Positions 1 to 64,000 of a stretch of 64,000 bases of DNA are shown in pieces. A program made the position numbers and the translations under genes. The stretch comes from Selaginella moellendorffii. Lineage: Eukaryota; Plantae; Lycopodiophyta. Location: assembly GCF_000143415.4 (NCBI RefSeq), contig NW_003314290.1, forward strand, positions 731,111 to 795,110, in the 5' to 3' direction. How positions within the stretch are numbered: the stretch's first letter is position 1; each line of letters opens with the position of its first letter. The notes under the pieces are model-generated. The model was not told where the DNA came from. It ran no database searches and worked only from the letters and a program-made list of their open reading frames with translations.

Positions 1-1017
1 CACGTCCGGAACCAAATTCTCGGACACCATCCTCTGGAGGATCCTCTGCGCCTCGTCCAGCTTGTCCGCCTTGCAGAAGCCATTTATGAGCGCGTTGTAA
101 GTCACCACGTCGGGAACAAACCCCCGCTTCACGGCCCCGTCAAAGATCTTAAGCGCCTCGTCAAGCTCGCCGACCTTGCAGAATCCATGGAGGAGAGTGT
201 TGTAAGTTACAACGTCTGGCGAGTATCCGGCCTTGATCATCCTCTCGTATAGCGCCTGGGCATCGCTCATCCTTCCACCATTGCAGAGGCCGCTGAGAAG
301 AGCATTGTAAGTTATCCTGTTCGGCCAGAACCCGTGCTTCCTCATCCCATCGAAGACCGTCTGTGCGTCACCTATCCGGCTTGCTCGGCAAAGCCCGCTG
401 ATATAGATGTTGAAAGTGCTGATATCGCAGAGTCCCTTGACGAGGAGCTGCTCCACAAACCTGTGAGCCTTCTCGATCTTCCCGGACTTTAGCAAGGATC
501 GTAGCAAGATCCCCACGGTGTAAGCGTCCGGCGAGTAGATCCTCACCAGCTTGTCATACACGGTGTGCATGACGTCGTACATCCGGTTGGAGAGAAGCAG
601 CTCGAGCAGCAAGTTGTAAGCGTTGAGGCTCGGTCTGTGACCATTCCTCTCGGCCCACTCGAAGAGATCCAAAGCCACGCTTCCATCCTGTAAGTTCTTG
701 AGAGCTTTGACGAACACGTTGGGACGTAAAGTCCCATTGCCACAGTCGAGGAGGCGATCGAAGTTCCCGAAAGCCGCCTCCTTGAGGACCTCGCTTGGAA
801 CATCGTAGGAGGAGAGGGCTGGGGCTCGGCTACCCGAAGGAGCATCCTCTTCCATCTTGAGGCTTGGAAGCTCTTGGACGGGAAGCTTCACGGCCTCACA
901 CCTCTGGCTTGATGAGCAGGCATTCCTGTGATTGATCCTCCTCCGGCACTGGCGGGCGGGGACCCCTTGCTCCACGCGCCTGCCCAGAAAATGCTTGTGG
1001 CAATCGACAAGCTCCAT
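1..1017 (-). CDS. P-class pentatricopeptide repeat (PPR) protein, 5' part; continues beyond the window start
   Basis: Manual translation gives an open frame from the ATG at 1017 down to base 1. It has tandem 35-aa repeats such as PNRITYNALLSGLCNGGRMSDAQALYERM, PDVVTYNTLLHGFCKVGELDEALKIF and PDVVTYNALINGFCKADKLDEAQRILQRM. It is missing from the ORF track because there is no stop inside the window. Confidence 0.93.
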   Translation of the reverse strand, partial: MELVDCHKHFLGRRVEQGVPARQCRRRINHRNACSSSQRCEAVKLPVQELPSLKMEEDAPSGSRAPALSSYDVPSEVLKEAAFGNFDRLLDCGNGTLRPNVFVKALKNLQDGSVALDLFEWAERNGHRPSLNAYNLLLELLLSNRMYDVMHTVYDKLVRIYSPDAYTVGILLRSLLKSGKIEKAHRFVEQLLVKGLCDISTFNIYISGLCRASRIGDAQTVFDGMRKHGFWPNRITYNALLSGLCNGGRMSDAQALYERMIKAGYSPDVVTYNTLLHGFCKVGELDEALKIFDGAVKRGFVPDVVTYNALINGFCKADKLDEAQRILQRMVSENLVPDV

Positions 1018-2716
1018 AGCTGCCCTATGAAGCTATGGAACTAAAAATCGCGGAAGTGATGCGATCTAATAGAATGCTGCCTAGCATTTATCACCCAGAA
1101 TCTATAAATTACATCCTCGGATTGCAGGATTGCTGCCGGCACGAGCTGCGACGCTGGAATCCACACTTTCAGCCATAAACCCTAAGCCATATCCTGTACC
1201 CCTTTGAAACTCGAATATCCTTAGATATTTTGGGAGATTAGGGCTAGTGTTTAAGGGTTAATAGAATATACCGTTCAAGCCAGGTACATAGATTTTAATT
1301 TAGATAAGTCACCATTTCTTTTTCTTTTATTACATATTAAGATCCTAGAATTCTGGATAATGAAATGTGAGTCTTTATTTTGGATCACTGGCTTCTCAAG
1401 TGATGAAATATGATATTTGGAATATTAGTTAATACTTTTCTTAAAATGCTGGATTATTATCTAAGAGAATCCTCTCCAATAAAAATGTTAAAACACCACT
1501 TAATTGAGGAGGAGATACATAATAAAGGCCTTTTCCATAGTGAATTTGTGGTAAGAAGTATGTCATTATTGCCTCAAATATTTTTCTTTAAAAATATTAA
1601 TAAATTTTTTTTAATAAGTATCATGAAAATCATATTTACATAATATGCATAAATTATTTACCAGAGTCTTCATAAATAACATTTAAAATCATAATAAATT
1701 ATAATTCAATATTTTTAATCTATATTTTAAAAAAATTTCTTGAGAAAACCCTAGGAGAAGAGGTAAATTAGGATTACTAGAAGCAATACTTATTCAAATA
1801 TTAGATGGTCTAAATCCATAACCTGATTAAGCTTATATTAGTATTTTTTTATTTATATAGTGTATAGCCATTGTCGCGAATGTGACTGCAAGTATTGAAA
1901 ATTACTAATTAATTAGTCCTTTTGGATATTCTTTCTTTACTGCCATGATGGTAAAAGATTAGTATTATTAGTTCATTTTTCAGTTTATGCTCAAGCTAAT
2001 TGAGAAACTGGTGATCATGTATATACTTATACCGGATAAATATAAAGTAAGAACTCTTATGTGTTTCTTGTTGAGCATATTCGATCTGGTATAAAAAACT
2101 ATTATGTTAATTTGTATTTGCTAGTGTTAAGAACTCCTATGATATTGAGTTTGATCCCTTAATATTCACTAGATTATAGTTTACTGTGCCTGTCAAACAC
2201 TCTTGCTGTCATGCACCTTATATTAGTTTTATTTGTTTTCAATTGCTATTTATGGAAAGTGTCTAGATTTGCTAATTTGGCATATCTATAAAATATATGA
2301 ATTGTCCTAAATACAATGGTGTTGGTTTTATATCCAAAATTGCAATCCAATGTCATTCCATATTTATTAAGTTTTAAGTTAGTCATAAAGAATAACTCTT
2401 AGTACTAAGAGTGGCTAAAGGTGAAAGCCCAAAGCATGTGTTCTTCAAGAGGGGGGGGGGGGGGGGGGGGGGGTGGCGTTTTTTTCTAAAATTAAAAAAG
2501 GGAAAATGGGGAGGTTAGGCATAACTAACCCACTTAAAAAAAAGGTTAACCCTTGGTTGCAAATTTAACTTTTTTTTGCAATTGGGTTAAGGCCAAACCT
2601 AAGGGCCCCCCCCTCTTAGCTAGGGGGGGACCCCTATTCCTATTTTAGGCCCCCCGGTTACTAAAAAAAAACTAGACCCCCTTTAAATCTTTTTTGGAGG
2701 TTGGTCCTAGCATTTA

Positions 2717-2912
2717 GTGCATATAGTTTTTACCCTGTGTCTTATGGTGATCTACCATAGGATAACTACAAAACGGAACTTAAACCTCTATATGCCATAT
2801 ATCACATGCCACATGCCACATGCCACGTGTCCAAAAGACAGTGGTGCGGAACCCGAGTTTCAAGGCCCTAGGCCATTGAACGAAGGAATGGAGCCAAACT
2901 CTTAAACTTGGA
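2717..2912 (+). repeat. Dispersed repeat; diverged inverted copy at ~8605-8800
   Basis: ...ctctatatgccatatatcacatgccacatgccacatgcc...ggccattgaacgaaggaatggagccaaactc aligns with the reverse complement of 8605-8800. The copy is cut at 2913 by an LTR. Confidence 0.75.
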
Positions 2913-2913
2913 G

Positions 2914-3779
2914 TGTTGGCACTAGAGCACGGAACAACTCCCTAGCGTACAGCATAAGGAGCGAGGGGATAGAAGCACGGAGCAACTTAGAATAGTCTTA
3001 GAATATCCAACATGCTAATGCCAAGACCAGCATGCAAAATGGAGCCAAACGGAGTTTGGTGTTATTTTAGCATACTGGTGGCCTAATGTGAGGACATGGG
3101 TACTCCACTAGCTAACATGGTTTGAAGCTTGGGATTAGACCCAAGCCGGATGTAGAACAAGGACAGGCATGCAAGCAGGAGCTAAACTATACCTCAGGTT
3201 GGTCGACCATGCCTGATTTACCCACTATCCCTACTATACATTTAGAACCCTTCATAGCATTTCTAGGACAAGCTTGAAACTTATTAAATATGGAATGTTC
3301 TTAGATTGAGAATTTGGACATAGGACGAACACCATTATGTTTAGAACAATCTCTACATTCCATAGATATGCTAAATAAGCAAATTTAGACACTTTCTATA
3401 AATAGCATTTTGGACTGAAATGAGACTAACACAAAGGGCATGATAGTGAGGGTGTTTGGCAGACATAATAAACTATCATCTAACAATATTGAGAGACTAG
3501 TCTCAATACGCAAGGGTTTTTGTTAAGCCAATGCAAAATAGAGCAAAAGAGAACTAAGAGCCAAGCTGAGTATGCTCAACTAGAAATACATAGGAGTTCC
3601 TACCTTATGTCTATTTGTCTAAGTATAGGTGTTAAGCCGAGTAAACTAACACTTGAACAAAAGGGGCTGATAAAGGGAATCAGAAATACTGACTTCTTGC
3701 CGTCATAGCAGTAAGGAAAGAGTGTCTGTAAGGACTGGCTGACAGGTAACTTTTGATACCCAAAGTCACATTTACAACA
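2914..3779 (-). mobile_element. 3' LTR (~866 bp) of a minus-strand LTR retrotransposon
   Basis: Termini read TGTTG...CAACA. On the minus strand the LTR is directly preceded by the polypurine tract AAAAGGGGGAGAG (3780-3792). It interrupts the repeat at 2717-2912. Confidence 0.7.
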
Positions 3780-6012
3780 CTCTCCCCCTTTTATGGAAGA
3801 TCAATGTCCTCGTTGATGCATACTCGAGTCTAGACCACCGGCAAGGAAACAACTTTAAAAAAAGTTCACGATGATCACACTATGTGAGAAATGCACCAAC
3901 TTAAATGAGTGAGGGTAACCTTTTTGACTAATGTAGATGCGTTACTAACTTAGACACCTTCCGGCCGTCACTAACAAGGAAATGACCAATGGAGTTAACC
4001 ACTCTTGCTGCTCTAGGTGTCATCCAGCTTACAAAAGTGTGATACACCTCTGCCCCAAGTGACATAGAGAGAGAAGCCATAGGCCCAACCCTTCTGAGCA
4101 AAGAAACCAAACCCATCGGTAAAGTTTAAATAGAGTATGGTAAATAGGCAGTTAGAGTTGTTTACATGGTCACGCCCTTTTTATGGAATAAGGAACATCG
4201 ACAAAGAGGCAGGTGATGTCACCAATTGATAGTAGCTACCCCATGACTAAAAATTTCACCATGCACACAAAGTGCTGAAGCTAATTTGCCTATATTAGCC
4301 CAAACTCAAAGATTAATAGATGGACAATATCACAGTCAAAAACAATGATATCTTAGAGACTTAATTATTAGTGTTCCTATACTCTAATATTAGTTTATCG
4401 AATGATAACTTACTTAGAATACATTTGTGTTCTAATCTAAGATTTATTCCACTAATATGTAAGCGACTAAATTTTCCATTCTACTTTAGTCACTTAACCA
4501 CATCTTCGACCATTTCGAGGAATCTCACTCACAACCTCCATAAGTTCTATTCCGGACTTAGGGTTTGCCATCCCTAAGAATGGCATCCATGCTACTCAAC
4601 TTTTGCACTTGGTCCTAATGCTCCATGTGTTTGATCCCATAGTCAACACCTTAAAGTATCATTGACATATCAACTCGTTACGCTAAAGCCATGCCTATTC
4701 ACCTTGGTCACACCAGTGGTCTAACACCACCTACATCACAGTCCTGTCTCAAAGATTGGGCCATTTGTCCATGAGTGATCATCCTAGATCCACTGTTTAG
4801 CATCCTTAAGAGGCCCACAGACATGGGGAATAACTTTCCCCAATATCCCTTGTTTGGTCCCCACTAAGTCCCTTTCTGTCTATGGCTATGTTCGCCAACA
4901 CCGCCACTGGATCAAGGCCCACAAGCCCGAGCACTAAGTCCTCTTCTTCTTTAGGACTTCCTTGTTATGTGACCACATCCTTGGTCACTACACCAGAGGA
5001 CCACTCATCTTCCTTTCCACCATCTGGGACTCTAGGATAACATTTCGGAACACCATGGCCCTACACGGGCCTTATGGGTATTCTCTTTGCCTTCTGCCTT
5101 TGGGTGCTCTAGCCATGGGCTTAGAGCAAGGTTCTATTGAGCCACACTAGGTATCGAAATAGGTAATGCCACCCACACTTGGACTGGGAGTATTGATCAT
5201 TTGATTTGCCAGGGGAATTAGAGCTAGCTCTTGAACACTTCACCAAGTTACCCCATTTGTCGGTCCGTATTCACTCTAGCTTTGGACTTCCCAGTGGTCA
5301 TCTCATCACCCAACAGTTGGGTATGGCCTTTCTGGGCCAAACTGGCTCCAGTGGGACTCGAACTCAAACTTGGACTCGGTCTCGGTCTTGGTTTCGGACT
5401 CAGACTTGGGCTCGGTCTTAGTCTCAGTCTTGGTCTCAGATTCCATCTCGGACTCCATCTCAGACTCCATCTTGGGTCTATCTCAGACTCCATATTGGAC
5501 TCCATCTCGGGTCCATCTTGGATCCATCTCAAACTCCATCTTGGACTCCATCTCGGGTCCATCTTGGGTCCATCTCGGACTCCATCTTGGACTCCATCTT
5601 AGGTCCATCTCGGACTCCATCTCGGACTTCATCTTGGGTCCATCTCAGACTCCATCTCAGGTCCATTTCAAACTCCATCCTAGACTCCATCTCAGGTCCA
5701 TCTCAGGTCCATCTCGGACTCCATCTCATACTCCATCTATGGTCCATATCGGGTCCATCTCAAACTCCATCTCGGACTCCATCTTGTGTCCATCTTGGGT
5801 TCATCTCGGACTCCATCTCGGGTCCATCTCGGGTCCATCTCAGACTCCATCTCAGACTCTTTCTCAGACACTTTCATGTGTCATGTGTTGGTCCTCTTGT
5901 GTTTGTTTTCTAGAGGCTCACTTATTGCTTACTTCATGCTTGTTCATTGAGCACTTCATTAGGAGTTCCACTCCCGCTCTTGACCTTTCAAGTCGGAGCT
6001 TTTAGTCCAAAT
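3780..6012 (-). mobile_element. Degenerate internal 3' region of the LTR element ending at 2914
   Basis: Lies upstream of the PPT/LTR on the minus strand, has no intact ORF, contains a tandem array, and is interrupted by the solo LTR at 6013. Confidence 0.5.
5350..5870. repeat. Tandem array of 6/12-bp units (GACTCCATCTCG / GGTCCATCTCAG variants)
   Basis: Directly visible repeat. It produces the low-complexity ORFs 5231-6005. Confidence 0.92.
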
Positions 6013-7371
6013 TGTAAGGAACCAACTCCCCGAGGTGTTGTAAGCTAAAGGATCCTCGAAAACATGACCGAAATGATAAAGAATTCATTAGATGGAACTG
6101 AGTCTGAGATCGAGTCCAAGACCGAGTTTGAGACCGAGTTCAAGACCAAGCTTGAGACAGAGTCCGAGATCCGAGATCAGGTCCGAGACCGAGTCCGAGT
6201 TTAAGTCCGAGTTCGAGTCTGAGGTCGGGTCTGAGGTTGAGTCCGAGATTGAGTTCAAGACTGAGTCCGAGGTTAGGTCCGAGATCGAGTTTGAGATCGA
6301 GTCCGAGACCGAGTCCAAGTACTAATACAAGTCAAGGGGTTGAAGCCCAAAGCGTGCGTCTCCCAAGGGGGGGGGAGGGGGGGGGGGGGGAGCATTGTAG
6401 GGGATTCCAAAAGTATAGTAGGGATAATGAGGTCCAAGAATCAGTCTTGAAAGAACTCTCTAGTGGTGCTTCCAAACTGATTTGAGGTTGATACTGAGGC
6501 CGAGGGGCCTTGAGTGGGAGTGAGCATGGACTCGGGTGGTGCCAAAAGGGCCACCCAAGGAAGTGGCCAAAAGCAGCTCCCACTCTCAGAAGGGAAACTG
6601 ACTGTAGTGCTTATGACTCATGTGGAGTTGTGCCCCACTTGAGTGCCTTGCGGCTCATTGGTCCTCACCCTTCCTAGGGGCTTGGGCCTTCCCTTCGGGA
6701 TGGAGGTGGGGGGTGGGGGGTAGAGGGCCGTTAGGCCATGGTGTTTCCCCCTAGCGTCCCGAAGCAAGTGTTACACCCAAGGCTTAGGATTTAGAGGGTC
6801 CTATGATCAAGTCTTATTGTACCAAGGGATGTTAAGAACTTAAAGGTTTGGTGTGCTTGGCTGCTTATGCTTGTGGGGAGTGTAGCCAAACCTTAAATCC
6901 AGTCTAACCTAGAAAGGGGGATTAGGAGAGATTTGGGAATCTGTGGAGGGGGCGGGGGGGGGAAGTAGAGGTACCTATACTAGACCGTTAGGTTAAAGTG
7001 TTTCCCCCCGACATCCTAAAGCAAGTGTTGCACCCAAGGCTTTGGATTTAGAGGGTCCTATGATCAAGTCTTGTTGTACTAAGGGATGTTAAAAACTTGG
7101 AAGCTTAGTGTGCTTGACTGCTTGTGCCTGTGGGGAATGTAGCTGAATTTTAAGTTCAGTCTAACTTGGGGAGGGGGATTGGGAGAGATTTGGGAATCCA
7201 TGGATGGATGGCTAACGCTCTGTTGCTTGTGCAGTGAGTAGTTAAAACTAAGTATAAGCTGGTACAATAGGCAGGTACCTTGGTGAGGGAACTTAGCTAA
7301 AACCAAGGCAGTGCTGGTCGGATAGACAAAGTAAGCTAGCAAATTGGAAAGGAAAAGTTTTGTGGCTTACA
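6013..7371 (+). mobile_element. Solo LTR of the chromovirus family found at 57251-63800, with 5-bp TSD CAAAT
   Basis: Starts TGTAAGGAACCAACTCCCCGAGG and ends TGTGGCTTACA, the same termini as the LTR at 57251-58165. CAAAT is present at 6008-6012 and 7372-7376. It contains a GAGTCCGAGATC array, a poly-G tract and an internal ~240-bp duplication. Confidence 0.93.
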
Positions 7372-7974
7372 CAAATGTATTATGCTCGTTTAGCTTTCAC
7401 TTCAACCACTACCACGTGGCACCCTTTCGGCTCCACTTTGGGGCTTAGGGATTTGTGTCTCACACAAAATCTTCATTTTTGAAAATATAGGATTCATTAT
7501 TTAACAAAATTCAATAGCAAGTATACCATCAATAACACTTGATGATAAAACTTAATTATTAAAGATTTTAGATAACATGCTAGACAACTTACAAAAGATA
7601 ACTCNNNNNNNNNNNNNNNNNNNNNNNNNNNNNNNNNNNNNNNNNNNNNNNNNNNNNNNNNNNNNNNNNNNNNNNNNNNNNNNNNNNNNNNNNNNNNNNN
7701 NNNNATGAACCGCAGACTCACACACGTTACCAAAAAGGAAACAATATCACAATTTATCAGAACTAACTTGAGCAATAATCAACAAATCAGAATGAATATG
7801 GGAAGATCAACAAACACTCATTCATGCTAACTATCATACTAGTTAATTTGAATAAATCTTAGTCAAGAATACAAAGGAACCTAAATTGCTTTTGCGAGCG
7901 TTAATAACATTTTATCGATATCTCAAACTCAAGAGACCAATCCAAAACAAACCACAAGGAATAAGTGGTATCAG

Positions 7975-8465
7975 CGCAAATGGCACGGGTTTGATTCCCA
8001 TTGATTAGTGGCTACTTAAAAATATAATATACCCTTGAGCAAAATATATTCTTACCCCAAAATTTGAAATCATACGTATTAGGCATCCATGTATATGTCC
8101 TTCCTTTTGGTGGAGCATCCATGGACAAAGGTATCCACTGTTAGACTGTAATATGAGTGGATGACTAATTGTCTCACATAGAATAATTAATTTACATAAT
8201 GGAAGGATTGATAGATTTAATATGAAAATGGAGGTGATGGTTCCCCTTGGCTCAATAGAGGTTGTTAGTCAATAGTCAATGAAGATATTGACATCTTTGA
8301 AAGGGGGTGTATTAATTAATAGTTAATAAGGACATTGACATCTCTAAAGGAGGGGTGAGTGTAGTGTATGTGATCATGGGATGAGATTTATATATACTGT
8401 CATCGTAGATCTTTGGAACTTTGGGGGATAAATAGGGATAAAATAGCTATTAAAGGCTCTTTCAA
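7975..8465 (+). repeat. Dispersed AT-rich repeat; inverted homologous modules at ~31960-32430
   Basis: For example, aatataatatacccttgagcaaaatatattcttaccccaaaatttgaaatcatacgtattaggcatccatg matches the reverse complement of 32140-32215. Confidence 0.75.
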
Positions 8466-10658
8466 AAGAGAGATAGGGTGCACTGCAATTAAGATGTTAA
8501 AAGCTCTAAGATTGTTCAAATATCATTTCAGGCTCCTATCCCTTGGCTTCTTGAGTTGAATGATCAAAAGTTACTTTGTGCTTTAGTTTCTTCACTCCTT
8601 GATTGCAAGTTTGGGAGTTTGGTTTTATTCCTTCATTTAGTGGCCCAAAGCCTTTAAACTTGGCATTATCCTTAGATATATGGCATGTGGCACATAGCAT
8701 GTGACATGTGGCATATAGAGAGTTTAGGTTTTGCTTTGTGGTTATCTTATAGTAAATCACTATAGGATAAAGAGTGAAAACCACATACACTACAACCACA
8801 CTTTTCAAGATTTAGCCACACTCTATTTCACAAGATCACAAACCCTAAATACATCAAAAAGTTCTACCTAAAGTTATATTGTAGATGTTTGAGTTTGAAA
8901 AAGTGTTTCTAAAGTTGTTGGAGCACATTTGACATATCATAAACACATGACATCAGTGTGGATTAACAAAATGTTTAAATATATTTATGAAAAATCTTGA
9001 AAACCTTTTAATATTTCATCCATCATATGCTGAAATATAACAAAGGCAAGGACAATGACTAAATGGCATCACCATGAATTCATATAAACCCATTAAAGTT
9101 TAAAGAAATTGTCTTTGCTATATTAATATGGTCTATAAATATTTGCCAATACCCTAATGCCAGGTCCAAGATGGTGAAATAATTATTGTTCTTTAAAATA
9201 TCCATCAAATTATCAACCTAAAGTAAAAATATAAGTAATCAACTATGATATAGTTTAAAGGACAATAGTCAACTATAAAATGTTTCATCCCTTCTAGTTT
9301 AGGAATAAGATATACCTCTATAACCCAAGAACTAAATGACTTGCAAATAACTTCTAAATTAGGCATTTTTTCATGTATTTGCTCATTTGCTCTTTCTCTA
9401 AAGGAGATTAATGTGTAATTGAGATCAGAATGTAATAAAGTTAAAAAAGTTTTAAAAAACTTTATTTTGTGTTTTTAAGTATCTAAATTTTATTTATTTA
9501 TTTTTAAATGATATATTAACATGTTATAATTTATGATTTGGGCATATTTTTGAGCTTAATAGAAGGTATGACATTAGACAAATTGTTTTTTACTCCCATT
9601 TTATTGGTCTACTTTTATGTGTATTAAACATATATTATCCATAACAATAATGTATTTTAAGAGTTAAAATTTTATTCTTAAAGTAATATATATAATGATG
9701 AATGCCTATATTGTTTACAAATAATAGCAGATTAAATGCAATAGTTTATTCATTCTTAAACTTTAAAGTAGATATTTGCTAATAATGTTTTTTGAGGGTT
9801 TTGCAGTGCCCAGCTTGAGCATACAATGGGCAAACTAAAACTCCCTTATATGAACTACTTAAAATAAACTGGTGGAGAATAATAAGAATATCAAGGAGTA
9901 CAACTATAGTTAATATGTTATCTGATATCATTCTTATCTCACTACAACACAAGCATGTGTTATTATACAGGCTATGTGAATTCTAGAGAATTATAAGCAA
10001 TTTTGATAGAACAGTAATAGTTTCAAAGTCTTGTGTGGGTATGCAATTACATCTGTTCTGAATNNNNNNNNNNNNNNNNNNNNNNNNNNNNNNNNNNNNN
10101 NNNNNNNNNNNNNNNNNNNNNNNNNNNNNNNNNNNNNNNNNNNNNNNNNNNNNNNNNNNNNNNCTTATATGAACTACTTAAAATAAACTGGTGGAGAATA
10201 ATAAAGAATTTCAAAGAATACAACTATAGTTAATATGTTACCTGATATCATTCTTATCTCACTGCAACACAAGCATGTATTATTACACAGGCTATGTGAA
10301 TTCTAGAGAATTATAAGCAATTTTGATGGAACAGTAATAGTTTCAAAGTCTTGTGTGGGTATGCAACTACATCTGTTCTGAATCGGAAGATCTATATTTA
10401 AGGAATATACCAAAGAGAATCCATCTAGCCAACGGTCCATGAACCCTAACCAGGTACTTTACTTTTACTCGGAGGAAAAATCCGTCCGTCCATTTTCATC
10501 CAATAGCGACCAAGGTTTTCAATCCACCGGCATTCCCATCAATCGATCGCACTCCCAAGTTTTCCGAGGTAAGAAGCCCAGCGATTCCAAAAGCTCGCGG
10601 TCCCTTGCCCAGCATTTGGGCAACACCCAGGATCACGATCACTGCAAAGAACAGAGCA

Positions 10659-12502
10659 ATGGGGTCACTCGATCGCCACCAGAGAACGGTGCTCCTTCTG
10701 GCTTCCATGCTCGCCATCGCCGCCGCCAAGTCCTTCATTCAGTCTTGCAACTCCGCCTCGCAGTGCTCCTCGCTGGTGGCCTACAGGACCCCGGCGGCGC
10801 AGAGCCTGGGCGCCATCGCCGCGCTCTTCAACATCGACACCGTCTCCCTCCTCGCCGCAAACAACCTCGACTTGCGATCCTCGCTCGACCCGGGCTCTCC
10901 CCAGCTCGTCATCGCGCCGCGCCGGATCGTCAAGGTCCCGATCTCCTGCTCCTGCGTCGATGGCATCTGGCGCGGCAATGCCACCCTCTACAAGTCCCGC
11001 CCCGGCGACACGCTCGCCTCCATCGCCGACGCTCTCTTTGGGAAGCTCGTCACCGCCAAGCAGATTGCGCAAGCGAATGGCATCGCCGCGAACTTTGGTG
11101 GCGCGGTTGCGGCCGGGTCGACGCTGGTGATACCATTCTCGTGTGGATGCGGCGACCCTCTTGCCGGCGGTGGCACCGCGCTGCTCATGTCTTACGTGGT
11201 GCAAGGCGGCGACACGGTTGGCGAGCTTGCCCGGGAGTATGGATCGTTGCCGGGCGATTTCATGGCGCTCAATGGCGTCGCCAATGCGTCGGAGCTCGCG
11301 GCCGGGGACGTGGTTGCGGTTCCTATCCGAGGTAACGTTTGCTCTTCTTCGTGTTCTTCGTGTTCTTATAGCTTCCTTCCATGGTTTTTTTTATTGATCG
11401 TGCGTTGGATTAGCTTGTGGATCGAGTTTCCGTCGCAGCGCCTACGATTTTGGCCTCGTTGTGGCGAATGGAAGCTACATCATCACGGCTGGTCATTGCG
11501 TCCAGTGCAGTTGCTTGCCGAATCTCCAGCAGTAAGATCACGGATCACCATCTTTGTTTGCTTTCTTGCGCATTCAAAACTTTTGCTTTTTCTTCACAGT
11601 TCCTAGAAATATTTTTCTCGCTCTTTTCTTCTATGCATCGAGCAAATATTCGTAGCTATCGTCTTCACAGCCTTTTTTTTTTCTTCATGCATCGTATATC
11701 ATATGCGCGTGCTTTTCCCAAGTTTTCATTGCATCGGCTGCAAAGCTTTCTCGCTTTCGTTTTCGATCACTTCCAATTTTTCTAAAGATTACTAGCTAGC
11801 AAACTTCATTGATCATTTCATCTCATATCATTAGTTTCTCTTTTTCTTTCAGTTGCATCTAGCAAATTTCTTGCGCCTCCTTTCTCGATCACTTTGAAAC
11901 TTTTCGATGATCGCTAATGATACTTCCTCCGCAGAGTGTATTGCACGCCAGCCCCGGGGGTCATCAGTGGATCCTGCCCGGACATGAGATGCCTGGGAAC
12001 GAACCTCACCGTCGGGGCCATGGCCACCGCGGCATCCGTCCAAGGCTGCAACGTTACGTCCTGTCTCTACACCGGCTTCAAGAAAAAAATCATCCTCTCC
12101 AGGTACTCAAGACCTTTCACGCAAAACTCGATCAAAAACTCATTTTTCTCTTTGAATCACAGCTTACAATCGGTAATTCTAAACTCATGTCCAGGTACTA
12201 CGACGTTTTTCATGACTTTTTTCTTGGTTGGCCCTTTGCATTTAAAGCTGATGTTGGATATCTGGAACTTTGTAGCTCCACCACCTCCACCAAGCTATAA
12301 ATCCGCCGGTGGCTCGCTTGCTCTTCCGCCAGCCGCGGCTCCCGGATCCTCAGGCCTTACAACGCCCGGCGTCACCATCCCTGCCAGCGGCAACTCGGCC
12401 TTCGCTCCAGGGCCTTCTACCGCGGCTGCCGCAGGAACTTTCTCGCAAATCCGGTTTGGATCTCTATCTCTCGTCTTGTTGCTGGTGGTTTTGATGATCT
12501 AG
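10659..12502 (+). CDS. LysM-domain GPI-anchored protein (LYM/CEBiP-like), 5 exons
   Basis: N-terminal signal peptide, CxC motifs, LysM repeats (YKSRPGDTLASIADALF; YVVQGGDTVGELAREY), Cys-rich region, Pro/Ser/Ala-rich stalk and hydrophobic C-terminus. GT-AG introns, e.g. 11332-11413 and 11532-11934. Confidence 0.9.
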
Positions 12503-13960
12503 TATGAGTGACCATCGCGATCTAGATATGTCATCAATCCTCCAAAAGTTTTGCCAACAAAATCGGAGTGTTATGATCTTGTCACTCACTAGTACAACAG
12601 TGTTCTTGAGTATGGGACCCTGCTTGTCCATCCAATGGATTAACTTGGACGGTGATCTTCGCTTCCAAGTGTCGAGTGGACACTACTCTTTGTTTTTTTT
12701 CCTTTATATTCCTGAAGTTCTTGTGTTCTTCCGCGACTCATTGATGAGAACTTAAAGCACCGCCAAGATCCAGGCTCTTTTTGGTGCCGACGCTTGGAAA
12801 TCACTGATCCTTGTCTTGATTTGCAACCCTCCAGGGAAGAATCTAAGATCTGACTGGGAGTTTGCGTAGAGGTTAGTGATTCTTGTCTTAATTCGCCAGC
12901 TCGTTAGAGTGGAAGATTTTTTCTCGCTCGCGTCAACAAGGACAAGCGGCGTCCAAAGAATCTTCCACACACAAACTAAACGATGCTTCCTTTCGACTCA
13001 CGCGTACTGTAAATCGTTTTCCTGACGATGATGATAATCTAAACACTGGATTCGTTTGGATTGGATCGAAACACTGGTGGTGCCACTGATCATAGGATCC
13101 GCTCTCCATTGTTTACTTTGTCTAGAATTTATTTTTCTACAAAATCGCGTTTTCGCGTCCATGGCCTCTCAAAGTGGACTTCTTCGAAAGTCAATGTTTT
13201 CTTAAGATTTGCCTAGGATAATCATGCGTCGTTAGTGTAAAACTAATACATGGATGGAAAAAACGTGTGCTCCATGCTAGCCGCCAGTTAACTCCCAAAT
13301 GCGAACTTTTATTGACAGCCACACGATGAGAAATAACTGACAGATAGTTCCGTTAGATCTTTCACACTTGGAAATTCTTTTTTCTAGAAATTTCATGCAG
13401 GACAAAAACGTGGCGCATTGCTACACGCCCACGTGTGCATTGGTATCTGGCCACACGAAAACCAAGTCTTCCGACCACCCAACGGCAGATCTATGCCGTT
13501 CAAACATGACCCTACATTCCCTCCACGGAATTTCAAACGAACTGGGGCCGTTGATCTTGACCACGGAATGTCGCGACACACAACACGCGATTCCAGTGCC
13601 TGGTGAAACAGGGAAAGTGGCCGAGGCGTTTAAAGCCCGTCTTCCTCTCACTCTCTCGGTCGCTGGCTGGCCCAAGCATCGCATCACTCGATTGCCGATC
13701 GCAATTTTGCTTTTCTTCGCCGACTGATCGATCGATCCACCGCATATATTCGCTTGCGGTGTGCGCATCTTCCACTCTACGCCCCTGTTCTTGGTTCTTG
13801 ATTAGGTGATAGAAAGAAAGCAAAGAAAGGAAGGAAAGATATAGCCCAATTGCCCACTTCCTCGTGAGGAGATCCTCCTTTCCTCTTATCTGGGTCGCCA
13901 ATTGGCGGCGGATTCCTCCCTTTGGCTCATCTGGGCTCTCAGCCCGATCGATTTCTCGGC

Positions 13961-14335
13961 ATGGGCAATCCCTCTTTCTCCTCGGCGGGCGACAAGGGCG
14001 CGGATTCCACCGCCAGGCAAGTCAATTCATCGTCCAGGGGGACCAGCTCCTCGCCAATCCGGAGGCTGTCGGCGTCGAATCTGCAGCAGTGGAGCTCGGG
14101 CAGCAGCGAGACGATCTTGCTCCACGGCCAGGTCGCCAAGCTCCGGATCGAGGAGAGGTACATGAGCGAGGAGGTGGAAACAGAGGGTGTGGAGAGGCTG
14201 GCGCTCAGCCAAATCCTCAAGGAATTCTCGGCGGCCACGGCCGCGGCAGCGCAGCAGCAGCACGAGGAATTGATCCGGCCGGTGCTCATGCCATCGCCGC
14301 TGGGGCTCCAGCGGACGTTCGCGGCCTCTGGATGA
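13961..14335 (+). CDS. Small uncharacterised protein (124 aa)
   Basis: GC-rich intronless ORF from ATG 13961 with coding-like composition (LLHGQVAKLRIEE...RPVLMPSPLGL), flanked by UTR-like sequence. No family confidently recognised. Confidence 0.6.
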   Translation: MGNPSFSSAGDKGADSTARQVNSSSRGTSSSPIRRLSASNLQQWSSGSSETILLHGQVAKLRIEERYMSEEVETEGVERLALSQILKEFSAATAAAAQQQHEELIRPVLMPSPLGLQRTFAASG

Positions 14336-14835
14336 AAGAATCTCCCAAATCCCCCTCTAGGATCATAAAAAGGGAAGCTTTCTCATCTTCCCTTGTTCTC
14401 GGGGGAGAGCTTTGTAAATTATGGTGACTTCTACACAGCAGCAGCATAGGATCATAGCGAGCGAGCGAGCGAGCGAGCGAGAATTTGGTCTGGGCGGGCG
14501 TTGTAGCTTCCATGGATCACTCACAGGAAAGAGGGGAAAAAAAAAAAAAAAACAAAGACCCTGTTTTTACTAATTGTTTTCTTCTTCTCAGTGTTAGTGT
14601 GATCTAGAGAGAAGGTTCCATGTACACAATTGACAATGCCCGGAAGATCATCCTTTTCCATCTCTCTCAATAAAAAGGAAATCTCACTCGCTTCATCGCT
14701 ATTGATTTGATTTGAGAACTTCTCGTTTGTTTTTTTCTCTCCCACGTGTTTTCGTACGGTGAGAATATCCCGGAATCTTCCCCTTTTTAAAGGTAGCGCT
14801 GCTAAAGGAGATCGAGCGAAGAGGAGAGAGAAAAA

Positions 14836-16565
14836 ATGCCGTGCTTGCTCGCGCTTCGCTGCGAGATTGCCACTCACAGTCCGCATGAATCGGCTGTGGA
14901 TCCAAAGCGGTGGGCGATTGGAGCGAATCCGGCAGCATTGCGGAGCCTCAATCCAATCCGGAGAGCGATGGAATCCATGCCGACGGTCCAGGGGCGAGGA
15001 AAGAAGCCAATCTCGCTCACTCTCGGCGACCCCTGCGCTTTCGGCGAGATCAAAGCTCCCCAGGTAGCCGTCCAGGCGCTCACGGACGCCATCTCCGGCT
15101 TCCACTACAATGGCTACAGCCAAGCAGCTGGAATCTACGACTGCCGCAGGTAAAGACAGATTAAAAAAAAAAAAGAAGAAAAAGAGCACTGTTAGATCGA
15201 CGAGATAGCAACTAGAACTTCAAAGTCATACCTTTTTTGTGATTCTGTAAGCTTTTCTTCCAGCGCGGTGGCCGAGTTCCTTTCCAAGGATCTACCGTAC
15301 TCGTTGTCAGCCGATGACATCTTCATGACGGCCGGGTGCTCGCAGGCGATCCAGTTTTGTATCGGGGCGCTGGCCAACAGCGAAAAGCCGTCCAACATGT
15401 TGCTCCCACGGCCTGGATTCCCGCTGTATCAGTCCTTTTGCAACCTCTTCGGCGTTGAAGTTCGCGAGTATGATCTGCTTCCAAACAGCGACTGGGAGGT
15501 TGATCTTCGAGGCGTTGAGAGGCTGGTGGATCCGGATACTGCTGCGATAGTCCTCTGCAATCCCGGGAACCCCTGCGGATCTGTCTACACCCCGCATCAT
15601 CTGACGCAGGTGTGAAAAAGTCCTCGCGTTTCGCTCTCGTGTGTTCTTCCGCTGCCTGTATTGACTTGAGAGAGCTTTTCACCTTTTCACCTTCTCACCC
15701 GCTGTCCAGGTTGCCAAGCTCGCGGGGAAGCTTCGAGTGCCGATAATCGCTGACGAGATCTACGCTCATATGGCCTTCGAAGGATCAAAGTTCGTTCCGA
15801 TGGGAGCCTTCGCGTCTCACGTTCCTGTGTTGACAGTCGGGGGGATTTCCAAGCGTTGGTTCGTCCCTGGCTGGAGGCTTGGCTGGCTTTCGGTGTGTGA
15901 TCCCGACTGTGTCCTCAAGGAAGCAAAGGTCGTTCGATATAACTTTCCTTTCGGTTGCTGAAATCTCCATTATGATCTTCCCAGGTGCTGGACGCCTTCA
16001 CAAATCTCGCACAGATGCATCTGTCAACGTGTACACCGATTCAGGTAACAGCGCAGAAAACAAGTTTAGAAAAATGCTACTTACTTTACGTCTCAACAGG
16101 CCGCGCTGCCGAAGATATTGCAAAATACTCCACAAGACTTTTTCAGTCAGACTTTGGATACACTCAGCACAAGAGCCGATCTTTGCTACGAGAGAGCTCA
16201 GAAGACCCCGGGACTGTCCTGTCCTTCAAAGCCTCGAGGCTCTATGTATATCATGGTAAACGCTTTCTCTCCGGAGTCTGTTTTTCAAAACGTTCCATGC
16301 AGATTAGAATCGATTCAGACAAGTTCAAAGACCTCAGAGACGATAAGGAGTTTGCGTTGGCTCTCGCGAAGGAGGAAGCACTCGGGGTATTACCAGGTAC
16401 AGTGCCTTCAATAAGATATAGCGTGTATGCTTAATGATTTACTTGCGTCCAGGTTCTGCTTTCGGTTTTCCTGGTTGGATCCGCCTCTTGTTTGCTGCTC
16501 CTGAGACTATTCTGGATGAAAGTTGGGATAGACTCGAAGCGTTCTGCACACGACATACAAAATAG
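14836..16565 (+). CDS. TAT: Tyrosine/nicotianamine aminotransferase-like (class I PLP aminotransferase), multi-exon
   Basis: Motifs KKPISLTLGDP, DDIFMTAGCSQAI, NPGNPCGSVY, IIADEIY, GGISKRWFVPGWRLGW (PLP lysine) and LPGSAFGFPGWIRL across GT-AG spliced exons. Stop TAG at 16563-16565. Confidence 0.92.
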
Positions 16566-16632
16566 TCAAGAGAAAATGTCCACACATTCTTTTCACACAA
16601 TAAAAAGCCGTGTGTCACCAGTAATTCAGCGT

Positions 16633-18332
16633 CTACAGTTCTTCTGAGCCACGTTTCGCCATGGTGTTGAGTCCAGAGTTGAACACGGCGCCATCAGTGG
16701 ACAAGCGCGTGAGGAGAAGGCGTGCGACATTCTCTGCGGCAACAGCGCTCGTCTCCATTGTGCTCGCGGCGTTTTCAAACGAATTGACATAGTAGAGATG
16801 ATTGCCATCAAGAATGACTGGAGCGAAGGTTTCTGGCGCGTTGTACTGGGGGTAGGCCGCCCAGTTGAGTCGAATGGTTTTCCTTCGCACGCTACACAGC
16901 AAATCAGACAAGCCGGGAATTTACTTTGAGGACGGTACCTGAAGAGTTTGTCCAGGAACTCATCGGACAACGATGCTCGGGAAAAGACTTTGTAAGCGTT
17001 GTCGGTGGCATTATAGCTCTTAAGAACCGAAATAGATATAAATGGAATGCCGGGCACTTCCAACGTAGCGATTAAGTCCGGTAGTTTTGCATCCTTGAGA
17101 CCAAAGTAATCCTGCTCGGGCAACATACAAAATACGATCAAACCACAAAATCTCGACGTAAAAACACTTACCCGACTGACGAGCCCACGAACGAATGTAA
17201 CGAAAGTGTGATGCATCGAGCGTTTGGGAAGATCGACGGATGGACTGAAAACGATTTTCTCTTCGTCTAAGGAGGCGGCAATAATCACGGCGTTGCACGT
17301 CCTGTTTTTCCCAGACGAGCTCGTCACCTCGTAGACTCCATCTTTGCTCACGACTGATAACACCGTATCACTTAAACCGAGAGAGGCATTCGAGAGCTTG
17401 ATCAAACCATCAGCCATCTGCCAGTTCCCGCCTTCAACGGCCCAGAGATCGTCTCCAGAACCACAGAGAGAAACCGCACCGGCCAGGCCACTGATAGAAA
17501 CATTTTGTCCATAGTTGATCCTTGTTATCATCTGGAATTGCAACGAGTAGTCAGAGACACAAACGAAAAACGCAAAGCAAAGCGTGGACGTACCGTGACA
17601 ATCTCTGTGATAATCTGGACAGACAATCCTTCTCGAAGGAGCTCACGGACAAGTGTATGCTGCGTGTAACCATAGAGTTCGACAGACTCCAGCATATCCT
17701 TAACACTGCTGTACGGGGTCCTTCCCTCGTCATAGAAATGCAAGAATCTCTTCAGAAGTTGCTATAAGAACAAAGAGAGAGACACACACAAAAAAGAGAG
17801 TGAGAATCGCCAAGAGGATCAAAGTAAAGGAGCAACAGCTTACCGATACAAAGGATCGCATCCTAAACAAGTCGCTACCATAGCGCCACAGCATCCCCAA
17901 GGCATTGATCAATCCAGCAATTTTCTTCGTGATGAACGAGCTCCCACCATCCATAGTCCTCACCACGAACTTCTTCCCATCCCAGAGGCCAAACGTCTCA
18001 CTGTCGGGCGAGGTTTTCTTCTTTAGACCCAGCAAACCCACGAAATGGACAGTGTGGAGGTTTTTGGGATGGAGAATCGAGGCACCGGCTTCAAATCTAT
18101 CCCCTAGCAGATCCACCATCGCCATTCTCCCCCCGACGACGCTGTTTCTCTCGTAGACATGGATGTGGAGCTCGTTTTGGGGCCGGCCCGAGTACTTGCG
18201 GAGGAAATGAGCTGCCGATGCGCCTCCAATGCCGCTACCTACGATGCATACCTTGGTCTGGCTAGCGTCACACGATCCGAGCGTGACGAGGAGCGCAAGC
18301 GCCACGATCGGAGCTCCAGCAAGGGCCAGCAT
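16633..18332 (-). CDS. FCLY: Farnesylcysteine/prenylcysteine lyase, multi-exon
   Basis: Signal peptide, FAD-binding VCIVGSGIGGASAAHFL, FEAGASILHPKN, TRINYGQ, WAVEGGNWQ and YYVNSFENAASTMETSAVAAENVARL. Confidence 0.92.
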
Positions 18333-18439
18333 TTCCTTCCGTGAATCTCTAGAACCCTAGGCTAGGTAGCTCTGTATTTTAAAATCCTAATCTCAAGAAC
18401 CTTATTTCGTGAGGGTTTTGGTTTTTAACTTCTTAAAGA

Positions 18440-19609
18440 ATGGGGAGGGCGATCTTCTTCCTGGTCACGGCCGCGATTGTGATCGCGATGAAAACGATTG
18501 CTACTTTCCTCAACAGCGGCGACGGCGCCACGATCAGCTACGCCGGACCCGGCTTTGTCCGCGAGGGATGCCAATGGGACGCGAACAACGAGCGATTTCT
18601 CGTGTCTCGATTCGAAGGAGGAATCTCGGAGCTGGTCAAGACAGATCTAGGCTACGAGCAGCGGTTAGTCGTGGATCTGGAAGGAGATTTCAAGGGGAAT
18701 TCGACGCTCGGCATCCGCGTCGATCCGCCGAGGAACCGGCTGCTAGCGGTGGTCGCCGATGCATGGAACCAGAAGCGCGCGGCTTTGATCGCCTACGATC
18801 TGGCAACGTGGGAAACGCTGTTCGTGACGAATCTTGAGAGTCCTGGTAAGTCGTATCGATCTTTCTGGCGCGATTTCTCGTAATCTTTCCTCATCGATCT
18901 ATCTTCCTCGATTCGTCGATCTTTCTCCCTGGAAATCTTCCCTCGTCGATCTGTCTTCCTCGATTGATCTTTGCTTCTTTCTCTCTGGATTTCTCCCAAT
19001 CTTTGCCCCTAAGTTCTTGAAATTTCTTTGGCAGGAGATCTCCTCTTGGCGGACGATGTGGCTGTCGATCCCGAGGGCAATGCATACGTGACCGAGGCGC
19101 TGGGGAACTTCATCTGGAAGATCGATCGCGACGGCAACAATGTGGCCAATCTTTCCAGCCCCGTGTTCACGTCGAAGCCACACCAGCTCCCATTCTACCT
19201 GGCCGGATTGAATGGCATCGACTACCACCCCGACGGATTCCTCCTCGCCATCCACACCTGGTCCGGCGCTCTCTTCAAAGTTTCTCTCGACGGCTCCTCG
19301 GTGGAAGTGGTCAAGGCGCCGCTGGTGGCTGGAGGGGATGGAATCGCGCTCCTCTCGCCGGACAAGCTCGTGGTGGCTGGAGTTCCCGGTGCCCGACTGC
19401 TGAAGTCTTCGGATGGATGGAAGTCTGCCCGGCTGACGCACACGTACGTTGGGCCATTCTACCGCGTTCCATCGGCTGTGACGATCAAGGATGGCAAGGC
19501 CTTCGTGAGTCATATGTTCAGCTGGTGGAACACTTTCACCATCAAAGAGGCCATCTTCGCTCCGGTCCGGCCCAAGGGATCATCTGCCAGTCGAGCGGCC
19601 GAGCTCTAA
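18440..19609 (+). CDS. Secreted SMP-30/gluconolactonase-like (Ca-dependent phosphotriesterase superfamily) beta-propeller, 2 exons
   Basis: REGCQWD, STLGIRVDPPRNRLL, ADDVAVDPEGNAYVT, GLNGIDYHPDGFLL and GGDGIAL motifs; one intron at ~18846-19035. Confidence 0.87.
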
Positions 19610-19806
19610 CTCCAGGTAACTATACATTTTCTTCTCTTTACGGTTTGATCATGCTTTTTTCGTTGTCAAGGCAGGCCACCTTCTCTCCGTCCGAGCTCGA
19701 CAAGCCCGCCAACTGCGTGTCCGAGCCCTCCAACTTTCCGGATAACTGTACGTTTTGTTGTTCTATCGGATTGATTCGAATGCTTCTTTTGTCTCTCGTT
19801 GTCGAA

Positions 19807-21627
19807 CTAACTTAGTGTGCCCGAGAACACGCTGACCAACGTAAAGATAAAATACAGCCCGATCAAGCATAGCCCCCACGTCCTGGTGACTTGGAACTTC
19901 GAGCAAGCGACGACGAGTAGAGATCCCACCAGACCAGTGAACAAAAACCCGAAAGCTATCAGCAAGCTTGGATGGTACGAGAGGTAATACTCCGGGGGCT
20001 CGAGATAGGAAGTGTGGAGGACGAGAGCAAAGCCGAGGCCGACGAGCATGTTAAACATGGGACCGGCAAAGCAGCCCGCGATGGCCATCTCGGGCTTCCC
20101 GGCTCGAGCGATGGCAATGTCCGCGACCAAGTCCCCCATGGAGTTTCCCCACGCCAGGACCGTCAGGCCCAGCAGAGCCGGAGAGACTCCCAGCACGATT
20201 CCCAGAGCCGCCAGGCAACCGAGGAGCTCGCTGGCTACGAAGGAGATCCAGAGCACGCTCATCACGAAGGCCATGAAGGCCACGGGGAACTGCGTGGACT
20301 CGGGTGGCTGCTTTGTGGAGACGAAGAAGGCGGCTGCCAGGAAGAGATTTTGGACGAGGACGAGGGACCAGAGTGGGAGCTTGACGCTGGAAGCGAAGAA
20401 CACGACGGGGTGGTCGATGGGGATCATGGAACGGAACATGACGAGCAGCAGGAGCGGGCAGAAAACGAAGTTGGCGGTGGAGTAGGCTCGGCTCCAGTTG
20501 AAAGGATTGATCTCGGGGATAGTGGCTCTGAGAATTACGTGCAAGGGAGCTTGGAGCATCGATCGTATCTGCGAATCGCAACGTCAAGAACTGGAAGATC
20601 ATAAAAACGCTCGTACCTTGGAAGAGCTGAGACTTGCTACTTTGAAATCCCAGAAGCTGGCGAGGAAATCCTTCCAGGACTTTCGAAACGATTCCTGGCA
20701 CAGATTCAAGCGCTCGACATCGGCTTCTACGTAGATCTCATCGATCCCGGCTTGGACGAGCTTTTGCGGCACTTGGTCGTGATCCAACTGTGCTTCCCTT
20801 GCCAGATCCATGACCACCACCACCACAATGAAAACCGCGTAGAAGCTCACGAATCCCACGGCCTGCCAGAACGTCACCACCCCTTTCATGTAGACCAAGA
20901 ACACGAGCCCCACGGCCGCCAGGTAGAACACCACGTCTCGCACGAATGGCAGCGGCTTCACGGAGAATGGAGCCGCGACGAGCGCCACAGATCCCACCAC
21001 AAACGCCGAGACGAAGGTCCCAGCGCTGATGATCGCCCCCAGCCCAATGCGAGAATTCCCACCCCCGATAGCGGCCATGGAGGCGAAGACGTCTGGAGCT
21101 CCATTCCCCAGGGCCAGCAGCGTCACTCCCCCCATCGTTGGAGACATGCTAAGCATCTCCACCATGAGCGTTGCCACCGGCGAGAAGAATCTTTCGGCGG
21201 TCTCTGCCAGGCAGAAGAAGGCCAGGAGAACAGCGGCGAGGAGGAGTGGTACCGACAGCCAAGATCTCTGATCCAGCGCGCAGTAGTGCAATGAGACGTA
21301 GTTGAGGACGCTGCGGCCGTTCTTGCAGTGGAGGCGCGCGTGCTCGCAGCGCCGCCGGGGCGGGAGGTTGTCGATGCTGGCGCAATGCCTGTGATCCTCG
21401 CTTGATTCCACAAGCCCTGCCGCATTCTGCCTGGCGGCATTGGTAATCTCACCGAGATACCGCGCATTGCGTGATCTACCTCCAGGAGCCGCGGCGGCGC
21501 GCAGGGATTGGAGCTGGGCCGAGGCCGTCCAGACACGGTAGAATCCGAGAACGAGGAGCAGCACAAGCTGAGGGATGACGACGCTAAACCGCCGCCTCGC
21601 GCGCGTCCTCCTATCGGAGTCCTCCAT
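19807..21627 (-). CDS. Cation/calcium exchanger (CCX family), 2 exons
   Basis: Alpha-1 repeat GVTLLALGNGAPDVFAS and alpha-2 repeat LGLTVLAWGNSMGDLVAD...AGCFAGPMFN; many transmembrane segments; one short intron near 20570-20636. Confidence 0.92.
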
Positions 21628-21734
21628 CTTGAGAGAAGGGGAAAAGAACCCTAAAGCCCCATTTTAGGATAATTACCTTTGAATTTTATTAAAAATTAAG
21701 AATATTTGTCAAAGAAAAATAATTAATCAAATAT

Positions 21735-22790
21735 AGAGAACCCAATTCCGCTAGAAGATATAGCATACCCAAGATAAATAAATCTTTTTTTCTAATTTTA
21801 CAATGTTAGAAATTTTGATTGTATACAAGGTTAAATTTATATAAATTTTACTACTATTCATCTCTAGAGAAATGTATAATAATGCAAGTGTTAAGGAAGA
21901 TAAGGTCATTTTTAATCATCATTAAATTTGAATTTAAATTTTTTATTGTCTTTATAAAAAGGTACAAAACCCTAAAAACATAAACAAGATTGCTGCCATG
22001 CTTTAAAAGTAATTGAGTTTTCATAAAACTGAAGAATTATAGACTACCAAAAAATAATAAGCTAGTTTGGAGAAATTATAATTTTAATTGCATACTGAGC
22101 TAAATTTATTTTATCTCAACTCTAATGATGCCTATAACTTTCATAGTTTACTAAAGAATAATAGAATTTTTATTATGTGTCTGGTTTTACATTTAAAAAT
22201 AGACATAAGTAAATCTATCTAGATATTCACACTACATTAGAGGTGTTGAAAAGAGGTACATCCAAAGATAATAATTATATGAGAGATATAATGTTTGTAT
22301 TAAGAAAAATTTGTACTAATGCTTTATGATAAAATTATGCATTCATGTCTCATATATGACATGCTGTCTAATATGGTATAAGTAATCTCATACACATAAA
22401 AATATCAAATTCATTTTTTAATAACATCTCAAAAATGACAAACCCTTTTATATTTTCAATTAGTCTTCTTGCTCATAATTTTATTGTAATCTACCAGCAG
22501 CTTTACAAGAGTTTTATTGTTGGTCTCAATATTTATACAATGATTTATTTGCTTTGTTAGCTTATGTTATTATTATATAAATGCAATAAAAACATCAAAT
22601 TCAAATTTAATGATGACAAAAAAAAGATCTTATCTTCCCCAACACTTGCATTATTGTGAATTTCTCTGGATATAAATAGTAGCAAAATTTAGATAAATTT
22701 TACCTTGTATACAATCAACATTGTAAAATTAAAAAAGAAGATTTATTTATCTTGGGTATACTATATTTCCTAGTGAAGATGGGGTCTTAG
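21735..22790. mobile_element. Non-autonomous fold-back (MULE/MITE-like) element with ~210-bp terminal inverted repeats
   Basis: 21740-21950 (catacccaagataaataaatctt...gattgtatacaagg...atcattaaatttgaattt) is the diverged reverse complement of 22584-22785. The core is AT-rich and non-coding. No TSD found. Confidence 0.7.
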
Positions 22791-25311
22791 TTAGTACTCT
22801 TTATTTAAAGTTGCTATTTAAAAAAGAGAAGTTCATAATTTCAAAATAAAGCACAATACTGTGTCATATTTTTGAGAATGATACAACTCCACTACACAAG
22901 ATAGAGAATAATATTTTGAAAAATTTATATTAGATATTTAATAAAATATAAAATATTATTACACCTCTAAAACCTTTCCAACCAGAACATGATTTAACAA
23001 AAGATCAAGAGTAAGACATTTTATAACTCATAATGCATAAGATAACCACTATGAAAATTCAATGATGAAAAGACAAAATTCTTGGGAAAGAAAAACATAG
23101 AATGAAAAAAGTTCATAGATATAAGAATTTAAAATATTAAAAAACTAACTTCTCAAGGAAAGTGTTTTAGGCTAAAATGTAATACAAAAGCTCCCAATTA
23201 AATATCCAGATTAATCAAATTAAAGTTAAATAATAAATAAACCAAGCTTTACCAGGATTATAATTAGGTGATCTCATGCTAGTAAGCTATATATGGAAGT
23301 CATGATTCCAAAACAATTAAGACATTTTGAAAATTTTAATAATCTGCTATAAGATTGTCTATAGCCAAAACAATTCAAATCATATATAGGTAAAAATAAA
23401 AAAAATAAAATTTAAAAATATATATCTATTAAATTATTCAAAACTATTTACTATTCAGTAATTATATAAAGGAGAACATGATTATTCATTAACATAAATT
23501 ATAAAAATAATAACATTTCAAATATAACAATGGATCCAACACATAACTAGATACATATTAAAATTTTAACATTTTGTATATGATATATTATTTAACATTT
23601 TAAAAAACAATATAAATATGTAAATTTTTTCATTTATGTTTTTATTTTAGTATTAAAATTTTTGTATCAAGCTTATCAATTATCAGTAAAGTGTTTTTTC
23701 TCTCAATTATTATTTTATCAATTATCCTCTTGCATTCTTATTCTCAATAGTTCTTTATTTTCTTGAAACAAAATTTATATTTTTGATAATTAGTTTTAAA
23801 TTAAATTAAATTAAAATTATTATAATAGTTCACATTTTGCAATATAAATGAAAACTATAATGATACTGAAATTTTTTTCAAATTATAATAAATCATATTA
23901 TTGACATATAACACATATACAACAATAATTGTTGAAAAACATTATAAATAATATTTACAGCTATAACTTATATTAATTTTAGGATGACTATTTTAGTAAA
24001 CTCTAAACTTGAAACCTAAATAAGATTCTGAAAATTGATTAATTAACAATGATTTCTTTTCAAAAATCAGCATTGGGTTTTTTTTACACTAAACTGGGTT
24101 TTTTATCACTAATATTTTCTTCAAAAAGCAAAAAAAAAAGTTTTAAATATAAATGCTAATTTATATTTCAAAACAGTAGCACTCTTATAATTTCTTTCTT
24201 GCTTGAAATACTTTATTAGCTAGTGTTTTACTAAAACAAATTTAAATTCTAAATATTAATTATTATATTAACATTCAAACTTACTTTTTGGTAATGTTAT
24301 ATATATATATATCATCTTGAAAAATTTATTTATAGCAATTTTATTCTATTGTTGCTATCTTCATCCCTTAGGGCTGCAATATGCAAATTCTAAGTAATAC
24401 ACTATATCCAAAAGTCCTAAATCAAAAGTCACAACTATGTTTAAAAGTCCCAAAGATTTTCACTGAATAAAATGACAGTTTGGGAATTCTTTATGGTCAA
24501 GTCAACTAGTGCATTACACTAAGAGTATAACATATCATACCATAATTTTCTTATTAAATATATAAATATAAATGTATGAAAATATTCAATGTTTATAAAT
24601 AAATGTATGGAAAACATAAAATTACTCATAAAATTTCTCTACATAACTGTTTTTATATATGGAAAAATTTCAAGCAACGAGATCATATGAGTCTAAAATA
24701 ATTTGAAAACTAAACATCAATTATAAACATAATTAAAATTTTCAATTATTAACATATTAATTAAAAACATAGATGTAGAATATTATCATATATATAAAAG
24801 TATTAAAGACCATATGGAACATCGATTGTAAACATAATTAAACTTTTAAATTATTAAGTTTATAATTAAAAGCATAGATTAACACATGACCATGTACATA
24901 ATAATATTAATATATTTTATATATGATATTGTGTTTATGACAATATATTAATATTGTGAATATAAAAATATACATAAGGTTAATTGTTTTGTATTTGCAT
25001 TTCCAGAAAATATACTTTTTTATATAAATCTTATCATTTATGAGTAAAGTGTTTTTTTCTCATCTTATCAACTCTACTTCGTGATTTTCTGGTATTATAA
25101 AGTATATTTTTCAAACCTAGATATTAAAGAGCATAAAACTAAAATTTATATAATTTAAACTAACATACTACTATATCCATGAATAATTAAAAATAAATTT
25201 ATATTGCAAGAACTACTACTTTCTTTTAGCTGTAAGAAATTTTTCACTTTATTAATACTATAGATTACCATTATCTAAATAAAATATAAAATGTAAAATG
25301 TATTTTCAAGA

Positions 25312-25487
25312 TGTGAGTGCTTGGAATATGGAAAGGGAATACAAAAAATGTGCATATCAATTAGCCCAAAAACTCTAGCTTATATATAAGAGCGAGTGGT
25401 CCGCATTGAAACCAATCTGACGGCTACTAAAATCCCACTTTGCTAATATTAGTATACGGCATCGTAATTGTACACTTGGGCCTCACA
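25312..25487 (-). mobile_element. Short (176 bp) 3' LTR of a minus-strand gypsy element
   Basis: Termini TGTGAG...CTCACA, PPT GAGAGGAGGGGA just upstream on the minus strand, internal TATATATAAG; directly follows the integrase end. Confidence 0.8.
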
Positions 25488-28060
25488 TCATCCCCTCCTC
25501 TCAGAATAATGGAAGACTATTAGGGTTCTCTCGTAGACGGGCCAGGATCTAGAGGAACGTCAGGAGGAAGCATTAGTGGATCTTTAAGTGGTATTAACTA
25601 CTCCTGATCCTTTGAAGTGTATGAAGTGTTTTAACCGTTGCACATGCACAATCTCCAGAGGATCGGCATGTTGGATGTCATGCTGAACTTCATAAACTTG
25701 TGGTCTAACTTGCCGCAACACTCAATACGGTCTTTTTCATTGTGCAAAGAGCCCCTTATATAAACCACGTACCGTAAGATGGGGAAAATCGATTAACACC
25801 AAATCATCCACTTTGTACTCTGTAGGTGGACGATGATGGGAGTTATAGTGCTGTTGTTATCCCACTTGTATGCGGCCTAAGTGTTTAGTAGAATCTACTC
25901 GAACAAGTGGAAGAATGCTTGTCAAATATTGATCCCACGATCTAGCATTGGCAGCTCATGGCAATCGCGAAAGTAAATCTAGCTCCGTTGGTAATATTGG
26001 ATCATGACCATATAGGAGTTTATATGGTGAAGCACTAACAAAACTCTGCACCCCTGTGACATATGCATACCGAAGAGACAGCAAATAACCATCCCAATCC
26101 GAATGCTAAAAGTTCACATACTTCACAATCATCCCTTTGAATGTCTGAATGAGCCGTTTCACTAGACTGTTTAATTATGGATGATAAGCACTCGTGAAAG
26201 TGTGGCATATCCCCAACCGAGATGTCAAAACATGAAATGCCTCAGCCATAAATGCGGGACCATTATCCGAAAGAATCCGCTCTGGACAAGAATGCTAGAA
26301 CACCACTCGATTGAGGAGGAAGTACCTAACAACAGTTACAGAGGCACTAGCAAGAGCACCAACTTCCACCCAACAAATCAAGTAATCAGAAGCAATAATA
26401 ACATATTTATTGCCAGTAGTCAACTGTGGAAAACATCTCATAAGATCAAACGCCACCAACTCAAACAAACAGGAAATGGCAATTGACTTCAACCGTCCTT
26501 CCGCAGCACAAGGGGGAGTATCATGAGTTTGGCACCAAACGCAGCTACACACATACCGGATAATATCACGTCGCATCTCTGGCCAATAGAAAGATCTGCG
26601 CAGCTTCTCGGTGACACGACGGTGTCCCATATGCCCACCTAGAATAGGAGAATCATGGTAGGCATGGAGAAACCGCGGAATAAACACCAAAGGCACCACC
26701 AGCCGTAAATGATCAGCAGGATCCGTCCCCACAAAATAAAGAAGGCCATCTTCAAGGCGATATTGAGAATGTAAATGCCGAAAAGGTAAGTCATCAGCAA
26801 GTGATGCAGGATTCTTAAACCCATCTCAAAGCCTTCGAATCCACGGCTCAATCTTTTGAGCCTCGCGAACCTCATCAAGAGAAGGTAGATCTTGCTCTAT
26901 GCCCTGTGGACACTGAACGTCAAGGACAGCAACCGCCAACGGCACATAATCCTCATCTAGAAAATCCACAGATGCTGGAACAACAGGTTCGTCAGAAACA
27001 TGAGAAGTGAGTGGAGAAGGAAGAGGAGCTCGAGAAAGAGCATTAGCATTAGCCATAGAACTCTCTGGGCGATGAACAACATCAAAATCATATATTTGAA
27101 GCTTCAAAGCCCATCGAGCAGTACGACTAACCAGGTTCTTTTGCTTCAATAATGAAGTAACGGCAGCATGGTCACCTTCAAGTAACATCTGAGAACTATG
27201 TAGATATGCATGAAGTTTCTCGAAACCCTAGACTGCTACTAAACACTCTTTCTCCGTCGTGGAATAGTTCATCTCTATTGGTTGTAACATACGGCTTATA
27301 TACACAATGGGATGGCGCTGACCAGACACACTTGAGCTCTTTTGCATCAACACACCTCCAAGACCAATGTCAGAAGCATCCATGCGCAAAATAAAAGGTC
27401 GAGTGTAATCAGGATATGTCAAAACCGTAGGAGTCGTCAATAGCTCTTTGAGATCCACAAACGCCCATTCACAATCTGAAGACTAGATGAAAGATGACGT
27501 TGATGACTTCAGCAACACTCATAACGATGCAGTGGGATCAGAAAGATGATCCACAAAACGACTGAGATACTGCACCTTGCCCAAGAAGCATTACACATCA
27601 TTCACACACTTCAAAGTAGGGAACTTCAAAACAGCCACAAGTTTGTCAAGATCAACTTGCAAACCCTCACGAGAAATACGGTACCCAAAATAAGTTGTGT
27701 TGTTAGACCCAAACACGCATTTCGACTGCTTCAACTTTAAACCAACATCCCATAGCCGATCTAACATTTTACAAATATCACGAACATGCTCCTTTCACAT
27801 CCCCTCTAAGTGGATCAAGATATCATTAATGAAGTTAGCAATCACCTCCAGCATATCACAAAGAACTTCGTTCATCATCCGCTGAAAAGTTGTTGGAGCA
27901 TTATTCAAACCAAACAACATTACCAAGAACTCGTACAAATCAAATAGTGTACAAAAAGTAGTTTTAGGAATATCTTCTTTGGCTATCAGTACTTGCCAAT
28001 ACCCAGAAGCAAGATTTAGCTTGGTGAACCAAGACTTCGCCCCAGACGATCCAAGAGATC
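25488..28060 (-). mobile_element. 5'-truncated, decayed Ty3/gypsy pol (RT-RNase H-integrase), no chromodomain seen
   Basis: RT (LASGYWQ..., EFLVMLFGLNNAPTTFQRMM), RNase H (DASDIGLGGVL, NYSTTEKECLVAV), integrase zinc finger (HDSPILGGHMG...CVWCQ); many stops and frameshifts. Confidence 0.88.
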
Positions 28061-29739
28061 AGCAGTGTAAAGATAACACATATAATCATTGTATTATAGA
28101 ATAGTGATTATTAGTGAATTATATAATAGAGTTTCTTTGCTTAAAAGAAGAAGTAAACCTGCATTATCATAGAAGTGTGAAAATGTCATCATGCACAACA
28201 AAATTGCATTTTGTTTTGTTACTGCTCTAATCCCAATTTCCAAAGCATGTCATTAGTATTACCGTAATAGTAATATAACTATTCAGTAGCTACATTATCA
28301 GTAATTAAAAATCTGTATTATTTGAATTTATTAAGATTATTGTGAAAGTTTTTAAATTTTTTAATATCATCATTTAAATTTATCATCCTAACTTTTTTAT
28401 TTTTTTATGTATGACATGTTGTTTGTCCTTTTTCTCTATGGAACTGCAGAAGGTAGCTTGAGTTTTTCTTTCATCTCTGAGAGGAAGCTAACAAAGCTTT
28501 TGCTTGTAGTAACCCAAGCATAGATGGTGAAAACTGGTGGCAAGGCCATGCACATGCTACTCAATTCCCAGCCAAGGCACTCTTAAAAGGATTGATTCAC
28601 CAGGTTTAATATTTGTAGCATCACAAGTCTCCCTGCAAGCTGCCTTGGTCACTCAGAGAAACTGAGAGACAGTCTACTTCATGATTGAGTTGAAGGAACT
28701 CAAGTTGGTTCTTTGGTTGTAGTTGCTATTTGTGGGATTGAAACACCAGAGGATCTTCTCATAGATGGCCTGGGACATGAATGCATCCTTGCCAACACTG
28801 ATTTTCAGGGGTTGTTCATGTAAGTAGTACTCATTTCCTACAAGTTTGGTACTCTGTGCAGGTTGGGTCATTTGTCTAACACAGCGAGGGGTGAAATCTC
28901 ATTGTAAACTCCTCACTATGGCCATGTCGATGTGGTGGCAGCAGCCAGAGAGCTTGCCTTCAAGCTAGACAGCCCGAGCTTCAGGTTTTGAAAGAAAAAA
29001 AAAAGCTTGCTCTTTGCTCATGTTGTTTTCATTTCTTTAGCAGGTAGCTCTAGATCATAAAAAATATTTGGCTTTTTTACTTCCATACTTGGTCCCAGTG
29101 GGAGTGTGAAAGCTTTTCTCTCAGATTTCCCAGACACTTGCTGGGCGGGAATGATGGTACATATGCATGACTTTTTCCTATATTGTTTTTCAATCTCTTT
29201 CTCTTTCTTGAGCAACTATGGCAGTGCTTTCCAAAACTTACACACTTATGGCGGATTTCCCTGCATTGATGCTGTTATTGCCTACATCTTTGAAGATAAC
29301 AGCACATAGATGATAATTTGATAACATCACTTGATATCAAATCAAAATCTGGATTTGATCATTTGTAATCTGGATCTATAATACAGAGCACTTAGGGATG
29401 GACGGTTTCCTGTGAAAGTCTGCAAGAACAAGGTAACTGTAGAGTTGCAAGGAAAGAACCTTCAGGAACTTACTCTATGAGGAATCAAATAATCCAGAAC
29501 ACCTTCTGCTCGAGGTTCCTCGGGGATATGAAAGAACACGAGAGATTCCTTACTGACCTTGCCATAAGCAAATATGTCTGCTTGGGCATATAAACTTGTC
29601 ATTTGTTATAAAAATTTACTAACAATCTCATCTGAATGAACCATCAGCCTGTGGTAACGAGAGTAATAACAGTTGTCTTACTTCTCAAAATCACTGATTG
29701 CTGTCTTTTGATGATTCCAATGAATTCGCGCGGAACAAC

Positions 29740-30320
29740 TTGATGTTTGTTACTATCTGAAAGTACTGAGCTCTCCTTCACCAAGGCGCAAAAATGCAGA
29801 AAAGCCAAAGTGTTGAGGCTGATATTGTCATTAAACTTGTTTTTTTATGAACACAAGAATGCCATTCACAGTCTGTGAATATTGTGTTGTTCTCGGTTTC
29901 AGTAATGTGTTGAAAGTAATTTCTGGCAACTTTCTCCACCGGTTCAAATGCAAGATGGATAATGCTGCAATCTCTATCTGTTGCAGCAGTAATAAAGATC
30001 TGTAATTGATAAAGCATTGATACCTTGTCCAAAATTACTCAAAACTTTGTTACCATAACTGTAATTTTTGCCAACTTGGATGCTGCCTCTGTTGAGATCT
30101 GTGGTACTCAAGAGGGAACTTGGCAACCTCTTCAGGAATTTTCTCCACTTCTTGGCTTTTACAAGGAAATCAATACCCTTGTAAGGCTTCTGGTTGAAAA
30201 GTATGATTCCTTTCTGCATAGTGTAAAAAGCTTGTAATTGAATGCCCAGTCCTTCATACATCCCTGGTGTATAAGGTGGAAAAGTTATAGAAGAAATTTG
30301 CAGCACTGGCGCTCTCTTAC
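29740..30320 (-). pseudogene. Fragments of a BIG-type ARF guanine exchange factor (Sec7 start fused to a downstream HDS region)
   Basis: QKGIILFNQKPYKGIDFLVKAKK (Sec7 helix A) followed within ~200 bp by IFITAATDRDCSIIHLAFEPVEKVARNYFQHITETENNTIFTDC; frameshifted. Confidence 0.72.
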
Positions 30321-33300
30321 AATGAAGCAGGGATAGAGATTACCTGAAGCTCAAGGTTGTAAACACATCTTTGACTGCACTTTCAGTTGATGCTTGATCT
30401 GTTTCTGACTCTAATGGTTCAGTGGTCTCATCACCGACTTCTGTAGCAATATCTCCTGCCATGGATATGCTTAGAGTGTCCGGTTCATGGAGTGGGAATG
30501 TCTACTTCAATGCCACAATTGCTCGCAAAGACATTTCTAGCAATGAAACTATAACTTCAATATTATGTCCTGCAGAAACAAGTTTCTTGCCAATAAGGTC
30601 CTGTCCGCAGAAAAATCCAGACTTTTTAAAAAAGAAATCCGATGAATGACATGATCACCTGTGTCACATTGAAGGCATATTTTAAATTTTTCAACATCCA
30701 GGCAAGTATCACTAATCCGCATAGTGGAAGCTAGCAAGGAATGAAACCACAGTTTGTCTGACCTGATAAAAAAATTGGGCCAGTGCAAAATGGAATAAAA
30801 GATGCCAGATGCCATATGCCAATAGCACTTTTAAATAAGGGAGTATGATGGCACGACCTTGAGAACAGAATCCTAAAGTATAGATCTAAATTCTAGCATC
30901 TCAAAATCAGGAAATTTATCATAGTTTAATTGAAAGTTTACTCAGTAAAAGGGTCTTAAGTGGGTTGACCACTAAAGAGCGAAAAGAAAATTTTGCAAAC
31001 ACAAGAAAATGTATGTGACTCAAGTGTTAAAATATTGAAATGTTGATGCAAAACTTTTTTAAGGTTATTCAATATATTCAATTTAAAGCTTTAACTAAAC
31101 ATGCAATTTTATCAAATGAGCTATCCAAGCTTAAACACTTAAGTCTTTCCAAAGTTGGCCATGAGATAATAAAATTGAGATTTATAAAGATCTCTTAATG
31201 ACCAATGCCAAATTAACACTAAATGTGAGTTTACTATTTGGTGATTGAATGGTATCTAAGGCAACTTAAATATAGTCAATGAATGGTGTTTAGGGCCCTT
31301 TTAAATAATTTGTTGCATAGTTACATGCAACAATGCTTGGTTTGCTTAATAGTAATGATCAAATGAAAGTTTATAATTATAAACATGTTTATATTTTATA
31401 AATACAAGATTAATTTTATTCAATATCAACTGTTAGATGGTAGAATAAACTAAAATATACTAAAAGTGTTTAGGAAAGTTTATAAATTATAAATACTTAA
31501 TTAATCTAAATGAATAACAAATGGTAGAATATCCTAGAATATCAAAAGATATCAAAAATTGATTGGTGTAAAAACACTGTATGGGGTTGCCAAAAAATAA
31601 GCCATTTTATTTTGGATCATTAATCACTCAAAAAATTAGGATTGGCCCAATATCTTTTTTGTTTACATTAAAGTTTTATTTTGCATTTTTGCTTAGGTGG
31701 CATCATTTTATCTAATATAGATGGACATTAAATGGTCTTAAGGTGGGGTTCTATACTCCACCTTGAGAGGAAATTTTCCAAAGGGGAGAAATTAAACCCT
31801 AGATTCCATGCCCCCCTTGGTGACATTGACACCCAAAATAGAGGGGATAGGATGGTGTTCCCCTTATAAATTTCTCCCAAAGCCTAAAACTTAGTGAAAT
31901 ATAAAAATAAAATAATGCCATATGGTTAAATTGCCATATCGTCTAAACATTTTACATATCCACTTCCATATTGAATTTACCAATCCTTCTATGGTGTAAA
32001 CTATGTGAAACAATTAGTCATCCATCCATATTGTAATCCTATAGTGGATACTTTCGTCCAAGAATACCTTATAATAAAAAAAACATATACATGGATGCCC
32101 AATATATATGAAAATGCCCCACAAGAGGAAGGACATATGCATGGATGCCTAATACATATGATTTCAAATTTAGGGGTAGGAATATACTTTGCTCAAGGGT
32201 ATATTATATTTTAAATAGCTATCAATTAATAGGAATTGAACATGTGACATTTTCTTTAATACCAAATGTAGTGCACCTTATCTTTCTTCCCTTAAGTCAA
32301 TTGGAAAAGAGGCAATTGCTTAATGAAAAAGCCTTTAGTGGTTATTTTATCCCCATTTATCCCCAAAGTTTCAAAAATCCACGATGACAATATATTCAAA
32401 TCTTATTCCATGATTGCATACACTACACCCTTACCTTATCCATGGTTGTAATTTAGTTTCTATTCTAGTTCACTAATAGCTCAAATTCATGTAAATATAA
32501 ATTTTATAATTCTAGAATTTTTTTTTTTTAAAAAAAAATCTATGGAGGAGAGGGCTCTTTTTTTAGTGCTAGCATGGGATCTATGTCAAATACAGCTATG
32601 ATCTAGGTATTTTTCATTTTCTCTTAAAATTTTACAATGAATGAAAATTTTACAATGCATTTTACAAGCTAGATATTTTTTTCCAATTGTGTTTTCACTT
32701 TGTTTTGAATGCATTTTTGCAATAACAAGGATTTCATGGTAGGGGAATTAGAAATTCCTTTTTCAAAACTTTAATATCACTCCCTCTTCCAAAAACGTTT
32801 TTTGATGGAGCAATAAGTATTCTAGAGGTATAAAAAATATTATTCATGTTTTTTTTTCTGATTTTATGACTTGTTTTCCTAGAATGAACTAACTTTAAAT
32901 GATGACCAAAAAAGAAAATGGTTTACTAATAAGAACATGACTCTTCAGTATGCAAAGAGGATAGAGAAGGAAAAAGATCGAGAATGCAGTGGCCATAGAA
33001 AGTCAATGAAAGGACAAAAGAAGTGATAATGCATTTTCAGGGTTTTACATTCACAAAGATTTCGTTGCACACAAAAGCCATAAGAGTCACAATAGGATGA
33101 ATTTGCAAAAAAGTGAAAGTAAATTAGTGATTACAAGAAATATCCCATCAATAAAACTATCATGAATTTACTGCGAGGATGAAGAAAGATGTGAAGTTTT
33201 TCCATACATTCGATAAAGGCCTTTATAATAAAATGTTATTGTGGATAACACAATCAAGAGCTAATATTCCAAGTAGCCATTAAGTTGATACATCTATGGA

Positions 33301-33699
33301 TTTCACAATTGCAAGTAAGTCATCGGGCTATAGTAAGTTCATTTAGATTTTTTGATTGACTTTTGTTGTGATTGCCATCAAACTCTAATTCACTACTAGT
33401 TGTTTCACTTAGTAGTAAATAATATAAATACTTGGTTTGCTTTGAATTTATCGGAATTACGAGGTCACCGCAAGGTTGGATATAACACTATACTTTGGCT
33501 TACAAATATGGTTGCATGGATTTTCAGGGGCACCACCTTGTAATCAACCAGAGCCAACATCTTTAAAGAAAAGTTCTTAGACTTGGGAAATAGAGGGAAA
33601 ATATTCATGGGGAGGAGTGCCTCCATTTTTGTCAAATAGTTCAAAGTCTTGGGATACAGAGAGATAACCACCCAGGGGTGTCCACACAGATAGATAGAT

Positions 33700-33735
33700 A
33701 TATAAAGATATCTATACATATCTCTATATCTATAC

Positions 33736-33810
<75 letters not shown>

Positions 33811-33860
33811 CACACATGTATGTATATGTATACCTATTATAAAGGATGTATATATATGTA
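33700..33860. repeat. (TA)n/(CA)n microsatellite next to an assembly gap
   Basis: Directly visible. Confidence 0.95.
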
Positions 33861-34184
33861 NNNNNNNNNNNNNNNNNNNNNNNNNNNNNNNNNNNNNNNN
33901 NNNNNNNNNNNNNNNNNNNNNNNNNNNNNNNNNNNNNNNNNNNNNNNNNNNNNNNNNNNNGATGATTTCTATTTCTAAAGGAGGTTTTACCAATGTAATT
34001 TGTTCCTAGCTCTCATATATGGTTATAACATTAGTAGTCTATTAATACCAAAATAATATTGATATTTCTCTGAAAAATAAAGAAACTATTATTTAATATT
34101 TTATTATTTCATTAGAAACTGAAAAACAGAAAAACTTGAAATTTAGCTTCATAATTTCTGCAGAGAAATAAATTTATTTATTAT

Positions 34185-35120
34185 TTAATTTGGAATTTTC
34201 CAAATACAATTAAACTTTTCAATATTACAAGATGCAATAAAACCTTCATTTTCAACACATACAGCCATAGGTTGAAAACTTCTTTTATAATAATTATTTG
34301 ACCATAAAGCTTTTAAATTACCATCATAAAGAACAAGATTTCCATCTATTTGAATTCTAAGAAAGCAATTTTTTCCTTTGTTTTGTGTATTTGTAGACCA
34401 TAAAATAGTTTTTCCTTCAAAAAATATTAAGTTACAATCTAGTTGCATATATAGCATAAATTTCAGATTTGGAGATATAAGAAAATCCCCTCCTTTTAAA
34501 TTAGAAAAATGAGAAGTATCTTTTGAGCTTCTAATACAAGTTTTTCGCCATTTACAATCACCATTTTCATTTTCATCATTTATATAAAGTTTAGGATAAA
34601 TATTTAAAAGACTATAGTTTTTATAAAAATCTGGTTCATATCTTTTATAGTTTCTATAAAATACATTTAAATTATCTGAACTTGGTTTCTCATATACATA
34701 CATTATGCTGAATCTACCAACAATATATTCAGTTAAAGCCCATTTTAAAATTTCACTATCATTTAATATAAAGTTTCTATATATTCTTTGAAGGATATAT
34801 CTTAATGATAAACCTGGCTTAGGAGTACCATAACTGGGGAATAAACTGCACATTGGTATGTAATACCAAGGAACTTGACGATTAAAAGATGTTATAATTA
34901 TAGTAATTCCAGCAGTAATATCAACAAATTTGCGTTCAAACCCTGGGTAATAAGGAGTATTATCTCCAACCATTTCTATAGTTCTGATTATATAAGAAAG
35001 TATTAAACTTCTCACATTATGGGGAATAGGATTTACTTGTTCATCTTCACGAATAATCTCAACTGAAATACATGTATTAAGTAAAATAGAAATGATTAAC
35101 ATCAAAAGAAATGGACACAT
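34185..35120 (-). CDS. Secreted protein: signal peptide + unknown ~190-aa domain + bulb-type (GNA-like) mannose-binding lectin domain
   Basis: Intact 311-aa intronless ORF with hydrophobic N-terminus. The C-terminus has B-lectin motifs MQLDCNLIFF..ILWSTNT and IQIDGNLVLYD..ALWS. A TATATATAAA box lies ~35 bp upstream of the ATG. Confidence 0.78.
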   Translation of the reverse strand: MCPFLLMLIISILLNTCISVEIIREDEQVNPIPHNVRSLILSYIIRTIEMVGDNTPYYPGFERKFVDITAGITIIITSFNRQVPWYYIPMCSLFPSYGTPKPGLSLRYILQRIYRNFILNDSEILKWALTEYIVGRFSIMYVYEKPSSDNLNVFYRNYKRYEPDFYKNYSLLNIYPKLYINDENENGDCKWRKTCIRSSKDTSHFSNLKGGDFLISPNLKFMLYMQLDCNLIFFEGKTILWSTNTQNKGKNCFLRIQIDGNLVLYDGNLKALWSNNYYKRSFQPMAVCVENEGFIASCNIEKFNCIWKIPN

Positions 35121-36638
35121 TTTTCGTTTATCTTTATCTACTGCTAGTTTTTTATATATAAATCATAAGGGATTTAAGGATATACCAAAAAGTTAAATTG
35201 TAATCTTCACTAAAAACAATTATTTATTGCTGAAATTGTTTTGACTATAAGGTTAAAGAAAAAAGAGGTCTTAGGTTGTAGTGTATATTAAATGGTTTTA
35301 GTTTTCTTAAGCAAAAATGTAGGGGTGGTAGTGGATATATCTAGAATATTCTTAGATAATCTATTATTTATTTATTAATCTTGTATTTATAATTTATAAG
35401 CATATTTATAATTTTCAAACTTTTATAAACATTTTTATTAATTAATTTTATAAAATTAAGGATTATTAAATATATTAATAAATAGTACGTTGCTATTTGC
35501 AACATGAAACAAATTATTGTGATTATGAAATGATGGTAGAATAAATAAATAGCACTAAGCTTGTACAATGCCATAAAACATGACATAAACATAGAAGTGG
35601 TTTACAATCAGTGTTTCTTCATTTCTTATTCTCTTTCTTCTAGAGTAATCAATTTTGGACAAGATGAGATGCCACTTTGGGTGTGAAGAAAATGTTTTTT
35701 CTTGATGGCACATATATTTAACACACTTTGTAAAAAATAGTGACACTTGTTAAAATGATCAGGACTCATAGATGCCCATGTAGAAAATCTAGAGCACAAG
35801 AACTGGAGCTTGATGTCTCACAACAATGTTCTTGATGAGGCTTGACGATAAAACACCTGAATGGCCAATTGGAAATCACTGGCAACTGCAAAATTTACCG
35901 GGAAGAACAGCACAAACATCTTTGCAATATCCCTTACTTATCAACTTCTGTTATTTGCTGATAAGTTATCATGCAAATGCAAACAGCTCCATAGTTCTTG
36001 AAGTACATAAGCCTACTACAAGCTTTGAAGATCTCCCTGTTAGTGTGTTGTTTAAGGGGCAACGAACACCCATTCATGAGCAGAAACTCCGGCGGTTTAC
36101 CTCATCTTAGACCGGAAGTGGAATAGTCGCTAAATTTTCTCTCACTAAATGGGTTCAAACATACTAGACTTAAGACTCACAGAACCATAAATTCGGCAAC
36201 AGGAAGATCCAGATTGCAACCTACACAAAAATTCCTCACTTTAGAAAAAATTCTCTTTATGATTTAGAGCCAGTGTTCATGGTTGTCTATCATTGCATTT
36301 CATCTCAAACACAAGATTCCCTTATTGCTTCCACTATTTAAGATTTCAGCTACCCTTGCACCTTCCATGCAGCATCCACATCATCGCCACGTGGAGTGCC
36401 AAAAAGTACAGACCATCCCTCTACTGCCATCAAGAAAACTCAAGCCTGTGGAATTTTTGGAGCGGGCGGTGGTTGGCCTTTCCCAAATCATATTTAGATA
36501 AGCTGGCTGCATCAGTAGGTAGTCTCCACCCGTGCGAGCGAGCCATGACTCGCAAGTGTAGCCGCCAGAGTAAGCATCCCGTTTTTGTTTTTCAGAATGA
36601 GTCCAGACGCAGCACAAGTAGGCCAATATACCACACGG

Positions 36639-38072
36639 TTAACTGTCGTCCATGTACTTTTCTTGAACAGCAGCATTTGTATCTGCCAGTGATCAAGGAG
36701 GGACTAGAAACAAAGAAACGATAGAAACAGATTGATAGGAAAAAAGGATATCTGTAGTAGTCCCAGTTAAGAGGCCCAGCAGCAATTTTGCTGAACTCTC
36801 TCATGTTTCCTTCGATTCCTGAAAAGATGTAGCCATTGCATTTGTCGACTAGTTTCATGAGATCAGCCACACTCTCTTTGTCCTGTAAAAAAAAAATCTC
36901 TTGCTCCTACATTCAAGAGGCAAACGAGGTTGAGAAACTCACCTGGATGTTCAGTGTTGTAAAGCTGACCAGCGAGTAATCGCCCACAAGCTCACAGAGA
37001 CCCTCGGTTAGTTTCCTGCGAGTATGTTCTTCAAAGTTCGAAAGCAAGGTCAATAGAAGCGTTACCTGTACTTAGCCATGCGGGGATTTTGATCCAAATG
37101 ATCCACCAAGTAGCTCAAGTCTTGAAGGTCTGTGTAAAACTCCAAATTGTACGCTGCAGACGTCTCGCACGAATGAGACGCGTCTCAAAATCGATAAATA
37201 GCAATAACGAGCGAAGATCTCACCAAGTTTGCCATATTGTTCGATAAGATCGATCTTCGAGAGGACGTTTACATGCGGAAGCTCCAGGTGCATCATTGTG
37301 TTTAGTGATAAAAGTGACGCCGAAATAAACTTCCCAGGATCGCTGCACAAGTGAGCGTCAACAAGGTGGACAGCGGCCAACTGCACACAAGCTGCGAATT
37401 TCAGCGATATAAGAACTAAAAATCGGAGTATCAATGGAAAATCTAGAAATAAAAGTAGCTCACCCGATAGTCCCACTTGGTTGTCATCTCGTCGATTACT
37501 TTCTTGGCGTTGCTGTGTAGTGTGAAGAGCTCGACTTGACCGGGAAAATCAAAGAGAAAGTAGTGATCTAAGCCAAAAGGCAAGCATGAACGAAACCAGC
37601 ATTTGAGCGAAAGCAGTACCTTTTTCTAAAGGCTTGAGCTTGTTCTTGAGCCAGTCTATATTCATCATCAAGTAATCCATGCAGTAGATTAGACCTGCAA
37701 AAACTCCAGAAAATAAGCTAGAAACCAAGTCCAAAGCAAACTCTCACCTCCATTTGGCCCCAAGTTGTATTGATTCATTACATCTTCCAGCCTCACGAGC
37801 TCCGCAATGTTTACAGCACACTCATACCTTTGAAAAAACAATTCCATCACTCTTTGCTCACATTCTAGCGCAAACTTACGGTAGCCAGTCATTGGCCGGA
37901 TCGAGATTGATCACTGCGGTTTTCCTGACACAAAACTTCGCTATAAGAAACCCCCGCATTCGCGATCGCGCGACGCTTACCTCCCAATGAGACCGAGGAA
38001 TTGCTGGAGACCATTGCAGTAAGTCGTCTTCCCGGATCCGGGCGGGCCTATGACGATTTGCCCAAACACCAT
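36639..38072 (-). CDS. GPN2: GPN-loop GTPase 2 (QQT1 orthologue), multi-exon, last intron AT-AC
   Basis: [42 protein letters not shown] and [15 protein letters not shown]. Splicing the AT-AC intron gives the end WDYYR|[12 protein letters not shown]. Confidence 0.94.
36679..36751 (-). other. U12-type (minor spliceosome) AT-AC intron
   Basis: 5' site ATATCCTTTT, branch-like TCCTTGATC and terminal AC; removal restores the frame and the conserved C-terminus. Confidence 0.88.
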
Positions 38073-38387
38073 CGCATAAACCCTAGAAAAATATTTAGGG
38101 CTCTTTGTTGATGTGGACGGCTAGGATAAGCGCAGTATTTAATTACGGAATATTACTAGGCGACGGATTGGACGGTCAGGATTTGTCAGACAATACAACG
38201 GCGGGAGAAGGAAAAAAAAACACCGTTGTTCTTCCCAATTTCTCTTTAGATCAGGGTTTGGCGAGGACATAGCGTCACCGATCGGCCATCGCGATCGCGG
38301 CCGTGGGAGCTCCATCGCCTTCTCCGGGTGTGCATTCCCGATCTTCCGCAGCTGCAGCGGGGCGATCGCATTCGATCTTGATCAGGG

Positions 38388-38969
38388 ATGACGCTAGGGT
38401 CGGGGCTGCCGCTTTGCCTCGCCGGGATCGACATTTCTCAGCAGGTTTCTTTCCCCTCTCTTGGATCTCAACACTGTTGACCATATTTCCAGGCTCGCTG
38501 CGTGAGGCAATACAAGAATGCCACTCGAGAGGCTCCACTTTGCGGCGATTCAGCGTCGTCCTCTGGAGAATCGCGGTAAGGTTTGTGCGTTTTGTTGTTC
38601 TCTTGAGTCTTGGCTTGATGGAATCTTCTATTTCCATTTTCGTGTCAGTAGAAGAGTAAATGACCCTTACACGTCTTCCAGAAGCGAGGATCGCAGTGAT
38701 TCCGGCGTGGATATGGTGACAGAGACAAGGAAGGCATTCTTCCGCGTGGGACTAGCCAAAGAGTGAGTTGGGCGATCCTTTGTTGGTGAGAGTGATGGTT
38801 TTTTCTTTCTTTCCACAGGATGGAGTTCTTAGATCGCAGGCGAGAGGCGCTCAAGGAGCAACAACGAACACGGCAGGAGGAGCAACTTAGACGACTCAGG
38901 GAAGTGATAGAATCTAGAGCAACCCAAAGTTTCGATCCTGTCCAGTCCCATGGAGCTAGAGCTGCGTGA
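38388..38969 (+). CDS. Uncharacterised 4-exon small protein with charged C-terminal coiled coil
   Basis: Three short GT-AG introns join a single frame: MTLGSGLPLCLAGIDISQQ|ARCV...GESR|RRVNDPY...GLAKE|MEFLDRRREALKEQQRTRQEEQLRRLRE...ARAA*. It is divergent from GPN2. Confidence 0.55.
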
Positions 38970-39399
38970 TATATGTCTTTTTCCCTGACCCAGCATCCTT
39001 TCCACAGTGTGACCACTTTGGGAAGTTATGCTCCACTGTGTTTATTGTCTTCATGGTTTTCCTGTTAAAACATTCGATCGACCTACAGGATAAATTTGTC
39101 TCGATCGATCGTGTCAAATTGTCAATTGTCGTGAGGTAACCTCTTGAACTAAATCATCCTGTTCACTTTTTCTGTTGCTCGCAGATTCTCTATAAGCTTT
39201 GCTGCGCCCCACTGTGGTGGAATGACAGCCAGGGAACGCACTGAACCAAAGCTTTGGTACGGTTGCAGTGGTATTTATGATGTCCTGGAGAGTGTTCGCT
39301 CACGATTTTCAGGTGCTTTCAAAGTTCTTGCGCAGCTCTTACGCAGCTCATCAATTCTTTTCACTCACGCTAACACTCGTCTCTGGTCTTACATCCAGG

Positions 39400-40062
39400 A
39401 TGGATTCTTTCAGGATGCATTCGTTGGGAACTCCAGTACTGCTTTCGTTCGCGATCGTGACAGTCGTGTTTCTGTCAGTGGTATCATCCGACCCGGATCC
39501 TCTCCAGGACTTCTGCATCGCGGACCTCACCGCCGGCATCAACATCACCGGCTTTCCTTGCAAGAACCCGGCGCTCGTCACCGTGGACGACTTTGTCTAC
39601 TCCGGCCTGGTGCCGTCGGCCAACATTAGCAGCATCGACCGCGCTGGCGCAATCTTTGGAACAGTCCAGCGCTTCCCGGGCCTCAACACTCTGGGCCTCT
39701 CCGTGGCCAGGCTCGACATCGATGTGGGAGGGATCATCGTCCCTCACGTCCACCCCCGCGCCTCGGAGCTCGTCTACGTAGAGAGGGGCAGTGTCTACGC
39801 GGCGGTGGTGAGCTCCACCGGCAGGCTGTTCGCTAAAGTGATCCGCAGAGGAGAGGTGATGATCGTCCCCAGGGGTCTCCTCCACTGGCAAATGAGCACC
39901 GGGGGATCGCGTGCCAAGCTCATTGTCACGCTCAACTCCCAGTTTCCGGGGATCCAGTTCATCGCGAGGTCCATGTTTGGGCCCCAAGTTCCAGACGAGG
40001 TGCTGCAAAAAACGTTTTTTCTCGACAAGGAAACGATCGCTCGTGTTCGTTCCAAATTCTGA
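39400..40062 (+). CDS. Germin-like protein (cupin)
   Basis: Signal peptide, DPDPLQDFCIAD, GFPCK, FPGLNTLGLS, germin box PHVHPRASE and GLLHWQ. Confidence 0.94.
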   Translation: MDSFRMHSLGTPVLLSFAIVTVVFLSVVSSDPDPLQDFCIADLTAGINITGFPCKNPALVTVDDFVYSGLVPSANISSIDRAGAIFGTVQRFPGLNTLGLSVARLDIDVGGIIVPHVHPRASELVYVERGSVYAAVVSSTGRLFAKVIRRGEVMIVPRGLLHWQMSTGGSRAKLIVTLNSQFPGIQFIARSMFGPQVPDEVLQKTFFLDKETIARVRSKF

Positions 40063-40126
40063 ATTCTTTCCCTTCCTATAACGTACAAATTTATTATTGT
40101 AGTGATTAGTTATGATTTACAGTAAT

Positions 40127-40198
40127 GGAGGTATAGCTCAGCGGTAGAGCAATCGGCTGCAGTCCGATGGGTCGCTAGTTCAATTCTGGCTTCCTCCT
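40127..40198 (+). tRNA. tRNA-Cys (GCA)
   Basis: Cloverleaf: D arm GCTC-AGCGGTA-GAGC, anticodon arm ATCGG-CTGCAGT-CCGAT, T arm GCTAG-TTCAATT-CTGGC, discriminator T; T-run terminator downstream. Confidence 0.9.
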
Positions 40199-40301
40199 CC
40201 TCTCTTTAACGCTTTTCTTTTTAATTAAAAAAATTAAAGTTTGTGAGAAACTTGTAAAGCTTATTTCCAAACTTCGATTTCTAAGATTTTGGACTTTTGG
40301 A

Positions 40302-41325
40302 TCAAACGACTAGTTCATCAAGTTGAACTGGTCCGCCGTTAAATGTGTAGCGAGCGTAGCCAGCATTTTCTTTGCACTCCTCGGACAAGAAAAACTTTGA
40401 GGAGTCTACCCCTGCAATTTGGCGAACGGAAGATCGTAGAACAACGAAGCTTGAGCTTACTTTTGATGACAAAGACTCGAGAGAGGTATTTCTTGTAGAT
40501 GTACATGTAGCTCGCAGCTTCGTCTGATAAATCCGAGATCACAAGCTTGCAACCCTGCTCCGATGGAGATTCTTTGCTACAAAGCTTGAGGTTATAAACT
40601 GGAGAAGAGATTTAAGAGCTATACCTTGCGTGTTCCATTGCGTCCAGGCAAAGTGCGAGGGAGTCGACCATGGCAACTTCCAGAGGCTGTCCATCGCCTC
40701 CATCGTCTTCGTAAATCCTGCGTGAGAGAGAGACAAAGTTTTCGAGCGAGAGGAAGGAATTTCGGCGCAAGCTTACCAGTCCTCGAAGAACTCCGAGAAG
40801 CTGTCGATGATCACTGCTTGCGGCAATGGATTTGCGAGATGGAACGCGGCAAAGTACTTGTCCAGATCTTCGTCGTCGCTCACGTACCTATATACACAGA
40901 TGGAATTTTGGATCGATCGATCGATCGATATAGAGCTCTCACTTGAACGAAATCCTCCGCAAGTGCTGGGTGTCCAAGTCCTGCTTGATAGAATCTCACA
41001 TTCATTCAAAGAGAAGGAAAGCGAGAGAAAGAATGCCATGCCTCTGGTAAAGATGGAGGATCATTCTCCATGCTACTGCGCTTGCAAATGATCACAACGT
41101 TGGACAATCCCTGCTCGGAGACGAGATTGATCGCGAAGTGAAAGAGCAGCGTCGTTTTTCCTCTAGAAAAAAAGAGAGAAAATGAAGGCGATCGCAAGAG
41201 CGACATCTATCTTACGAGCAGGATGGCCCCGTGAGAAGCACCGAATCTACACCATCGCTGGCATTTTTATCCGGAGCGATCGCGCGACCACGATCCAGAA
41301 AGAACTTGTGTAGTAGCGCGCCCAT
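40302..41325 (-). CDS. RecA/RAD51-paralogue-like P-loop protein (SWSAP1-like), multi-exon, one GC-AG intron
   Basis: Walker A VLLTGPSCSGKTTLLFHFAINL split by an intron, Walker B-like AVIIDSFSEFF, and YFAAFHL. The intron at 40981-41041 starts GCATGG. Confidence 0.72.
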
Positions 41326-41401
41326 AAACCCTAAAAGGGTGGAAATAAAATGCTAAAATGCTAAGGGTTTACAGATCCATTTTTTTTTCGCGATTGGATT
41401 C

Positions 41402-41973
41402 ATGGGCGATCTCAGCGCGGCAGAGGTCGCCAAGCACAAATCCGCGACCGACTGCTGGTTCATCATAAATGGCAAGGTAATTAGCTGCTAATCACCCAAG
41501 AAGAAAAGAGTGCTGAGCTTAGCTATGGCGTCCATAGGTGTATGACGTGACGAATTTCCTGGTGGATCATCCCGGAGGCGAGGATGCCTTGCTGGCCGTC
41601 GCAGGTAACCGCGGATTTCTCCACAAAATCTCCCAAATTCGATCGATGTTTCATCTCCTTCCTCACAGGCAAAGACGCGAGTCAGGATTTCGAGGAGGTC
41701 GGGCACAGCGACAGTGCCAAGGAGCAAATGGAGCAATTCCTGGTGGGATTCGTGGAGGGCTACGCCGGCGACAAGGATTCCATGCCCGCGAAGCGATCCG
41801 CGGTGGAGGAGGAGGAGGAAGAGGAGGAGCCCGTGATGCGCCCTCTCGCGATTGATCCGGCGGATCGGCCGAGCGTGTTCCTAAAGTACGTGGTGCCGCT
41901 GCTGCTGCTGTGCTTGGCATTCGCGCTCCAGTTCTTCGGCAAGAAGAAGAACCCCGAGGACCCAAGCTCGTGA
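41402..41973 (+). CDS. Cytochrome b5, tail-anchored, 3 exons
   Basis: DCWFIINGK|VYDVTNFLVDHPGGED...GKDASQDFEEVGHS and a C-terminal transmembrane segment. Confidence 0.95.
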
Positions 41974-43076
41974 AGGGGCGAATATTTCCTCGCAAACGAA
42001 TATACGAATTCATTAGTGTTAACCTGCATGGTTCTGTTAGCAAGAAATAATACGATTATCAGAGTCGATCCTGCGACCTGTTGGAAATTAGCCTACGACG
42101 CTAACGCTGCGCCACTTCACATGAGTCAAACCCGGGTCAAAGTTCTCATTGGCGCGAAAAAGTGTACGGACGCATGGCTTGATTATCCCTAAGAAAATTC
42201 CAGAGTAGTACCTTCTTGATAAATAGATAGACAGATAGATAGATAGCGAGTATATAGGTATGAGCTTAGGCTAGCCTTTTTTTTTTTCGTTGCTACCACC
42301 AAGACACAAAAGCAATCCTTCCCCACGGCATTTTGCTTGCTTGCTCGTTCCAGAGGAACAAAAGCAACGAACACAAATCATTGTTCCCGCCCCCTTGATG
42401 CTCGGCAAGGCGGGGGGAAAATTTCCGCCGTCCGTACGTTGTTCTAGGGCACGGAAAAGGAAAAAACGCGGCCATGTCATGCGTTCGAATCGCTCCACCC
42501 GCAACGCGCACTTGCCCGCCCCCAGATGCCGCCCGGTATCATATCATATCCCCACATTCATGGGGAGAAAAACCACACACGCAGAGGCGAGAGCCCTAAA
42601 ATTCTCCATGTGTTTGAAGACGTGTGGCCTGCGCCACGGGCGAGTTGCTGTCCAATCCCCGCGCGCCGCAGATGCCTTCAGCGGGCATTTGCTGCATACA
42701 GTGCAATGAATCAGTCCTTTGGTTTGCAGTACCGAAAAAATGCCCGTCCATCGCCAGTCTTTGGTTTGGCTTGGCTTGCTTCTTCTTGCTTTGTGCTGTG
42801 TTGGTCATGGTTTTTAATTTTATTTTATTTTTTTTAGCGTGGCTTGTTTGTTCTTTTGCTGTCCCGCGTTGCTATATAGCGTGGCCAGCGCCACGCACTT
42901 GTTCTCTCCAACAGAGAGCTCCAAGCGATCTTTTCTAGCGTCGAGAGGATTTTCGCGACATCGATACGAGCGAGCCACTCCTTTTTTGCGAGGATATCTC
43001 CCGCGAGAGAGAGGGGAGAGGGAATCGTGGTGGAGTAATCTTTGGATTGTTTCTTTCTTGGAAGGGAGAGGGAGAG

Positions 43077-44588
43077 ATGGAGCTGCGCGTGAGGAAGTAT
43101 GATCCTTCGGGCGACGCGAGGCGAGTGGAGGAGCTAGAGCGGCTGTGCGACGCCGGGCCGAGCGGCTCCATGTCGCTCTTCGCGGATTCCATGGGCGATC
43201 CGCTGGGGAGGGTGCGGCATTTCGCGCTCTACACAATGCTGGTAGGGAATCCCTCCTCCAATTCCAATTCCCTCCTCCTCGCCCGATCGATCGATCGGGC
43301 TTCCATTCCCTTTTTCTCGGCCGCCATGGATGGTTTCTTGATGTTCTTGATTTCCAGGTCGCCGAGATTGGCGAGGAGATTGTGGGAGTGATCCGGGCGG
43401 GGATCAAAGAGATGGTGTGCGGCAGGAAGCGGCTGAGCGATGGCAGCGGCAAGGAATCGGCCGTTCGCGCTCGCTGCGCCTACATTCTCGGCCTCCGGGT
43501 GTCGCCGCTCCACAGGTATCGATCGATCGAGAGAAATTCCCCTCCATCGCTTCCTCTCCCTTGTTCGTGATTGTCCCTTGACAAGACGAGATTCTTCTCT
43601 CGCTTCCTTGTTTCTTGGCGATTTTCTCTGACGATGACTGATCGCTGGTTACAGGAGGAAAGGGATCGGCCTGGCGCTGGCGAGGAGGATCGAGCAGTGG
43701 TGCCGCGACAAGGGTGCCGCCTACGCCTACATGATGACCGAGAAGAGCAACGTCGCGTCGTCGGGGCTGTTCGTGGGCAAGCTCCAATTCCGCCCGGTGC
43801 GCAGCCCCAGCATCCTCGTCCACCCCGTGTTCCAGCACTGGGAATCGATTCCCTCCCACATCCGCCTCACGCGCCTGGCACCCGCCGACGCCGCCGAGAT
43901 CTACCGCTGCTACAGCGGCGCCACCGATTTCTTCCCCGCCGCGGACATCGATTCCATCGTGGGCAACGCCCGCTGCTGCGCGGGGACCTGGCTCGCCACG
44001 CTCAAGGCCGAATCAACGCCGAGCTCGGGCATGGCGGCGCCGCTGGACCGCCGCCACCCCCGCCGCCAAGTCTCCGTGAAGAAGCTGCTCGAGGGGGTGT
44101 TTAGCTCGTGGGCGGTGGTGAGCGTGTGGAAGACGAACGAGATCTTCACGCTGGAGGTGAGCGGCGCGCCGTGGCGGATCCGCGCGGCGGCGGCGGCGTC
44201 GCGGGCGCTGGATCGCGCGCTGCCGTGGCTGCGAATCTCCTCCTTCCCGGACGTATTCCAGCCGTTTGGGATCCACTTCCTCTTCGGGATCGCGGGCGGC
44301 GGCGCGCGATCGGGCGAGCTGGTGGCGGCGCTGTGCAAGAACGCGAGGAATGTGGCGCGGCGGAATGGCTGCGCGGTGGTGGCGGCGGAGATGGGGGCGG
44401 CGGACCCTCTGCTCGGATCGGTGCCGCATTGGAAGAGCTTGTCCACCATGGACGATCTGTGGTGTGTCAAGGACTTGGTGGGGATCAAGAACACCGGCGC
44501 CACCGTCACTGCCACGCCCGATTCGGGCGAGAATTGGATGGATTTGCCCATGGGCTCCTCTGTTTTCGTGGATCCCAGGGACTTCTAA
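43077..44588 (+). CDS. HOOKLESS1-like GNAT N-acetyltransferase, 3 exons
   Basis: VEELERLCDAGPSG..MGDPLGRVRH, AYILGLRVSPLHRRKGIG, AYAYMMTEKSNVAS and the C-terminal VFVDPRDF typical of the HLS1 family. Confidence 0.92.
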
Positions 44589-45687
44589 GGCCTATAGCAA
44601 GTGCTGACAAACTCCAGGATCACCATCACTCTCTCACTCACGCGCAATCGATCCACACGAACGCGGTTTTGGCGGAACGACTTTGTCTGATGGATCGATC
44701 TCACTGCCTGCGATCGCGGGCACTACAATTCTTTCTCGTTGGCCCGTTCCGCTCGATCGCAAGAGATTCGTGGAAGATCTATAGCTCCAGACCAATCAAC
44801 GCGAATCCGCTACGTATGATTCAAGCATTTCACTCTGCCAGGAAAGGAAGAACACCAAAAGTGTGACGAGCGAAAAACAAAGCAAAAGCTGTTGGTTTGG
44901 TGGTTGTTTTATTCGCATGATTAGTAAAAGTTGACGGTGTGGTGGTACTGTGATGAGGAAATATAGATATTGTAGCCTATAGCATTCATAAAAAGTTGGC
45001 ATCCCATTGGTGTGTCTCTGAGATATGCAAAGTTTGGCTCCTTCTCTGCAAATTTTTATTCGATTTTCCTGTTATTTGTTTATTTTGGCCCAGCCAGCCT
45101 CTGTTGTATAGGTAGATTGACAGACAGAGACTGGGGAGCTCCAAAAAATACACACACAAACACACACAACACTGTTGTGTTTCCTCTCTTTTTGTGTTAT
45201 GTGTGTGTTTTTGTCCTTGGGGGGCGAATTCTTTGTTTCTTCTTTGGATTTGAGTAGAGGGCAATGGCAGTGGCTCTTTTGTTGCTGTTGCTGGGCTTGT
45301 CGGTGTATGGCTCGACTGGACCCGTGCTGCTCGGCATAAGATCGACAGACACTCCACCGCGATTTACAAGACTTTAAAAACCGGGCATTGTGTTTCTTAT
45401 GCTAAGTTGATGGTGTGTGTCCGCGGCCAAGCCTCTTTGGATCCTGCATTGTCTAAATAGACAATGCTTGGTTGCGCGATGAATCAATCCCACTTGTAGT
45501 AGAGCTATTGTATAAAACATAGGGGGACTGTACGGAGGGTGGGGCGTGCACGCCACCAAAGTTTGGCTTCCAAACATTGTTCTTGAAGAAGAGCATATCA
45601 TGATCGATGACCCGGAAAGATTTTTTTCTTTCTTCTTTTATCTCTTTGTTTGTTCTATGTCTGTTCTTGTCCTTGGAAGAGAACTTT

Positions 45688-45865
45688 GGCGGGGATGCTG
45701 TACTTCCGCGGCAAAGTGATTCCGTACGTGCGAATCTATCTATCCTTTTGCTGGTAGATTCTCTGCATGCCGACGGCCGACCCCACTCGCTATGCCCATG
45801 CCCAAGTCGGGCATATCGTAATTGAGACTCGCATGCACGGGGTTATTCCAGTGTAGATTCCCGCC
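45688..45865 (+). ncRNA. Candidate pre-miRNA hairpin
   Basis: 45715-45737 pairs with 45825-45847 (2 mismatches, several G:U pairs), and a lower stem 45688-45704 pairs with 45850-45865. It lies in a gene-free, microsatellite-rich 3-kb interval. Confidence 0.6.
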
Positions 45866-48110
45866 CCAGCTCGCGCTCGCCGGGGAATCTTCTTTCTCTT
45901 TCTCCGCTCGTCTCGTCTTGGTCGTCTATGTGTTCCTTGGCTGGCTGGCATTGATTGATTGATTGATTGGAATGGGCAATGCAAATGGATGGATCAAGGA
46001 GCGATCATGGTTTTGTTGTGGAAAGGTGGCGTGGGAGCCTCGCCAATCGCCGTAACCACAAAAGCATGGAAAGCACAAAGGGGATGGGAATTGAAAGCAA
46101 GCGAGAAAGAAAGCAATCCAAGCAATCCAAGCAATAAGCAAGCATGCACAACGCGAGATGCGCACGTTACACAATGGTATTATAAAGGCCAGAGCACGAG
46201 CAAGCTAGCTGGAGGAGGACTGGATCATAGACAAAGAATCAAAACAATAAAAACAGTCGGCTCGGTTCTAGCTTTACTAGCAGCCATTCTCCAATTCTCT
46301 CAACATCGCTTTGTGTCATTGATGCAATCGATCCCTCGCAACCGGACAGCGATCGAGTATGAAAATGGCGGTGTTGAGGAAGAACTAATATGAAAAGTTT
46401 TACGAAACTTCTCCCGCGCAGATCAGGACAAATTGGAACTCAATAAGATAGAGCGGGTGTAACATGATGTGTCGACCGATGGGGATGGATTGAGTTGGAT
46501 TGGATCAAACAGCTAAACCGCGCTCAAGGAGAAAAAGAAATGGATCTCAGGCCTGGAAGGAACATGATGTGTCCGTGGATGGTTCCACACAGAGCTTTCC
46601 CATAAACACAAAGCTCGCCACCAGTCCATCACCACTTGTTTGTTACCCATATGTGCAGCAGTGACACTAAACCTTTGGCGGCGTTTAATAGCTCTTTCTC
46701 TTTCGATCGATCGTTCTCTCTTTCTCTTTCTCTCTCTCTCTCTTTCTCCCTGCAAAAAGAGGAAGTGGAAGCTCTGGATTAAGTACTCCTCCGGATAGTT
46801 TTTAATGAGAGGTGGAAGAAAAGTATGAGGGAAATCAGAGAAAGGGAGGAAGGATTGGAGTGGCAGGGTTGTTGCTGTTGATGGTTGAATTGAAGGCGAG
46901 CGCGGAAAAAATCGGCTCCGATGGCCCGAGATGGATGGATTTTGATTGATGGAAATTGACTTGCTCGCTCTCTCTCTCTCTCTCGGCGAGACGAAAGAGG
47001 GTAAAGTTTTCCGGATGGAAGAGAGATAGCAAACGGTTGAAGCTAGCTTTGACGCGGGTCGCTTTCCCGCAATTTGGCTCTCTCTCAACTCGTGAAAATC
47101 TCTCTGGCAATTCCCCCAGCCTGCGCTGCGAGTAAAGAGAGATTTGTAAGCTTTGCCTGATGTTTGCTACCCTACCGCGCACAGAGATTGCGCAATTTCT
47201 CTGTGCTTTGTAAAACCATCGCCACAGATGTGGCTTTCAATCTCCACACATTGCCATCACTCGCTCCCACCACACAAAGTCACACGCACGCACACACACA
47301 CACACACACTTAGTTCGCGTTTGATTTCATTTGGTTTCCTCTCTTTTTGGTAAAAAAAAAAGGAGAATGAGATCAACCCAAGTGTCACCATTGCCACCGG
47401 AAACTTTATGCGAGCAGAAGCTCGCAGAGCGACAATAAAAAACAGAGGAAGCACTGCTCCCTTTTTCAGCTGCCTGTAAAATTTTTTTGGCTTGTTCCAC
47501 TTCCCCTGCATTCGCGGTACTGCAGCTTCAAAATTTTAAATTCAATTTTTTTCAAAAGCCAAAAAGCGTACATAGTAGACGTACCTTCAAATTGGCGACA
47601 GCCACGTCACCGTACCGCACGGCTTGGATAATGATTACGACGCGCTGCACGCTATCATTGTGTTTTGGTTGGCGCCGTTACAGTTCTGTACCGCCCAAAT
47701 GGAGAATTAGAATATTCGCCATCATATCACTTAATTAATTCTGTTTTTAAAGTAGCAAAACGGAATTAATGAGATAACCGAGTTAACCTTTTTTTGTTGT
47801 AGTTTAATTGTACCACACTGTAAGTATGGAATTCATTCAACTCAATGAAGGGCAGCCAAAAAGACTGCCCACAATCTTTCAGCCACCTAACGCATCCAAA
47901 CAAAATAAATGGCCAGAAAAGGGAAGATCTTACTGCCGATCATGCATCAATCATCCGGGGCGAGATTGATGAACTAGAGGCCAGGCGAAAGCGCTGTTAT
48001 GTTATCAATCCCTCCTTGTCTCGACAATTGCTCAAAGGATGCGCGGGGCTTGGTCCTGACAGAGAAGGATTGTTGCTGTTAGCGAATGACTGACGTTTCC
48101 AGTGACCCCC

Positions 48111-50355
48111 TCACGCTATGTAGCTTGGGACGACCCGAGAGTGGGGGGGATAGGCTTTGGCTTTACCTTGTTGGATGCAAAGCTCCAGCTCCTCTATCGT
48201 TTTCGGAATGGACGCTGAAAGAACCTGGGAGGACAGCGACTTAAAGTTAGCTTGGATCCACAAGCGAGAAACATATTATCACCTCGTAACCACTGTCGGT
48301 GATAAGAACCTCATCCTCAATACGTATGCCAATGCCACGGTACCTGGATTAGCTCGGCTTGCTCAATCGGCTCATGGGAATACATCAAATTTTGCTGACC
48401 TGTCTGGGACATCGGCGTCCTTTGGAAAGTAGAGGCCCGGTTCTATTGCTAAAACCTGACAGGAACGTATCATATAAGCACAAAACGAAAGATCAACAGA
48501 ATGTGTACGTACGTACCATACCAGGGCGGAGGGATTCTCCCCGTGACACTCCACCAGAATCATGGACATCCATCCCGAGATAGTGTCCTTCAAGCCAAGC
48601 AAAACACGTAAGTCACTCGAACAAGAAAACTGCAGTCGCGTACCGATAGCTGTCGGATTAAATTTTCCAACGTCTGGTGGGGAATGTCCTTGTCCTTTGA
48701 TACCAAGACCGATCAGAGCCTTCGACAACAGCTGCATCTGTAAGGCAGCTGTACCTTCAGAACCGTATCACAACTCGTTTTTGTAACAGCTGCTTACAGA
48801 GTGCGAGTGGATTTGTAGTAGATTCGCACCAGGATGGCACAACTTGAAGCACTCATTCATTGTTGATAGAACAATCTCATAAATTTCCCTCTGCAATAAA
48901 ATAATCTTGCTCAAGGACGAGTTGAAAACGAAGCAAGCACAGACCTGGGCCGGGCTAAAGGACCCGCAAGGTGGCCAAGTCCGTGTGATATCACTGACGT
49001 ATCCGTGAAGCTCGCAGCCAGCATCCATAAGGACCAAGTCTCCTTCCCGAATCTAAGCAACAAAAAAGAAAAGTCGGCCTCCAAACTTTGGAGCAAGAAA
49101 TCTCACTCGTTGGTCGTTCCTAGAGTAATGTATTACGCTAGCATTTGCTCCACTTCCTACAACAGGAGGAAACCTGCAAGTATGAAACATAGCAACATAT
49201 GAAACGGCAGGAAGAAACTAGTAGCGAACGGAAAAAGCAAGCACTTAAAAGATCAAAGAGTTCCAGGTTTACGTTAGCAATATAGTCCTTACGCCATGCG
49301 CTGGGCTCCTCTGATTTTTGATTCGTACTCTATGGTAGCAGCCAGCAAATGTTCGTGCGGCCAGTGCTTTGACGTCTTTATAGTTTGTATGAATGCCTGC
49401 AAGATTGCAGCCAGTTAGGCAATCCATGTGCATTGACAACAAGCGCACGCGTACCTGTGAACTAATATCCGCTACCCGCTTCATCAAGCTGATCTCTGCG
49501 GGCGATTTAACAACTCTGATTTGGCTAGAATGTGGAGACAGGCTCCTCAACTTGTTCTGTTCGAAGGCCTCTTGAATTTTCGAAACCTTCCGGAACGTAG
49601 GACTCAGTATGTTCTCGTTACAATATACACCGCTGGCATACTTGACCATCTCACCAAAATACTATAAAGTGAAGAAAGTTAGCAACGAAAAAGCGCGAAC
49701 AAACATAACGAACCTTTGGAATTTCGGCTATTGTATACGTCTCATTGGCGTGAAAAACAGACAGTGCAGCTTCTTTGTCCGCTAGAGTTCCATCCCACAC
49801 AGACCGCTGTAATTGTTTTTTTCTGATCATGTTTTTTTCCGGTAAAAAAAAAATATCATAGCCTTACCTCGGGATCTGGATCAGAGACGAGCATACAAAG
49901 ATCGCCATTGGCTTTGATCACCGCTATTCCACCAGGCTGTTGGCAGCCAGTATAGTAAAGATAATCCGAGTCTGGCCGATAAGGATAAGGAATGATATCA
50001 CTCATCGTCTTGATCGGCGCAGAGCTTATCGCTACCAAGCTGTTCCTGGGAAGAATCGACATCAAGCTCTTCCGTCTTTGCTGGAACTCGGCGGCCGAAA
50101 TCCCGGGCATAATCTCCCCTGCCTCAAGAAGCTGACAAACAAGAGATCAAAAACAGAGACGATCGCTCATCCAAAATCTCACCTCCGGATGCGTTTCGGG
50201 CGTCGGCTGCCCCGCATTGATCGCCGCAGTGGAGATCGGCCTTGAAATGCGTGTCTTCCACAGCACAAGGACACATTACGCGCGCTGGACGATCGCATTT
50301 CTCTCACCTGGAGCGCTCGTCGGATCGGCGCCATCAGGGAGCGCCTCGTCGCCAT
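48111..50355 (-). CDS. ICP55: Xaa-Pro aminopeptidase / mitochondrial intermediate cleaving peptidase 55, multi-exon
   Basis: Transit peptide, QPTPETHP, PGISAAEFQQRRK, YPYRPDSDYLYYTGC, VLMDAGCELHGYVSDITRTWP, LAIEPGLY and GIGIRIEDEVLIT. Confidence 0.9.
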
Positions 50356-50491
50356 AGCCGCCAAGCATAAAACCCTAAAGCCCTTGACTCCAACAAAACC
50401 TTGGCTTTATTAAATTTGTTTTAGCTCGTGACCGTTATTTTAAAATGGACCCTTTGGAAAGCTTTGGATCAAAAGCTCTTGCACAGCGATT

Positions 50492-52408
50492 TTAGCTCGA
50501 GTAGAGGCAGCGCTGGAGCTTCTGTCCATAGAGCGAGCCAGCGCAAGCTTGGATCATCTTTGTGAGACGATTTGGAGTTACAACCGGAGGAGCATGGCGC
50601 GGCGTAACGTACTTTGGATGCTGCGAGTTCTTCCCGAGGAGGACGAACTGATGGAACGTAGAACCGCCAAGATAGAGATCGTTTCTCGACTGAATCGTCG
50701 ATGATTGATCGAGAGCTTTGGAGGCACCTGGAAACCACGGCGTAACCTCACGCCTACGGCCGGGAATGAATGCGTTGCTCTCGGACAGGATCTGTGCGTT
50801 TGCTCTTCCTCCGATGGCGTAGTATCCCCAGTTCGTGTAGAGATTGTTGACAACGTGACAGTATCCCAACCTGTAAGAAAGAATGTAAGCAAGAACGAAA
50901 ACTCTTGTGGAAGTTCTCGCACGGACTAAGCTAAAGCGATCTAAGAACTTGCAAAGGATTGTGTTACCTGCAGTGAGGCATCCTTTGCATCGAGTCTCTA
51001 AACCAGTTCCGGAAGATGGTCACGCGCATGTTTCGATCCTGCAAGTCCGCATCCGAGGCACCGAGCAACATGTTGAAGTTCTTGTTGGAAAGATAGCAGT
51101 TTGAGATGGTCACGTCAGTCGATCCCTGGACAACCGAGACGAGGCCGAGCTTCGCGTCCGAGGACGTGATGTGATCCACCCAAACGCCCCTCGAGGATCC
51201 AAAGATGTGGATTGTATCCGTCTGTGGCACTCGAGAGATCTCGAAGTTGTGAAGGATAACGTTGCTGACACCGCCGAGAACGAAGCATTTGTTGGTAAAG
51301 ACGACGTTCACTCCACGTCCATCAACCGTGGTGGAGCTCCGGATCCACACCATGTCGCGGAGGACTATAGTCATGCTCCGAGCAAAGGTGATCCAAACCC
51401 CTCCGTTTCTCCCGTTGGCCAGCTGAGCTCCATAACGAAAGGTGCCGCGCTGTGGCCGAGATGGATTGTCGTCGGAGCTTGTGACCGTGTACATGGTACC
51501 CCTGGCTCCCCCAGTCACACTCCCAGCATAGCCGATAGCACACTTTGGTAACTTCTTTCCTTTCCCACAGTTCGAGAACTGGCAAGTTGTCCCCTCCACT
51601 TTGCACGAGTCCCGGACTCCAACACCTGCGAGCAAATATCACTATTAAAAAATGAAGACAAACGATGCTTTCTTGCCTTCAAACTCCACCGATTCCGTGC
51701 TGGGAAATTCACTCGGAGGTGGTGTTAGCCCGCTCACGGTGATTTTCGCTTCGTCTATCTGAGAGAGTGCTTTCTGGACGAGATATAGCAGAGGTCTGGT
51801 AGCATCACCCTGCAAAGTCAATAGTTATGAGAACAAAATATTTACCAACTCGAAGCTCGAGATCTTACCGAATTGTCCATTGAGAGAGCGGAAGAACACT
51901 GCGCCAAGCTTCTCTTTGCGTTGCCGAGCTTGTCAAGTGTCTCGTTGTATTTCAGCTCCAGCAGGAAAGTCACGCACCATGCAAGCTCGCCGTTGGCCGA
52001 GTACAAACTGGCCTTGCATTCCTCCGTCGTCTCGATCACCCGAGCCCGCTGGAGATAGAGCTGTGCTTCTTCGAGACTTGCCAAGGCTTCCTTCTTCATC
52101 AACTCATCGTCTTTGTCAGGCGAAGAATCCCCGGCCGACGGAGATGGAGCTCCTCCCGGAGATGGCTGAAGCTTTTCCGACTCTGGCATTGTCATCCCCT
52201 CCGGAAGAGAACTATCGGCTTCCTCTACTTGACCACCTTCTGCAAGCCTGTTCTCCAGCGGGGCGAACACATCGCTCGGCAGCGAATCCTCTCCCTCAGG
52301 CTGCCCGATCATGTCGTCCAGATTTTTCCCACCACCATCAGCTTGACCCGAGCTCAGCTCCGCCAAAACCAGAGCAAGAGCACAGAAAAGCACCGCTCTG
52401 AGAGCCAT
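50492..52408 (-). CDS. Secreted pectate lyase-like (PL1) protein with an N-terminal acidic linker and helical (PMEI-like) extension
   Basis: Signal peptide; CAIGYAGSVTGG, WITFARSMTI, TVDGRG, VWVDH, MLLGASD, QRMPHCR|WGYCHVVNNLYTNWGYYAIGG. Confidence 0.88.
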
Positions 52409-52737
52409 TCCGCAGAGAAGATCCAACAAAAATTGCAGGAAAGTCCTCCAAGATGAGATATATACCCATAGCCTGCAAAATCTGTTGGTGGTCACCCTTC
52501 CATCACACTAGCACCTATTGATGTTCCTATCACACGAACTTGAAGAGACACCACCTGGAATCCGAGTTATTTTCATTTCTTATTCGCACAGAGATCCACC
52601 ACTGCGAAAGAACCTAGGGAAAACCCTTGGAGATCACGACGGATTCCTGCGATTTTCCCAGACGACAGAAAGTCTCGAGGAGGAAAATTTGGAAACATAA
52701 CAAAACAGGAATTTGGAAAGCTTGCAAAGTTACCACA

Positions 52738-53347
52738 TCAGTAGTTTTGAGGATGATCGAAGTTTTGCTCTCGCTCCTCCACCGGGATAAGCCTATCCCA
52801 CTCTTCAAGCCAAGGAAACTCTCGCAGTGGCTTCTCAAAGTATATAAGTTAGTCCAAGAAGACACCACAAACTCTACGATCACTTACATAAGGCCTCTTA
52901 GAATATTTAGCTCGGTAGTGTGCAAGAACCCCGAGTATGGCGAAGAAAGACAGTCCAGCGCAACACATTCCAAGAGCTTCCCACTGCAAAACACGATCTA
53001 GCTAGAAAATCGAAGAAAAAATGCATACCTTATCTATATCAGTAGGATCCTCGTCAACACGCTCCCCTCCCCACCACAGCTCATACTCTTCGGGAACCTG
53101 AGATAAAAACAAAGGATCACAGTAGAAGGGAGACATCACACGATTTCTACCTAGAGATAGCTACATTATCCCAGATCGAGCAAGAAAAACTTACAGGGGC
53201 GGAGACTTCTTCTTCCGGCGGCAGCGGCAATCCCCATCCGCCGCTCCTGGTGCGCATTGCGCTCAGCGGCTGCCTGATCGCTGCGTTCCTTCGCATCGCG
53301 GAGCTGAAATATTTGGCCGCTGTCGCCAGACCGCTGCTCCCCGCCAT
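52738..53347 (-). CDS. Mitochondrial complex I subunit NDUFB8/ASHI-like, 4 exons
   Basis: MAG..transit..GWGLPL, ELWWGGE..DEDPTDIDK|WEALGMCCAGLSFFAILGVLAHYRAKYSKRPY matches the layout of plant B8 (ELxW...KYEAL..L.GGL.FF..LG.LA...SK.PF); the sequence is divergent. Confidence 0.7.
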
Positions 53348-54229
53348 AGCTATAATAAAAACCCTCTTCTCTAATAGGTATATTCCGTCAGTTAAACACC
53401 TGCAAAGAAATATTAATATACATAAAACTAGTAGGGATAGGAGTAATAGAGAATATAAACGTTCTCAATGTCAGTGTGTGGAGAGCAAAAAACACAGCTA
53501 GCATGCCTTGATTCCATGGAATTTTTATCTTGGTAGGAGATATTGAACAAGGAGAACTCTGACTTGAGAAACTTTGCCATGACTTAGATGCCTCCATGTT
53601 TTTATTCTTGAAGATTTGGTTTTGTTATAACAAGTAATTTTGTCCATATTAAGTTTCTGAGTTTGTGTTGAAGAATGAAGTGCATAGTGGATGGGTTGAA
53701 AAAGGTCAGAGACAATCTAGAGGAGTAAATTGTTTTGAGGGTTATAAAATTAGATTCTAAACCTAATACTATTGTGAGAAAGATTTGTGTAACTGATGGA
53801 AATGAAGTTATGGAAGCATATGCATCCTTTTGTATGGCAAATGCCATTAGTTCTTGGGCTATTTGAGAAAATAACCTCATAGAACTTATTAATTATGCAT
53901 TTTGTGAGATTGACATTAAATAGTAAGCATATGTTTGTTTTTTCATTTTCTTTTTTTACTGTGACTATTTATTCTTTGTGTTATAAGTCTTTGATAATTT
54001 TTGACGTTTTTGACATGGAGTGTGGGGTTTGGAAGCATATCCCTTAACGCCATTTCTATAGAGGAGTATAAAGGAGTGAGTGTAGTTTTTATTTGTTTAA
54101 GAGTTTAGAAATGTAACAATGTTTGTTTGTTTTTGCAAATGAAAAAACATACATGTGATGGAATTCAAAAGGTTCATGTATGTGTCATTAAAATATTAAT
54201 TATGTTACATCCAGTTTATTACAGGGAGA

Positions 54230-55480
54230 AAATTCTAGGAGGCAAGGAATAAAAGTCCCTCATAAGAAAGATAAACAATACTTTATATGTTTGGTCTTTC
54301 CATGGAAGAGTGATTCACAAGGAAAGACTTATAGTCATGGCAAATTTTTTTTCTCATTTGATATTGTAGACATCGAGTCTTTAGAAATTTGTGTCATTTA
54401 TTTTGGTGTAGTTGCAAAATCACTACATTCAGATATTATTCTGGATAAGGTTTACATGTTTTTGGTAGTGGTGGTATACAACATTCGAAAAGTCAATATA
54501 CTCCTTTTAAATCAAAATGGGAGATATTGGCAAGTAAGAACATGGTGTACAACATTCAATTTAATGATGTAGGATTTCCAAATATTGTCTTGGATAGGAA
54601 AACTATTTTGGAAGTACCAAATATGGAACTAGATACTTTTGTGGATGTGGTTGGTGTTGTTACATTATTTGGACTGACAAATGTTACATGCAAGGATTCT
54701 GGGGCTCTCATTAAAAGGAGGATGTTATGTTTTGGTGATTAATTAGAAATGAGTATTGATGTTTGTCTTTGGGACTCTAAAGCTGAAAAAGAAGGGTCAA
54801 CAATACATGAAAAGTTTGAAAGAGGAGAAAAGTAGTTCTTGTGTGTAAAAGGTGGTAAAATATCGGAATACAATGGGAAGTCAATATCTATTATAGGAGC
54901 TTCAACAATTTTATTTGATGCTGATTTAGAGATTATAGCTCGAGTACGTGCATGGTATTCAATAACATTAGATTCCACCAGTTTCATCCATGTCACCATA
55001 TCATCAGGCTCTACTTCGGCTATTTGTACAACACAATATAAAAAATGATGGGACTTAATCTCAAGGTTATGGAGAGTTCAAACACTTACAGAATTACTGT
55101 TAATGCATAGATACAGCTTGTACAGAAGTTGTTAATGGTAGGAAATGTGGCAAGAAAGTCTCAAGTCTATGTGAAAATGTTTGGTTTTGCAATTTATGTG
55201 ATTTAGAGATTCAGAAGGTTGAGCATAAGTTTGCATTGCATGTGTGTCGAGGATAGCTCTTAGTACGTTTGGGCAGTTGCATTTTAGGAGGCTGCTCGAG
55301 AAATAGTTGGTTTGCCAGCAAAGGACTTTGCATCTATGCGTGATGAGAATTATGACATTTTTTAAGCACATTTGGATGCTGTGTGTTCAAAGATTTATAC
55401 TCTCAAGGTTCATTGTAAACTTGAGAGTTACTAAGACTCCAAGAAGATGAAATTTTATATGGCTTGGATTTGTGAGGTAA
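54230..55480 (+). pseudogene. Decayed RPA1 (RPA70)-like gene, probably Helitron-borne
   Basis: OB-fold A (FSFDIVD..EICVIYFG), OB-fold B (VDVVGVV..IDVCLW..VKGGKISEYNGKSIS..VRAWY) and a Zn-binding OB-fold C (AC...KCGKKV...WFCNLC); stops and frameshifts. Confidence 0.8.
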
Positions 55481-57094
55481 TTTCAATGGAATGATTCAGC
55501 AATTGAGTAATTTCTATCTTTTTTTTTATTCTCTTTTATTTTTATATAAACAGGATTGCTATGCAAGAAGAGTTAGATTTTGTAGAAAATTTGTATGTTG
55601 ATTGTAGTAATAAGTTGTAGTTCCATTCTGAAATAATTTTTTTAGAAGTTAAGTGGGAAAACATCCAACACTGTGATTGCTTGGATGAAGTACAATAGAG
55701 ATAGGCAATTTTAATCCTCTACCTAAGCATCTTTATTTACTTTTAGCCAGCCAGTATAAGGCAGTGACTTTGAATATTCTTTACCTAGCAGCCATAGCCT
55801 TGCTTACCAATGATCTTATAATGATGTTTTCTATGGTAGCAACAATGAGACTAATTAAAGCTTTAAATGCAATACTTAGATGTTTTATCCTCATTCACAT
55901 ATATTAAACATTGCCATCAAACTCTTCGAGTGGATGGAGGTGGCGACATGCTTTTGGACGACAGCTTCAGCACCAGCAGCATCATATAGCTGCTTGACGA
56001 GTTCAACAAGAGTGTTGTCCAAGGCAGCAGTGAGCAAGAGGATGAGCAAGGATGACTTTGGCAGCATCATTCTATAGTGTATAATTCTTGCATAATATGC
56101 ACAAATCTACTACAAAATGTGTTGTTTAGCTCTTTATTATTATTTAATATGAGTAGTTATTTTTGTTTCAAATAGCTTCACTTGAAATTCATAAGCTATG
56201 TAATCCAATTGCAATGAAGAATCAATGAACTATGGTAGCATATGGTAGTAATCCATGTTACTCGATGCTATCAATGCAGCACGTAGATGTTCAATGCTAC
56301 CATAGTTGGTAGTGAGGAGCATCACATTGTCATGATCCACTCCTGTGATCCACATCGAGTGCAGCAGCTGGATGCCATGATCCAGATCGCTGTTGTTTGA
56401 GTGGCCGGCAAATATTGTGTTCCATAGCATTATGTCCGGATTGGCGATGTTGGAGAAGAGAGCCTATGCTCATTGGAGCTGAGTAGATGTTGAATATCGC
56501 TGTGAGAGACAGCTGATCTGGTTGTGTTGTCATGGACTGGGTCATGGAGTGGAAGTGATCTATAGAGCTCAGATCCCAAGACACCAAAGAAGGAAATTTT
56601 TCTGTGGTACCACAGCAAGTAGCTGGTCATTACCTTTGGGTCAAATGGCAAAATGACAAACTTCCAATTCTCTGTTTAGCTCTTCCAAGTCTAGTATGCA
56701 AAACAAATGAAAGAAACGGCTTGAGCAACATTTACCAACCAAAGAATTTGACGATGATCTAAGCAAATGCCAAAACAAAAGAAAGAAATGGCTTCAACAA
56801 CATTTACCAACCAAAGAATTTAACATGATGATCTGAGCAAATGCGAGGAAGTATCACTTCTTTCTTGCCTCAGCTGGCACCTCCTTGCTTTATAGAAAAT
56901 CTACTAAAAAACCTCACAAATGGTTACTATCTTACATTGTAGTGAATAGCTGTCCACCAGTTTGCATCCATTCTAATCTTCATGTTGTTCTATGCCATAT
57001 ACTGGAGTTTGATCTTGCAAAGAGGGTTGCAGATGGGAAGATCACAGCCAAAGCAAAGATATATTAGAAATTGAGCAAAAAAGAAACAGTAAAG

Positions 57095-57250
57095 TTGGTT
57101 TTTTATCCAATTGAGACGACCACCCTCTGCTTTAGTGTAAATGTCAACCATGTATTGTTGAGATAATTTTCCACCCATTAAAACTGAATTAAATTCAATA
57201 ATCTTAAAACTATCTACCTTCATTTCCATTTGGAAAAAGCAGTGGGTATA
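57095..57250 (-). mobile_element. Helitron Rep (Helitron_like_N) fragment, cut by the LTR element insertion
   Basis: NSVLMGGKLSQQYMVDIYTKAEGGRLNWIKNQ matches the G.L.QQY.VD.Y.K.E..RL..I..NQ motif. Confidence 0.75.
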
Positions 57251-58165
57251 TGTAAGGAACCAACTCCCCGAGGTGTCGTATGCTAAAGGATCCCTGAAAG
57301 CATGACTGAAATGACAAAGAGTTCATCGGATGGGACCGAGTCTGAGATCAAGTCCAAAACTGACTCTGAGACTAAGTTCGAGATAGAGTCCAAAATCGAG
57401 TGTGCATCTCCTTGGGGGGGGGGGGGGGGGGCTGTAGAGGGTTCCAAAAGTATAGTAGGGATAGTGAGGTCCAGGAACCAGTCTTGAAGGAACTCTCCAA
57501 TGGTGTTTCCAAACTGACTTGAGGTTGAGATTGGGGCCGAGGGGCTTTGGGTGGGAGTGAGCATGGACTCGGGTGGTGCCAGAGGGGCCACCCAAGGAAG
57601 TTCTTAAGAGCAACTCCCACTCCCGAAAGGGAGACCGACTACGGTGCTCCCGACTTATGTAGAGTGGTGCCCCATTTGAGTACCTTGTGGCTTATTAATC
57701 CTCTCCCTTCCTAAGGGCTTGGGCCTTCCCTTCGGGATGGAAGTGGGGGGTAGAGGTACCCATACCGGGCTGTTAGGCCATGGTGTTCCGCCCCGGTGTC
57801 CCGAAGCAAGTGTTTCATCCAAGGCTTGGGATTTAGAGGGTCCCATGATCAAGTTTTGTTATACCAAGGGATGTTAAGAACCTAGAGGCTTAGTGTGCTT
57901 AACTGCTTATGCCTGCGGGGAGTGTAGCCGAACCTTAAGTCTAGTCTAACTTGGGAAGGGGGATTGGGAGAGATTTGGGAATCCGTGGATGGATGGCTAA
58001 CACTTTGTTGCTCGTGCAATGAGTAGCTGAAACCAAGTAGGACCAAGTAGGAGCTAGTACAATAGACGGGAACCTTGGCGAGGGAACTTAGCAAAAGCCA
58101 AGGCAGTGTTGGTCGGATAGATGAGGTAAGTTGGCAAATTGGAAAGGAAAAATTTGTGGCTTACA
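57251..58165 (+). mobile_element. 5' LTR of a chromovirus (Ty3/gypsy)
   Basis: TGTAAGG...GCTTACA; homologous to the LTRs at 63387+ and 6013-7371. Confidence 0.95.
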
Positions 58166-58168
58166 ATT

Positions 58169-58180
58169 TGGTATCGGAGC
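58169..58180 (+). promoter_or_regulatory. Primer binding site (tRNA-iMet)
   Basis: TGGTATCGGAGC, one mismatch from the canonical TGGTATCAGAGC, 3 nt after the LTR. Confidence 0.88.
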
Positions 58181-61100
58181 CTTTTCCTTAGTTCTAGCAA
58201 AGGATAGAGGCGGATTGCTGGGAGATGGCAAAGGCAAGGCAGAAATGAACCAAGGCGGAGACAAAACCTCCTCTAGAACTGGAGCCTTTGGTTGAACAAG
58301 AGGCTATGGATGAGGAATCCTTGCATGATGAGGACTTTAGTGAGGAAACTTCCAAACAGGAGTCCGATGGTGAGGTTCGGTTGTCTAAGGCTCGATTGGA
58401 CGTTCTGGAAGGACAATTGGCATAAACCAATGCCCTGCTGGAGACTCTCGTATGCAAGCTAAAGCGTGACGAGAAGTGGAAGAAAAAGAGAATGACTGCG
58501 AATGTTGGCAGCACAGAAGGTGCGGACCCTTCAGTATGGACTGAGGCAAAACCAAACAAGGTCGAACAGACTGAAGTGGAATAAGTCCCTCAGGCAGTTC
58601 CCAAGTACAAACCAAAGCCCCCACCGATCTTCAAGGGAGTGAACGATTATAAGGTGGTGGAGGATTAGTTTTACGATATGGAGGACTACTTCCAAGCGTT
58701 GCGGTTACCGAGCTCGGAGAACATCCCATGTGCAAAACCATACTTGGCAGATAATGCCAAATCTTGGTGGATAGCAACGGAGGCCAACGAAGGACCGGTG
58801 GCCACTTGGGAAATGATGAAGGCGAGGATCCGCGTGACATATGTTCCTCCAAATGCTACTCTGCACCTAAGGGATGAGCTGAGTAGGCTGAAGCAAACCG
58901 GAACCAATCAAGAGTATGTGAATGGATTTATGGCAAAAAGGATACTGGTCACGGATATGGGTGATATGGATGTGTTCCATGCCTTCATATCAAGCTTGCA
59001 AACTTGGGTTCGCAGCGAGGTGATGCGTTAGAACCCAACCAATTACAAAAAAGTGTTGGATGTGGCTATCAAGGTGCATTTCAACAATAACCTGCGAAAG
59101 GGGAACACGACGGGGTCGGGGTCCACGTTTAGCAAAGGGGCCAAACCAAGGGGAATATATAGCAAAGGGAAATTCAAGAAGAGTTTCTCTAAGAATGAGT
59201 CCTCGGGGTTTCGGAAAGGCAGATCCGGTGGCCAGCGAGCGAGTACATGGGGGAGTCAAGCAGAAAAAGACAAACCCACAGATAAGAAGGGCAAGTTAGT
59301 TAGCAGCGTGGGAAAAAACATATGCTACAACTACGGTGAAGCGAGACACTTCTCGAGGGAATGTCCCTACCTGAAGAAGGCTAGAGCCAATATGGCCATT
59401 AAGTCGAGTGAAATCCAAACTAAGGTATGTGATCTAGTCCCTAGCTCAAAGTTACTCATTACACGAGCAACTTTGGTAGAAAGTCATTTGCAACATCTAC
59501 TAGCCCTCCGAGGGAAGCTTGGAGGTAGCTTTGTTAAAATCCTTATTGACACAGGTGCTTCGGATAATTTTGTGGCTGCAGATATAGTCCGGCAAGCCAA
59601 ACTAACGGTGCAGTGGCTGAGCGAACCAAGGACTATAGAGTTTGTTCAAGGCAGCCAAAGCACCAATGAGGTACTTCAACAAGCGAGAGTCGAAATAGGG
59701 ACATAGAAAGTAGACATGGATTTCACCGTGTTGGACATGGCGGGATTTGACATAATTTTCGGGATGGATTGGTTCAATCGGTTCGTGTTAGCTTTGCATA
59801 GACAAAGTAAAAACCTTGTGGTACTAACGAATGCCCAAGGAAGGAGATCTAGGGTGAAGGCCTAGGATCTAAAGGTAGGGCAATGCAAGGCTAAAGATTC
59901 CTACCTAAACCTAGTGTCCATGAGAGGACAACTCACTAAAGGAACCAAGGTAGCATTTTTCTGCTTACTCTCGGTGAAGAGTGACAAAAAGATGGGAATG
60001 GAAGAAGTACCTTTAGTGATCCAACAGGTGTTGGACCAATTCCAAGATACCATGCCAGAGCAGCTATCAGCAGGGTTGCCCCCCGCATGACCTATAGAAC
60101 ATAAGATTGAGTTGGTCGAAGGTGCCAAGGTGGTGGTTCGTCCCCCTTATCGTTTGAACAAAAAGGAACTCAAGGAGCTCAAGCGCCAATTAAAGGAATT
60201 GGTGGACAAAGGGTATGTTAGGTTGAGCAAGTCGCCATATGGGGCGCTGGTGTTATTTGTGAAAAAGAAAGATGGATCTATGCGCATGTGCATAGACTAC
60301 CGGTTGCTCAACAAGTATACAAAGAAGAACAAATACCCTTTGCCAAGGATTGAGGACTTGTTCGATAGGTTGGGAAAGGCAAAATACTTCTCGAGGATTG
60401 ACCTAAGGTCAGGATACTACCAGATTAAGGTAGCAGAGGAAGATATCGAGAAGACAACCTGTCGAACAAGGTATGGGAGCTTTGAGTTTCTGGTGATGCC
60501 CTTTGGGTTATGCAATGCGCTGGCAATGTTTTCGGCGTTGATGGACCACATCTTTGTACCCTATCTGGATCACTTTGTGGTCGTTTATATTGACGACATC
60601 TTGATCTATAGCGAAACGCTAGAGGAGCATGCCGAACACTTGACGAAGGTGTTTGAAAAACTAAGGGAACACCAGCTATATACTAAAAAGAGCAAATATG
60701 ACTTTGCTCAACAAGAGGTAAAGTTTCTCAGGCATGTCGTGGGCAAGGACGGGCTCAAGGTGGACCCTGAGAAGGTCTAAGCGATCTACGATTGGGAACG
60801 ACCATCGAATGTACACGAGTTAAGGGCATTCTTGGGGCTATGCAACTACTACCGAAAGTTTATCAAACACTATTCAAGAGTAGCCCTGCCTTTAACGGAC
60901 CAAACAGAAAAAGGGAAGATGGTATGGATAGCGGAATGCAAGGCGGCATTTGTCCACCTCAAAGGGAAATTGAGGAAGGCTCCCGTGTTGGCGTTACCAA
61001 ACTTTGGTAAGGACTTTGAGGTAGAAATGGATGCTTCGGACTTTGTGTTGGGTGAAGTGTTGAAGTAGGACAACCATCCAGTAGCGTTCTTCTCAAAAGT

Positions 61101-62085
61101 TGGACAAGGCTTAGCAAAAGTGGCCTGCCCACGAGAAGGAATTGTTTGCGGTGGTCAAGGCGCTCAAGGAATGGAGACATTTCCTTAGGAAACACTTCAA
61201 GGTTTACACGGACAACGTGGCAATGAAACACTTCTTGTCACAACCCGACCTGAGGGGGAAACAAGGTCAGTGGGCCAATGCTTTGGCTGAGTTTGATTGC
61301 GAGATTCTGTACAAGCCTGGGAAGAGCAATATTGTGGCGGATGCGCTAAGTCGAAAAGCAAGCTTGAAGTTGGCAATATCCAACGCGACAACAACCTTTT
61401 GGGATGATATGCGGACCGTATACGAGAACAATGGTCTAGCACAAGAAGTGTTTCTCAGGAATCTAGAGGCACAGGAAGCTCACTAGAGAGGTGAGCTACT
61501 AACGGAAGAAAAAACAGGCTATGCAAAACGCAACGGATTCATCTATTACAAGCAAACGAGGGTGTATGTTCTAGAAAGGGAACTAAGGAAAGTAGCCTTA
61601 GAAGAGTGTCATGACGGACTTCTTGCGGGACACGGGGCGATGGGCTTACTCAAAAGAAAGTACCACTAGCCAGATATGGCTAAGGCCATCCAAGATTATA
61701 TAAAGACATGCCTAACATGTCAGCAGGTCAAAGCCGTGACTAAGGCTAGTGGGGGCTTGTTACAAAGCATCCCAATTCCAGATCGTCCGTGGAAATGTCT
61801 TACGATGGACTTCATCACGGCACTCCCCCCACGTGAGGGGTTTGATGCGATATTCGTGGTGATGGACCGATTTTCGAAAATAGCACACTTCATACCCACC
61901 ACAACGAAGGTGGATGCAGAAGGTGTGGCAAAGCTGTTCTTCGAACAAGTGGTTCGAGTGTGGGGAAAGCCAAAGGAGATCATCTCAAATCAAGATAAGA
62001 TCTTCACCAGCAGATTCTGGAGAACTTTCTTTGGAACAGTATTGCACCAAGTTGAAATTCAACACAGCCTATCACCCACAGACAG

Positions 62086-62132
62086 GTATTTAGTATTAAG
62101 TCAAGTTGAATGGCACTAACACTTCTTGATAG
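62086..62132 (+). other. Spliceosomal-type intron (47 nt) within the integrase core
   Basis: AG|GTATTT...CACTAAC...TTGATAG|AT; removal gives HPQT-D-GQTERVN. Confidence 0.8.
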
Positions 62133-62550
62133 ATGGACAAACAGAAAGGGTGAATAGGTAGTTGGAGGATTATTTGCGATGCTATGTATCGGGAGACTAG
62201 ACTGATTGGGTAAGTTATTTGGGACTTGCGGAAATGTGCTATAACAACTCACCACACTCAAGTATCGAGGTGAGTCCATGGGAAGTCATCAATGGGCGAG
62301 CTATTGAAGGTCCTATAGAACTCGGCGTGGCCGAGTATCATGGAGAGTTACCCGCAGTGGAAGCATTCACGGCGGAAAGACTCAACATTTGGAATCTAAT
62401 GAGGGATTCCTTGGAACGGGCTCAACAAAGGCAAACCAAGTACGCGAACTAGAAGTGCCGGGATGTGGAGTTCCAAGCTGGGGAGAAGGTGTGGCTGAAC
62501 ACTAAGAACCTCAGGCTACTAAGTGGGATTAGCCGGAAGTTGACCCAAAG

Positions 62551-62601
62551 GTAAAATGCATATATTCTTGTAAATGAATTGATCTTAAGTTCCTTAAGTA
62601 A
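62551..62601 (+). other. Intron-like insert (48-51 nt) within the integrase GPY/F region
   Basis: AAG|GTAAAA, AT-rich, with an in-frame stop. Removal gives KLTQRFAGPY (51 nt, acceptor TAA, presumably a mutated TAG) or KLTQSKFAGPY (48 nt, AG at 62597-62598). Confidence 0.68.
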
Positions 62602-63386
62602 GTTCGCGGGGCCTTACGAAATTGAGGCACGAATCGGTAAAGTGGTTTACTATCTCCGACTTCCTCAAGAGATAGGGAAGTTGCACCCAATGTTCCACGT
62701 GAACTTACTCAAGTTGTACTTTGAGGATCTGCTTCGCAAGAACCAAGTAAGACCCTTACCTGAGGTTATCCAAGGGGAAGAAAAATACGAAGTGGAAGCC
62801 ATCCTTAATGCGTGCAAGAGCAAGTGATAAGGATGCGAGGTGAGAGAGTTCTATGTGAAATGAAAAGGATTTCCACACTGCGAAGCAATATGGGAACCAA
62901 AGGAGAACCTAGCGAACACATGAGATCTAGTGGAGGAATTTTTGCATGGCAGAACTCTATGTACTTATGCAAAGTTCAATTAAAAAGTATCAATTTGTGA
63001 AGTTGAACAATGGTATATGTTGGGACCCGAAGGCACGCCAAAGGTAAGCTAATTAGCATGGGTTAGCTAGGTCGACTAGGCATAGAGAACTACACCCGAC
63101 TCCCCACAGGGATGTTGAATCCGTAGGCGTATTCTACAGAGGTTGGGTTCGAGTCCCAACCCCCTAGTAAAGTAAGGCTAGGTTCAAGTCTCAACCCCAT
63201 ACTAGGGCATGGTGAGGTGAGGGGTATAGGGACACCTATATTCCGTTGTTATGGGCTCTTGGCTAGGGAGGCTAACTTAGGCACACTACTAAGTGGGGGG
63301 ATGCCCCCGAAGACATGATCAACAAGTCATAGGATAAAAAGAGACGTTCGATGTGGGCATCGAACTACTTCTATGGGTGGTGGAGT

Positions 63387-63797
63387 TGTAAGGAACCAAC
63401 TCCCCGAGGTGTCGTAGGCTAAAGGATCCCCGAAAGCATGACCGAAATGACAAAGAGTTCATCGGATGGGACCAAGTCTGAGATCAAGTCCAAGACCGAC
63501 TCTAAGACCGAGTTCGAGATAGAGTCCGGAATCGAGTTCGAGGCCGACTCGGAGACCGAGTTCGAGACTGAGTTCGAGACGGAGTCCAAAATCCGAGATC
63601 GAGTCCGAGACCAAGTCCGAGGTCGAGTCCGAAATCGAGTCCGAGATCAGGTCCGAGATCGGGTCCGAGAGCGAGTCCAAGACCGAGTCCAAAGTCGGGT
63701 CCGAGATCGAGTCCGAGACCGAGTCCGAGTACTAATACAAGTCAAGGGGTGAAAGCCCAAAGCATGCGTCTCCCGAGGGGGGGGGGGGGGGGGGGGG
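63387..63797 (+). mobile_element. 3' LTR (partial; readable up to the poly-G tract), preceded by a PPT
   Basis: GGGTGGTGGAG at 63375-63385, then TGTAAGGAACCAACTCCCCGAGG; contains the GAGTCCGAGATC array. Confidence 0.92.
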
Positions 63798-64000
63798 CCG
63801 GGGGCCATCCTCAACTCCTTTCTTTTTCCCTCTTATTTACTCATTCTTATTCTTCATTTCTTTTTATTTCTTATCTTGTTTTCTCATTTTCCTACTATAT
63901 TTTTGTTTCCTTTTCCTTTAGCCACCTCTCTTACTTCATTTTTTTCCATATCCTCCTTTTTCTTTCACGTCATTTCTCTTCTTCACTATTCTCCTCCTTT

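Follow-up and report, generated by a model that had tools for sequence, protein, structure and literature searches.

A Ty3/gypsy retrotransposon at positions 57251 to 63797 of the DNA that we analyzed (a 64,000-nt stretch of the Selaginella moellendorffii genome, hereafter the window) has an integrase coding sequence that is broken by two short inserts with the character of spliceosomal introns. The feature is real, is present family-wide, and is at least partly spliced: DNA contigs of the family run through both inserts, and an RNA read joins the exons on either side of the first insert at the exact predicted positions. Below, we describe the element and the family to which it belongs, the evidence that the inserts are introns, and how an element that moves through RNA might keep them.

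The element has the LTRs, the primer binding site, and the gag–protease–reverse transcriptase (RT)–RNase H–integrase order of Ty3/gypsy chromoviruses, with a Pfam match to the chromodomain (E = 8e-10) at the integrase C terminus, in exon 3 (Table 1). The primer binding site was assigned by comparison with what we take to be the consensus for tRNA-Met. Exon 1 is interrupted in this copy by stops and by frameshifts near 61094 and 62030; the latter bears out the original prediction, made from sequence alone, of a decayed copy with a 1-nt frameshift upstream of the first insert. Because its LTRs have diverged to the extent given in Table 1 and it has accumulated many stops and two frameshifts, this copy is old and dead. 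No target duplication for the full element was found within the window. The three LTR copies of the window contain poly-G tracts of 9 to 21 nt, and the solo copy (6013 to 7371) and the 3′ copy (63537 to 63770) share a block of short tandem repeats that the 5′ LTR (57251 to 58165) lacks. Positions 2420 to 2473 hold a short piece of this LTR that includes a poly-G tract of 23 nt, and a tandem array of short imperfect units, bearing a weak likeness to the reversed LTR repeat block, occupies 5400 to 5880, directly upstream of the solo LTR.

Table 1. Coordinates of the element's features and of a solo LTR of the same family, in window positions
Feature	Coordinates	Strand	Description
5′ LTR	57251..58165	+	TG..CA, 915 nt; poly-G tract at 57414-57431; without tandem-repeat block
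Primer binding site, presumed tRNA-Met type	58169..58180	+	One mismatch in this copy
Exon 1	58225..62085	+	gag, protease, RT, RNase H, integrase zinc finger, first two catalytic Asp; one frame by design
Intron 1	62086..62132	+	47 nt, GT-AG, CTAAC at 62116-62120, 32% GC, not a multiple of three
Exon 2	62133..62550	+	Catalytic Glu and remainder of integrase core; three stop codons in this copy
Intron 2	62551..62601	+	51 nt (+1 in some copies), GT donor, 24% GC, stop directly behind donor, acceptor decayed here
Exon 3	62602..62983 (end approximate)	+	GPY motif, SH3_Tf2-1 domain (PF24626), chromodomain (PF00385)
Polypurine-tract-like stretch	63375..63386	+	5′ of 3′ LTR
3′ LTR, first part only	63387..63797	+	92.7% identity to 5′ LTR over 151 nt; similarity stops at poly-G tract
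Solo LTR, same family	6013..7371	+	1359 nt; 5-nt target site duplication on flanks

Judged by its described features, the element fits SM1-Galahad, a family of S. moellendorffii reported in hundreds of copies, none of which was found to be intact (Novikov et al. 2012, PMC3350952). SM1-Galahad is described with LTRs of more than 1 kb containing poly-G tracts and with a tRNA-Met primer binding site (PMC3350952), and the two share these attributes (1,359 nt in the solo LTR) as well as their host and a high copy number; the 5′ LTR of our element, which lacks the repeat block, falls short of 1 kb. The host assignment is borne out by a window protein that is identical, letter for letter, to a public entry; of the six proteins in the cluster of that entry, four are named, and all four come from S. 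moellendorffii. The SM1-Galahad consensus has a 3885-bp ORF ending in integrase, followed by two short ORFs, the last of which holds the chromodomain (PMC3350952). Here, 3861 nt separate the first ATG of gag from the first donor site, a length close but not equal to that of the published ORF, and the chromodomain stands behind intron 2 as a separate short ORF. Thus, the broken ORF layout of SM1-Galahad is what two unrecognized introns produce. In the accessible text of the 2012 paper, on which the placement of the family in the Galadriel clade rests, “intron” and “splic” have zero occurrences, and the layout is taken as separate ORFs (PMC3350952).

The first insert (GTATTT...CACTAAC...TGATAG) falls in phase 1 of the Asp codon of the motif TAYHPQT-D-GQTERVN, four residues before the catalytic Glu (we take the Glu of HPQTDGQTE to be the catalytic residue of integrase). 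It has the features of a U2 intron: a GT donor, a branch motif whose CTAAC is positioned 12 nt before the intron end, a YAG acceptor, and a GC content below that of its flanks (41 to 50%, against 32% in this insert and 24% in the second). Stretches of 47 nt that combine GT, AG, and a branch motif, all of which insert 1 has, number 1 in 5,171 within the element and 29 in 63,953 over the whole window. When scored against a profile of 240 homologs, removal of exactly 62086 to 62132 was the best of 42 splice choices (107.8 bits, with the next at 84.1), and the insert is absent from all 193 of the 240 homologs that gave a match to the motif. The integrases of Ty3 (HPQTDGQSE) and foamy virus (PQSQGKVE) align across the site without a gap. 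As an internal control, an unrelated and decayed second Ty3/gypsy remnant in the window (about 25480 to 28060, − strand) has no insert at the matching HP..L integrase motif. The extent, branch site, and location predicted for this insert therefore all agree with our coordinates and scores, and translation straight through it, which would have spoken against an intron, is excluded since 47 nt is not a multiple of three.

The second insert splits the integrase just before the GPY motif and contains an in-frame stop at 62552 to 62554, as predicted; its length, which had been given as 48 to 51 nt, is 51 nt. Removal of 51 nt yields the highest profile score (121.9 bits, versus 116.2 bits for 48 nt and 103.8 bits for the unspliced sequence), and the 48-nt version was rejected for its lower score and because family depth has an acceptor AG at the end of the 51-nt version. 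In this copy, the insert ends in TAA; an AG stands there in 95% of the depth of DNA run X1, in 96% of that of run X4, and in the single covering contig of run X5, and 23 X1 contigs carry a branch-like CTAAT motif in their loose ends. The U2 features (GT, branch motif, and YAG) are thus found in the family and not in this copy. The spacing in homologs is less clean than at the first site, being short in 115 of the 182 matched and longer in 67, and in the long-spacing examples that were inspected, the anchor falls on an earlier KL. At both introns, the exon end and the intron end share a direct repeat only a few letters long (62081 to 62085 with 62128 to 62132, and 62549 to 62552 with 62600 to 62603), and these repeats are more distinct across the family than in this copy. 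Short direct repeats at intron borders are typical of recent intron gain. A “self-regenerating” intron layout was rejected, as the border repeats here amount to a few letters.

The sizes of both inserts had been said to match those of host introns in the window, which is only partly so. Host introns verified by open reading frames (11 in two genes) measure 50 to 83 nt, and all those modelled (n = 24, 13 of them from a Xaa-Pro aminopeptidase model that gave no full frame) measure 50 to 119 nt, with a median of 58. The element introns lie at the low edge of these sizes: the 51-nt intron falls within them, and the 47-nt intron is shorter than all 24. A CTRAY motif occurs in the last 35 nt of 3 of the 24 host introns (36679 to 50307); element intron 1 has a textbook one, and some family copies have one in intron 2. 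The last intron of a gene for a GPN-loop GTPase (36679 to 36751, − strand) starts ATATCCTT, contains the branch-like TCCTTGAT, and ends in AC, after which the gene is open for 294 aa; from these letters, it is likely a minor-class (U12, AT-AC) intron. Elsewhere among the host genes, a tRNA-like sequence was seen by eye at about 40127 to 40198 (+ strand), directly behind a germin-like gene.

To follow the inserts across the family, we used 6 of 23 sequencing runs, namely, the DNA runs X1, X4, and X5 and three RNA runs (with X2, X3, and X6 to X20 outside). Run X4 carries another organism label, yet its differences nearly equal those of X1, and it is not counted as cross-species conservation. The family is abundant, given that 44,008 X1 contigs (a count of contigs, not of copies) align to the internal region of the element. 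The region of the inserts (61990 to 62709) is covered by 5,772 contigs (5,660 from X1, 96 from X4, and 16 from X5), and contig depth is continuous across both inserts. Among these contigs, none of the 14 joints listed removes either insert, joints down to a depth of 2 and a 35-nt skip being detectable; contigs drop rare variants, and one further joint appears outside the 14, so this list may be incomplete. Likewise, none of the 15 joints listed, of 88, in the alignment of the internal region removes either insert. An insert is spanned without a skip by, among others, X1 record 1, X4 records 9, 11, and 15, and X5 records 17 and 24. The inserts are, therefore, not peculiar to the copy in which they were predicted. 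Nor are their splice signals: these are kept across the family DNA, and among the 40 variants listed of 59, none changes either GT, the CTAAC, or the AG of intron 1.

The contigs that span the inserts range from diverged, low-depth sequences to dominant ones (48 to 132 depth), which bears on whether RNA copying ever had to retain the introns. Had the introns been gained in one copy that then spread at the DNA level, by segmental or tandem amplification or by gene conversion, their persistence would need no further explanation, and the 2012 table, in which the reconstructed family has an LTR identity of 90.2% and lacks a target duplication, is in keeping with such a history (PMC3350952). We nevertheless regard it as very improbable: the inserts are present in both old, diverged contigs and dominant, homogeneous ones, the window holds a solo LTR that is flanked by a target duplication of its own, and selection on the exons points to use of the protein.

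Evidence for such selection comes from several comparisons. Relative to the window, contig 17 of X5 has no fewer than 9 differences in the 47 intron positions but no more than 18 in the 324 exon positions (worst-case Fisher P = 0.003). The three stops in exon 2 belong to this copy only (another letter stands there in 90, 96, and 96% of X1 depth), and exon 3 retains its SH3 and chromodomain matches. From these sequence patterns, selection appears to act on the exons as protein and on the inserts at their splice signals alone. It is hence quite unlikely that the family is non-autonomous, with an integrase killed by two insertions, an enzyme borrowed from an intact relative, and splicing that is incidental. 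The same genome does contain a candidate donor, SM2-Galahad, which is closely related and intact and has a single ORF (PMC3350952), and parasitic packaging is known for BARE2, according to published accounts; yet a GT, a branch motif, and an AG are present in both independent inserts, uniform decay would be expected of a dead integrase rather than intron interiors that drift faster than the exons, and in the family exon 2 is open and exon 3 holds two Pfam domains.

Three protein searches returned no proteins of the family (best identities of 40, 39, and 43%), a result that is, if weakly, as expected if no uninterrupted copy exists. A metagenome scan with the junction pattern gave 0 matches (the spacer length of the pattern is possibly off by one); a further metagenome scan yielded one distant locus, of 32% identity, at which neither motif was matched, and there was no match among viral contigs.

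Transcripts were sought in three RNA runs chosen by species label, of which about 12% each (approximately 4,100 million letters in total) was scanned, yielding 11, 1, and 1 family reads, or 13 over 5.2 kb. One 150-nt read from run X21 covers 62040 to 62083 and 62131 to 62236 with a depth of zero between, such that 47 nt are skipped, and its joint is identical to the removal of 62086 to 62132; it is a single molecule, and the only read (1 of 1) that spans intron 1. The joint was read from depth in 24-nt bins (22+22+0+3+24+24+24+24+7 = 150 nt); the listing of joints starts at three reads. This read differs from the window in 10 places and is without two of this copy's stops, and so derives from another copy. 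The only read at the second donor (1 of 1) is unspliced: it enters the intron by six letters and then departs from the window sequence at the same place as 23 DNA contigs. Spliced transcripts, which the original prediction called for at both sites, were thus recovered for intron 1, in one exact read, and not for intron 2. Downstream, from the chromodomain to the polypurine tract (63042 to 63380), X21 reads are few, and all have their first mate on the + strand.

Taking DNA and RNA together, we think that integrase is probably made only from a doubly spliced mRNA, with unspliced RNA serving as the genome; here, intron 2 is likely spliced, and the step that sorts the two RNAs is one that we infer. 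Unspliced RNA would encode Gag, protease, RT, RNase H, and an integrase stub that ends in intron 1, before the catalytic Glu. Splicing at intron 1 alone would expose the stop right behind the second donor and leave a core without GPY, SH3, or chromodomain. RNA spliced at intron 2 alone would have an early stop upstream of its junction and would likely be degraded, in line with the general rules of plant nonsense-mediated decay (NMD). The whole enzyme would be encoded only by RNA spliced twice. A single-frame LTR element needs Gag in excess over integrase, and splicing would set the dose of integrase relative to Gag in such an element without a frameshift. Tf1 of fission yeast, a single-ORF Ty3/gypsy element that must keep its integrase below Gag, reportedly does so by degrading integrase and not by splicing.

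How the spliced RNA would be kept from reverse transcription is less apparent. The RNA that is reverse transcribed is likely unspliced, because no intron-free DNA copy was seen. By its sequence, the spliced RNA retains the primer binding site, the polypurine tract, and the LTR parts and so keeps all visible cis signals, meaning that nothing in the sequence explains its exclusion; folding predicted no unusual RNA structure around the introns (z = −1.66 and −0.24). The shared cis signals would be no puzzle if there were no dedicated sorting and spliced RNA were also packaged, intron-free copies being rare (as double splicing is rare), dead ends, or repaired through template switching with co-packaged unspliced RNA that restores the introns; the unspliced read at the second donor also allows that doubly spliced RNA may be scarce. 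We judge this unlikely, however, because the introns are independent and 418 nt apart, yet the loss of a single one is unlisted among the 5,772 contigs even though the sole read at intron 1 is spliced, and because dead-end copies would remain in the genome. If RNAs are sorted, as we favor, the process would most likely resemble that of BARE, with two RNA pools that have different ends or processing, the spliced pool being translated and the unspliced pool packaged. We offer more tentatively the further idea that an autonomous element uses the two introns as a dose valve for integrase and that spliced RNA, only 98 nt shorter and with all known cis signals, might be kept from reverse transcription by a mark left by splicing or by a packaging signal in or across the introns.

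Parts of this scheme have precedents. According to a 2025 review, plant LTR elements lack introns as a rule, Ogre and EVD being notable exceptions. Ogre (a Ty3/gypsy element of the Tat lineage, described from pea and Medicago) is the nearest mechanism: it has one intron of ~274 nt between its GAG-PR and RT-RH-INT frames, which is retained in the genomic copies of the family and spliced from part of the transcripts to express the downstream pol domains (PMC6317226, PMC4408406, PMC3735527). The principle, therefore, has precedent, which the original prediction understated by holding that splicing in plant LTR elements mostly concerns gag/pol regulation, given that Ogre needs splicing for RT and integrase. 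The arrangement differs in that the Ogre intron, as described, is single and lies between frames, whereas here two host-sized introns inside one enzyme domain, one of them in the catalytic loop, gate integrase alone; an Ogre-type intron between protease and RT is absent here, a single frame running from gag through RT up to 61094. In the Ty1-copia elements BARE1 and EVD, splicing makes a Gag-only RNA, and BARE packages only an unspliced, uncapped pool (PMC3735527, PMC5580714). As in our element, a single ORF gives rise to spliced and unspliced RNAs with different uses, but the roles are opposite: on these accounts, their unspliced RNA makes the enzymes, and here unspliced RNA cannot make integrase. 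Foamy viruses are also reported to make pol enzymes from an mRNA that is spliced and distinct from the genome, although all of Pol is expressed through one large splice that removes gag and not through small intradomain introns (PMC7828637). Finally, spliceosomal introns are described as surviving retrotransposition in Penelope-like elements, including one Selaginella family with an inferred intron; unlike the present element, these are not LTR elements, have no DDE integrase, and replicate by another mechanism (PMC8557442).

In the literature that we searched, introns are reported neither for this family nor for any LTR integrase (Repbase, REXdb, and most subscription journals were beyond reach, and an earlier note is possible). 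Two host-sized introns within the catalytic domain of an abundant LTR family thus appear to be undescribed. Intron loss is the textbook proof of RNA-mediated movement, and reporters of retrotransposition are built on it, as set out in the accessible text of PMC12786077. That a high-copy family keeps two tiny introns in an essential enzyme suggests that an LTR element can sort near-identical RNAs into message and genome, and it provides a compact, natural test case for RNA sorting in a model lycophyte. If a splicing mark or an intron-borne packaging signal proves true, it would constitute an undescribed form of discrimination between mRNA and genome and a natural exception to the rule that underlies retrotransposition reporters. 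With short direct repeats at the borders of both introns, the element is a clean example of introns gained within a known coding sequence. More broadly, families labelled as having no intact copy on the basis of ORF length may be intact and spliced, and repeat libraries may hide more of them.
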